Shown here piece by piece: positions 1 through 64,000 of a DNA stretch of 64,000 bases. The notes beneath the pieces are model-generated. The model saw only the letters and a program-made list of their open reading frames with translations. It was not told where the DNA came from and did not search any database. This DNA comes from a virus (taxonomy: Duplodnaviria > Caudoviricetes): positions 3,904-67,903 of the IMG/VR virus record IMGVR_UViG_2537561606_000002; one strand, given 5' to 3'. Position 1 is the first letter of the stretch; every line of letters starts with the position of its first letter. The position numbers were made by a program, and so were the translations under genes.

Positions 1-761
1 AATATAAGACACTGCTCATCAGAATGTGAATGTAAACCTTCGCTAAGTGCATTATGCAATATTTTTAATGGATTATGACCATTCATTAAAATACTCTCAG
101 GAATTGCTCTTTGAACTGTTTCTACAGCTTTGCTAAATTGATTTTCAGCTATTGCTCTTTCTATTAATAATATTTTTTCATCATTCATTTTTTCTTTTTG
201 AGCTATTTTCTTGATTTCTTCTAATATTCTATTTTTCTGACTTTCAACCACTCTTCTATAGTAACCATAAGCCCCTATTCCAAGACCTTGGTTTTCACAT
301 TGCCTACCCTTCAAAAATATTTCTCTATCAGGACCAATTAATTTAATTAATCGAGATGGAGTCACAGGACCGAAATTCGGGAATTCACCAAATTTAAAAG
401 CATAACTTTTAATATTGCTATTGCTTTCTGCATTTATAAATAAAAATAATGAAAATATCTTTTGATATTTTTGACAATTTGAACATTGATATGTGATATA
501 TAAATTAGTTTGATTCACATTTATCAGGATAGGATCAGTTTCAATTGACCGAAAAAAACGTGTGCCGTTACATAAATCATTCGAGCAATGAAGTTGAATT
601 TCTGGTAAATTCAAAATATATTCTGAAGGGTAATAATTATAATCCTTTTTTGTAAATAAATTCTTTATTTCAGATATTTGATTTGGAGGTTGACTCTCTA
701 AAAATTCTGCAAATAAAAAAGTTGGAAAATTTGAATTTGACGGCACCGGATTTTTTGACAT
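1..761 (-). CDS. DUF4145/HEPN-like protein with N-terminal Cys motifs (partial, runs off window; missing from ORF track)
   Basis: Hand translation from ATG at 761: MSKNPVPSNSNFP...HCSNDLC...YQCSNC...GIGAYGYYRRVVE...LKILHNALSEGLHSHSDEQCLI. The frame is open to the window edge. Confidence 0.7.
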   Translation of the reverse strand, partial: MSKNPVPSNSNFPTFLFAEFLESQPPNQISEIKNLFTKKDYNYYPSEYILNLPEIQLHCSNDLCNGTRFFRSIETDPILINVNQTNLYITYQCSNCQKYQKIFSLFLFINAESNSNIKSYAFKFGEFPNFGPVTPSRLIKLIGPDREIFLKGRQCENQGLGIGAYGYYRRVVESQKNRILEEIKKIAQKEKMNDEKILLIERAIAENQFSKAVETVQRAIPESILMNGHNPLKILHNALSEGLHSHSDEQCLI

Positions 762-1324
762 TTTTAATCATCAACATTGATGTATTATAGAAGTCAACTA
801 TTCCATCTAATTAAATAAAATAAGAAAGATAATAATTCTTATAAAATAATTGAGCTTAAAAATATATTTTAATTTTATTCATATTATATAGGTAGAAAGC
901 GTAGAGGCATTTAATACCATTCATTGAATAAACTCAAGATTATAATATTGAATTTGTATAAAATAAACTTCAAGTTATACTCTGAATAGATTCGGCTAAA
1001 TTAACGCATTATTTAATTTTTTAATACTAATCAATATTTTTAATTATAAACTAAATAAATAAAAACTCTAGAGAATAAAGCCTACTTCATAAGTGGAGTC
1101 TAACAGAATATAAAGATTATTTAGAAATTCTTGGGAGGAAATTGAATCAATACGAAGTAACAATCAATAGTTTCTTTTTCACCTAAAAACCCCTACTCTC
1201 TCTCAATACAAAGATAAATAACCAAAGCTAATAATCCAAAAAAACACCATCCAACAAGGGTTCCGAGTGTAGTGTATAAAAGAATGAGTTTAAAACAATC
1301 CCTGTTATAAGTCGAATATCCAAT

Positions 1325-1705
1325 TTAAAAGAAAATCCCGAAAAGAAAACCGATACAGACGGAAATTAAAACCGTGGAAAGAGTGACTTTTAGCCTTTGA
1401 AAAAAAGTGGGAGCGTAGACGGCTTCCTCAAAATCCCGACAAAAAAACTCAGACCAACAGATTCGTTTTTTTAAACGTACATACTCCCCGTCCCTAACTT
1501 TTGAAAGGATAGTCACCGTGGCTTTGGAGGATTCTATTTTTTGCCAATTTGTGTGAAGTTTCTCAAGACATAAAAACCAAGAGGCCCCTTTTAATTCGGA
1601 ACAACCGGTATCACGAGAAGGATTTAGATTTGATTGAAGAGGAACACTTCCAAACGTAGAACAATTAAATAGAAATAGAATAGAAAGACATACAAGGTGT
1701 TTCAT
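1325..1705 (-). CDS. Lipoprotein with C-terminal TM helix, candidate unimolecular spanin
   Basis: Spirochaetal-type lipobox ILFLFNC and C-terminal hydrophobic TLSTVLISVCIGFLFGIFF; last gene of the lysis cassette. Confidence 0.55.
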   Translation of the reverse strand: MKHLVCLSILFLFNCSTFGSVPLQSNLNPSRDTGCSELKGASWFLCLEKLHTNWQKIESSKATVTILSKVRDGEYVRLKKRICWSEFFCRDFEEAVYAPTFFQRLKVTLSTVLISVCIGFLFGIFF

Positions 1706-2001
1706 TTCTTTTTTCCTTTCGATTCGGGACTCAAGATATCACAGGTATCTTGAACTTCTTTCGGAGTGTTATTCGCATAACAAACAAGTTTAGAACGGTC
1801 TCTTGAGTAGTCTACAGGAGAAACGTTTTCGACAGGTTCATGATTGATCTTGATTTCAAGATGATTGATTTTAAAAAAAGAAACAAATAGAATTATAATG
1901 AAAAGAAAAAAGATAAAAAAGGATTTGTTCTTAATGATTAAGTTTTTTAAACGAAGTAGTAAGTTTTTCATAGATGTAACCTCATAAAATATTGATTTCA
2001 A
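1702..2001 (-). CDS. Single-TM membrane protein in lysis cassette (spanin/antiholin-like)
   Basis: N-terminal TM FFIFFLFIIILFVSFF, short soluble tail with 2 Cys, 4-bp overlap with the next gene. Confidence 0.5.
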   Translation of the reverse strand: MKSIFYEVTSMKNLLLRLKNLIIKNKSFFIFFLFIIILFVSFFKINHLEIKINHEPVENVSPVDYSRDRSKLVCYANNTPKEVQDTCDILSPESKGKKK

Positions 2002-2037
2002 AGATTACGTGTACGTGTATTTGTTTTTTAGAAAGGG

Positions 2038-2379
2038 TTAGGAATTACCACCTCCGCGCGCTTTAGAAATAAAATCACCTAATGACCTTAAAATCTCACC
2101 CGATTTAAACCAGGACATTAAAACGATACCCGAAGTTAAAAAAAGACCATGAACACTCACTCCCCCGAATCCTTCCGAAATTTTCTGTTCCGGAAAAAAT
2201 CTTAAAAGAAAAAGACCTAAAAGTAAAAAAAATAAACCTAAGAAAAAAGCTTGGTTAGATTTTCGAAAAAGACTTTTTTTAACGATAACCGTATGGCCTA
2301 AACTTTGATCCTGATCCTTTACCTTTGAAGAATTGGTATGTTTTTCGATAATTTCTTTTGATTTTAGTTTTTGTTTCAT
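2038..2379 (-). CDS. Putative holin (2 TM)
   Basis: Two hydrophobic segments, basic N-terminus, adjacent to the putative endolysin. Confidence 0.55.
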   Translation of the reverse strand: MKQKLKSKEIIEKHTNSSKVKDQDQSLGHTVIVKKSLFRKSNQAFFLGLFFLLLGLFLLRFFPEQKISEGFGGVSVHGLFLTSGIVLMSWFKSGEILRSLGDFISKARGGGNS

Positions 2380-2387
2380 ATAATTCT

Positions 2388-3044
2388 CTATATTAGTAAT
2401 TCCTTAACCGATTCTTGATTTAAAACCGCATAACAAAATCCTTTAAAATTTTGATTCCTTTTCTTTTTTAAGAGTGTGGCTCCTTTAAAAATGGAAATGA
2501 GTTCGATCCACTCCGGATCATTCCAAGAAGCTTTAGTGACAGTACAACCAAGAGAAGAAATACCTACCGATTCGCTATTGGAATTTCGAGCGTGTATATT
2601 TAAACCAACCTGATCTAAAAAAATAGGGTCTAAATCGTTCCAAATATGATCGCTATTTTTATCCCTTCTAAAATAAAAGGGAGAACCTTGTACTAACGCG
2701 TCATGACCTTTATGGTTCCCAAGCTTTACCAAATAAAGACCTTCTTCGGTTCTCGCCTCCCCGTTAGTGACACCGTATTTTAAAAGAGTTTCTTTGGAAA
2801 CCAACCCCGGATCCATTGTAACTACCCTACTCCCCCAAGAATTACCACCTGGATCAATGTTAAAAAGGATGTCGTTAAAACGGTCAAAAGAGTTGTTGTT
2901 TAAAATCACGTTATTGTCTAAAACGCTGATCCCACGTACTCCGATTAAAACGTGATCTAGATTAAAATCGATTTTGTATTTGGAATTTTTGAATTTAGAT
3001 TTGGTAAGTTCGATTAGCTCTAAAATAAATTTATCATATCTCAC
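2388..3044 (-). CDS. Putative endolysin, YkuD/L,D-transpeptidase-like Cys-His hydrolase
   Basis: GLNIH-x12-SLGC catalytic-type motif plus IGVRG, TMDPG and RDKNSD motifs; heads the membrane-protein cassette. Confidence 0.6.
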   Translation of the reverse strand: MRYDKFILELIELTKSKFKNSKYKIDFNLDHVLIGVRGISVLDNNVILNNNSFDRFNDILFNIDPGGNSWGSRVVTMDPGLVSKETLLKYGVTNGEARTEEGLYLVKLGNHKGHDALVQGSPFYFRRDKNSDHIWNDLDPIFLDQVGLNIHARNSNSESVGISSLGCTVTKASWNDPEWIELISIFKGATLLKKKRNQNFKGFCYAVLNQESVKELLI

Positions 3045-3113
3045 AAAAGAAAAGATAGAACATAAGCTACAATATCGGTTTAAAAAAAATGAAATGGAGT
3101 CCTTAGATTTTTA

Positions 3114-4055
3114 TCAACCTAAGGCACCAAAAGAAATTCCAGTGTAACGAATTTTAGCAGTCTTCCACCATTCTTTAAGTTCGTTCGAAAGTTGTCTAAT
3201 CCTGGCCCCAAAAAAAGCATTTTCTGCGGACATTGTAGTTCCAATAGATTCACTAATTACACCAACACTAGTGGAATAGTTTGAGATTCCTCCGATGATA
3301 CCTTCACCATAAGAAGATAAAACACAGATTACAAAGTATTTTAAAACTTGATCTTTTAGTTCTCTCGGAACCCTCGATGCGTGATCATACCCGGTAGTAT
3401 AATCCACTTGATAGGCACCTGGAAGATTTGAACTATTTTGACTTAAAAAACGAAACCCTTGAATCCCTATTTGAGGAATTCCGACATTACCAAAAGGAAC
3501 TCGTGTAAAGACTGCACGTAAAATTCCGGTTTTGTATTGAATCGTAGCACGACTTGTAAGATCAAGAATCATATTCCCATTCCAAGGAAGCGTTAAGACC
3601 CATTTATGAAGACGACAAAGATTTTTTCTTCTCAGTTTTAAAAAGAAATTCGAACTTTTGGAAGGATCATAGTCGTAAGTATCATCCCACTCCGCATAGT
3701 CTTCGATTCTACCGGTTTTGGGTTCTAGATCAAATCTTCCGGATTGTCCAACAAGCGGGCGGGATCGAAAAAGCCTAGGATAAATATCCCAGTCAATTTC
3801 AGAGGCAAATGCCCGAACGGTTTGGTCACACCAATTTTTTAATTGGAAATCCTCCAGTTGAGTTCCACGGGTAGTGAGAAGAGGTTCGTTCCCGAAAAAC
3901 ATAATCCGACGAAGTTCGTCCGGATGAATGATACAACCCCAGCCGGGAAGGGGTGTATTTGATTTTTCAAGATCTGGGTAAATGCAGGCAGACAAATCGT
4001 GATATTCGTAGTCTTCGGATTGTTTGTTTAAATCCCCTTCAAAACCGTAAGTCAT
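3114..4055 (-). CDS. Head-tail connector/neck protein (SPO1/Twort-like)
   Basis: PGAYQVDYTTG...VPRELK...GISNYSTSVGVISES pattern typical of head completion/adaptor proteins. Confidence 0.6.
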   Translation of the reverse strand: MTYGFEGDLNKQSEDYEYHDLSACIYPDLEKSNTPLPGWGCIIHPDELRRIMFFGNEPLLTTRGTQLEDFQLKNWCDQTVRAFASEIDWDIYPRLFRSRPLVGQSGRFDLEPKTGRIEDYAEWDDTYDYDPSKSSNFFLKLRRKNLCRLHKWVLTLPWNGNMILDLTSRATIQYKTGILRAVFTRVPFGNVGIPQIGIQGFRFLSQNSSNLPGAYQVDYTTGYDHASRVPRELKDQVLKYFVICVLSSYGEGIIGGISNYSTSVGVISESIGTTMSAENAFFGARIRQLSNELKEWWKTAKIRYTGISFGALG

Positions 4056-4083
4056 AATCTATTTATTAAAATATAATAAATAT

Positions 4084-4551
4084 TTAGATATCGGAATGGA
4101 TTTTTGATTTTGCAATTTGAAGTTGTTCTATGGGTATTGTATAGGATTTTCCGGAAGCTAGTTCACACAGAACGGTTTTTCCGTCTTTAGCGACTTCTTT
4201 AACTTTAGCAAGCATCCCGCCTACGTTAACTTTGTTTTTTGCGTAAACTCTCATAATAAGACCTGGTTTTGGTATTTGTGAACCACTTCCGTATGATGAT
4301 TTCCTTTGCTCTCTTACTTCTTCCTCGAATTTTTTGTGTCGAATTTCTCTTTGTTTTATTTCTATTTTTTCTTTTTCGGAAATTTCTTTTTGATAATTGA
4401 TTTTATTTCGGTCATGTTTTGCTTGATCGATCTTTTTTTCACGAGGCACCCTTACGTCCTCGTTTGTTCTAGTATTTCGAAAGGCCATATAGTCGCCTGA
4501 CTTTCCATGAACGACTACCTTTTTTTTGAGTAGGGAATTTGTATTTAACAT
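4084..4551 (-). CDS. Basic hypothetical protein, possible internal head protein
   Basis: ORF of 155 aa; KKKVVVHGK N-terminus, SH3/KOW-like C-terminus, IAKS motif. Confidence 0.5.
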   Translation of the reverse strand: MLNTNSLLKKKVVVHGKSGDYMAFRNTRTNEDVRVPREKKIDQAKHDRNKINYQKEISEKEKIEIKQREIRHKKFEEEVREQRKSSYGSGSQIPKPGLIMRVYAKNKVNVGGMLAKVKEVAKDGKTVLCELASGKSYTIPIEQLQIAKSKIHSDI

Positions 4552-4557
4552 AAGATT

Positions 4558-4863
4558 TTAGTGGGACGTTAGACTAGAATTGATCCAAAACCCGGAAAAT
4601 TCAATCACTCCTGTAAAACTGATTTCGTTTGCACATATCGGAATAAAAAACTGAATATCTCCATTTCCTTTTCTCGTATAATTTCTAAAATTAGAGTCTG
4701 AGTTATTTCCTTTTACGTTCATCGTCCAGTTACCGTTTGCGTGTATAGCGCTAATAAAATAGAGTTTATCTTTAGAATTTAAAACCAAATTCCCCGAAAG
4801 GGTGAATTGGTTTTGAAACTGGATTCTATTTAGGTCTTGTAGGGTGATCGATTTACGGGACAC
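4558..4863 (-). CDS. Hypothetical virion protein
   Basis: ORF of 101 aa with CCGATA 27 nt upstream. Confidence 0.55.
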   Translation of the reverse strand: MSRKSITLQDLNRIQFQNQFTLSGNLVLNSKDKLYFISAIHANGNWTMNVKGNNSDSNFRNYTRKGNGDIQFFIPICANEISFTGVIEFSGFWINSSLTSH

Positions 4864-5016
4864 ATTTAGATTTTTATTCCGAAAATAAAATATCGGGAAA
4901 TAAATATTAAACCGTACTAGACCAATAAAACTTAAACGTTTTAATTCTTTAAATTTCGTAAAATGATTTAAAACCCTATTTTAAATCATTTATAATAATT
5001 TAAAATTATTTTTCAA

Positions 5017-5022
5017 CCGATA
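5017..5022 (+). promoter_or_regulatory. CCGATA late-promoter element for portal
   Basis: CCGATA 28 nt upstream of the portal ATG; same spacing as at many other late genes. Confidence 0.65.
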
Positions 5023-5050
5023 CTCAAATCCTTGATTTAAAACTAAGGAT

Positions 5051-6610
5051 ATGGAAAAAAAAGTAGGCCGACCTAGGGGAAATAATTACGAAAAAAATTT
5101 AGCGATACGGTTAAAATCGAATACAAACATACAACCTACAAAAGTAAACGAACACCTAATTCATTTAGCGAAATCATTTTTTAGCCAAGTCAATTCTGAA
5201 AATATAGAAGGTAGAAAACCGGTATATAACTATGATCAGATAAATCAAATTAGAAACGGTGTATTACTCAGACCACCTTGTAGAATACCGGTCACACAAC
5301 TTAGAAACGCAAGTTACGGTACGAGTATAATTTCAGCTATCCATACGATCCGAATTGATGAGTTAAGTAGATACGCAAAATTAAATAAAAAAAGAGGACT
5401 TTGGTTTAGGACAGAAAACGAAGAAGACGAAATCACCGATGAAATCCAAGAAAAAATCAAAAACTGTTCACAGTTTTTTGAAAGAATGGGGGATTTAATA
5501 GATGGGTGGATGAATCGGGACAATTTTAGTTCCGTTTTTGAAATGATGATACGCGATACTTTAACCTTTGATAGTATCTCATTTTATTTAGTGTATAACT
5601 CACTTGGTAAACTTGTTGAAATCAAATACTTAGACCCGGCTACGATTTTTCAGGTAGATAAGGAAAAAGGGTATAAGGGGGACAAAAATGTATCTTTTGT
5701 ACAAATTATAGACGATAGGGTTATCGAAGTATTTAACGAAAACGAAATATTACTATTACATAAAAATCATATATCCGATGTGTCCATGAGAGGATTCGGT
5801 TTTTCTCCTTTAGAGGCTTGTATTTTGGATTTAGTGGGGGTGATTCGATCCTTAAAATTCAACCGGGATACTTTTACAAGACAACATCCACCCGGCTTTA
5901 TGTCTTTAATAGGGGACGCCACACAAGAGGTGATAGAGTCCATACAACTACAGTATAGAGAAATGATTTCCGGGATGGACGATTCTCACACTATACCGAT
6001 TCTTGGAACGTCTGCAGGTGAAATAAAATGGACTCCATTAAATGTTTCTAATGATATGGTATTTAAGGAACTGATGCAGTGGTGCGTTTCTTTCGTAATC
6101 ATGTCACACGGTATGGATCAGTCTGAACTAGGTTTAAGACTTACCGGTTCAGCCACACTCGGAGAATCTAATCAGGTAGAAAAAAGTAAGTTTTCTTTAA
6201 ATAGATCCTGTATTTCTTTACTTACGTACTTTGAAATGGGTTTTAATAGGATCAGACATATTAGAGAAGAAGATTTTTCGGGTATTGTTTGTGAATTTGT
6301 AGGAACGGATCCGGAAGATGAAAAAGACAAACTCAGTAAAAATAAAGACGAAGTGGCTAACTGGAAGTTAATCGATGAAATCCGAATCGAACAAGATAAA
6401 CCTACAATAGCCCAAACCCTAGCCGACCTATACGGAGTCAGTGAGGAAGAGTATAAAATGGCGGGTGCTGTCATTTTAAATCCTATATTCCAGCAAAATT
6501 TACAAATGATACGGCAATCGGGGCAAAATTGCGAATATCCCAATTTAGGATGTTCTGATGCGGAAAAAGAAGAATTAGAAGAACAAGATGATTCGGATTT
6601 GGTATTTTAA
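5051..6610 (+). CDS. Phage portal protein
   Basis: RDTLTFD, YLDPATI, GFGFSPLE, PPGFMSL motifs of SPO1/Twort-type portals; 519 aa. Confidence 0.85.
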   Translation: MEKKVGRPRGNNYEKNLAIRLKSNTNIQPTKVNEHLIHLAKSFFSQVNSENIEGRKPVYNYDQINQIRNGVLLRPPCRIPVTQLRNASYGTSIISAIHTIRIDELSRYAKLNKKRGLWFRTENEEDEITDEIQEKIKNCSQFFERMGDLIDGWMNRDNFSSVFEMMIRDTLTFDSISFYLVYNSLGKLVEIKYLDPATIFQVDKEKGYKGDKNVSFVQIIDDRVIEVFNENEILLLHKNHISDVSMRGFGFSPLEACILDLVGVIRSLKFNRDTFTRQHPPGFMSLIGDATQEVIESIQLQYREMISGMDDSHTIPILGTSAGEIKWTPLNVSNDMVFKELMQWCVSFVIMSHGMDQSELGLRLTGSATLGESNQVEKSKFSLNRSCISLLTYFEMGFNRIRHIREEDFSGIVCEFVGTDPEDEKDKLSKNKDEVANWKLIDEIRIEQDKPTIAQTLADLYGVSEEEYKMAGAVILNPIFQQNLQMIRQSGQNCEYPNLGCSDAEKEELEEQDDSDLVF

Positions 6611-7752
6611 AGATTGAGTTTGACTAAATTATTACGAGACACTCCACCTACACTTTGGAAATTGCCACAGAGCCACCAAGTTTCATTGTCGTGAAAAAAA
6701 CCTCTTTGTATAGACGAAGTATCGTTTCCTAGACCGTTTTGTGGGTAGTAGGAAAGCAGTTGCATCGAAGTGGAATCGATACAGGCGATAGAAAGTCTAG
6801 ACTCGTAGTTTAAGGTTGTGAATTGTCCTGCAAAATAGAGTCTATTATTTTTAGTGGCAAAACTCATTACATTCGGTTTTAAGGAACCACCTGCGAACTG
6901 AGTTGGATAAATACTGAGTAATTCCCCCGTGTTTACATTTAGAGCGGCAAAGCCTATACGACTAAGACCGGAAACCGAAGTGAAAATACCTCCGATGAAA
7001 AGAGTGTTACCGACTTGGATCATATCTTTGATATACGGATTTACTCCACCGTATATGTTAAGGGCAGAACCCCAACTAGGAATTACGTAACCGGAACTAG
7101 AATTCAGAGCCGCCAGTTTTGGAATATTGTAACCCCCTATCGTATTAAAATAACCGCCTATAAATATTTTGGATGAATCTTTTGACAATAAAAGTCTATA
7201 GGGATGTCCGCCGGTTAAATAATCTTGAGGATACCAAGGTAAAACGGAAAGGTTTAAAATATCAATTGCAGCTAACCTACTCCTAGAAATTCCGCTTACA
7301 GTCGTAAAAGATCCGCATAGATAGAGAGTATTTTCCTTTACGCAAAAATCGAATATATTAGGTGATACACCTCCGATTCCTCCACTCGGATACCAAGAAA
7401 GAAGTGATCCCGTATTTGGGTTTATCGCGGCGATACCGTTTCTAAGAAACCCAAATACGGATGTAAAACTCCCCCCCATTACGAGCATATTGTTTACGAG
7501 AATCATGGAACTAATTCCGACGACTCCACTTTGTCCTTGAAAAAGCGGAAGTACAGTTCCTGTACTATAATCCAACGCGGCTAAACCGTTTCTATTTACA
7601 CCTCCGATACTCGTAAAGTTTCCTGCCATAAAGATCGTATTTTCATATTTTATAATAGAGTAAATTTCACCGTTTGCGCCGTTTAAAGGAAAACCTGGAT
7701 CTACAATCGGTTTTAATTTCGGATTTTGGAAATGAGCAAACGGTAAAAACAT
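6607..7752 (-). CDS. Beta-propeller (delta-60-like repeat) protein, putative receptor-binding protein
   Basis: About 7 repeats of (G/A)GxFT(S/T)(I/V)xGxxRxx(L/I)AA(L/I)(D/N). Confidence 0.7.
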   Translation of the reverse strand: MFLPFAHFQNPKLKPIVDPGFPLNGANGEIYSIIKYENTIFMAGNFTSIGGVNRNGLAALDYSTGTVLPLFQGQSGVVGISSMILVNNMLVMGGSFTSVFGFLRNGIAAINPNTGSLLSWYPSGGIGGVSPNIFDFCVKENTLYLCGSFTTVSGISRSRLAAIDILNLSVLPWYPQDYLTGGHPYRLLLSKDSSKIFIGGYFNTIGGYNIPKLAALNSSSGYVIPSWGSALNIYGGVNPYIKDMIQVGNTLFIGGIFTSVSGLSRIGFAALNVNTGELLSIYPTQFAGGSLKPNVMSFATKNNRLYFAGQFTTLNYESRLSIACIDSTSMQLLSYYPQNGLGNDTSSIQRGFFHDNETWWLCGNFQSVGGVSRNNLVKLNL

Positions 7753-9096
7753 TCAACCCATCGCGAGTAAACAGGAAGAAAAGATATTTCCACCCACTTT
7801 TATGAACGTATAAAAGTCTTTTTTTAGAGAGATAACCGTAGGTGTAGGTACTGTGGAATTTGGCCAATAAAAAGTACCACCCGACCAAGTGATCGTATAG
7901 GAAGAACCGGTTGATTCTAAAACCACATTAACCACTTGGTTTTCAGATAAATTAGTAATAGTGAATGTTGCATTTCCTCCCGTGATTCTAAACAGATTGG
8001 AAATGGAACAATCTAAAGTCCTATTTCCAGAAGATAGTAAGGTGGTATTTGGAGAAGACTGTCTTAGATATTCGACCGACTTCATACCGGGAAGACCGAG
8101 TAATGAATTTAGGTTCGTTACCCTATGACCCGAAGCGGAGGATGAATCAAAAACGAATAGTTCGTTGTCAAGACCTGTAGAAAGAGTCGTCCAGTTGCCG
8201 AATAAATCTTTGGTTAAAATTTGTCCTTTTTGAGTAAGTGTTTTTTCTAAAATATGGCCTGAATCGATTTCGTTTTTTTGTCCTGTAAAATCTACTTGAG
8301 ATCCGACAAAAGAGTTTTGATTTAAAAAGTTCGCGTTTTGGTTGACTATATTCAAAATACCTCCCGGCGAACCCGTAATCGTAGAAGAATCCACATTACA
8401 AAGTCCTGATATTGCATAAAGATGTAAGGAATTACTTCTTACGGAAAAAACGGTTTTGTTAATTCCTTGGATGGATGAATTTTTTAAGAATACATAAAAA
8501 TTCCCTGAAACTAAATCAATACAACTTTCGACGTTAGATGTATATTCCAAAATGGAATCGGTAAGATTAAGTGCATTTATACTCGAACTATCAAAAATAC
8601 GGGAAGAAAATTGGAGACGAAGCCCTATTATTTCCAAAGGTAAACCTAAAAATTTAAAACCGTTCGTGAAATTTACGACTAAGTGGTTCTGTTTTTTATA
8701 TCTAGGTAGTAAGGTACATTCGTTTAGGTTGGACGTATCTAAAGGAATCGTAAGCGGTTCAAGGGTATCGTCTAACTGAATGTATTTTAAACCTTTTGTA
8801 TTTGCAAGACTCGAAATTAAGTTTGTCCAATTGTTAAATACGTTGTAGGAAGGTGAAGTTTCACCGGGTCTAAAAATAAAAACGTTTTGTGAAGGTCTTT
8901 GGGATAAAGATAGTTTACCGTCGTTTCCTAACGTTGCTAGACTTGCCCCTTTTTCGCTTGTGTTTAACTTACTTAAAAGTGCAGATTCTAAGGAGTTGAA
9001 TTCTGTCATCCTAGAATTTGTTTCTATAGAGAGTAAATTTTCAAAATAACTTTTGATCGAACTTTCCTTTAAAAAATCGTTTTTAAAGGATTTCAT
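7753..9096 (-). CDS. Tail fibre/spike-like protein
   Basis: LATLGNDGKL and LTQKGQILT fibre motifs; C-terminal ITWSGGTFYWP..TPT...KKDFYTF fibre-tip-type domain. Confidence 0.6.
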   Translation of the reverse strand: MKSFKNDFLKESSIKSYFENLLSIETNSRMTEFNSLESALLSKLNTSEKGASLATLGNDGKLSLSQRPSQNVFIFRPGETSPSYNVFNNWTNLISSLANTKGLKYIQLDDTLEPLTIPLDTSNLNECTLLPRYKKQNHLVVNFTNGFKFLGLPLEIIGLRLQFSSRIFDSSSINALNLTDSILEYTSNVESCIDLVSGNFYVFLKNSSIQGINKTVFSVRSNSLHLYAISGLCNVDSSTITGSPGGILNIVNQNANFLNQNSFVGSQVDFTGQKNEIDSGHILEKTLTQKGQILTKDLFGNWTTLSTGLDNELFVFDSSSASGHRVTNLNSLLGLPGMKSVEYLRQSSPNTTLLSSGNRTLDCSISNLFRITGGNATFTITNLSENQVVNVVLESTGSSYTITWSGGTFYWPNSTVPTPTVISLKKDFYTFIKVGGNIFSSCLLAMG

Positions 9097-10571
9097 TTAT
9101 GCTCTATCCGTATTCTAACCGTACGGTTTTGAAAAGTGTTCCCAAACGTAAAAGAAATGTTTCCGTTATCATCATAATAAAATGAAATCGGTGAAACCCA
9201 CTTGCCTTGATTATCTGTTACAGTACCGAATACGGAAATGATTTTATTTGCTAAACCCGTAGATAGATTACAATTTCCTAAATTATCAGTCGTTGTCTCA
9301 AAATATGAATTTTGAATACGAGTTCCCGAATTTAAAAACCCTACTCCCAAAAAAACCGTACCCACTTCGGAAATCATCTGGTATACGTTTAAAAGATTAG
9401 ATTCTAAATATAACCTTACCGAGTTGGCGGAAGGTGCGATAGAAATTTCCGTAAAGTTAGGTGAATCGGAAACGATCGTGTTTGTGGTAACTATATTTTC
9501 AGTGGAAGGAATCCCTAAAAAATACCAGCTTTCTTTTTGTTTCGAGAATACGAGTTCATAAGATCCACCGTCTAAATCCAATTGCCAGTCCTCTTCTAAA
9601 TTCTCTATTTTTTTGGAGTTTCTAAGTAAGGTGATAGGATAAGTTCCCGCTTTATTGGATAGATCCAGGATTCCGATTACGATTGCGTCTTTTGGATCGT
9701 TTGGTAAGGATACGTTAAAACTACCACCTGAAACGTCACATAGTACACGTTCATATTTCAAGGCGCTATAGTTTGTAGTTATAACGTTTGAGTTTTTTAA
9801 GGAACCGAAATTATTTTTCCAGCTACCGTCTCCGGATAAAAACTTTTCTGTGTCCGTTGTCAGAGGGGTAGGAACGAGTCCTTTTTTACCGTTTGATTGA
9901 GGGGTTGCACCCCCAAATGTTTCGTCTAATGCAATCGTTCCGGAACTGTCCGGTAGTATATAATCCCTTTTTTGGCTGGAGTTACTTTTTAATACGTTTT
10001 TAATTCTACCTTGATCCGATAATATTTCCAGTTCACTTTCTGAGTTGATTCCAGCATACCCACCCGATTTATTTTTTTCGTTTTTTAATTGGTATTGTGG
10101 ATGATCGTCAAAACTAAGTCCGATCAATTCGGAATGAAGATTCGTTCTAGCTGTTGTTTTTAACCACCTTCCGGGTTGTGAAAAATTTAGGTCTTTCGGA
10201 AGAATCGTTCTTAAAACGTCTATTTCATCCGGAACGGTCGCGTTTGAATCCGAGTCATACTGATACAGTGTAAGTTCTTCTTCTACTTGTCTAATTTGTT
10301 TGTCTTTTCTTTGGTCGGGTGGAATATTTCTAAGTTCCTCTAAATTTTGTACAGGAGTATTCCAATTTGTTAATACTTCTTTTTTTACCCATTCTAAATT
10401 TACCGCATCCCTTCCGTCGATAGGGGATGCGGTTTTTAGATTGGTAAGTCCTGAATTATCGGGAAGTCTTACTTCTATCCCTGTGGATACGGCTTTTAGA
10501 ATCGGTCCTTTTTTACCCAAAAAAACCTCTGAACCGATTCCTTTTAGTAAAAACTGAAATACCGGATTCAA
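9093..10571 (-). CDS. Tail fibre protein
   Basis: DAVNL, DDHPQY, LPDSSGTIAL, KFLSGDGSW and CDVSGGSFNVSLP phage fibre motifs. Confidence 0.7.
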   Translation of the reverse strand: MNPVFQFLLKGIGSEVFLGKKGPILKAVSTGIEVRLPDNSGLTNLKTASPIDGRDAVNLEWVKKEVLTNWNTPVQNLEELRNIPPDQRKDKQIRQVEEELTLYQYDSDSNATVPDEIDVLRTILPKDLNFSQPGRWLKTTARTNLHSELIGLSFDDHPQYQLKNEKNKSGGYAGINSESELEILSDQGRIKNVLKSNSSQKRDYILPDSSGTIALDETFGGATPQSNGKKGLVPTPLTTDTEKFLSGDGSWKNNFGSLKNSNVITTNYSALKYERVLCDVSGGSFNVSLPNDPKDAIVIGILDLSNKAGTYPITLLRNSKKIENLEEDWQLDLDGGSYELVFSKQKESWYFLGIPSTENIVTTNTIVSDSPNFTEISIAPSANSVRLYLESNLLNVYQMISEVGTVFLGVGFLNSGTRIQNSYFETTTDNLGNCNLSTGLANKIISVFGTVTDNQGKWVSPISFYYDDNGNISFTFGNTFQNRTVRIRIEHK

Positions 10572-10957
10572 CCTAGATAAACTTCCACTAAAATTTGATT
10601 CGTATCATAGGGGGTAGCGACTCTTAAAGAATGAATTCCACCGCTCCAGGTGATAAAACCTTGAGGTAAAACGTGGTCTTGATTGGAACCATTCATACGG
10701 ATTACGATCGGAGCTGGGTCGCCTTTTTTAATTCCTATTGATGTGTCGTCGGTTAGATAAGTGGCAAGAATCAAAACATACTTAAACGTAATCCCCGAAG
10801 GAATTGGGATTTGTACTAAGTTATCGATTTGACGGATCGCTTTTGTAAGTTTTTGGGGTTGTTGTACTTGAAATTCGATTTCAAAGTTTTCCAGTTCTCT
10901 TTCGATCGATATCCCGTTTCTCTGAAATAGTTGAAAAAATATTCTATGGATTTCCAT
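10568..10957 (-). CDS. Hypothetical virion protein
   Basis: ORF of 129 aa heading the fibre operon, CCGATA 27 nt upstream. Confidence 0.55.
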   Translation of the reverse strand: MEIHRIFFQLFQRNGISIERELENFEIEFQVQQPQKLTKAIRQIDNLVQIPIPSGITFKYVLILATYLTDDTSIGIKKGDPAPIVIRMNGSNQDHVLPQGFITWSGGIHSLRVATPYDTNQILVEVYLG

Positions 10958-10995
10958 AGAATTTAATTTAACGAATATCTTAAATATCGGTTTAT

Positions 10996-12666
10996 CTATT
11001 TTGTTCTAACAAGCATTCCGTTTCCGGAAGTCAAAGAAACGATTTTAGAAATGGAACTTACTAAAGGTGTAACCAATTCACATAACGTGGCGATACCGTC
11101 CCCGATCGTATTGATCGATCCGGATACGACCGGTATGAGTTTTGATTCTATAGCAGATACCGAACGGGTAAGTCCAAGCATAATGTTTTTATTTTCCTTA
11201 AATATATCGATCATAGCGGTATTTAGTTTGTAACCTACTTCGGCGGCTTCGGCCCCTATATCAGTTGCAAATGTTTCTTTTTTTCTATTTTCTAGTTCTA
11301 ACCCTTTGTTGTAACCTGCATGGATTGAACTCTGATCCCTACCAAAACCTTCGTAACCGAATTTTAAAGAACTCATTTCGCTAAAACTTCCACCTTCCAT
11401 CTTGTGAATGAGTCCTCTTGTATTGGGGTCTAGTCCGGATAAAGCAAGAGACATGTATTTTCCTGGATTAAGCTCGGAATCTCGAATTGATTTTAATAGA
11501 TCTCCCCCGTTTGCTTTTAGTGCTTCACTCATGGAAAGTGAACCGAAAATTCCACCTCCAAAAGCACCAATCCTCCCTTTCGATGAAAGTTCCTCCGCTA
11601 AATTCATTCTACGTAAGGGGTCCATGTTTATGGAGTCCGTTCTATTGATACCGGCTGAAAATCTTGAATAATCGGAAATATCCCCTGAAAATCCTTTATT
11701 TCTTAGATTCTCTGCAATGGATGCAAGTTTTGTAATATATTCAGATTGTCTAAGTCCGTTAAACCCCGAAGCGTTCGCGCCACCCCTTAAATATCCTAAA
11801 TCTGCATTTTTAGAATCTTTACGGATCGTTTCTAATTCTTTTACCACTTCCCCAATCCCTTTTCCTTGAGAAGCCGCAAACCGAAGTATATTCGATTCCA
11901 GTAAATTTCCTTTTTTAAATATATCTTCACCTGTGATTCTACCTTTGATTACGTTTGCTTGTGCCAGTTCGGAATTGGAAAAATAACCTCCTCCCCCGCC
12001 AACATACCCGCCTGTCGCACCGATTGTCTGACTCTGTGACTGCATGGCGCTATGATACTGTTCACCGATAGAAGAAATTGTTTTTAATACTCCACCCGCA
12101 ACCGCAAACGCGGCCCCTATATAAGGTAAAGCCGCGCTAAGCCTGGAATACGTGTCACTTTTTACCTCTTCCCCTCCAGGTGGTTCTTTTCCACCCCCTC
12201 CACCTGGAAAGTTACCCGTGTGAATCGTTGCGTTTTGAATTTTTATTTCTGATTTTTGGATTTGGAATTGTTTGGTTGAATCTTTTTTGATTAGAGAGTC
12301 CGAGCTTTCACTCTCTTCGTCTTCTTTCTTTTTCTTTTTTTTATCCAGTAGATCCTTAGCGGCTGAAATCTTTTTATCTATTGTATTAAAAAAACCACCG
12401 TGCCCCGTTTCGTCAAGGTCCGATCCGTCCGTACCTACTTTTGTGGTATATGCACTACCACCAGCGTATTTAGATGCGGGTTCAAACTTATATTTTTTTC
12501 TATTTTTTTTAGTCTTTTTAGATTCACCTTCATTTTTGTCGTCTTCGTCTTTTCCAAAAAATGAGAATAGTTTTTTGGCTTTTTTGGATATTCGTGAAAA
12601 TTCCTTTTCTACGTTTTTAAAATCAGGTCTTGCGTGTACTGTGATTTCTAAAGATTCTAAACTCAA
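10996..12666 (-). CDS. Tail tape measure protein
   Basis: Follows the tail chaperone; helical, Gly/Ala-rich, with hydrophobic segments; 556 aa. Confidence 0.7.
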   Translation of the reverse strand: MSLESLEITVHARPDFKNVEKEFSRISKKAKKLFSFFGKDEDDKNEGESKKTKKNRKKYKFEPASKYAGGSAYTTKVGTDGSDLDETGHGGFFNTIDKKISAAKDLLDKKKKKKEDEESESSDSLIKKDSTKQFQIQKSEIKIQNATIHTGNFPGGGGGKEPPGGEEVKSDTYSRLSAALPYIGAAFAVAGGVLKTISSIGEQYHSAMQSQSQTIGATGGYVGGGGGYFSNSELAQANVIKGRITGEDIFKKGNLLESNILRFAASQGKGIGEVVKELETIRKDSKNADLGYLRGGANASGFNGLRQSEYITKLASIAENLRNKGFSGDISDYSRFSAGINRTDSINMDPLRRMNLAEELSSKGRIGAFGGGIFGSLSMSEALKANGGDLLKSIRDSELNPGKYMSLALSGLDPNTRGLIHKMEGGSFSEMSSLKFGYEGFGRDQSSIHAGYNKGLELENRKKETFATDIGAEAAEVGYKLNTAMIDIFKENKNIMLGLTRSVSAIESKLIPVVSGSINTIGDGIATLCELVTPLVSSISKIVSLTSGNGMLVRTK

Positions 12667-13031
12667 AGATCCAACTCTCTATTAATTTTTTCTAATATCT
12701 CTTTTCTTTTTTGTTCCCCTTGTAATTTAATCATTTCTTTTGTATACCCTCCCTCTTCTTCCAGGATAGACGATAGATTCGGGCTTATACTCTCTAGGAA
12801 CTCTTCGGGTTTCATTTTCTCCAGTTGATTTTTCTGGGATTTTAGTTTTATCTTGTATTGTAGGTTCTGAAAGTCTATCCTCGACATTGCTTCCAGAATG
12901 AATTGTTTCTGTGGGGTAAATAGATTCCCCAGATGTGTCACTCCTCTCGGTAGAATGTGAAACTCTTTCATCAGATAGAGGTCTAAAAGATTCTTTTCGT
13001 CCGATAGTGATTCTATCGTCCCTATTTTTTT
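12663..13031 (-). CDS. Tail assembly chaperone second ORF (lambda T-like), reached by frameshift
   Basis: Frame is open from 13031, just after a TAA at the A9 run, reading KKIGTIESLSDEKNLLDLYLMKEFHILP...; sits immediately before the tape measure gene. Confidence 0.65.
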   Translation of the reverse strand, partial: KKIGTIESLSDEKNLLDLYLMKEFHILPRGVTHLGNLFTPQKQFILEAMSRIDFQNLQYKIKLKSQKNQLEKMKPEEFLESISPNLSSILEEEGGYTKEMIKLQGEQKRKEILEKINRELDL

Positions 13032-13365
13032 TTAACTCATTTAGAAATGAGTCCTCTTTTTTTTTGTATTCTTTAAAGAGTTTTAGAACAAACTCTTTAT
13101 CCCGTATCTTTTCAAACGATTCTATCTCTACAGGGAATTCTTCCGGTATTTTTCTGATTACGTGATTGAGTGTGATAATTGCATATATATAACCATAGGT
13201 TGTATTCGGTATCGATTCTAGAGATGCTCCACCCAGTCTTTTGGCTACGGCTATGTCTATATCCAGTTCGGTGCTCGGATCGGCTATGTCTGATTCAAAT
13301 GTGTAATTTTTCCCCTCATACTTTACGTTTAAAAGGACTCTACTATTCGGTTCTAATATTCTCAT
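12727..13365 (-). CDS. Tail assembly chaperone (lambda G-like)
   Basis: Between tube and tape measure; contains ELKKN on TTA AAA AAA AAT. Confidence 0.7.
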   Translation of the reverse strand: MRILEPNSRVLLNVKYEGKNYTFESDIADPSTELDIDIAVAKRLGGASLESIPNTTYGYIYAIITLNHVIRKIPEEFPVEIESFEKIRDKEFVLKLFKEYKKKEDSFLNELKKNRDDRITIGRKESFRPLSDERVSHSTERSDTSGESIYPTETIHSGSNVEDRLSEPTIQDKTKIPEKSTGENETRRVPREYKPESIVYPGRRGRVYKRND

Positions 13366-13490
13366 ATATGAGAATAATCTAATAAATTTTAATATCGGAA
13401 GAGTAATTATTTTAAACTAAACAAAATATAGGGACCGGGATTTAAAATTATTTGGGATTTAGAAGTGAGAAAAAATTCTAACTTTTGTCA

Positions 13491-13519
13491 TTGACATTAC
13501 TCACTACTACGACGATAAT
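13491..13519 (+). promoter_or_regulatory. Sigma70-type promoter for NYN moron
   Basis: TTGACA (13491-13496), 17-nt spacer, GATAAT (13514-13519). Confidence 0.75.
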
Positions 13520-13525
13520 GATATT

Positions 13526-13590
13526 ATATCACCCCTATGGTAATGCGTAGGGCGCGGGGCTATCTCGTAAGAGGTAGCCCTTGCTTTATT
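13526..13590 (+). ncRNA. Candidate structured leader RNA (two hairpins) upstream of NYN gene
   Basis: CCCTA/TAGGG stem (13533-13552) and GGGCTATCTC-GTAA-GAGGTAGCCC stem with GNRA loop (13557-13580), followed by TTGCTTTATT. Confidence 0.5.
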
Positions 13591-14223
13591 ATGACTCCTA
13601 AGCGAACTTTTGTCTACATCGACGGATTTAACTTTTATTACGGTAAAGTTAAAAGTACAAAATATAAATGGGTAGACTTTGGAAAACTTTGCACTTTTCT
13701 TCTTCCTAAAGAAAAAAATAACATTATAAAAATTAAATATTATACTGCTATGGTTAAACCTAGGCAAAATGATCCTGGACAGTTACGACGCCAACAAGTC
13801 TATATTAAAGCATTAAGAACAATCCCAAATTTCGATATTTATTTCGGACATTTTCTATCTCATCCAATCAAAATGATGCGTTCCGATGGAAAAGGTTTTG
13901 TAGAAGTTATAAAAACGGAAGAGAAAGGATCGGACGTAAACTTAGCCTCACACATGATTTTTGACGGTTGTAAAAATGAATATGATACCGCTGTAATTAT
14001 TTCAGGAGACTCAGATCTTTTAGAACCGGTTAGAATTATAAGAAACGATTTAAAAAAGTCTGTTGGTTATTTAAATCCGCAAAATAATCCTAGTAAAGTT
14101 CTTTTACAGAACTGTGATTTTATGAAATCCATTCGATTTAATACAGTTATAAACTCACAGTTCCCGGACACGGTTATAGACAAGGATGGAAACCAAATTA
14201 CCAAACCACTTGAATGGCATTAA
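13591..14223 (+). CDS. NYN domain (LabA/DUF88, PIN-like) RNase
   Basis: YIDGFNFYY, EEKGSDVNLA and ISGDSDL acidic PIN motifs. The likely start is ATG 13591 rather than 13537, which lies inside the leader hairpin. Confidence 0.9.
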   Translation: MTPKRTFVYIDGFNFYYGKVKSTKYKWVDFGKLCTFLLPKEKNNIIKIKYYTAMVKPRQNDPGQLRRQQVYIKALRTIPNFDIYFGHFLSHPIKMMRSDGKGFVEVIKTEEKGSDVNLASHMIFDGCKNEYDTAVIISGDSDLLEPVRIIRNDLKKSVGYLNPQNNPSKVLLQNCDFMKSIRFNTVINSQFPDTVIDKDGNQITKPLEWH

Positions 14224-14235
14224 TATTTCATATTT

Positions 14236-14667
14236 CTAATTAAATGCTTCCATCGGTTCCCAGTCCACGAGTTCGAATTCGATTTCTCTTCCGCTCATTT
14301 CGTTATTTAAGATACTAAATCCTTCCGTGTTGACTCCACCCGTAAGCATACCCACCCTTTTACCGCTTCTTTTTTCTATGATGAGAATGTCATAGAAATC
14401 GTCCGCATGTTCGTCGTTATACGTATCTATTTTGACTACACCTTCTACGGGAATCGTCAAAATATGAAACTCACCCGATGCGGTTCCTTGCCAATCGAGA
14501 CTTTTTAAACCCTTCGGTTTTCTTGTTCCTAAAGCCTGTATCCTTCCTTGGTTGTTATTGATACTGACTCGAATCGATTTCATAAAACCGACTGTAAGAC
14601 CGTTGATTTTAACGATTGCGTCATTTCCGGTTAAAACTTTAGGATTGGGTTTTGAACTTTTAGCCAT
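14236..14667 (-). CDS. Tail tube protein
   Basis: Directly after the sheath; 143 aa; VLTGNDAIVKING..VG pattern. Confidence 0.8.
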   Translation of the reverse strand: MAKSSKPNPKVLTGNDAIVKINGLTVGFMKSIRVSINNNQGRIQALGTRKPKGLKSLDWQGTASGEFHILTIPVEGVVKIDTYNDEHADDFYDILIIEKRSGKRVGMLTGGVNTEGFSILNNEMSGREIEFELVDWEPMEAFN

Positions 14668-14670
14668 ATT

Positions 14671-16476
14671 CTAAACCTCACTTCTAGCGCCACGTACGAC
14701 GTCTAAATTCAGTAGGAAGAACATATAGTTGATCGGAGTTACAATCTTACCGTCTGGGAATATAAAATAGATAACGTCACCGTCCCGACGTATCTCAAAA
14801 TTCTCATCAAAGGCGTCTTCACCCGTATATATATTACGAGTCAACCAACCGTATTGCCTGATATACACATTACGAATCCTTTGTATTACAGCCGTTCGTA
14901 TATCCGCATCGGTCAGACTTGTCCCGAGAGCTTCCGGATCTGTAGGTATTTCCCCCGTAAAGGTTACGTTTAACCATTCTCTTAAATCCTTTACCAAAGC
15001 CAAAGCGGTGCATACGGTCGAAGCTTGGTTTCTAATCAGGTTTTGGGACTGATAGGTTGTGAGTGCGAACTCTATCTTAAAAGGACCGGCATTCGGTTTT
15101 TTTGTGATTACAAGACCTCCCGCGCGTAATACGTTTTTAATCTGAGTTTTTGTTAAAATTTCGGGGGCATCCACTATATTCAAATCCTTGAATGTAGCAG
15201 TTTCCCTTACGTTCGAGGAAGCTTTAATTGCGTTGTGTAAGACCGCGATCATCCAACCCGGATAAGTTCTTAAATTGATTCGATCTGCTTTGTATCTGAT
15301 AAGTGGTGAAAACCCGGCCACCATATATTCCGAGTTTAAAGACTTTATATCTTCTATTCTTTCATCAATCGACTTTTCAAGGTCAAGTCCTGCTCCTCCG
15401 AACCTTTCATCCGATCCTTCGGCTGAATTTCCGTTTGCGAGTTTATCCGCTAAATAAAGTCTTACCGGTTCAAGAGATGTACATACGTTTATATAAAATC
15501 CTTTGACTGCTTCCGTATCAAATACAGTATCAATCGCATCCAGATAACTTTTAGTGGTAGCGGCTCCTGTGACTCCACCCGACAAATACACAAATCCGGA
15601 AAGATCAGAAAGTGGTTTTTTATCTTGGGATATGATTTCTAAAAGTCCGCTTGAATTAAAAAATGATTCTTGTCTAAAGAGTAAGGACTTTAAAGTTTGA
15701 GGTATTGACTTTACGTCTAAGTTTTCCGTTAATTGTATATGATCGAGTGTGTTAGTTTTTCGATCGGGTTGGGAAAGTAATACGGCCGTATACCCGACCT
15801 GACTGGAAATATAGGATACTAACTCAGAAAGTGTCTCATAACTTTTTATATCGACTACTAAATCCTTACTTAGGTCCGTCGATGCCGTGCCAGATAATGT
15901 CACTCTTAAAGTAATGCCATCAAAACTCAATATAGCGTTTGAAGCGTTTCCTATGTATTGGATTCTAAGGTCGTTTGCCTCAAGGGTTTGAGAAGTTAAA
16001 ATGCTTTCGTTGTCGGCGACTTGTAGTATGGTTCCGTTATTTGAGACCCTAAACCGTAGCTGATTCCCTTTAGGCCCCGGGGTTATCGCTTTTACAGTAT
16101 TCGTTATTCCTAATGTAGTTGCAAAAACTAAAGCGCTTGCGGACTTATTTTGTGAAACGTTGAGTGCTTTGATCGTTTGTGGACCGTTTGCAAACCTGGA
16201 GTCTTTCGAGGGAGAGAACGCACAAACTACCGCATCTGCTAAATCCCCCGATCCTAGGATTTGTCTTGCTTCGTCTGGTCCTCCAAACTCCAATACCCTC
16301 TTCGTGAGTGGTAGTGATGGATCGTTTGTATAGGGTCCGTTATCGCTAGGTCCTATGAGTATTAGAGTATTAAAATCGGGTGATATTCCCGCACTTTGTG
16401 GTTTGGTACGAAAAGCGCCACGAGAACCGGGCTGGATGTATCCACGTCCTAAAAATTCTACTTCACGCGTTCCCAC
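14671..16476 (-). CDS. Contractile tail sheath protein
   Basis: 601 aa; LILIGPSDNGP, GSGDLADAV and C-terminal PINYMFF motifs; N-terminus resembles Twort-like sheaths. Confidence 0.9.
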   Translation of the reverse strand: MGTREVEFLGRGYIQPGSRGAFRTKPQSAGISPDFNTLILIGPSDNGPYTNDPSLPLTKRVLEFGGPDEARQILGSGDLADAVVCAFSPSKDSRFANGPQTIKALNVSQNKSASALVFATTLGITNTVKAITPGPKGNQLRFRVSNNGTILQVADNESILTSQTLEANDLRIQYIGNASNAILSFDGITLRVTLSGTASTDLSKDLVVDIKSYETLSELVSYISSQVGYTAVLLSQPDRKTNTLDHIQLTENLDVKSIPQTLKSLLFRQESFFNSSGLLEIISQDKKPLSDLSGFVYLSGGVTGAATTKSYLDAIDTVFDTEAVKGFYINVCTSLEPVRLYLADKLANGNSAEGSDERFGGAGLDLEKSIDERIEDIKSLNSEYMVAGFSPLIRYKADRINLRTYPGWMIAVLHNAIKASSNVRETATFKDLNIVDAPEILTKTQIKNVLRAGGLVITKKPNAGPFKIEFALTTYQSQNLIRNQASTVCTALALVKDLREWLNVTFTGEIPTDPEALGTSLTDADIRTAVIQRIRNVYIRQYGWLTRNIYTGEDAFDENFEIRRDGDVIYFIFPDGKIVTPINYMFFLLNLDVVRGARSEV

Positions 16477-16672
16477 TTACGGCCTCCCAAACCGCTTCAA
16501 AGGAAGCGTTTGAGATTGCCTTTAGTTCTCTTTTAAAGTAATTCCGAAATCGGGGAGAGATGATTTTTCCTAATTCTTTTTCTTTTCTGGAAAGAAACTC
16601 ATCCGGAGTTTCTTTTTTATTCGAGTTGTTTTTTGATTCCTTCTCCTTACCTTTACTTTGTTCTGTCTCCAT
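16463..16672 (-). CDS. Small hypothetical protein preceding sheath
   Basis: ORF of 69 aa overlapping the sheath start. Confidence 0.6.
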   Translation of the reverse strand: METEQSKGKEKESKNNSNKKETPDEFLSRKEKELGKIISPRFRNYFKRELKAISNASFEAVWEAVSGNA

Positions 16673-16687
16673 TCTTTATGACCTTTT

Positions 16688-17449
16688 TTAAGAGCTTAAG
16701 TTTTTAAACTGACTTCTGCTTTTTGACAAATATAGGTCGAATTCCTTTGTATCGGGAAAAAGGAATTTAGGTTTTGTCCTAAAGATCGATTTTGTTTGTA
16801 CGATTTTAACTTTGATTTCAAAACCCCAAAAAGGTTCGGCAAAATCGTTTGTTGTTAAGTTAGATTCTGTATCTTCGGGTAAAAATACGGTTACACCCGG
16901 ATGCAGGACAGGTAAGTCGTTTGTCATGAGCAGGGTTAAAGCTAACGAAGAGTCGTATATAAACTTATTTGAATTTCTTCCGCTTGCACCCGATGAAAAT
17001 CCGGTGATAATTACATCGGATTCGCAGTTAAACTGAAACTGTTGAAAGTATTTGTTACGTGAGAATTCGTCTAAAAAGGATTTTGTGGGTAGTCTTCTAG
17101 ATTCTGGGGTTTGTGAAATTTCGGTAAGGTAGTTTATAAACTGTGCTGAGTTTTTGAAGTGGTGTTCGCTCAGTCCTAAAACTTGAGTGTGTCTTTCAGT
17201 TGCGCATTCAATTCCGATTTTTGGAAATTTAGTGTTTGGTCCTTTATTTGATATTCCTTCCTGGAATAATGGATGACCGTGAATTACCGGTACATTTAAA
17301 TTTCTTTCTTCAAGTCCTGTTAAGGAAATAAAATTCCTAAAATAGTCTACGACAACGTCTTCCGGGGGTGCGGGGTATGTTATAAAAACGGCTCCTTTAT
17401 CTTGGCCGCCCTGTCTTCTGACTTCTTCTTCCTTTAAACTGAAATCCAT
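16688..17449 (-). CDS. Tail terminator/completion protein
   Basis: Position before the sheath; KFPKIGIE motif. Confidence 0.55.
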   Translation of the reverse strand: MDFSLKEEEVRRQGGQDKGAVFITYPAPPEDVVVDYFRNFISLTGLEERNLNVPVIHGHPLFQEGISNKGPNTKFPKIGIECATERHTQVLGLSEHHFKNSAQFINYLTEISQTPESRRLPTKSFLDEFSRNKYFQQFQFNCESDVIITGFSSGASGRNSNKFIYDSSLALTLLMTNDLPVLHPGVTVFLPEDTESNLTTNDFAEPFWGFEIKVKIVQTKSIFRTKPKFLFPDTKEFDLYLSKSRSQFKNLSS

Positions 17450-17539
17450 TTAAAGGGAAGCTTATTTTATTTTTAAATTATCGGTTTTTAAAATTTGGAA
17501 TAGAGTAAATCTATGTTTAGATTTTTAGAAGGAAGAAAG

Positions 17540-18466
<927 letters not shown>

Positions 18467-18507
18467 GGTATTTTAAATAAATGAACATAATCTCTATTTG
18501 TAAAGGT

Positions 18508-19248
18508 TCATTTTCTTTTTTTACTGAGTAGTTCTTTGATTAAATCCTTAGTATCCAAGGCGACCGCTTTTTTTAACTGTTTGGATTTGAGTGCTTTTTT
18601 AACGTCCTCTTTCACTCCGCTAAATACCTTTTGCGCAGGAATGGCCGCTTGAAAAAAATCTCTGCTGCGTTCGTTGACTACTACAAATTTTACAAGAGAC
18701 CTCTGAACGTTTCCATTTTTGTATCTTTGTTCTCGTGCAAATACATCTCCTTGTCCTGTCATACCAGGGTCTTGTCTGTACTTGTATTTGTTTCTTGTGA
18801 CTAGTTGACCATGTGCGTTTTCTTCCTTAAAACTTCCTGTCTTTATAATGACTGAATTGATCGTATTTTTTTTAAAAGACAGAGGTGTTCCATCCTCGTT
18901 TTTTGTGATTGGAACGATTACATAGGGTCCATTTTTTCCCATACGTGCCCGACTCCCTCCCAGTAAAGATGGCCTCATGTCATACCTAGGTCTCCCCTTT
19001 TCAATCACAGCCATATAGTTATATTTTCCCTTGTTTGGGTGAAAAACTCGGTAACCTCCCGGAATTTCCTGGATTAAAATCCCACCTCCCCCACCCGACT
19101 TATTTGACATAGCCATTCTACCCCACCAAGATGGTTTTGCGGATAATACGTTATGTGTCCATGATTCCTTAGCGGCTAAGGCTATCGTACTCAGTATTTT
19201 TTGAGTTCTTGGAAATTTACCTTGTTTGTAAAGAGTTTCGTAATTCAT
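18508..19248 (-). CDS. Neck/tail completion protein (SPO1/Twort-like)
   Basis: IEKGRPRYDMR..LL...GPYVIVPI motif; lies after the capsid gene. Confidence 0.55.
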   Translation of the reverse strand: MNYETLYKQGKFPRTQKILSTIALAAKESWTHNVLSAKPSWWGRMAMSNKSGGGGGILIQEIPGGYRVFHPNKGKYNYMAVIEKGRPRYDMRPSLLGGSRARMGKNGPYVIVPITKNEDGTPLSFKKNTINSVIIKTGSFKEENAHGQLVTRNKYKYRQDPGMTGQGDVFAREQRYKNGNVQRSLVKFVVVNERSRDFFQAAIPAQKVFSGVKEDVKKALKSKQLKKAVALDTKDLIKELLSKKRK

Positions 19249-19273
19249 AAAAAAGGGGTATTACCACCCCTTT
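19249..19273 (-). terminator. Rho-independent terminator after major capsid gene
   Basis: Minus strand AAAGGGGTG-GTAA-TACCCCTTTTTT. Confidence 0.7.
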
Positions 19274-19304
19274 AAAAGAAGGATACTGATCGTGGAATCA
19301 ATTG

Positions 19305-20756
19305 CTAAAGTCTTACAGGTACGTTTGTAAACACGTGGAATTTTTCAGGAGCTAACTCTTGTAAGACGCTATACCCTTCTACGATTCCAAGCCTTGTTCG
19401 TAAAGCACCACCCGCACCATACGGAAACAGTGTTTTTGTATAGGGTAGAAGTTCGGACAAAATTAGAGTTCTTGTTTCGTCACTGGAAGATTTTGTGTTA
19501 AAGTCCCCCAAAACCATAATCGTGGTTCCTGGAAGATCCTCGTTTAGATCTTGTACGATCGTAACCGCTCCCACTAAATTCCTTTCCACCGTTTTCATAT
19601 ATAGAATCAAGCTGGAGCTTGGAGTAGTCTCCCTAAATATCACATAACGTGTTTCCAGAATACCTCCTACTCCCGGGGTTATACTTAACTCCGCAGCTCC
19701 TCCGTTTGGAATGGATATGTTTTCTACATTGGAAGGACCTGAAAAATGTCTTAAATTCCCAGCACAAACCCGGTAGCTATAATCTCCTACATAGGATCCG
19801 GTGAATAAAGAATTAGGAACGGAAGGAATTACAGTAAGGGTAAAACTAGGTGTAGGAGGAGCTTCCTTATCACTCGTCGGCCCTTCTACACGATTTCCGT
19901 TTTGATCGTAACGCATAGGAACACCCCATTCATGACTATCCATCCAAATATCATCGTCAAATTGTATAAAATTATTTTTGGAATTGGAATCGATCACACC
20001 ATATACGTTATTCGACAAGGAAACGTTTCCAGGTGAATAACTGTTATTTTGAACCACCATTCCGGAACCGCTACGATCAAATGTTTGATCGTATAAGGCT
20101 TTGGTAGAAGGGTGCATTTTTGCATAATTCGTAAGTCCAAAATATCTGGTACGAATTCTAGACGTAATATATTTCATTTGATCGATTGAAGGTAATGAAC
20201 CCCTACAATCCGTATAAAATTCATTCCCTAAATTTTTGGCATGGGTTTTAAAACCGTCTTGTTCGTTTCTATTGTGTTTTTTATTCCCGAACCAAAATCG
20301 TCGCATTTGGTTTTCCATTGCTCTTTTTAAAGCTGCATTTGACTGTATCAGTTCCGGATCTTGTATATTCTGTACAGTATCGACCACCCTGTTAAAAGAA
20401 AATCCTTCCGCGCTATAGTTCACCTCGCTATATATTCGTTCCATCTGTGCGTCTGTGAATGTGGGTTCGTCGGATTGTCCGATATTCGAAGTATGAAACC
20501 ATCCACCACCATGAGATTTGTACCGGTTATATTCCGCTATGGTTTGAGTAATTTGTCGTCTTGGTACTTCGTTAAAAAATTTAAAATCCTTATCCGTGGA
20601 GGCAAGTGCCACAAAAACCTTATCCAAAGATTGCATGGATAATGTGGCACCCGATGAGTTAAAATCTACAAACGGAGAAGCTCCATTCAAAGCCGTGTTT
20701 GCCTGAAATCCTTTTTGAATTTCCACTAACTGTTCTAATGTATAGGGTCCTGTCAT
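19305..20756 (-). CDS. Major capsid protein (SPO1/Twort-like)
   Basis: IQKGF...GATLSMQSLD, AEYNRY, FWFGN, EQDG and DCRG motifs; follows protease and scaffold. Confidence 0.88.
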   Translation of the reverse strand: MTGPYTLEQLVEIQKGFQANTALNGASPFVDFNSSGATLSMQSLDKVFVALASTDKDFKFFNEVPRRQITQTIAEYNRYKSHGGGWFHTSNIGQSDEPTFTDAQMERIYSEVNYSAEGFSFNRVVDTVQNIQDPELIQSNAALKRAMENQMRRFWFGNKKHNRNEQDGFKTHAKNLGNEFYTDCRGSLPSIDQMKYITSRIRTRYFGLTNYAKMHPSTKALYDQTFDRSGSGMVVQNNSYSPGNVSLSNNVYGVIDSNSKNNFIQFDDDIWMDSHEWGVPMRYDQNGNRVEGPTSDKEAPPTPSFTLTVIPSVPNSLFTGSYVGDYSYRVCAGNLRHFSGPSNVENISIPNGGAAELSITPGVGGILETRYVIFRETTPSSSLILYMKTVERNLVGAVTIVQDLNEDLPGTTIMVLGDFNTKSSSDETRTLILSELLPYTKTLFPYGAGGALRTRLGIVEGYSVLQELAPEKFHVFTNVPVRL

Positions 20757-21451
20757 ATTTGATTTTCCTTATATTCTTCGTTACAGAATTTTTGAACTCT
20801 TTCGGATAGTTTGTGTGTGGATTCAAAAAAAGAAAGATCCTCGATCCGGCATTTTCCTTGTTTAATTAGCTCAATGATTCTGTTCGAAATTTTGTCTTTA
20901 TCTAAGTGGCTTATCACACCGTTTAGATTCGATTTTTGAATCTGAGTCGTAACAGGATTTTTTGTTTCGTTTTTTTCTTTGGATAAATTTCCGATTTGGG
21001 ATTTTAAGGTTAAAATTTCCGTTTTTAGATTCGTATTCTCTTCTGATTTTTCCAAAAGATAGGAAATCGCTTCGGCAAGCGTTTCTTGACCTGCTTTAAG
21101 GATTTCGAATGTGTTTTTAACCTCTTCAAAAAATAGTTCTGATTTTTGAATTTTTTCTTCTAATTCTTTCTCTTTTTTTTCTTTGGATTTGGTTTCTTCC
21201 TCCGAATTCTCAAAATAAGAATTTACGGTATCTCCCGCAAATACAGTAGCTTCGGCCTCCTCCAAACCTTGAGAAAGTGCCCAAATTTCTATTTTTTCCT
21301 TTTCCGGTAAAAGACTCCCCGCTTCTAAAAGTTTTGTCACCTCACCGTTTAATTTTTCCAGATCCGGTTTTGTATCTTGAATATTCGATTTTGATATATT
21401 CGTATTCTCAGATACTTTTTCTTTGAGTCGTAAAATTGCGCTTTTAAGCAT
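20753..21451 (-). CDS. Capsid scaffolding protein
   Basis: Charged coiled coil between protease and capsid with many [ILV]xKS motifs. Confidence 0.7.
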   Translation of the reverse strand: MLKSAILRLKEKVSENTNISKSNIQDTKPDLEKLNGEVTKLLEAGSLLPEKEKIEIWALSQGLEEAEATVFAGDTVNSYFENSEEETKSKEKKEKELEEKIQKSELFFEEVKNTFEILKAGQETLAEAISYLLEKSEENTNLKTEILTLKSQIGNLSKEKNETKNPVTTQIQKSNLNGVISHLDKDKISNRIIELIKQGKCRIEDLSFFESTHKLSERVQKFCNEEYKENQI

Positions 21452-22379
21452 ATTTTTCCCCGTTCAGTTTTAAAAACAATAGATCCGATAACGTCTCTAA
21501 TTCCTCTCCTTCTAAGTGATATTCCTCAGAAAGTACGGATTTAAGGACAATCGATCCTAGATTCATTTCCTTATTTTTAAACCGATTTGAGATATCGGAG
21601 AAGATGGTTTTTAAAAATCGCTCTTGTAGTGTCGGGTCTAGTTCTATGATTTTAGTAAAAAACTGAAGTTTTTTTTCCACTCTTTGAATTCTTTCCACTA
21701 ATTCTTTCTCTTCTTTTAGGATTTGATTTCGGTTTTTATACCCTTCCTGATTTGAATCCATTTCTTTATCTATGTCTTTTAAAAATACCGCACCTTTTAA
21801 AAGTTGTACTGACGTATTCGGGTTATACACTTCTTGTATGGGTGCAATCGCACATTTTTTAAGTTTGATTTTACGGATTTTATTTCCTTGTTTGTCGATG
21901 GGTCTTGCGTATCCGGATACGGATGCACCCCATCCGTGAAATCCTGCTTGTAGTCCTTTTCTAATTTCTTCGGCGAATTTATTTTCCGGAAATAAATTTC
22001 CCAGGATATACAATCCTTCGTCTGAAATTTTTAAATTTGCGGGAAAATCGTCCTTGTATCCGATCTGTACGGCTCCCCCTATGATCGATTCTATTTTAGA
22101 TTTTTGTAATTCGACTAAATGAGACGCGGTCAGTCTATTTTGGGATCTGAGTTCTGTGATTTCCTTGTCGATTATATCCGTTAAATGGTTATAATCAAAA
22201 TAACCCTCGTTTAAGAACTCCTTACGCATCAAAGGGTCTTGGTATGCGGATTTGAGGATAATTTCGCCTTGTTTGTCTTCTTCTTCCGTGGACGCTTTGA
22301 CTAAAATTTTAATCGTGCCGCTTCTTTCTTCGGGACTTGCTTTTAAGATTTGAAAAGGATGTAAAAATACTGTCTCCAT
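21444..22379 (-). CDS. Prohead protease
   Basis: ASTEEEDKQGEII, DYNH, GASVSG and AIAP..VYNPNT herpes/HK97-type protease motifs. Confidence 0.85.
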   Translation of the reverse strand: METVFLHPFQILKASPEERSGTIKILVKASTEEEDKQGEIILKSAYQDPLMRKEFLNEGYFDYNHLTDIIDKEITELRSQNRLTASHLVELQKSKIESIIGGAVQIGYKDDFPANLKISDEGLYILGNLFPENKFAEEIRKGLQAGFHGWGASVSGYARPIDKQGNKIRKIKLKKCAIAPIQEVYNPNTSVQLLKGAVFLKDIDKEMDSNQEGYKNRNQILKEEKELVERIQRVEKKLQFFTKIIELDPTLQERFLKTIFSDISNRFKNKEMNLGSIVLKSVLSEEYHLEGEELETLSDLLFLKLNGEKYA

Positions 22380-22430
22380 AAAGAAGACTTTAAACGGTTT
22401 AAAATCGTATCGGAAAAAAAAGACTTACTT

Positions 22431-22691
22431 TTATCTATATTCACCCAGTAAAAAACGAAATAATACCTTAAAATAACTACACTGATAAATAATTAAAAAA
22501 TAACCGGCAGGATGGATTTTTAAACTTTTAATCACTCTTGCAGTAAAACCCATTAAAAACCAGTTCCCGGAAAGATAATAACCTTTTACGGGTAAACCCA
22601 TGTAGAACAGGTTATATATTACACCTTCCTCTATTTTTAATTCAGGGTCCATAATATATTTTAAGACGTCTGGAACTTTTATTTTTTTCAA
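22431..22691 (-). CDS. Hypothetical protein
   Basis: ORF of 86 aa with CCGATA 34 nt upstream. Confidence 0.4.
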   Translation of the reverse strand: MKKIKVPDVLKYIMDPELKIEEGVIYNLFYMGLPVKGYYLSGNWFLMGFTARVIKSLKIHPAGYFLIIYQCSYFKVLFRFLLGEYR

Positions 22692-22886
22692 AGTTTTGTT
22701 TCAATTATGAATCATGTCCCTTTTTTATCGGATGAATTTTTAAATCAGATTTATTTTCTATTTGAATGTATGACTTACTTTCAAAAAGCTTGTTATACTC
22801 AATTAATTCCATTTTAATTAGTAGGGTTATCGAATAACTTCTACTGTAGTTTTTGGATTTTTATAGTCCGAAAACCTTTTTTTGTT

Positions 22887-23276
22887 TTAAAAAGAAGTGA
22901 TTAAATACGCCTTTAATCTTCCTTTTATAGTATCTTTTGGATTCCAGTAGACTTTTGCTTGAGTCGCCGTATTTACACGATCATAACATTCCACTAAATA
23001 TATTCCTTCCATCGAAAAGTCCAAACTGGAAGTATCTAACCAAATATCAGGTGATATCGTATTTCCGATCGTTAGAATGGGTAATTCGTTAAAAGCTTTA
23101 TCCACTTTTACGATCAACTTGTTTACAATCGTTCCTATCGGTAATATTTCGCCTAGGTTGTAACTTCCGAGTGGGCTTGAAAAATCCAATTCCACCACTT
23201 GTGAGATTTTTAGACTTTTTTCCTGACTTTCCGTTAAAATTTCATCCGACGAAAACGGACCTAAAAAAGCGGGCAT
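22887..23276 (-). CDS. Virion beta-sandwich protein (decoration/fibre-associated)
   Basis: LPIGTIVNKLIVKVDKAFN..LTIG motif. Start ATG 23276 is favoured by the 27-nt spacing from CCGATA. Confidence 0.55.
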   Translation of the reverse strand: MPAFLGPFSSDEILTESQEKSLKISQVVELDFSSPLGSYNLGEILPIGTIVNKLIVKVDKAFNELPILTIGNTISPDIWLDTSSLDFSMEGIYLVECYDRVNTATQAKVYWNPKDTIKGRLKAYLITSF

Positions 23277-23321
23277 ACTTGTCAATATAGCAAAATTGGA
23301 ATGTATCGGTTTTCTTTTTTA

Positions 23322-24875
23322 CTATCTCTTAATTTCGGATTTAAAGTCTAAATTCGGTCCCCATTTAAAGGAAATTGTCGTATTCGCACGCGCTTGACCT
23401 GGGCTAAACTCATCCACTACGTCCGTTATATATCCAAATTTACAGATTTCATTCGTATTGAATGGATATTTTTTTAGAGGATCAATATCGATCTGAAAAG
23501 GGATTCCCGGTCTTATGGGTATAAACGGAATTTCAAAACTTCCGTTTGTGATTTTTAATTCCTCTAAATCACAAAATATAGAAAATAATAAATCCCGAAT
23601 GCTAGAAAGTTCCGTTTTATAATTCTCTTTACTCGATTGTCTTAGATTTTCCTCTCTAAAAATAAGACCCGGGATTTTTACGTGTAAAAACTTTGGTCCA
23701 AAAATCGACCGGATCCTATCCTCATACTTAGGTTCTGAAAGCACAGTCCCAAAGGTTTGAAACGTGTTTTGAATCACATGTACACCCGACACTATATTTT
23801 CCTCATTTTCCTCGATTCTATAATTTTGAATATCCTCTAAATCGAAACTATAAACCGCATCTATCCTAGAACTTTCTAAGTCCCTGTATTTACCGTCTGT
23901 TCCAAACATATAAAATGGAGTAGGTCGAAATATCACTTTGGATTCCTTATTTCCAACGTCATAGGTTTCGAGTCGATTGGATCCGATTTCCCCAAAACTT
24001 ATTCCCTGTCCGAATACTCCCTCTATATCAAAAGTCTCTAATGGATCTACAAATAGTTCATAAAGTGGCTCACAAAGATAGGACCTTAGTATCTCCCAAA
24101 AGTTTACATACTGACCGACTGTAAAACTGGACAATACTTGAGACTCGTATACGAACTGTTCCGTGTATGCCCTTCTCGGTAATAGTATGGAAAGTAAGGC
24201 GTTCGGATCGTTTTCAGTTGTAGTCGGTTTTAAGACGTTATGATCACAATATCTTGAAACGTTTAATAGATTACAAAAAAATTCATCCCAAAAGTTTTTA
24301 ATTAAATCACTAAGTTGTCCCTGTAAAAACACTTTTGTTGCACTCGTTATCACTCCTGCATAAGTACTTTGTGTTCTAGTTCCGGGTCTTCCTTGGGTTC
24401 GTTGGTAGTCTATAAAAAAATCTGTGTCTGTTAGGATCGTTTCTAGACTCGTTATATGTACGGATTTAAAAGAATTCGCTTCTGGTGAAAAATCTTTTGT
24501 GATTGTCTTAATTTTACCGGAATTGAGTTTTTTAAATCCGTTTGATTTTGATTTACCGTTTGAATTGTCGTAATAGAGTAAAACGATACTTCTGACTCGA
24601 AATATCTCCTGAAAACTTTTAGTTTCAAACGTTTTCATTTCCGAAATTGGAAGTGACTCGTCTTCCCCCACCTGTACGATATATTTTTCTTGCCAGGGAA
24701 TTGTAAGTGTGATTCCACCTCTTCCAGGACTTAAAGATCTTTGTGACCGTATATGAGTCACATATTCCACCGGAAAAAAAAGATTTTCAGAGGAACCGGG
24801 AAGCCTGATTTCTATCGAAAACCGTTTAGGTGGAATGGAAATATCGGTTCTTTTGGATATTGATAATTTCTCCAT
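23322..24875 (-). CDS. Baseplate hub protein (gp27-like)
   Basis: Adjacent to the spike; EPLYELFVD, IFRPTPF and IRPG motifs. Confidence 0.7.
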   Translation of the reverse strand: MEKLSISKRTDISIPPKRFSIEIRLPGSSENLFFPVEYVTHIRSQRSLSPGRGGITLTIPWQEKYIVQVGEDESLPISEMKTFETKSFQEIFRVRSIVLLYYDNSNGKSKSNGFKKLNSGKIKTITKDFSPEANSFKSVHITSLETILTDTDFFIDYQRTQGRPGTRTQSTYAGVITSATKVFLQGQLSDLIKNFWDEFFCNLLNVSRYCDHNVLKPTTTENDPNALLSILLPRRAYTEQFVYESQVLSSFTVGQYVNFWEILRSYLCEPLYELFVDPLETFDIEGVFGQGISFGEIGSNRLETYDVGNKESKVIFRPTPFYMFGTDGKYRDLESSRIDAVYSFDLEDIQNYRIEENEENIVSGVHVIQNTFQTFGTVLSEPKYEDRIRSIFGPKFLHVKIPGLIFREENLRQSSKENYKTELSSIRDLLFSIFCDLEELKITNGSFEIPFIPIRPGIPFQIDIDPLKKYPFNTNEICKFGYITDVVDEFSPGQARANTTISFKWGPNLDFKSEIKR

Positions 24876-24898
24876 AATATAAATAGAATATAGTTATG

Positions 24899-25582
24899 TT
24901 ATATCGGAGGGGAAGTTTTAGAAGGTGGTAAGGGCCCTGGGTTATATCCGTGACCGTGTTCGTTAAATGATTTTTTATTGGAGATGATATCTTTTTCAGA
25001 CTCGATTAAACCACTAGATTTTATATCCCCATCGACTTCTAAACTTCCGGTAATTTTGGTATTTGCGGTTATTTCTAAATCGTTTAGATTAATCTTTGCT
25101 TTTGAGTTTAAAAAATCGATTTCAAGAATTACTGTCTGGTCCTGGTCATACACCTCTATCTTATTTGTGGTTTGTCTGGTTAAATAACCGGATTCATGAA
25201 AATCGATTATATCTTTTTCAGGATTCAAAAAAGGATATTTTCTAGAAAACTCGTTTAGGTTTAATAAATCGGAATCTTTGGTCGGAAAAGGAAATACTTT
25301 CGTAACTACGGGACTACGATACGAACCTCCTATAAACTCGATTAAAACGAGTTGATTTTTTTTGATCCCATAAGCCCTACCGTGCGCTTTTCCATCCGGA
25401 TATAAAAAGGGACCTAACGTTCTTACCTTTAAAAAGATTTCTCCGAAAGTGGTGAGTACGTTCACACGAAAACGAGGAAGTACTTCGGTAACGGTTGCAA
25501 ACATACTAGGTGTAATTTTTGAATCCTTAGAATGCGGTTTTTGTTCAAACTCAAATGTGTCGTTTGTAAAGTTTCCCCTCAT
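24899..25582 (-). CDS. Central baseplate spike (gpV/gp45-like)
   Basis: N-terminal OB-fold (QLVLIEFIGG..SPVV), beta-helix, C-terminal HGH metal-binding apex. Confidence 0.85.
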   Translation of the reverse strand: MRGNFTNDTFEFEQKPHSKDSKITPSMFATVTEVLPRFRVNVLTTFGEIFLKVRTLGPFLYPDGKAHGRAYGIKKNQLVLIEFIGGSYRSPVVTKVFPFPTKDSDLLNLNEFSRKYPFLNPEKDIIDFHESGYLTRQTTNKIEVYDQDQTVILEIDFLNSKAKINLNDLEITANTKITGSLEVDGDIKSSGLIESEKDIISNKKSFNEHGHGYNPGPLPPSKTSPPI

Positions 25583-27462
25583 ACGGATAGTATATAACTA
25601 GTTCCGGTTATCGACTCTATCTTTATGTTAAAATAATACGTATCCTTTTCCTGTAGAGTATTCAAAAAATTAACCGTTTTTACCCTAGGGTCTGATCTGA
25701 ATTGACTTAATATATTTTGAATGTGTTTATTTTTTAACATTTCGTCTAAAATTTCCCCCGGTAAAATCGGATTACCTAACGTTTTATCCGAAAGATAAGA
25801 ACCTTCCACCATGTCGATTATATCTAACTTTTCGTTGACTAACGCCTCATCCCCCATAACCAAAGCGAGATCTCCAGTAGGTGAGATTTCAATTCCCCTA
25901 TTTTCGTTTAATTTTAGGTCACACCCGATAATTGCGATTTCTAAATCTTTCGGATTCGGGTTATCGGGTAAGGGAGTATATATATTCGTATTTTTTCCGT
26001 AGGGAATTTTAATCGCCCTTTTGTCTAAATTTACAGTATCCCTACTCATATTAAATCTTGCTAATGCTTGACCTAAGTTTTTATCTCCTAATGTTTTTTC
26101 AGCTACGTTTTCCCAGCTATCACCTGGACTTACTTGATAGATTTTATATTCGTTGTCTATGGATGAAGTATTCAAAAAGGCTTTGATTTCTGTTAAAATC
26201 TCTTGAATTGTAATCGTATATCTATACACGTCGTTATCGATCCAATCGCTTAGATCCGCGTTGGGCTGTAAGGACATCGCCTCGATGGATCCGGAAGAAT
26301 CCACAGGGATTAAAACTTGTGCAATTAAACGAGTTAAGGAATTGGAATCATTGATTGCAGTATCTAGGTTTTGTCTAAATTCAGCCTCATGACTTGCGGA
26401 TTTTTTAGAAGTAATCTCTATTTTCTCCAAAATTTCGTCTTCGCTGAGTCCCCTTTTTTTGGTTTTGATTCCTAATTCGTTTTTAGCGTTTTCGAATGTT
26501 TTTCTTGCTAGTTTACCTTGTGTATTAAATTGATCCTTCATCCGCGGCCAGGACGTCAGTACCCTTTTTGTAGAACTGGCAAATACTTGTACTCCGTTTG
26601 CAACTCCTAGTAAGGCACCTGATAGTTTTAGAGGTAGGTTGACTATATTTTCCAGCTCGTTCATAAGCCCGGATATGGTTCTAAAAACGTTAAAATTGGA
26701 TCTTACCGATTTACTTGTGATTTGTGTTTCTAGTTCTTTTACGGTTACAAGGGTAAGAGAATACTTGTAAGTATTTGTATCGGAAACGGATCTTGAAATC
26801 GTAAATCCGTTATTTGGTATGACTACCTCTACGATTCTATTCCTGTCGTAATCTCGAAACACTAAAGCATGCGTTCTAAAACTGAATCTTTTTTCATAAA
26901 ATAGGGAAACGATTTTAGAAGCTTGGGAATCGTTTGAAGTATATTCTACCCTTTCTAAACTTTTACTATAATGGAGTAAAAACATAAAGTCCTGGAATTC
27001 CTGTAGACCCGATCGAAAGTCTCCCCCTCCAAAACTCAAATAACTGCTTCTTAATTTGTTATAATAACTTGTAAGCTGATTTTTAACGATACTTTTAGCG
27101 GCTGTAAATGCGGACTGTACAAATCCAGATCCTCCCGAAATAGAACTACTCGGTTTTGAGGGGAGTCCTAAATGGTAGATATGAAATTCACCCTCTAGTT
27201 TTATTTCGTGGTTATCGGGTCCGTAGTCTATGACTACACTCGAACCGAACGTTTTAGAAATACTGGTTCTATACTTAAAATTTTCAGTATATGTTAGGGG
27301 TCCGTTTACAAAAAAATATTCGTTACTCTCGATTGTATTTAGGTTATAGTCTCCGTTTTTTTCTTTTTCATAAAAGGCAAACGAGAATACGTTTTGAGGC
27401 TCATACGAATTGAGTCCTAAAAGTGTATTTACACCCGATTGAGCAAGATCCGTGATTCCCAC
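25579..27462 (-). CDS. Baseplate protein: tube-initiator-like region + LysM + gp25-like domain
   Basis: LysM YQVSPGDSWENVA..LG; C-terminal GDLALVMG...SDPRV gp25-like motif. Confidence 0.7.
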   Translation of the reverse strand: MGITDLAQSGVNTLLGLNSYEPQNVFSFAFYEKEKNGDYNLNTIESNEYFFVNGPLTYTENFKYRTSISKTFGSSVVIDYGPDNHEIKLEGEFHIYHLGLPSKPSSSISGGSGFVQSAFTAAKSIVKNQLTSYYNKLRSSYLSFGGGDFRSGLQEFQDFMFLLHYSKSLERVEYTSNDSQASKIVSLFYEKRFSFRTHALVFRDYDRNRIVEVVIPNNGFTISRSVSDTNTYKYSLTLVTVKELETQITSKSVRSNFNVFRTISGLMNELENIVNLPLKLSGALLGVANGVQVFASSTKRVLTSWPRMKDQFNTQGKLARKTFENAKNELGIKTKKRGLSEDEILEKIEITSKKSASHEAEFRQNLDTAINDSNSLTRLIAQVLIPVDSSGSIEAMSLQPNADLSDWIDNDVYRYTITIQEILTEIKAFLNTSSIDNEYKIYQVSPGDSWENVAEKTLGDKNLGQALARFNMSRDTVNLDKRAIKIPYGKNTNIYTPLPDNPNPKDLEIAIIGCDLKLNENRGIEISPTGDLALVMGDEALVNEKLDIIDMVEGSYLSDKTLGNPILPGEILDEMLKNKHIQNILSQFRSDPRVKTVNFLNTLQEKDTYYFNIKIESITGTSYILSV

Positions 27463-27490
27463 TTTTTCTATATTGTATGTAAATTGTCTT

Positions 27491-27509
27491 TATCGGGAAT
27501 TTCCCGATA
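27491..27509. promoter_or_regulatory. Back-to-back CCGATA elements driving divergent baseplate operons
   Basis: Palindrome TATCGGGAATTTCCCGATA, 28 nt from the start at 27462(-) and 30 nt from the start at 27540(+). Confidence 0.7.
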
Positions 27510-27539
27510 ATTGTTTTTTGAATATACATTCAAAAGTTA

Positions 27540-28730
27540 GTGGCCCTACCTTACATTCCCAAAACGGAAACAGAATACAGACTAGCAATTCAAAACTATC
27601 TAATCGCTTCAGGTTCCAGGCTTTCTAATTTTAATCCGGGTTCTCGTATATATACCTGGATCTGTGCGATTGCAAGCGTCTTAGCAGAAGGAGATTTAAG
27701 AACCTTAAACGGATTTGATTATTCGATCCGGGAAGGAATATACAACGCATTAGGTTTTAATAGACTTCCCGGTCTAAAATCAATCGGTATCGTTCGAATA
27801 GAATATAAAGACCACTTAGAAAATATAGAAATTCCTATTTTCACTCTAGACCTTTTTGGTCTTTTATTTGAATCCATATCCCCCGTTACTCTTTTAGTCG
27901 GACAAGAATATTTAGAAATCGAGATTAGGGCCAAAGAACCTGGCACAGACTACAATATTCGTAGACTATCCATCAATACGGAAGAGGGATTAGGTTCTTT
28001 AAATATTCAACTGCCTACAAATACTAGGGTTTGGAATCCGAGTGATTTTACGGGAGGTAGCAACAAAGAGACCGAAGAAAGTAGACTTAAAAGATTTAGA
28101 AATTTTATCATTTCTCTGGGTAGATCCACTCCACTCGGTATCTATACGGCCGTGATTTCGATTCCTGGGATTGCGGGCGCTCAAATCACGACGAATAAAA
28201 ATCCGTATTCCGGTACTCTTGAATTTGGTTGGATCAATATTTATGTATCCGATGGTACCTCAAACCCACCCCAAAGTCTTTTGAACTTGGTTTTAAAAAC
28301 CATCGAAGGGGACTTAAACGATCCTGATAATTTTCCTGGCTATTCAGCAGCCGGTACTTGGGTAAACGTTTTTAAAATTCCAGTTCTTGGAATTACAGTT
28401 CGTTTTCGTCTGGAGGTTTTAAATATCTCTCAAGTTTCCTTAGAGGAAGCGAGTACAATCGCAACGAATGCACTTACCTCCTATTTAAATACTCTTTCCA
28501 TCGGTTTTGACGTTTTACTCAAACAAGTTGAGGCGACGATTCTAAAAAGCCATTCCGATTTTTATAAAGTAACGATCCTAGAATTCTACGGTAAACTTGC
28601 AAATCAACCAGTCCCAAACCCGATTCCGTTTCCCAGTGACATTTCGGTTCCTCCTACCTATCTTCCCCGTACGGGAGGATCTTCCCTAGGTGTAATTACA
28701 TGCGAAGTTTCTAAAGTAGATTCGTTATGA
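27540..28730 (+). CDS. Baseplate J-like wedge protein
   Basis: NFNPGS, PGTDYN, GGSNKETEESRLKRF and GWINIYVSDG motifs. Confidence 0.9.
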   Translation: MALPYIPKTETEYRLAIQNYLIASGSRLSNFNPGSRIYTWICAIASVLAEGDLRTLNGFDYSIREGIYNALGFNRLPGLKSIGIVRIEYKDHLENIEIPIFTLDLFGLLFESISPVTLLVGQEYLEIEIRAKEPGTDYNIRRLSINTEEGLGSLNIQLPTNTRVWNPSDFTGGSNKETEESRLKRFRNFIISLGRSTPLGIYTAVISIPGIAGAQITTNKNPYSGTLEFGWINIYVSDGTSNPPQSLLNLVLKTIEGDLNDPDNFPGYSAAGTWVNVFKIPVLGITVRFRLEVLNISQVSLEEASTIATNALTSYLNTLSIGFDVLLKQVEATILKSHSDFYKVTILEFYGKLANQPVPNPIPFPSDISVPPTYLPRTGGSSLGVITCEVSKVDSL

Positions 28731-29320
28731 ATAAATTACTCGATAAGCTACCTCAGTTTAATCCGACGGACCCAACCTTTCAAAGTCTTTGGGGAAATCT
28801 AGATAGACCCGAACTTTCCCCCGTTACGAATATCAACGATATAAACAAAGGTGCCCTCTATAACAGTGTGGAATGGCATTTATCCTTTCAGGAGCTTACT
28901 TCTAAGTGTTCCACTCTCACACAATCGGAGGGGCGTTTTTTGACCAAATGGGCAAACCTTTTAGGAATCGAAAGACCGACCGGAATGAACGATCCCGAAT
29001 TTGTGGGATATATCCTAGGTTATGTGTTATCAAACGAACCTACTCTTACAAAAATCTCTCAAATTTTCCAAAGACCCGATTATGCGGTTTTAAGGTGTAA
29101 CGAACTTGGATTTACAAGCGACGTTTCCGCAACCGATACGGGTCTTTTTCTTCCGGGTCCTAACACAAAAGCGGTCTCAAGTATCGTAACCCCTCTATTA
29201 GGAGTTAGTTATATACTCGTAGAGGATTTCTCATCCATTTCCAACGTTCAAATCACGGAACTTAATCGTATCTTAGCGGCGGGTACTGCCGTATACATAG
29301 GGGCTAAAAATGCAGACTGA
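28727..29320 (+). CDS. Baseplate wedge protein (gp7/P2 I-like)
   Basis: EGRFLTKWANLLGIER..MNDPEF and ILAAGT motifs; follows baseplate J. Confidence 0.7.
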   Translation: MNKLLDKLPQFNPTDPTFQSLWGNLDRPELSPVTNINDINKGALYNSVEWHLSFQELTSKCSTLTQSEGRFLTKWANLLGIERPTGMNDPEFVGYILGYVLSNEPTLTKISQIFQRPDYAVLRCNELGFTSDVSATDTGLFLPGPNTKAVSSIVTPLLGVSYILVEDFSSISNVQITELNRILAAGTAVYIGAKNAD

Positions 29321-30083
29321 AATTTCACTGACCAGTAACGAAATAAAAACATACTACCAAAACGTATTCCAAAAGATCAGTGCCGATGACATAAACAGGC
29401 TTTCAGGAGCTTTGGGTGACGATTCCTATGTTCGAATTCTTTTAACTTCGATCCTTTATAGTATCGGTAGAAATACCGACACTGCTATCGGTTTTCAGGT
29501 AAGATTACAAAATCAAAATACGATTTCAGTCGATAACGGTATTTTCATAAAATCGGATTCTGTTTATATTTTTCCGGAAATCTCCCTTACTCCGAACCCG
29601 AATTCGGTTGTAGGTATTTTTGAATTGGAATTTGAATCCGTTTTGACGGATGAAAAGTCCGTCGCCGTTTTTAACTCTCAAACGGAAAGATTTCAGCCAC
29701 AACCAAAACCCACTCGTAAAACGTATAGAACCCGTCTTTATGAGCAATGGTTAAATACGAACGGTAATCCTTTAATCACTCAAAATAGAATCGGTCTTTT
29801 AAGATATACGAGAAACGGTGGAAATATTACAAATCTTGTAAGAACTCTTCCCGTATATGATCCGAAACTTGTAGGCGTAGACGTCGTTTTAAATCCGAAC
29901 ATATTAGATAACACTTCCTTATCCAGTGCTATAAACTGGCTTTATAATTATATAGAATCCAAAAACTTCATTAAAACCACTCCTTCACCCGGATTTGATA
30001 ACGCTAATTTTAGGATCAGGACTCAAGGAAATTTTGCGTATTGGAGTAAGGACGAGGGAGCAAACTGGCTCCCTTTCGCATAA
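29310..30083 (+). CDS. Tail fibre attachment/baseplate-associated protein (short form, 257 aa)
   Basis: Follows the wedge genes; ends in Asp-box-like WSKDEGANW and the slippery site. Confidence 0.65.
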   Translation: MQTEISLTSNEIKTYYQNVFQKISADDINRLSGALGDDSYVRILLTSILYSIGRNTDTAIGFQVRLQNQNTISVDNGIFIKSDSVYIFPEISLTPNPNSVVGIFELEFESVLTDEKSVAVFNSQTERFQPQPKPTRKTYRTRLYEQWLNTNGNPLITQNRIGLLRYTRNGGNITNLVRTLPVYDPKLVGVDVVLNPNILDNTSLSSAINWLYNYIESKNFIKTTPSPGFDNANFRIRTQGNFAYWSKDEGANWLPFA

Positions 30084-30139
30084 CCCCACCTTTTGGCCCT
30101 TCCTCACCCGTAAGCGGTGCGGGAGGTCATTGGGTGGGG
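30071..30139 (+). other. -1 programmed ribosomal frameshift signal
   Basis: Heptamer C CCT TTC (30071-30077), 6-nt spacer, long GC-rich hairpin 30084-30139; the -1 frame is open into the Cys-rich ORF. Confidence 0.8.
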
Positions 30140-30520
30140 AATTTTGGTTCGAATCGTTATGACGTATATCCAAAAGGTACCTATTCTGTGGGAGATACCT
30201 GGCACGTCGTGGATGCTCATCTTGATTATGGTACGACAGTAAACGACTGTGATCTGTGCGGCGGTTATGATTCCTGCTATCCTCTAGGACCTTGGTTTAC
30301 TTGTCCTGATTGTCCTGGAGGATACTCACAATCTACAAGTATCGGTCTTTGTTGGACGGGTGGTGGGTTTGTATTTTGTTGTACTTCCACTTGTTGTAGA
30401 CATCTATGCAATTCTTGTTATATATCGAATTGGTATACTCGGTATAGAGTTTTGAAATACGAATTTTTTACCTGGAAACTACTTTCCACATACCAAATTC
30501 AAGGGCGTTTTTGGAGTTAA
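30077..30520 (+). CDS. Cys-rich C-terminal extension (12 Cys) added by -1 frameshift
   Basis: Frame open from the slippery site: RITPPFGPSSPVSGAGGHWVGNFGSNRY...CDLC...CPDC...CCTSTCCRHLCNSC. Confidence 0.7.
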   Translation, partial: RITPPFGPSSPVSGAGGHWVGNFGSNRYDVYPKGTYSVGDTWHVVDAHLDYGTTVNDCDLCGGYDSCYPLGPWFTCPDCPGGYSQSTSIGLCWTGGGFVFCCTSTCCRHLCNSCYISNWYTRYRVLKYEFFTWKLLSTYQIQGRFWS

Positions 30521-30524
30521 ATAT

Positions 30525-30686
30525 ATGAATGAAAAAAAAGATTTAGATCTTCGTTTAGAGATTTGTTTTGCTTGTCCTTTACTTCTGAAAGGTTTCCTTT
30601 TGGAGCGTTGTAGCGTTTGCGGTTGTTTTGTTAGATTAAAAACAAAATTAAAATATGAGTCTTGCCCGATTAAAAAATGGATGTAA
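30525..30686 (+). CDS. Small Cys-rich metal-binding protein, DUF6171-like (53 aa; missing from ORF track)
   Basis: MNEKKDLDLRLEICFACPLLLKGFLLERCSVCGCFVRLKTKLKYESCPIKKWM. Confidence 0.8.
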   Translation: MNEKKDLDLRLEICFACPLLLKGFLLERCSVCGCFVRLKTKLKYESCPIKKWM

Positions 30687-30690
30687 GGAT

Positions 30691-31035
30691 ATGAGTTGTT
30701 GTGGAGGTAAAACAAACACTATGAATCAGGATTTAATTTTTCAACAAATCGGGCAGGTTACTCAAATTGCCAAAAACAAAGGATTATCCGAAAAAGACGC
30801 ATCAAACGAAGCGTATACATTTGTTAAAGGTCTACTATCTAAAACAAGTGAAATCATTCAAAAAAACCCTAGTTTAAATAAGGAACTCATTTTTCATCAA
30901 ATGTCCACACAAGCTTTCGGTCTCTATCATTCTAAAGACGAAACAGAAGAGATTTTAGAATCGGTTTTTAAATCCATTTCGGAACAGATAAATTTGTCTA
31001 AAATTCTTTCGCAAGAGTTTTCAAACCTAAAATGA
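30691..31035 (+). CDS. Hypothetical protein with N-terminal MSCCGG
   Basis: Likely start ATG 30691, directly after the previous stop; helical body. Confidence 0.6.
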   Translation: MSCCGGKTNTMNQDLIFQQIGQVTQIAKNKGLSEKDASNEAYTFVKGLLSKTSEIIQKNPSLNKELIFHQMSTQAFGLYHSKDETEEILESVFKSISEQINLSKILSQEFSNLK

Positions 31036-31253
31036 GCATAAAAGAGTTTTTTAAATTTATTTTTTCCGCAAGAGTCACCTCTATCGTATTGTTTAAAAAA
31101 AAGAAGTTCAGTTTAATTTTTAGAAACTATTTTTCCCTAGGCTTGATCGGTTTTCCGATTCTTTCTTGTAAAATAGAAAAACAGTTTCAATCCCGTTTTA
31201 AAAGTTTTTCTGTTGCATTATTCGGTTTAGAAGTAGTGATTCTTATTTTTTAA
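31032..31253 (+). CDS. Small hydrophobic hypothetical protein
   Basis: ATGA overlap with the previous gene; 73 aa. Confidence 0.4.
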   Translation: MSIKEFFKFIFSARVTSIVLFKKKKFSLIFRNYFSLGLIGFPILSCKIEKQFQSRFKSFSVALFGLEVVILIF

Positions 31254-31562
31254 ATTATTAAATTCGTATTGAAAGCTTTCTAAACCTATTATTTTAATTA
31301 AAAAATCAATATGAAATTTAGAATTTTATCTCATCATATTTTTTATAAATTAATCTTTATTTTTTTGTTTTCTTTTTGAATTACAATCACAACCCAAAGA
31401 AGAGATAATATATAAAAATCTTTCCGTTGTATTTAGAAATACCAAAAGAAATTGGAAAGTTAAAAAAGTTTAGTAGATTAAACCTACGGTATAATCCAAA
31501 TTTAAAAAAACAGAGAAGAATATCCGAAAATTATTTCTGAATCAAAAAATAAATCAGATCCG

Positions 31563-31886
31563 TTAGTTATCCAATACTTGATTTATATATATATCAGAAG
31601 CAAAATTAATCATTTCTTCCCAGCTATTAAACTTCGTATTTTGACTTACAAAAGCATCCCAATCCGGGCTTTTTTCTAATTTCGTAAAATCATCCTCAGA
31701 ATTTATTACAAATCCGGAAGAGCTAAACATTTCCTCTACGCTGGAATAATCCGTATATTTACTCATGAATTCAGTAGGAAATAATTCTAAAAATCCGATT
31801 TCCTTCTTTTCAGATAATTTTTTAAGATTATTTTCAAGATTTTTTAAACCATTTTGAAATTCGTCGAAACCCTCTAACTTTATCAT
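31563..31886 (-). CDS. Acidic hypothetical protein (moron-like)
   Basis: ATG 31886 with AGGAG SD; ELFPTEFMSKYT..WDAFVSQNTKFNSWEEM; AT-rich flanks. Confidence 0.65.
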   Translation of the reverse strand: MIKLEGFDEFQNGLKNLENNLKKLSEKKEIGFLELFPTEFMSKYTDYSSVEEMFSSSGFVINSEDDFTKLEKSPDWDAFVSQNTKFNSWEEMINFASDIYINQVLDN

Positions 31887-32030
31887 ATAAAAAACTCCTA
31901 AAGAATAGGACCGAATTTGATCTTTGCCGAACATTTTGTCAATTTTAGAATTTAATGTTTTAAAATATAATAATTGATTATATATCTCCAACAAAAACAG
32001 GGACTATTTTTGATTCTTGAAATTACTCAA

Positions 32031-32252
32031 TTATTCGCATTCTTTCTGTTGCAAAAACTTTTCGTAGTCCCCGAGCAAATTCTCTTTTGTTATAAACTCT
32101 ATAAGCCTATCTCTATCCTTAAATCTTTTGTCTACATTCATTAAAATATCATCAAAAATAGAATGAGTTAATTTTTGAAAATACAGCCCCTCCACAAGAA
32201 GGGCCCTTAAATGTAAAACTTCCGGGTGGTGTATAAAATGTTCCTGGTTCAT
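32031..32252 (-). CDS. Hypothetical protein
   Basis: ORF of 73 aa with CCGATA 28 nt upstream. Confidence 0.6.
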   Translation of the reverse strand: MNQEHFIHHPEVLHLRALLVEGLYFQKLTHSIFDDILMNVDKRFKDRDRLIEFITKENLLGDYEKFLQQKECE

Positions 32253-32313
32253 ATATTTTTAATATACTCAAAATATTCGGTATCGGTTGACTAAAAAAGA
32301 AATGGAATTATCC

Positions 32314-33177
32314 TCAATTTCTTTTAGTTTTGTCTGTTATGGACTTAAGTAGTTTGTAGAGTTCCGTTTTTTGGACTTCTATGTTTTGGAAATATTTACG
32401 TTCCTTTTTTAAAATAAAACGTAGATCTAAAAGTTTTGATTTTAAAATTTCTACTTTTGGGTTTATAAATTCTTTTGGAATATCCTTTTTATTTAAAAAA
32501 AATTGAAACCCTTCTTCGTCTAATGCAACAATACTCCCAAGACCCTTCCAATTTTTAGGATAGTGTTTTAGATATGCTTTTTTAGCGTCCTTTTCACTTC
32601 TAAACCCTAACATCAATTTATGCTCGTCAAAGTTTCCATCCTTGTCTTTTTGATTGATTAGGTAGTATGTATTCTTATTTTTTTCAGGCCCAAGAAATAC
32701 TCCTATACCTTCGTCACCGCTAGATTTTTGTATATATCCATAGTCAAAAAATAACTTACACTTCCAACGTTTTCCATTCGAATCAAACCCTTCCCGATAA
32801 CTTCCCTTTTCATTTTCAATTTTTACTACTATCGCATTTTCCTCTAATAGAGAGGATTTTTGTAGAAGAAAGTCATCGGATTCTTGATTTTCTAGATTTG
32901 TGTTTTTAAGGATCTCTACCAAATCCAAAGCACCTAAATTTTTGAATTCTTTAGAGAGTGCTATTTTTGCTTGGGGTGAGAGAGTTTTTTTGGAAGACTG
33001 AAATACTTTTTTTAAACAAGATTTTTGAAGTAAGTAAAGTTCTTCTCCAACCTCCTTGTCATCATCCATGACAGTATCTTGCCAATAGGTATTTTCCTTT
33101 GTCATGGCAAGGTGGACCTTATCTAAAATGATTTCCGCTAATTCAATTGTAATTTCTTCTGTTTGTAATACCTTCAA
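32314..33177 (-). CDS. Protein with phage polyvalent-protein InPase (inorganic pyrophosphatase-like) domain
   Basis: IENEKGSYREG..GKRW...DYGYI...VFLGP...INQ...FDEHKLMLGF..AKKAYL.HY..W.G. Confidence 0.8.
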   Translation of the reverse strand: MKVLQTEEITIELAEIILDKVHLAMTKENTYWQDTVMDDDKEVGEELYLLQKSCLKKVFQSSKKTLSPQAKIALSKEFKNLGALDLVEILKNTNLENQESDDFLLQKSSLLEENAIVVKIENEKGSYREGFDSNGKRWKCKLFFDYGYIQKSSGDEGIGVFLGPEKNKNTYYLINQKDKDGNFDEHKLMLGFRSEKDAKKAYLKHYPKNWKGLGSIVALDEEGFQFFLNKKDIPKEFINPKVEILKSKLLDLRFILKKERKYFQNIEVQKTELYKLLKSITDKTKRN

Positions 33178-33183
33178 AAAATC

Positions 33184-33600
33184 TTACAAAATATCTTTAG
33201 GGGTTATGATTTCTTTATCCTCATAGATCACTTTTTTAAATTCTCTTTTTTGGTCCCTATCGAGAGAGGAATAAAAAGCTTTGATACTTCCGGTTTGTAA
33301 ATTGTTTCCATAGGGTAAAACCAAAACGATTGGATTTATTTTATGAATTTGTCGAAACGGTTTTACGACTAACCTTTCCAATTTTTCCACTATATTCAAA
33401 GTATTGATTGTTCTTGGATCATAGTAGAGTAACATCACTTGACCTGGATTTTGAGTTTGTAACATTAATTTTTGATAATATATAGTAACCGCAAGCCGGA
33501 TCATTCCAAAAAGATAAATTGGAAAAACAAATAGTAGTTTTAGTTTTTCCCTGATTTGTACTAATATTTCTTTTAGTGAATTTTTACATACCTGTTTCAT
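33184..33600 (-). CDS. Membrane-anchored hypothetical protein
   Basis: ORF of 138 aa with one TM segment. Confidence 0.55.
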   Translation of the reverse strand: MKQVCKNSLKEILVQIREKLKLLFVFPIYLFGMIRLAVTIYYQKLMLQTQNPGQVMLLYYDPRTINTLNIVEKLERLVVKPFRQIHKINPIVLVLPYGNNLQTGSIKAFYSSLDRDQKREFKKVIYEDKEIITPKDIL

Positions 33601-33607
33601 TTTACTT

Positions 33608-34720
33608 TTATTCTCTCGTATTTAAATTGGACAGCGGTTTCATCCTGAATATTTTAGGTTTGTCCCTATCCTCTCCGCTTCCGGATTCTATAAAGCCGGT
33701 AATTCTAAAACTAGGATGATATTCGTAAATGATACTATATCCGTTTTTAGGTTTGTCGTTCTTCCACTTGATTTTAGAATCCCCAAAAACTTGAAAGTCC
33801 TGTCCTTGAATGTGTTCTTTAATAGAGGACTTTTCTTTTGAGATGATTTTTTCCACTTTTCTAATCGGTGAATAGGATACTTTGTCATAGCTACCGAATT
33901 GATAGGGGATAAACTCAGAATGTGTGAGTGTAGAGACAAGTAAGGTGATTATATCCCCTTGGCTCAAGTTATATCCTACACCCATTACGGCCATAAGTTC
34001 GCCATCGTTAAAAGTTATTTGGCTATTTCCAAAAATCTTTTTTGCGTCCTGTTCGTTACGGAATGTCTTGTATCCTACCTTTACCGGATATATAATCTTC
34101 AGTTTTAATCGAAAAAGTCCGTTGACCCTATTTGGAAACTGGATCGAATTGAGTGTAAAACCGGAACATTCCACACAACTTGTCTCTCCTAAATCATTCA
34201 CCTTAAAAATTTCCACGACTCCTACGATTGCACCTAATGGTAATTTAGGAGAAAGAGAATATTCGTTCTCTCCAAAAGCTTCCACCGTGATTTCCTCGAT
34301 CATGGAAATCTCATAGTGAAGTAAAACTGCATTCCAAAACTTTAATGCTTCTTCCACTTCGATATAATCTTCGTATATCCTTTTAATCGTCAGGGGTTTA
34401 TGGGTTTCTCTTGAGATAAGATTTAAACTATGAACTTTATGAATGGGACTAAACCGGGTATATACCCGGTTATGTTCCACCTTGTAGGCTAGTTCTTCCT
34501 TTATTTCCAAGGTCTCTTGAAAATTACGTATGAGTCCGTCATAACAAAACTTACAATCCGGAAGTCTTTCTTCTGTCGGACAGGGACAGGGGGTCAGTCT
34601 ATACCAAAGACAAGACTCCCCTCTTCTCTCCAACATTTCTTCATTAGTTAAAGGGGTTAAAACGTTCGGTTTTGTGGTGATGTTAAAGGGGGAAATACCC
34701 CCTTTGCCCGTTTTTCTCAA
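33608..34720 (-). CDS. Neck/head-closure protein (SPO1/Twort-like)
   Basis: RRGE..LW...PCPC....DCKFCYDG motif typical of Herelleviridae-type neck proteins. Confidence 0.65.
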   Translation of the reverse strand: MRKTGKGGISPFNITTKPNVLTPLTNEEMLERRGESCLWYRLTPCPCPTEERLPDCKFCYDGLIRNFQETLEIKEELAYKVEHNRVYTRFSPIHKVHSLNLISRETHKPLTIKRIYEDYIEVEEALKFWNAVLLHYEISMIEEITVEAFGENEYSLSPKLPLGAIVGVVEIFKVNDLGETSCVECSGFTLNSIQFPNRVNGLFRLKLKIIYPVKVGYKTFRNEQDAKKIFGNSQITFNDGELMAVMGVGYNLSQGDIITLLVSTLTHSEFIPYQFGSYDKVSYSPIRKVEKIISKEKSSIKEHIQGQDFQVFGDSKIKWKNDKPKNGYSIIYEYHPSFRITGFIESGSGEDRDKPKIFRMKPLSNLNTRE

Positions 34721-35007
34721 ACCCTTTTCAGTCTTGTAGCCTGGGTTACGAACTCTTGATGTTTTTTGTCGTAACCTTTTCTAAGTTCGAATTCCACCCT
34801 TAAACCAATCGTTATGTCTTCGTTTTTGATCGATGAATATTTAGCGTTAAAAAAATATTCCCTACCATTTGATTCGATAAAGCCGTAACCTCCTTTATTG
34901 ACGTTACGATTCCAAGGGATATAACGAATTACGTTTCCTGTTAGATTGTTTTTAGTTTCCAAGCGATATAATTTGAGAGCCAGGAACGTTCTGGTTCCAT
35001 AGCGCAC
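34717..35007 (-). CDS. Cold-shock (OB-fold) domain protein
   Basis: GNV..Y, KGGYGFI (RNP-1), EYFFN (RNP-2), G.RVEFEL, QATRL. The true start is probably the downstream TTG. Confidence 0.8.
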   Translation of the reverse strand: MRYGTRTFLALKLYRLETKNNLTGNVIRYIPWNRNVNKGGYGFIESNGREYFFNAKYSSIKNEDITIGLRVEFELRKGYDKKHQEFVTQATRLKRV

Positions 35008-35510
35008 GTAGGTTCCTCCCAGGTCCCTACCCTGTAAATTACATCAGACTTTGTTATCGGGCCGTATTTTTTTTCTAATCGGATTCTTTCCCTGTTTGCT
35101 TCCATGTTTTGTTTAAAAATTTCATCGGTTCTCAGCCTTTCTTTTGCGTCTCTAATCTTACCTTGTCTAAATATTTCACTAACCTCGTCGTCTTCGTCCG
35201 TTTCTTTGAATGTGAATGTTTCGTATTCATGGGAACAGTTTGGGTGTAACGGACAACAGAATTGATAGTCTTTGAATTTTAGGTTTGCATTATTTTTTCC
35301 GAGCCATACCGCTATATTTGTGATTGGATCTCCGCTAAACTTATCACCTCCTAGAAATTTGAGTCCTAGGCTCTGCATATATTGGGGATCGTTTAAATGT
35401 TCTTCGGATATAAAAACCCGCGCGACTAGCCCTTTAAATTCAAGACACTTGTCACAACTGACAGGACGTAAAGTTGTATTCGCCAAATTGTTAGTAGTTT
35501 CCTCCTCCAA
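34941..35510 (-). CDS. MuF/SPP1 gp7-like head morphogenesis protein, C-terminal part
   Basis: CDKC...G and PLHPNC motifs. Confidence 0.7.
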   Translation of the reverse strand: MEEETTNNLANTTLRPVSCDKCLEFKGLVARVFISEEHLNDPQYMQSLGLKFLGGDKFSGDPITNIAVWLGKNNANLKFKDYQFCCPLHPNCSHEYETFTFKETDEDDEVSEIFRQGKIRDAKERLRTDEIFKQNMEANRERIRLEKKYGPITKSDVIYRVGTWEEPTCAMEPERSWLSNYIAWKLKTI

Positions 35511-36462
35511 ACTTTACATACGAAGGAGTATTTTTTTCGTTTATAAGGTAGAGTAGTTTTCCGTTGTTAAAATTTATCGATAGTTCCGTGTATGCAAAAC
35601 GAGTCATGTCCCGGTTTAAGTGATTTGTGACTAACTCTTCGTATTCTTTTTCTCTTTTACTTCTTTGTTCTTCCGAGATATTTTCTTCGAATAAACCTAA
35701 AGCTTTTTTGATTTCTGTGTCGTCGGGTGAGAGCATCAAACTTCGGATTTCCTCTTCGGTTGCGTTTCTTTCCAGACATTGGGCGATCTGTTCCCTGTAC
35801 GTTTTAGTGATGAGCTCATACGCCTTACCTTTTCTTTCCCCGTTATGATCATAGATCGCAAGCCACTCTGCTCCTTTTGATTTTCCATAGAGTAGACCGT
35901 AGGTTTGTTCGTCGGTTAGATGGAGTGTTTCTTTAAGTGCGTCTATATCCTCAAGTCCGGGTAAATTGTATGTTTTGGAGGTTTCTGAAAATTCAGGCAG
36001 TGTCATTTTTTTTAGATCGTCTTCATACTCCCCTTTTTCAATTAAAGCCTGTGCTATATATCCAAGGATAGACGTTTTATCCCTGAGTTCCAAATAGATC
36101 CGATTCCAGTCATTCGCCAAAAAATCAAAAATTTCCTGATCCGTTGTCTCTAAATCCTCTCGTCTAACAACACCTTGGGGAAATTCTAACCTGTCTTTTC
36201 TTTTTGAATATGAGCTATAATCCGTAAAAGGATCAGGTTTGATTTCAAGCTTTCTAGGATAGTAGGTAGGTCTTGATAGTAGTTCCCCGAAAAAACGTCT
36301 TCTTAAAACCCCCATCACATCCGACCAAAGTGATTTTTGGACGATTATCTCTAAATTATGATTACCTAATACTGTATATTGCAGACCTAAAAAATAATAG
36401 AGTAAGGCATAACTTAATTCCCTAAGTACCCTATATTCCGAGAGTGGGGATTCTCTTTTCAT
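35491..36462 (-). CDS. MuF/SPP1 gp7-like head morphogenesis protein, N-terminal part
   Basis: RDMTRFAYTE..FNNG motif (MuF RIARTE equivalent) near the C-terminus. Confidence 0.7.
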   Translation of the reverse strand: MKRESPLSEYRVLRELSYALLYYFLGLQYTVLGNHNLEIIVQKSLWSDVMGVLRRRFFGELLSRPTYYPRKLEIKPDPFTDYSSYSKRKDRLEFPQGVVRREDLETTDQEIFDFLANDWNRIYLELRDKTSILGYIAQALIEKGEYEDDLKKMTLPEFSETSKTYNLPGLEDIDALKETLHLTDEQTYGLLYGKSKGAEWLAIYDHNGERKGKAYELITKTYREQIAQCLERNATEEEIRSLMLSPDDTEIKKALGLFEENISEEQRSKREKEYEELVTNHLNRDMTRFAYTELSINFNNGKLLYLINEKNTPSYVKFGGGNY

Positions 36463-36465
36463 GAT

Positions 36466-36810
36466 TTATTGGGTAAGTAGTTTATCCAATTTCCAAAGAA
36501 ATATATGGAGAATCGTGTCTCTGTCGGAAATATTAGATATTGATGATACTAGACTATCATAGAGGGTTTGTCTTCGTGTTTCTTTCAGATTTAAAACCAG
36601 GTTTGAAATTTGGGTTTCTTCTTGTGCGGGCCTAAATCCCTTCTCATCTAAATATTTATATAACTTGATCAAAAAAACATAAAATAACGTGTCTCTTGGT
36701 TCTTTATTTAAGACCCCGGATGTAAGTTGATCGTATAGAATTTGTCTGTTTTTTTCCTCCAATTGTACGATCCATTTTGATAGTTCGAATTTATTTTCCG
36801 TTTCTTCCAT
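36466..36810 (-). CDS. Hypothetical protein with internal duplication
   Basis: Two copies of L.E..RQ.LYD.L.S......RDT....FL.KL.K.L. Confidence 0.7.
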   Translation of the reverse strand: MEETENKFELSKWIVQLEEKNRQILYDQLTSGVLNKEPRDTLFYVFLIKLYKYLDEKGFRPAQEETQISNLVLNLKETRRQTLYDSLVSSISNISDRDTILHIFLWKLDKLLTQ

Positions 36811-36888
36811 TGGTTTTTTCCTACGTTTTATTAACTTAAATTCGAATATACTTCCCCTTTCATCTTATCGGGTTTTAAAAGTATAGGA

Positions 36889-38319
36889 TTACCTTAGAAA
36901 ATTTTGGCCTACCCCATATCTTTTCAGGATCTCTTTTCTTAAATTTTCAAGCGTCTCTGGTTTTTGTCTTCGAATCTCTTTTAATACGTCCTCTTTTTTT
37001 CTGGTTATGATTAGGTTAGATTTTCCCACAACTTTCAGTGCGAAATACCTAAGTGCATCCATTGCGTGATTATTATATTTGATCGGGATTTCTTTTGGGT
37101 TTTTTCCTTCTTTTGGTTCCTCCCAAGAGTATATGGAAAATTCCTCTAAGGTATGTACACACGTATCAAAAATTCTTAATTTGATTCCTTCTTTTGCTTC
37201 TAAAAGTTTGATCAAGGCTTGAATTCCCGTGGCTATATCCTTTTCAGCCGCTATGGTTAAATAACCACATTCCGCCATAGTGGCCCTGTCTTCGGAGTCA
37301 TGATCAGCTATGATAAAGAGGTTCGGTTTTTTACTTTTATTTAATGTTTCACAGTGTACCCTTACCGTTTTTTCTGTTTGGTAGTGTTCGTTTGTTAAAT
37401 ACCAAGTTTCATTGGACTGATCATAATAAAGCCAGAGAAACACAAACGGATTTGTATATCCAAAATCAACCACACCCGCGCTGTCCCAAGTTTGTGGAAT
37501 CTCGAACGGTTTTACGATCGCTTGTTCGTAGTTTTTATAGACAAGTCCTTCTACATCCACCCATAGCCCTTTATACAACCGATCCCTTTCGATTCCTGTG
37601 AGCTCCGATAACAGTAGTTTATATTCTTCGGTTAGATATGGATTATCAAGTGGAGTCCAAGACCTCCGGCTCATTTTTCCCATTCTTTGAATACTTAGTG
37701 TTTCACAAGTTTCCGGGTCTTGTTTTAAAACGAAATATTTGTAAATCCAGTGGTAACGATTTCTTGGATTACAATCGATTATGATTTTATTATTTAAATC
37801 CGGTCTTACGAATGAGAGTCTTGTTTTTAATTTTTGATAGGTGGAATAGGAAATTTGTGTAGCTTCGTTTATAAAGATCGTATTAAACTCGGTTCCCATG
37901 ATCTTTTCCACTCTTGTGGAATCGTCAAGACCGGCCGTATAGATTTCGGAACCGTTTTGTAAAGTGATGATTAATTCGGATTCATTGAGTTCATAGTCCC
38001 TCCCCCTTCTAAATCCCATGTCCTTGATACAAGGAAGGATCGTTTGTCTCCATACGGACATTTTTAAGTGATTGAGTCTAAATCTGGCGATTAAGTGACG
38101 AGACTCCTTAGACAAAAACGCACGGGATAGGATCGATTTTATGACAAGGTACGTTTTTCCGCTTCTGGCTCCGCCGTCATAACAGATTTCCTGAATGTTA
38201 CTGTTCGCCCAGTCTTCTTCTAAGGCAGTACACTGTTTTTCGGAAAAGATCGATTTTTTCGAAATTACATTTTTATGTATCTTCTTGTATTTGATTTCTT
38301 GTAGTTGTTTTTTTGACAC
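36889..38319 (-). CDS. terL: Terminase large subunit (PBSX-like)
   Basis: Walker A GGARSGKT, Walker B IFINE, DCNP, nuclease DFGYTNP and NNHAMDALRY. Confidence 0.95.
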   Translation of the reverse strand: MSKKQLQEIKYKKIHKNVISKKSIFSEKQCTALEEDWANSNIQEICYDGGARSGKTYLVIKSILSRAFLSKESRHLIARFRLNHLKMSVWRQTILPCIKDMGFRRGRDYELNESELIITLQNGSEIYTAGLDDSTRVEKIMGTEFNTIFINEATQISYSTYQKLKTRLSFVRPDLNNKIIIDCNPRNRYHWIYKYFVLKQDPETCETLSIQRMGKMSRRSWTPLDNPYLTEEYKLLLSELTGIERDRLYKGLWVDVEGLVYKNYEQAIVKPFEIPQTWDSAGVVDFGYTNPFVFLWLYYDQSNETWYLTNEHYQTEKTVRVHCETLNKSKKPNLFIIADHDSEDRATMAECGYLTIAAEKDIATGIQALIKLLEAKEGIKLRIFDTCVHTLEEFSIYSWEEPKEGKNPKEIPIKYNNHAMDALRYFALKVVGKSNLIITRKKEDVLKEIRRQKPETLENLRKEILKRYGVGQNFLR

Positions 38320-38887
38320 CTACATGATCTTTACCGAGTAACTTTTCAACCGTTCCGGGCGTTTCCCCTACCCCCGTTACGATTTGAATGTTGACTTGAT
38401 TTTTTTCTTCCGAGTTATTTTGTTCCGTTCGAATTGTATCAGGGACCGATAAAGATCGGAGTAACTCTTTTATATGTGTGTATCTTGATTTACTTAAAAT
38501 TGATAATTCTAAATTCGAAGTTTTAGGATTTGTCATTCTTGATTTGTAAATTTCTAAGTATTTGGTCGCCTCCATATTGATTTTTGTGATTGCATCGGCC
38601 AAATTCGTCAAAATTTGGAGGTCTGAAACTACCCTTAAATTTCCTGAAATTTCCTTACGATCAGTATTCCATGAGTTGTATCGTATCAGATTGTCCAACT
38701 GTTTGTAACCAAGGCCGTATTTCCTACAGATACTTTCTCTTGAAGTCCCTTGTAAGTATTCCTTACGTAAAATCTCTAATTCTTTTTCAGAAAAAATTAC
38801 GTTTTTTTTGACCCCACTTCTTTTTTTAATCCTTAGCTTTCCATTTTTAGCCGGTTCTTTTTTGGCTTTTTTCTTAATTTTCGGCAT
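38273..38887 (-). CDS. terS: Terminase small subunit
   Basis: HTH (EYLQGTSRESICRKYGL) directly upstream of terL. Confidence 0.7.
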   Translation of the reverse strand: MPKIKKKAKKEPAKNGKLRIKKRSGVKKNVIFSEKELEILRKEYLQGTSRESICRKYGLGYKQLDNLIRYNSWNTDRKEISGNLRVVSDLQILTNLADAITKINMEATKYLEIYKSRMTNPKTSNLELSILSKSRYTHIKELLRSLSVPDTIRTEQNNSEEKNQVNIQIVTGVGETPGTVEKLLGKDHVGVKKTTTRNQIQEDT

Positions 38888-38891
38888 TTTT

Positions 38892-39845
38892 TTAAGACAC
38901 TAAAATCATATTCGTTTCTTCTAAATTGTTTTTAGCCTCTATACAAGACCTTTCGTCTAAATCAATTCCCAAAAAGTCTCTTTCTAGTTTTAGAGAAGCT
39001 TTTCCTACGGTTCCTTCCCCCGTAAAAGGATCTAGGACGGTTCCGTTTTTTTTAGTTCCCGCTAATATACAAATCTCAAACAACTCGATCGGTCCCACTG
39101 CCGTATGCCTTGTTTTGGAATTTGGAGTCGGTATTTGCCAGACACTTCTTCTTTTTGCGGTAAACTCGTTATCTTTGATTTTATTTCTTAAGATTCTTTT
39201 TTGAATAAGAGTTGGATTTTCTGCTTTTGTGACTTCGTAATTTTTAAGTGACTTTGAATTCTTTACTAAAATTTGTTCCAGTTTTGTTTTTGGATCGATT
39301 CCATTGACTGCAAGTGGAACCGATACGTTTTTAAGATTTAGATAAAATTTCTTTAAATCCAATACGAAAAACAATACGTATTCGTGCGAATTCGTAAACC
39401 TACGATTTACGGACTCCGGTTTACAAGAACCTATATTTCCGTTTTTGGTTGTGATCGATTTTGCCCAAATGATTTCCTGTATATAGTAGTATCCAATACC
39501 CTCCATCATATCAATAAACTGACTCGGTATTTTTAATGCCTTTCCCCCTTTAAAAGTTTCTCCTATATTTACGAATACCGTTGCATTGATTTTCAGTAGT
39601 TTTTTAGCCTCTTTGAACACTTTCTCTAAATTCTTTAGATAGTGTGTGATACTATTTTCACAACCGATTTCTTGATTCTTTTCAGGGTGTAATTTTTCCA
39701 AATAATCCCTCTTTTGAAAATAGGGAACAGAGGTTACTAAGCTATCGATTTTGTTTCTGTATCCGGGAACATACGTCAACTCTTGTAAAATTTTTGAGGA
39801 ATCGCCTTGTAGGATTTCAAAATTCATGCGATCCTCTCGTAACAA
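38892..39845 (-). CDS. Site-specific DNA methyltransferase (N4-C/N6-A, beta class)
   Basis: TSVPY (SPPY-like) catalytic motif, IIWAK, HEY, VLDPFTGEGT SAM motif, GIDLD. Confidence 0.9.
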   Translation of the reverse strand: MLREDRMNFEILQGDSSKILQELTYVPGYRNKIDSLVTSVPYFQKRDYLEKLHPEKNQEIGCENSITHYLKNLEKVFKEAKKLLKINATVFVNIGETFKGGKALKIPSQFIDMMEGIGYYYIQEIIWAKSITTKNGNIGSCKPESVNRRFTNSHEYVLFFVLDLKKFYLNLKNVSVPLAVNGIDPKTKLEQILVKNSKSLKNYEVTKAENPTLIQKRILRNKIKDNEFTAKRRSVWQIPTPNSKTRHTAVGPIELFEICILAGTKKNGTVLDPFTGEGTVGKASLKLERDFLGIDLDERSCIEAKNNLEETNMILVS

Positions 39846-40720
39846 TAACTAGCAATCGACTCGAACAGGTTTTCAGAGCACTGCCACTTTCCCGATTCCA
39901 GTTCCGCAAGGTAGGACTGTGAATACCCCAATGCCTGTGACAGCTGAAACTGTGTAAGCCCTGCGTCTATTCTTAGCTGTCTGATTTGTTGTGCGGCTTC
40001 TAGGTTTTCTTCTTTAAAGTTTTTATCATACCAGACAGATCTCGCCGCCTTGGCACTTTCGTGGATTATATTTCTTAACTTTCCTACCCATTCATAACTT
40101 AGATTTTTGCCGCTTACGTTTAAGAGATAGTTCCCGTTAGATAATCCTGAGAGATTGATCCTTAGATTTTTAATCCTCTTTTTGGACCAGAGTGTTTCCA
40201 ACTCCTCTAAGTTCACGACTTCCGAGTTTTGATTGTGGAATTTTTTTAGATCCGATTGAATCGTTTGTAGGGAGAGGGATAATTTTTTGGAAACTTCCTC
40301 TATTTTATTCTTATTCGTGAATTTGAGGTTGAGTATTTCAGGACAATAGATCTTATACACCCTTAACCTCGCCTTGTGCCCTATATGAGGTTTTAATATA
40401 TTTCTTCGGATCAAATAACTCAACTCGTCTTCCGGATTGACTTTATATCCGCTAATCTCGGTCCACCCTAGTCGTTTTACCGCCTCTACCCTATGTTCTC
40501 CTGATAGACAGAGATAGTTGTCATTTTGAAAATCATATTTTACGGATATTGGCTCGTGTAGCCCCTCTTTTTGTATGTTACTAGATAATTCCCTTATATA
40601 TTCCGGTTTTCTTTTTTGGAATAACTCGTTATTTTTTTCGTGATACCTAATTTTGTGAATCGGTATCTGTTCTATTTTTAAATTGTTTTTGATTTCGTGT
40701 AAGAATGGTAATTCTTGCAT
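39824..40720 (-). CDS. ParB/Srx N-terminal domain + C-terminal XRE HTH protein
   Basis: EGLHEPI..LSGEHRVEA and IRQLRIDAGLTQFQLSQALGYSQSYLAELESG. Confidence 0.85.
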   Translation of the reverse strand: MQELPFLHEIKNNLKIEQIPIHKIRYHEKNNELFQKRKPEYIRELSSNIQKEGLHEPISVKYDFQNDNYLCLSGEHRVEAVKRLGWTEISGYKVNPEDELSYLIRRNILKPHIGHKARLRVYKIYCPEILNLKFTNKNKIEEVSKKLSLSLQTIQSDLKKFHNQNSEVVNLEELETLWSKKRIKNLRINLSGLSNGNYLLNVSGKNLSYEWVGKLRNIIHESAKAARSVWYDKNFKEENLEAAQQIRQLRIDAGLTQFQLSQALGYSQSYLAELESGKWQCSENLFESIASYCYERIA

Positions 40721-40745
40721 ACCCTTTGTTATTTTTTTCTATTTA

Positions 40746-40795
40746 AAAGAGTCCTTTCGTTTTTTTTAATCCTTAAAAAAAAATAAGGACTCTTT
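40746..40795. repeat. Long imperfect palindrome (terminator/operator)
   Basis: AAAGAGTCCTT-TCG-TTTTTTTTAA-TCC-TTAAAAAAAA-AT-AAGGACTCTTT. Confidence 0.75.
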
Positions 40796-40884
40796 ATTTT
40801 TACGGATGTAGTTTTAACAAAGTATGATTACGCGTTTTTTATTATCCCCACGTTAGTTTTGGCGATTAATCTTCTCCCTCTTTT

Positions 40885-41139
40885 TTAAGCCGCTTTACCG
40901 TTTTTCCAAACTCTCGTTTTTACGGGTCTGTAGTTCGTCTTTCTCGAATATACGTATTTTTGTACGGAATACTCGATTCCTAAAGGTGCGGTTTTTTGTA
41001 ACTCTATAGCCTTCTCAATCGCTCTTTTTAAGCCGTCGTTTCCGGTAAAATATTCATGACCCGCAGATCCCCAAATTCTTGGGGAGGTGCTTGTTGGTTG
41101 AATGTGTTTGTAGATATGATATTCTATTCGTTGGTCCAT
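40885..41139 (-). CDS. Hypothetical early protein
   Basis: ORF of 84 aa in the early operon. Confidence 0.6.
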   Translation of the reverse strand: MDQRIEYHIYKHIQPTSTSPRIWGSAGHEYFTGNDGLKRAIEKAIELQKTAPLGIEYSVQKYVYSRKTNYRPVKTRVWKNGKAA

Positions 41140-41148
41140 ATTAACACT

Positions 41149-41370
41149 TTACGCCACGTCGTCACAACCAACCTTTGGGGATTTTAGTATTCGGATTGCA
41201 TCCATATATCTGATTGCATCACGGCGGTCCATATAGAGGTGTTCTTCGTCCTTTTCTCTCACAAAAAACGTATCTGTTTCTTCTAAGGGTTTTGGAACTT
41301 TATATTCTTTTTCTTTCTTGTACGAAATCGGTTCTAGTACATTTTGGTTGGTTAAATTTAAACGGCTCAT
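41149..41370 (-). CDS. Hypothetical early protein
   Basis: ORF of 73 aa with ATGA overlap. Confidence 0.55.
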   Translation of the reverse strand: MSRLNLTNQNVLEPISYKKEKEYKVPKPLEETDTFFVREKDEEHLYMDRRDAIRYMDAIRILKSPKVGCDDVA

Positions 41371-42839
41371 GCGGCACTTCCCTGCGAATTTTCTTTCCCA
41401 TTTTCAATTGTAGTCTTTTTAATTTCTGAGTTCTGAATAAGATCCGGATACACTTCGTTTACGAATTTTTCATACAGTATCTTTTTCGTTCCTTCGTATT
41501 TGAGAGGATCTGAGTTTTGTTCGTAATATTCTAATTGTTGTTTAAACAACTTTGTCTTACCCCACACTAAAAAACATTTGTAAGGATCTAGGTTGTTTAA
41601 CTCTTCTATGGGTGTTTCTTGGATCGTCTTACTCTCGTTATATTTGGATTCAGTTCGTAATGATTTATTTTGTTGTTCATTTCGCTTTGGATTTTTTTCA
41701 GTAGGTTTTACTTTTCTTTCAAATAACCTAGACCAAAACTTAGAGATGGATTCAGGACTCAAAGACTGCTCATACCAAAACTGGGGATCTTGTTTTCTTA
41801 GTTGGATGAGGATTTGAATTTTACTTTCAATAACGTTCCATTCCCCTTTAGAAAACTCAAAGAGTGAGCTTAATGCTTTTAGTTCCGAGTCCGGTTGTCC
41901 CATTTCACTTCCATGTTCTTTTAAATAGTAATCCTGAAATTTAATAAGCCAAGCAGCCGGAAATTGAAAACGTGGATTCTCTTTTTGTTTGTGCTGATCT
42001 TGATTGTGTTCTTCTCTGTGCGTTTTTGCAGGCGGGCCGTACTCTCTAGAAGTATTTTGTATTTGATTAAAGAGTACTTGTTTTGATAGTCCTTGGTATA
42101 TAGTATTTGATAGGGGTTGATTTTCCAGGCCTGGATTTACCGCGACTGGATTTTCCAGGTGCGGGTTTTCCAAGTGTGGTAAATCGATTCTATGATTTTC
42201 TTCTCTCTGAATTTTTATTTCTTTTTCTATTAAAAGTTCCTTTTGTTCTTCTCTGTGCGCTTGTGCGGGCAGGCGGTACTCTCTAGAAGTATTTTGTATT
42301 TGAGAAGAGAGTATTTGTTTTGATAGTCCTTGGTATATAGTATTTGATAGGGATTGATTTTCCAGGCCTGGATTTACCGCGACTGGATTTTCCAGGTGCG
42401 GGCTTTCCGAGAGTGGTAAATCCGGTCCTGGATTTTCCACTCCAGGACTTTTTATTTCTTCTTCTGCAAAAAGTTCCCCTTGTTTCAATTCCTCCTTTTT
42501 AGAACGGTTCGGCACAGATTGAACGTTTGGTTTTTGAGACTCTTCGAAAAAATACCAACCCGATTCAAATTTACCGGTTACAGTATTTCGAGTTTTTCGG
42601 TACTCTGCATATCCAAAGGCAACTAACTCCTTAAACCCGGATGAGATACTTGACTCTTTGTCGGATTTCAGTTTAGTCATCGTTTTTACGGACATTCTCC
42701 AGTTATCCGGATAACGTAAGGCAAGAAGTAAAATTGCGGTTGCCTTCAGGCTTAAGCGTCTATCATCGATAAAATTATTTTTGACTATCGAGAAGTTCCG
42801 GTCTTTTGATACCCGATACACTCTTTGATTCTCATTCAT
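41367..42839 (-). CDS. Phage replication initiator (winged HTH, lambda O-like architecture)
   Basis: RNFSIVKN.FIDDRRLSLKA...ELVAFGY wHTH, followed by PxxENP repeats. Confidence 0.8.
   Translation of the reverse strand: MNENQRVYRVSKDRNFSIVKNNFIDDRRLSLKATAILLLALRYPDNWRMSVKTMTKLKSDKESSISSGFKELVAFGYAEYRKTRNTVTGKFESGWYFFEESQKPNVQSVPNRSKKEELKQGELFAEEEIKSPGVENPGPDLPLSESPHLENPVAVNPGLENQSLSNTIYQGLSKQILSSQIQNTSREYRLPAQAHREEQKELLIEKEIKIQREENHRIDLPHLENPHLENPVAVNPGLENQPLSNTIYQGLSKQVLFNQIQNTSREYGPPAKTHREEHNQDQHKQKENPRFQFPAAWLIKFQDYYLKEHGSEMGQPDSELKALSSLFEFSKGEWNVIESKIQILIQLRKQDPQFWYEQSLSPESISKFWSRLFERKVKPTEKNPKRNEQQNKSLRTESKYNESKTIQETPIEELNNLDPYKCFLVWGKTKLFKQQLEYYEQNSDPLKYEGTKKILYEKFVNEVYPDLIQNSEIKKTTIENGKENSQGSAA
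42007..42422. repeat. About 179-bp direct repeat (42007-42185 / 42244-42422) containing 15-bp-period GGATTTTCCA-like iterons
   Basis: Two near-identical copies 237 bp apart; recurring GGATTTTCCAGG / GGATTTACC / GGGTTTTCC units. Confidence 0.9.
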
Positions 42840-42853
42840 ACATTAAACTCTTA

Positions 42854-43201
42854 TTATGCGGCTTCGTGATTTCGACCGGAGGCTACTTGCAAATAACGGG
42901 AAAACGGTATATCGATTCCTTTTTTCTTTTCCTCATTCCATTTCGTTTGAATGTATTTCAGTACTCGTTCAGCATCGTTTACGGAATGCGTATAATAAAA
43001 TAGATTTCCTCGATCCAAAAAGCTTAAACACGCTTCCCCGATTCGAATTTCAAAGTCGGGGATTCTTAAGTTCTTATAAAGTCCAGGGTCCGTTGTTTGT
43101 TCTCTGAAATCGTTTATGTATAACAGGATTTCAATTCTCGTTTTATTCCGAATCCGTAACCGGTCTACTAGATCCGGATTGTTTGCCTCAATTGGTTCCA
43201 A
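42854..43201 (-). CDS. Hypothetical early protein
   Basis: ORF of 115 aa in operon context. Confidence 0.6.
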   Translation of the reverse strand: MEPIEANNPDLVDRLRIRNKTRIEILLYINDFREQTTDPGLYKNLRIPDFEIRIGEACLSFLDRGNLFYYTHSVNDAERVLKYIQTKWNEEKKKGIDIPFSRYLQVASGRNHEAA

Positions 43202-43260
43202 CTATTTTTCCTTTTTTAGTGATTTCTATTTTTGCATTTTTGTAGATGGGCTTAACTTCT

Positions 43261-43593
43261 TTATCTCACGATCGATCTTTCGAAACTCTTATCTTGGATG
43301 ATCCATTTCTGTTCCAACTCTGTTTTGTTCGGATCTTTAAAGTGAATTATCTCCGAATACCCAAACAAATTCAGATTGTTTAATATCTCATTCGTCTCGT
43401 TTGCAGTATTCCCAGTGTATTGAGAAAGTTCATTTACGGAGTAATTTGTTTGCGGTCTGAGATAAAGTGCGTTGTAAAGCAGTCCCAGTTCGGCCGGCCC
43501 TAACCTTTTATCATTCAAGAAATCCCCGTCCGCGCCAAACTGTTCGTTTATTTTATCTGCATAGTAACTTCGAATCGCCCGGAGCTTTTTCAT
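43261..43593 (-). CDS. Stand-alone wHTH paralogous to the initiator N-terminus
   Basis: FLNDKRLG...SVNEL...NLNLFGYSE versus FIDDRRLS...SVKTM...ELVAFGYAE; GGAGG SD. Confidence 0.7.
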   Translation of the reverse strand: MKKLRAIRSYYADKINEQFGADGDFLNDKRLGPAELGLLYNALYLRPQTNYSVNELSQYTGNTANETNEILNNLNLFGYSEIIHFKDPNKTELEQKWIIQDKSFERSIVR

Positions 43594-43736
43594 ACGGCCG
43601 CCTCCAATATACGGTTAGGATTTTCAATTTCGTCCAATTATATCGATAGAGAATTGATTCTAATCGAGCTCGTTTTGTAATTTCTATCCGAGTCATTTGT
43701 CTCGGAATTTCGTTTAAAGGTTCCAACTAATTTTTC

Positions 43737-43886
43737 CTAAATTGATGTTATTTTAGATTTCGCGTATTTTTTATTAATTTCCGTTAGTATCTGTCTTGGA
43801 GTCTGACGCTTAAATCGATATCGGTAAATTGAGAATCCGATATAGAATCCCCAAATGATTAAAATTGTTATTAAAAGTTCGTTCAT
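43737..43886 (-). CDS. Small single-TM protein (49 aa; missing from ORF track)
   Basis: MNELLITILIIWGFYIGFSIYRYRFKRQ...; purine-rich RBS. Confidence 0.55.
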   Translation of the reverse strand: MNELLITILIIWGFYIGFSIYRYRFKRQTPRQILTEINKKYAKSKITSI

Positions 43887-43890
43887 TCCC

Positions 43891-44070
43891 CTACCCCTTT
43901 TTCATCCCCTCTTTGACTATATACCTCAAATGTTCTTCGATAACCCAATCGATACACCATGTACGCGAAGAGTGGCCGTAAACTATCACATCGGTCCTAG
44001 AGTCGTAGACTTCATAATAGCTTGCGCCCTCCCCTATCGGGTTGATTTTTAAATAATTTATGGGGTCCAT
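43891..44070 (-). CDS. Small hypothetical protein (59 aa; missing from ORF track)
   Basis: MDPINYLKINPIGEGASYYEVYDSRTDVIVYGHSSRTWCIDWVIEEHLRYIVKEGMKKG. Confidence 0.55.
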   Translation of the reverse strand: MDPINYLKINPIGEGASYYEVYDSRTDVIVYGHSSRTWCIDWVIEEHLRYIVKEGMKKG

Positions 44071-44475
44071 TGGGCCATTTTTTGTTTAATTTGATTCCAA
44101 AACTGTTGTTTTGGGCACAATTAATTTATATTTTCCTAATATACTTCGTTTTTGTTTGTGCTAGTGTCTTTGAAAATGGGCCCAAATTTATCAATTTGGT
44201 AGTTTTGTTTTTGATTTTTTTAGCTTTAATGAACTAATATCTTTACGATTTCGTTTATATATTCGCTTACTTTAATGGATAATTCACATGACTTTCTTCA
44301 ACTCGAAGTTACTCAATTCGATGCCGTATGTTGTTTTTCGTTCTTTTTTCTCCTAAATAGGAGACTATTTCAGTTCTTTAGTCTTTTCCTGTGGTTAGCA
44401 CAGGAATGCTCTATATTTGCCATAAATGGGAATGATTCCCATTTGTATACTTTAATTTAGGATTTTTTCCCATTT

Positions 44476-44871
44476 ATGAAACAAAAAAAGGTTAAAAATA
44501 TTACTCAGAAATTTTTACTAATGGAGGAAGAACTTGGCAAAACGCCAAAAGAAATTGCTGAAATTTTAGAGGTGGATTTAAGCACTTATTACAAAACGAA
44601 GCGCGGGGCGATTTCTCTTAGCAGCCACTTTCTGGTTAAAGTCGAACATATCCTTGGGTACAGTAGAGATTGGTTAGAATTCGGGAAAGGCAATCCGAAA
44701 GTTGAAGATTCTAAACCTTTATCCGAAATCGCATCCCATCGGTCCATTTTAAATAAGCTCAAAGCTTATGACCTCATCCCTATTTTAGAAATCCTTCCGC
44801 ACAATCCAGTCGCAGAAGACAAAAGAGTCCTGTTGGATCTTTTAAATCTTTTTGTTCAAAAATTTAGGTAA
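44476..44871 (+). CDS. XRE/CI-like HTH repressor
   Basis: LGKTPKEIAEILEVDLSTYYKTKRG...YSRDWLEFGKG; divergent from the early lytic operon. Confidence 0.8.
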   Translation: MKQKKVKNITQKFLLMEEELGKTPKEIAEILEVDLSTYYKTKRGAISLSSHFLVKVEHILGYSRDWLEFGKGNPKVEDSKPLSEIASHRSILNKLKAYDLIPILEILPHNPVAEDKRVLLDLLNLFVQKFR

Positions 44872-45212
44872 TTGATTCTACCGCTTCAAACCCGTTTGTA
44901 GCTTTGATTTCGGAGTCGGAGTTCAGACAAAAGTTTTACAGGACTTTATCGGGGGATTTTTTCTTTATGGGTCCTGCGTTTTTTGCTTTGGTTCTGTTCG
45001 GTTTTTATTCCATTCTTATATTCTTGTATGCCCGATTCTTTCTCTTGTTGTGGATGCTTCCTGGGCTAATGGAAAAAGAATTTTATTTGAAATATAAACT
45101 TCCCTTACTCTAGGCTGGCTTATTTATTCACTATAAACAACTAAACGCCCATTAAGAACAACAGGTTGCACTTTACAAAATTAATACTTTAAAAAAAAAT
45201 TCTTTTCTACTT

Positions 45213-46109
45213 ATGTCTTATATCCAAAATTGCAATATGCCACCACAATTTGTTATTACAATCACAAACCCAAAAGGCGGAACCGGCAAATCAACTACCG
45301 CATTTCATTTGACAATCTCTATCTCCAAAAATGGGAAAACCTTGGCAGCCGATGTTGACATGCAGGCCGATTTTTCCGATGCTTTTTTTCCCGATACACC
45401 CATTGAAGATTTCGACGAAGCGAATACTTTTACAGTGATAAGAGGGGAAACTACGCTTAAAAATTCTGTTAGAAGCAAACATGGAATCGATGTTTTAGTG
45501 TCGTCTTTAGAAATGGAAGACTTCGCATATCATGCGACAAAAAATCAATCACTCATTCCAAAGCTTGGCTCCATTCTTCGAAATTCAGATTATGACTATG
45601 TGATTATTGATACTCCTGGTTCCGGATCTTCGGAAACAATATCCTCTATTATGGCAGCTGATTATGTTTTAATTCCCGTTAAACCTTCCAAGTGGGCAAC
45701 AAGGACTATAAAAAGAGTATTAAAAAAAATAAACGAGGCACAACAATTTCTCAACACTATTCAATCTGGCAGAACCATTGAATCGTTTATAGTTCCAGTA
45801 CAATGGGGAAAAGCCAAACAGCCCTCCGCACGAGCTATTCAAATCCTAGACCAACTCCAAAATTATAATGAAATTCTTTCTCTTCTCAAAAAAAAGGAAG
45901 TTGGTTTTGATTTAGTAAAATGTCCAATAGTTACCGACCCAATACCATATATTCAAGAAATGGACGACAGAACTGAAAATGGTGAGCCCTTTAAACCAAA
46001 TACTATAGGCTCAGAACATTATGACCGATTAGTTGATACAATTTTGAATTTTCACCTAAATAAACCATCTAAAAAAGACACCCAGTTGTCCTTAACATAC
46101 GACAAGTAA
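45213..46109 (+). CDS. parA: ParA family partition ATPase
   Basis: Deviant Walker A NPKGGTGKST, DVDMQA, YDYVIIDTPG, ADYVLIPV. Confidence 0.95.
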   Translation: MSYIQNCNMPPQFVITITNPKGGTGKSTTAFHLTISISKNGKTLAADVDMQADFSDAFFPDTPIEDFDEANTFTVIRGETTLKNSVRSKHGIDVLVSSLEMEDFAYHATKNQSLIPKLGSILRNSDYDYVIIDTPGSGSSETISSIMAADYVLIPVKPSKWATRTIKRVLKKINEAQQFLNTIQSGRTIESFIVPVQWGKAKQPSARAIQILDQLQNYNEILSLLKKKEVGFDLVKCPIVTDPIPYIQEMDDRTENGEPFKPNTIGSEHYDRLVDTILNFHLNKPSKKDTQLSLTYDK

Positions 46110-46114
46110 ACCTT

Positions 46115-47059
46115 ATGGCAAAAAAACGAGAAATCTTCAGCCTTTTGTCAACAGCTACGGGCAGTAAAATAGAGCTCGAAAAAGCCGAAGAACGTCTTCC
46201 TTCAAGAGCAAATGTATTTTTACAAGACTTAGCCAATTTAAACAGTCAGAATGGGGAATTAAGAAAGATAAAAATATCTTTAATAGATTCAAAAAATAAT
46301 CCACGCAAAACATTTATACAAGAATCGATCGAAGGACTCGCAAAAAGTATAAAAGCACAAGGATTAATTCAGCCTATAGTTGTAAAAAAAGCAGGAAAAA
46401 GATTCAATTTAATAGCGGGTGAGAGACGAAAACTCGCAATGACTCTAAATGGAGAAGAGTTTATTTTAGCCCTTGTTCACGATGTTGATTATATAGAAGA
46501 CGAATTCATACCGGAATACAAATTAACAGAAAATCTACAAAGAGAGGACTTATCAGATCTAGAATCTGCATTTTCATTATCCGAAATCAAAGAGAGAAAA
46601 AACTATACAGTAACCGAGCTTATGAATCGATTTGGGAAATCAGAGTCGTGGGTTAAACAAAAATTAGCTCATGCCAAGTTAGCCGATGATCTTGTATCCA
46701 AGAATATTGTTCCGTCTATAACATTACTAAATAAAGTTCCCACTTCACTGATTATGCAATTAAAACCACACATTGAATCGAACCCAAAAGAAATTTCCAA
46801 TTGGCTTATTCCGAAATTACAGTCTACCGAATTGCCTACAAGGATTGAATTTCAGGATTTTGCAAACAATCTTAAAAAAACGATTACAAAGCCAACAGCA
46901 ATCGATGAGACCAAAAAGCAATTAGATAAAAAATATAGGATAACGTTATTAATACAAAAAATCCAAAAAGACAAAGATTTGATAAGCGTTATTAAAAAAA
47001 GAATAACTCAAAATCAAAAGCTCCTTGATGAACTTCAAAATAAAAAAAAGAAAACCTAA
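46115..47059 (+). CDS. parB: ParB/RepB/Spo0J partition protein
   Basis: NPRK.F, GLIQPIVV, LIAGERR, ENLQREDL. Confidence 0.95.
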   Translation: MAKKREIFSLLSTATGSKIELEKAEERLPSRANVFLQDLANLNSQNGELRKIKISLIDSKNNPRKTFIQESIEGLAKSIKAQGLIQPIVVKKAGKRFNLIAGERRKLAMTLNGEEFILALVHDVDYIEDEFIPEYKLTENLQREDLSDLESAFSLSEIKERKNYTVTELMNRFGKSESWVKQKLAHAKLADDLVSKNIVPSITLLNKVPTSLIMQLKPHIESNPKEISNWLIPKLQSTELPTRIEFQDFANNLKKTITKPTAIDETKKQLDKKYRITLLIQKIQKDKDLISVIKKRITQNQKLLDELQNKKKKT

Positions 47060-47120
47060 GTTTTTTTATTTTTATTTAAAAAGTGCTGGTACTTGATTGG
47101 CAAACTATTAATGTCGTATT

Positions 47121-47321
47121 GAATCGAAATTCACCACGATTCACTGTTAATAGACCTGCTGAGATGTGGTAGTCAAAGCAGGTCAATTTCTCAAATTTAA
47201 ATCTCAAAATAATAAATTATGTCTCTTTTTTGCTTGACACCCGTTTCGTACCTGATTCTAGTCCAAAATATCTTAGGCGACATAACTAAGATTGGCCACT
47301 ACCACTTAGGCCACTAACAGT
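47121..47321. promoter_or_regulatory. Control region upstream of rep: inverted repeats, sigma70-like promoter, short direct repeats
   Basis: GAATCG/CGATTC (47121-47142), GACCTGCT/AGCAGGTC (47153-47184), TTGACA-17-TCTAGT (47234-47262), GGCCACTA x2. Confidence 0.5.
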
Positions 47322-47452
47322 GAATCGAGGACCTACCGAAAAGGCTCATGCCTGACCTTAGTTCCCCGTTTCTTAATAGAGTAGGGTAATTCAAACTTTT
47401 ACCGTGCTGCGCCCGCGCTATGTCCGGCACCGTAAAAAGGGAATAAAAGACT

Positions 47453-48787
47453 ATGGGTGAAGCTTTGTCCACAAGTTGTGCGTTTACTATATCAAACGTA
47501 ATCGAGTCACTACCATTAACAAGGGCCAAACGACAATTATTATCTAGAATCACCGATTTAGATATCGCAGGAAAAAAGCGGGGGCTTGGCGGTTGTATTG
47601 CAAAGAACAAATCACTCGGTAGAAAAGTAGGACTCGCTGAAACTACAGTTTCTAAGTATATCCGCGAAATGAAGGCGGAAGGATACCTGGTCGCTGGAAC
47701 ATTTCACGGACATTACCGAATACTCAATTCGAATCTGAGTAATGCCGTTGAAATGGAGAGATATCAATACAACCTATCAAAATTCCAAGAAAAAAATACT
47801 AGGCTGCCTAGTATTGAAATCCTAGAGAGCGGCTCCCAGGAGTACGGAGCAGCCCCGTACGAGGGTACGGAGCGTTGTTTTAGTAACCAAAGTACAAATA
47901 CAACGAGTAATAAAAATAATGAAAAATCTTCTTCTAAAATTAAATGGTCAAATATCGCTGAACATGCAAAAACTCTTATATTGAACGAGTTTGGTGAATA
48001 TGACTCTATTCCGGAGAAAGAAAAAGAAAAAATTAAACTCTGGCAAAAACTCTGTAATGAGAATTCTGAAATTTCACCAGAGACAATACTGGAAACAATC
48101 CGAAAACTAATCTATATCAAAGAGAAATACAAAACGAATACCTTTTGGAATTCCATACCGGTGAATATAGCATCATCCTACTCGTACAAAGATAGAATTA
48201 AAAGTACATACAATGCGCTTTTACAAGCGAATTCAAACACAGCGAAACAGCCCACAGAAGGAGAGAACGTTTCTCAAGAACAGAACTCGAGCGTAGCTCG
48301 GAGATACCAAGACCCCACTTGGGAGAGTTTCTTAAACTGGTCATCGAAACGGTTAACCAGATCCAGTATCGAAATTCTGAAACGAGTTCAAGTCCAGTTT
48401 AGAGATAACGGAACACTTTTGATTTTAAACACAGTGCCGAAATCTTTACAGATGATCATTACGAAGTATTTTACGGAGGAAGTTCATGTGTTTCTACCAG
48501 TTGAATTTTTAAACGGAACCAGATTGGAGGAAAAATCTAATAGTATAAATTCAGAAGCTAATGTGAACCGCAATGAAGAAACTTTTTCACATGAGGAATT
48601 TATGCAGGCACTTGCAAAACTAGGAAAGGGGAAATCTTGCAATATACAGTTAGTATCAGCACCTTTACAAAATCAGACAGGAATGGGTCGTCAAATAACA
48701 AACGATTACGTTTTCTTTCAAAGCAAGAATACAAAAAACAAATTCAAAACTGAAACGCAAGCAAGACCTGAAAGGATCCTTATGTAA
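47453..48787 (+). CDS. Plasmid replication initiator (Leptospira-type HTH Rep)
   Basis: GGCIAKNKSLGRKVGLAETTVSKYIREMKAEGYL wHTH, downstream of parAB. Confidence 0.75.
   Translation: MGEALSTSCAFTISNVIESLPLTRAKRQLLSRITDLDIAGKKRGLGGCIAKNKSLGRKVGLAETTVSKYIREMKAEGYLVAGTFHGHYRILNSNLSNAVEMERYQYNLSKFQEKNTRLPSIEILESGSQEYGAAPYEGTERCFSNQSTNTTSNKNNEKSSSKIKWSNIAEHAKTLILNEFGEYDSIPEKEKEKIKLWQKLCNENSEISPETILETIRKLIYIKEKYKTNTFWNSIPVNIASSYSYKDRIKSTYNALLQANSNTAKQPTEGENVSQEQNSSVARRYQDPTWESFLNWSSKRLTRSSIEILKRVQVQFRDNGTLLILNTVPKSLQMIITKYFTEEVHVFLPVEFLNGTRLEEKSNSINSEANVNRNEETFSHEEFMQALAKLGKGKSCNIQLVSAPLQNQTGMGRQITNDYVFFQSKNTKNKFKTETQARPERILM

Positions 48788-64000: not shown

Follow-up and report, generated by a model that had tools for sequence, protein, structure and literature searches.

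Ig-like additions to phage virion proteins were reportedly described by Fraser et al. in 2006. Capsid and major tail proteins are extended by programmed frameshifting in T7 (gene 10A/10B), T3, Lactobacillus phage A2 and the Listeria phages A118, A500 and PSA, and in these cases ribosomes slip close to the 3' end of the gene for a virion structural protein, which yields two proteins with a common N-terminus, the longer of them with an additional domain at its C-terminus, according to part of the 2016 recoding review (PMC5009743). For the tail assembly chaperone G/GT, the same part of the review (PMC5009743) describes a conserved -1 slip in a gene of the tail module, at a heptamer of the X XXY YYZ type and with a fixed short:long ratio. 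The G/GT pair directly precedes the tape-measure gene, and the virion contains neither of its products. Among the heptamer patterns tried in E. coli, C_CC.U_UU.C belongs to those that “exhibit high level frameshifting” and H_HH.U_UU.Y to the most efficient, as given in part of PMC4066793 for E. coli and not for spirochaetes. Literature listings gave us no printed example of a gene for a baseplate fibre or a receptor-binding protein that uses -1 frameshifting, and the first 300,000 characters of the recoding review (PMC5009743) contain neither “tail fiber” or “tail fibre” nor “baseplate” (0 occurrences).

The window analysed here is a stretch of 64,000 nt with a G+C content of 37%, which represents the LE1-like phage-plasmid p1 of Leptospira mayottensis 200901116. 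The first-pass annotation had proposed that a canonical -1 programmed frameshift in this DNA appends a cysteine-rich ORF to a tail protein gene (ORF A). This is backed by the synonymous conservation of the heptamer, a covarying hairpin at fixed spacing, the coding periodicity of the linker and relatives that have no start codon, and because of this comparative evidence programmed -1 frameshifting is by far the best reading. Judged from the sequences, a conserved -1 slip in a baseplate fibre gene almost certainly makes a longer form with a Cys-rich end domain, and we consider it very probable that a single recoded gene of the LE1-like Leptospira phage-plasmid comprises both ORF A and the “separate” Cys-rich ORF. 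The features are listed in Table 1.

Table 1. Features of the recoded gene and its neighbourhood (positions in the window)
Feature	Position	Strand	Remarks
Baseplate J/gp47-family gene	27540..28730	+	First of the + strand baseplate operon; Pfam PF04865 E 1.1e-09; phrog_6 baseplate wedge subunit E 1.1e-42
197-aa gene, phrog_4015 (function unknown)	28727..29320	+	11-nt overlap with ORF A start
ORF A, 0-frame product, 257 aa	29310-30083	+	phrog_4351 E 1e-143; predicted RBP/tail-fibre shoulder at about residues 20-187, C-terminal part of low confidence
GGGAG, possible Shine-Dalgarno-like upstream stimulator	30056..30060	+	Ends 10 nt 5' of the heptamer
Slippery heptamer C CCT TTC (P site CCU, A site UUC)	30071..30077	+	X XXY YYZ in ORF A register; invariant in 52/53 loci
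-1 frame extension, 147 codons + TAA	30077..30520	+	Pro/Gly-rich linker, then Cys-rich all-beta domain
Spacer, 6 nt GCATAA	30078..30083	+	Last 0-frame sense codon GCA + stop TAA; read from sequence
Stimulatory hairpin (predicted)	30084..30139	+	Outer 7-8 bp G+C stem, internal loop, inner helix of about 11 bp
GTG, RefSeq start of WP_081586379.1 (Cys-rich ORF)	30134..30136	+	Within the 3' arm of the stem; probably not a start

Compared with the frameshifted capsid and major tail proteins, ORF A has the same arrangement of slip site and predicted products, while the gene itself is a predicted baseplate-distal fibre or receptor-binding shoulder and not capsid or tube. A further difference lies in the added domain, which is Cys-rich and gave neither a Pfam match nor an Ig-like or other fold match. 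With G/GT the locus shares the conserved -1 slip, the heptamer type and a place in the tail module. However, ORF A is not immediately upstream of a tape-measure gene but lies downstream of Baseplate_J and phrog_4015, and its predicted fold is that of an RBP shoulder.

We collected 53 loci through homology, at the protein or DNA level, with ORF A or the extension, and the slip motif played no part in the selection. These loci come from numerous species, assemblies and metagenomes and have 29 different junction sequences between them, and they include metagenomic relatives whose extension is just 36–47% identical to that of the window. In 52 of the 53 loci, CCCTTTC is followed by a single codon and a stop, and the -1 frame stays open into the motif RY[DEG]V[FY]P. 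The heptamer one codon before the stop and its 6-nt spacer, both claimed in the first-pass annotation, can be read directly at 30071-30083, where ORF A ends with CTC CCT TTC GCA TAA (TAA at 30081-30083). Across the loci, the codon and stop after the heptamer are GCA TAA in 49, GCG TAA in 1, GGG TAA in 1 and GCG TGA in 1.

Across the 32 distinct ORF A sequences, 14 columns are invariant for a residue that has more than one codon. In twelve of them 2–6 synonymous codons occur, and only the Pro-CCT and Phe-TTC of the heptamer are codon-invariant (32/32). The codon just before the heptamer varies in amino acid (CTC 17, TTC 6, CAC 4, CGC 3, TAC 2; ATC in L051-53), but its third base is always C, while elsewhere C ends 32% of NNY codons. 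The slip site is thus conserved at synonymous positions beyond the needs of the 0-frame protein. Transcriptional slippage was rejected, because homopolymers at the site never exceed three bases.

In E. coli dnaX, an SD-like element is spaced about 10 nt upstream of the slip site. The locus resembles the dnaX and IS3/IS911-type signals in having a heptamer, a spacer of about 6 nt and a stem-loop after it, and many relatives also have an SD-like element at about 10 nt 5' of the heptamer. It differs from these signals in heptamer, host and gene class. The core of the element begins 12–19 nt upstream in 22 of 26 distinct upstream segments and is missing in the other four (L039, L048, L051 and L053). 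Because the element is not universal, we only infer a stimulator role for it.

Directly after the stop codon, CCCCACC (30084-30090) pairs with GGTGGGG (30133-30139), and the minimum-energy fold adds a U-G pair, giving an outer stem of 8 bp. The 90-nt fold has an energy of -37.1 kcal/mol (z -3.27), and equal stability was reached in 0 of 200 dinucleotide shuffles. Moreover, 30079-30144 is the most stable of 10,656 overlapping 66-nt segments on the + strand (-36.6 kcal/mol, against a mean of -9.0 and sd of 4.3). The stem with its inner stems was thus confirmed from the sequence and the fold, while the GUAA loop of the first-pass annotation is present in the window but not conserved beyond the closest relatives. 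Rfam returned only a chance sub-threshold snoRNA row.

A hairpin is located 6–7 nt 3' of the heptamer in all 29 distinct junctions. In L051 and L053 the stem sequence is wholly different and the hairpin is still present, and in L048 it is weak (-17.8 kcal/mol, z +0.24). In the 15 distinct aligned rows, 97% of cells pair, compared with 40–60% when the partners are slid by 1–3 columns. Four pairs show changes on both sides (A-U/U-A 7:7; U-A/A-U/G-C; A-U/G-U/G-C), and the covariation score was reached by 0 of 500 shuffles. The covarying positions are mostly third codon positions of the -1 frame. It had been suggested at the outset to look in homologues for conservation of the heptamer and covariation of the stem, and both were found, the latter in the form of compensating substitutions that lie at synonymous sites.

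The -1 frame is open from 30050 through the TAA at 30518-20, and the first ATG, GTG or TTG in it is the annotated GTG. The open frame, the start buried in the stem and the product sizes were all as first described, with predicted lengths of 257 aa and 256 + 147 = 403 aa. The junction peptide of the predicted fusion is ...NWLPF/RITPPFGP (NWLPFRITPPFGP), and PFRITPPxGP is retained in distant relatives. Between the heptamer and the annotated GTG, third positions of the linker are variable at 15/19, first positions at 6/18 and second positions at 2/19, so the linker upstream of the GTG evolves as -1 frame coding sequence.

The two ORFs could be separate genes, with the heptamer as a by-product of overlapping frames. 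The Cys-rich ORF would then be started at the annotated GTG, at the CTG or TTG that lies two codons 5' of the heptamer, or through termination at the TAA and reinitiation at the overlapping ATA. RefSeq annotates the GTG as a start, and PGAP an upstream TTG in L. weilii RT1. Moreover, most loci, among them the window with its CTG at 30065, contain a CTG or TTG at that place with a GGAG-like element 4–6 nt before it, and in L047 a GTG is the codon that overlaps the stop, so independent initiation would be possible locus by locus. However, the periodicity and amino-acid conservation of the linker extend upstream of the annotated GTG, and this codon reads GCG in five loci (L007, L029, L031, L035 and L042) with a compensating CCCCGCC on the 5' arm. 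A -1 frame stop is found 2–7 codons 5' of the heptamer in the inspected loci, except L053 (open for 19 codons upstream), and no ATG, GTG, TTG or CTG exists between stop and heptamer in L048 (TAA CTT CCG CCC) and L051/L052 (TAA TTT CAT CCC). Reinitiation at the ATA leaves the codon-invariance of CCT/TTC and the invariant preceding C unexplained, and a covarying hairpin of about -30 to -40 kcal/mol over the initiation region would hinder a start. We consider separate genes highly unlikely. Adjacent ORFs in frames 0 and -1 are also what a 1-nt indel would leave, either as a sequencing error or as a recent frameshift mutation that split one gene into a pseudogene, but the same junction recurs through the 52 loci with their 29 distinct sequences and an in-frame version was not found, which leaves this explanation a next to negligible chance. 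Fused in-frame forms were sought at 451–2000 aa for ORF A and at 262–2000 aa for the extension, and none was found in either range, which counts as weak evidence per the tools. The hairpin might instead be an intrinsic terminator or another RNA element that ends the ORF A transcript, with the downstream ORF not expressed from that mRNA; in the window, the G+C-rich stem is indeed followed by AATTTTGGTT. Against this, the consensus scan calls no terminator at the hairpin, relatives do not keep the T-run (they have AATATT, AATTTA, AGTCTC and AACATC), whose bases evolve as codons, and the protein sequence encoded by the downstream frame is conserved in every relative, so that a terminator has only a very slim probability.

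The order Baseplate_J, 197-aa gene and ORF A is the same in all relatives examined, including the distant loci L043 and L046, and the baseplate operon including ORF A is on the strand opposite to the remaining tail module. The 197-aa gene occupies the slot of the second wedge protein in the P2-like gene order. ORF A relatives are 257–286 aa long in 17 of 17 clusters (141–450 aa range searched), and none with a solved structure was found by sequence. The AF2 model of ORF A has a pLDDT of 70.5, with residues 186-242 below 50. When this model was compared with 48,161 chains by VIA-align, nine chains reached Z >= 5 (8.9-5.0, Z 5–9 being middling by the tool's own note), every one of which is of tail-fibre, RBP-shoulder or TssK class, and the next unrelated row is at Z 3.7. 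The best chains are 8kec_A (Z 8.9, rmsd 4.5, 93 aligned) and 2xc8_A (Z 8.6, rmsd 3.5, 104 aligned), and Foldseek gave 2xc8_B (E 3.4e-3) and 8kec_A (E 4.7e-3).

The aligned part of the model corresponds to the N-terminal domains of shoulder-neck-head RBPs (lactococcal phages p2 and 1358; the tail fibres of cyanophage A-1(L) and HFTV1; Mtd of Bordetella phage) and of the T6SS protein TssK. ORF A is thus predicted to adopt the N-terminal beta-sandwich shoulder fold of phage receptor-binding proteins and TssK, and the baseplate operon position fits. The “tail protein” label given at first sight is supported by the position after the Baseplate_J gene and by the shoulder-domain match. From the model, we infer that ORF A may be the baseplate-attached shoulder of a receptor-binding fibre. 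In the known shoulder-neck-head RBPs the head is encoded in frame, whereas here it would be reachable only by the proposed frameshift. Phage LE1 is the sole exception among the 53 loci. Its gp46 (543 aa) is located in the same slot after baseplate J and a gene of about 200 aa, and shares the shoulder region in frame, with 28% identity over ORF A residues 68-180 (E 4e-14). Unlike ORF A, gp46 is encoded in one uninterrupted frame, its C-terminal part is unrelated, and it has no heptamer cassette and no Cys-rich domain.

The extension in the window does contain the 12 cysteines counted before, and the Cys number is even in 23 of 23 family members (12, 10, 8 or 4). Because of these even counts, a disulfide-rich domain is favoured over a metal-rich one, both of which had been offered for the tip, and they suggest an extracellular, oxidised domain. 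The model of the extension has a pLDDT of 84, and no convincing fold match was found for it by Foldseek against PDB (best E 0.013, TM 0.27–0.30, flavivirus E proteins), against BFVD (best E 4.7e-3, TM <= 0.32) or by VIA-align (best Z 4.7), and Ig-like chains are absent among the structural matches. Pfam gave no family at E <= 0.01, no relative with a solved structure was found by sequence (best E 0.37), and ESM Atlas gave no usable match. An exhaustive representative search with the extension yielded 11 matches, nine of which are family members of 106–164 aa. Two repeat proteins without a trustworthy Pfam family, P0023 (2056 aa, 35 stretches) and P0030 (629 aa, 11 stretches), were set aside as compositional. 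The representative P0031 has the N-terminus MAGGGMTGHW and may have its own start.

In RBP and TssK-class proteins, the specificity head is C-terminal to the shoulder. The extension is attached at this position, and it may be the distal, disulfide-stapled head of the fibre; since it matched no fold, the “receptor-binding head” reading is a purely positional argument. The frameshift could equally be real without a virion receptor-binding head at its end, if the long form were an assembly factor absent from particles (like GT) or a baseplate decoration with another role. The P2-like gene order has a fibre gene followed by a fibre assembly chaperone gene. In the account of LE3/LE4 given in part of PMC6078989, a 180-aa “tail fiber assembly-like protein” comes after a 404-aa tail-collar protein. 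The lack of a match to any receptor-binding fold agrees with such a role, as does conservation, which is higher in the extension than in ORF A (57% and 43% identity to 5399-LE1, respectively) and is unusual for a host-range determinant. Hypervariability of the Cys domain, raised as a question at the outset, is not supported. However, variation among distant relatives is confined to the middle third of the extension, where length and Cys number differ while the flanks on both sides are conserved, a pattern that a binding surface would show, and the even Cys counts and the C-terminal attachment also point to a head. A role other than a head is on balance unlikely, though it is the alternative to which we give most weight.

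In the proposed programmed frameshift, ribosomes on ORF A would arrive at C CCU UUC, the P site holding tRNA-Pro paired to CCU and the A site tRNA-Phe paired to UUC. There the G+C-rich hairpin 6 nt downstream would resist unwinding, and in most relatives an SD-like GGAG some 10 nt 5' of the heptamer may strengthen the effect. In some ribosomes both tRNAs would re-pair one base back (CCC UUU) and translation would continue in the -1 frame, giving a product of ORF A residues 1-256, the Pro/Gly-rich linker and the cysteine-rich beta domain. Ribosomes that do not slip would read GCA and stop at UAA, giving the short form. For the sub-stoichiometric display that was inferred at first, the one statement on efficiency that we found in print is the high-level frameshifting of this heptamer class in E. 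coli. If ORF A is the shoulder and the extension the head, the slip efficiency would therefore set the proportion in which subunits with and without a head enter the virion. One could go further and regard the slip ratio as the point of the design, with receptor-binding trimers that mix 257-aa headless and 403-aa headed subunits and so display fewer than three heads per fibre, each head being a disulfide-stapled, previously unseen fold. Because a single RNA hairpin would govern the ratio through its stability, temperature differences between the environmental and mammalian phases of the host's life could alter this ratio. We hold this extended scenario to be distinctly improbable.

The mechanism is a known one, and the locus is a new case of it in an unusual gene class. 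For annotation, two genes with a false GTG start would become one recoded gene in all LE1-like Leptospira phages and plasmids examined, a group that includes elements of pathogenic Leptospira species. For the range of recoding, a well-supported -1 frameshift is added for the predicted baseplate fibre or receptor-binding gene class. The cassette of C CCU UUC and hairpin is a ready-made series for frameshifting in spirochaetes, with natural variants that have a different stem (L051, L053) or a weak one (L048). If the extension is the receptor-binding head, it would be an obvious handle on host recognition by leptophages, a nearly unexplored field.

ORF A, the putative baseplate fibre gene of the window (257 aa), ends in CTC CCT TTC GCA TAA, in which C CCT TTC stands in the X XXY YYZ register one codon short of the stop, and after a 6-nt spacer CCCCACC is paired with GGTGGGG, with inner helices between them. 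The 90-nt fold has an energy of -37.1 kcal/mol (z -3.27; 0 of 200 shuffles equally stable), and the hairpin segment ranks first in stability among 10,656 overlapping 66-nt windows of the + strand (-36.6 kcal/mol vs a mean of -9.0, sd 4.3), in DNA with 37% G+C. No terminator or promoter was called at the hairpin by a sequence scan, and Rfam gave no match. The first ATG, GTG or TTG of the open -1 frame is a GTG within the 3' arm of the stem, which is the RefSeq start of WP_081586379.1. The predicted products are 257 aa and 403 aa (256 + 147), with 12 Cys in the extension. The first-pass annotation had proposed that a -1 frameshift appends a 12-Cys domain to a tail protein here; the heptamer, spacer, hairpin, open frame, buried GTG and product lengths that it described are all present, and both signals that it named for checking in homologues, heptamer conservation and stem covariation, were found.

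Positions of the junction elements and other features in the window
Feature	Position	Strand	Remark
Baseplate protein		-	627 aa; phrog_4033 and phrog_975
Head and remaining tail genes	19305-27462	-	
Intergenic region	27463-27539		divergence point of the two gene modules
Baseplate_J	27540-28730	+	
197-aa protein	28727-29320	+	phrog_4015
ORF A	29310-30083	+	phrog_4351, E 1e-143
-1 frame TAA	30047-30049	+	
Open -1 frame	30050-30517	+	holds the Cys-rich ORF that follows ORF A
SD-like GGGAG	30056-30060	+	
Heptamer C CCT TTC	30071-30077	+	
Most stable 66-nt segment	30079-30144	+	
Outer stem	30084-30090 with 30133-30139	+	
Annotated GTG	30134	+	
DUF6171 protein	30525-30686	+	53 aa; Pfam E 1.1e-07; phrog_13558
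ORF	30655-31035	+	phrog_4073
Next most stable 66-nt folds	13519-13608, 55321-55410, 42361-42450, 10381-10464	+	-32 to -27 kcal/mol
Very large ORFs	50011-54474, 55045-60546	+	1487 aa and 1833 aa

The 1.4 kb around the junction matches, at 100% identity, plasmid p1_L200901116 from Leptospira mayottensis 200901116 (NZ_CP024873.1), a circular 94-kb replicon classed as LE1-like in PMC6078989. The surroundings of ORF A are a phage baseplate module, and the gene order in the two distant loci checked (L043 and L046) is Baseplate_J, a gene of ~200 aa, ORF A and the extension. The head genes of the window and the rest of its tail genes are on the strand opposite to the baseplate J/fibre operon. Directly 3' of the extension, the DUF6171 gene encodes a CxxC...CxxC spacing and overlaps the following ORF; it is found in close LE1-like relatives and missing from L043 and L046, in which the extension is followed directly by a ParB-like gene on the opposite strand. 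It is conceivable that the DUF6171 protein is linked to the Cys-rich domain, e.g. in folding. In L. interrogans pLiSL3 (L004, 3490-4149) the cassette is followed, after a few other genes, by a leucine-rich-repeat protein gene that has no counterpart in the window.

Searches by homology to ORF A, to the extension or to the DNA, in none of which the heptamer was used, gave 53 loci, including some contigs fetched twice. They come from deposited LE1-like phages (CZ214, 80412, 5399, LinZ_10, Lin_34), plasmids of L. interrogans, L. noguchii and L. weilii, contigs of L. adleri and L. ainlahdjerensis, and IMG/VR and metagenome contigs. In 52 of them CCCTTTC is followed by one codon, a stop and a -1 frame open into a conserved RY[DEG]V[FY]P motif; spacer codon plus stop read GCA TAA in 49 loci, and GCG TAA, GGG TAA and GCG TGA in one each. 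The sole exception is phage LE1, whose gp46 (543 aa) has only residues 68-180 of ORF A in common with it (28% identity, E 4e-14) and runs on in frame to a C-terminus unrelated to the extension. The cassette is retained in metagenomic loci (L043, L046, L048) whose extensions have just 36-47% identity to that of the window. The ORF A frame upstream of the heptamer is open for 151 codons in L006 (L. weilii pLiSL18), which has no CDS at this position in the PLSDB table, and for 188 codons in L018 (IMG/VR contig); ORF A seems to be disrupted in these copies, with cassette and extension intact.

The codon test used 32 distinct ORF A sequences, each over its final 250 codons; loci whose open frame was shorter than 250 codons were left out (among others L006, L018, L029 and L051-L053). 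In 14 alignment columns the residue is invariant and could be encoded by more than one codon; 12 of these columns use 2-6 codons, and the only codon-invariant columns are the heptamer Pro (CCT, 32 of 32) and the heptamer Phe (TTC, 32 of 32). For comparison, another invariant Pro is encoded by CCA (12), CCT (11), CCG (5) and CCC (4), and another invariant Phe by TTT (19) and TTC (13). The codon preceding the heptamer Pro is CTC (17), TTC (6), CAC (4), CGC (3) or TAC (2), and ATC in L051-L053; the amino acid varies and the third base is always C, with 32% of NNY codons elsewhere in these genes ending in C. This constancy is not needed by the ORF A protein and is needed by a tandem-slip site.

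A hairpin begins 6 or 7 nt past the heptamer in all 29 distinct junction segments, with energies of -17.8 to -41.2 kcal/mol and a mononucleotide-shuffle z below -2 in 27; the exceptions are L048, the weakest fold (-17.8, z +0.24), and L008 (-35.4, z -1.68). The stem of L051 and L053 pairs CGCCGTCAGG with CCTGACGGCG, an entirely different sequence at an unchanged position. These two and L052, the most distant metagenome loci, all have such a wholly different stem with the same spacing, a linker (heptamer to GHW) ~30 residues longer and no upstream SD-like element. For 17 equal-length sequences (15 distinct rows), the RNAalifold structure has 18 pairs, with 97% of cells paired vs 40-60% in controls whose 3' partners were shifted along by 1-3 columns. 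Four pairs have changes on both sides: 36-48 (A-U 7, U-A 7), 30-54 (U-A 5, A-U 4, G-C 1, G-U 1, U-G 1, unpaired 3), 18-65 (A-U 12, G-U 2, G-C 1) and 33-52 (C-G 7, U-G 4, U-A 1, unpaired 3). The covariation score or paired percentage was matched by 0 of 500 shuffles and the number of double-changed pairs by 36 of 500; the rows are related, and fractions from such shuffles are not probabilities; the shifted controls keep the relatedness, with far lower pairing. The covarying columns fall mostly on third codon positions of the -1 frame, indicating synonymous sites that change in step, and one compensatory change, U to C in column 65, converts the annotated GTG to GCG.

Between the heptamer and this GTG, the -1 frame varies at 15 of 19 third codon positions, compared with 6 of 18 first ones and 2 of 19 second ones, and the linker peptide PFR(I/V)TPPxGPxSPVxGAGGHW is conserved, with the PFRITP part kept in the most distant loci. 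This places the start of -1 frame translation at the heptamer or upstream of it rather than at the annotated GTG. A CTG or TTG stands two codons upstream of the heptamer in most loci, and in one L. weilii plasmid PGAP placed the start at this TTG; the codon arises from 0-frame N(C/T) TGG. The -1 frame stop lies 2-7 codons upstream of the heptamer in the loci examined (19 codons in L053), the short -1 frame peptides upstream of the heptamer are unconserved, and there is no ATG, GTG, TTG or CTG between stop and heptamer in L048 (TAA CTT CCG CCC) and L051/L052 (TAA TTT CAT CCC). Reinitiation could be placed at the ATA overlapping the ORF A stop, but it leaves the selection on the heptamer unaccounted for. 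The sole mechanism that fits all loci is ribosomal slippage out of ORF A.

A programmed -1 frameshift at C CCT TTC is very probable on these sequence signals. The P site would hold tRNA-Pro paired to CCU, and the A site tRNA-Phe paired to UUC, when the hairpin, lying at the mRNA entrance, hinders translocation; both tRNAs would re-pair on CCC UUU, decoding would resume with CGC AUA ACC, and residues 1-256 would gain the linker and the Cys-rich domain. Ribosomes without the shift would add Ala and then terminate. The signal, its conservation, the stem covariation and the coding character of the linker are observed directly, and from them the slip, its efficiency, any roles of the two isoforms and the disulfides are inferred. 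An SD-like core lies 12-19 nt upstream of the heptamer in 22 of 26 distinct upstream segments, and that of the window ends 10 nt before it, a spacing like that of dnaX. As this core falls on conserved Gly/Glu codons and four segments lack it, it is only a possible third element. According to PMC4066793, C_CC.U_UU.C was put into the survey of that paper since it 'exhibit[s] high level frameshifting', and H_HH.U_UU.Y counts among the most efficient E. coli motifs.

ORF A has no Pfam family and no sequence relative among solved structures. Its AlphaFold model (23 sequences, pLDDT 70.5; residues 186-242 below 50) was compared with 48,161 chains by VIA-align, and 58 had Z of at least 2 and nine Z of at least 5, all nine of one class. 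The matches are the cyanophage A-1(L) tail fibre 8kec_A (Z 8.9, rmsd 4.5, 93 aligned), SPP1 gp22 (Z 8.6, rmsd 3.5, 104 aligned), the HFTV1 tail fibre (Z 7.7 and 7.4), receptor-binding proteins of lactococcal phages 1358 (Z 6.4) and p2 (Z 5.8), TssK (Z 6.2 and 5.6), Bordetella phage Mtd (Z 5.8) and IglD (Z 5.0), where Z below 8 may reflect a common arrangement. They span model residues ~20-187, and rows with Z < 4 are mostly unrelated proteins. Foldseek also placed the fibre/RBP/TssK class first, weakly (E 3.4e-3 and above). Because of the coherent match list and the gene position, ORF A is likely to be a shoulder domain.

The extension model is all-beta (pLDDT 84), with no structural match in Foldseek, BFVD or VIA-align, and few proteins belong to the family: among 1.84 billion proteins it has 11 representatives, of which two are spurious repeat proteins. 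The flanks GHWxGNxxxxRYDV[FY]PxGxYxxGDxW and NTCxVxNWxTxYxxxxYxFxxW are conserved, and the part between them differs among members in its length and its cysteines. The Cys count is even in 23 of 23 members (12, 10, 8 or 4), and such loss in pairs suggests disulfides rather than metal sites, although 12, 8 and 4 are also compatible with Cys4 sites; of the metal- or disulfide-rich tip first suggested, the disulfide part is favoured and the metal part less so. The idea of a hypervariable Cys domain did not hold: wherever the two were compared, the extension was better conserved than ORF A, with 93 vs 86% identity (CZ214), 72 vs 61% (80412), 57 vs 43% (5399-LE1) and 40-47% vs 32-35% in distant loci. 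Chances are about even that the extension is the receptor-binding head of a shoulder-neck-head fibre.

Textbook cases are phage capsid and tail-tube proteins whose C-termini are extended by frameshifting, and the chaperone pair G/GT (2016 recoding review, PMC5009743); the available part of that review has no mention of 'tail fiber', 'tail fibre' or 'baseplate'. Among the papers listed in the literature searches, no report was found of this site or of Leptospira-phage frameshifting (the LE1-like paper, PMC6078989, lacks the word 'frameshift'), nor of a tail-fibre or receptor-binding protein completed by ribosomal frameshift. The mechanism is canonical; new are its gene class, its appended domain and its host clade.
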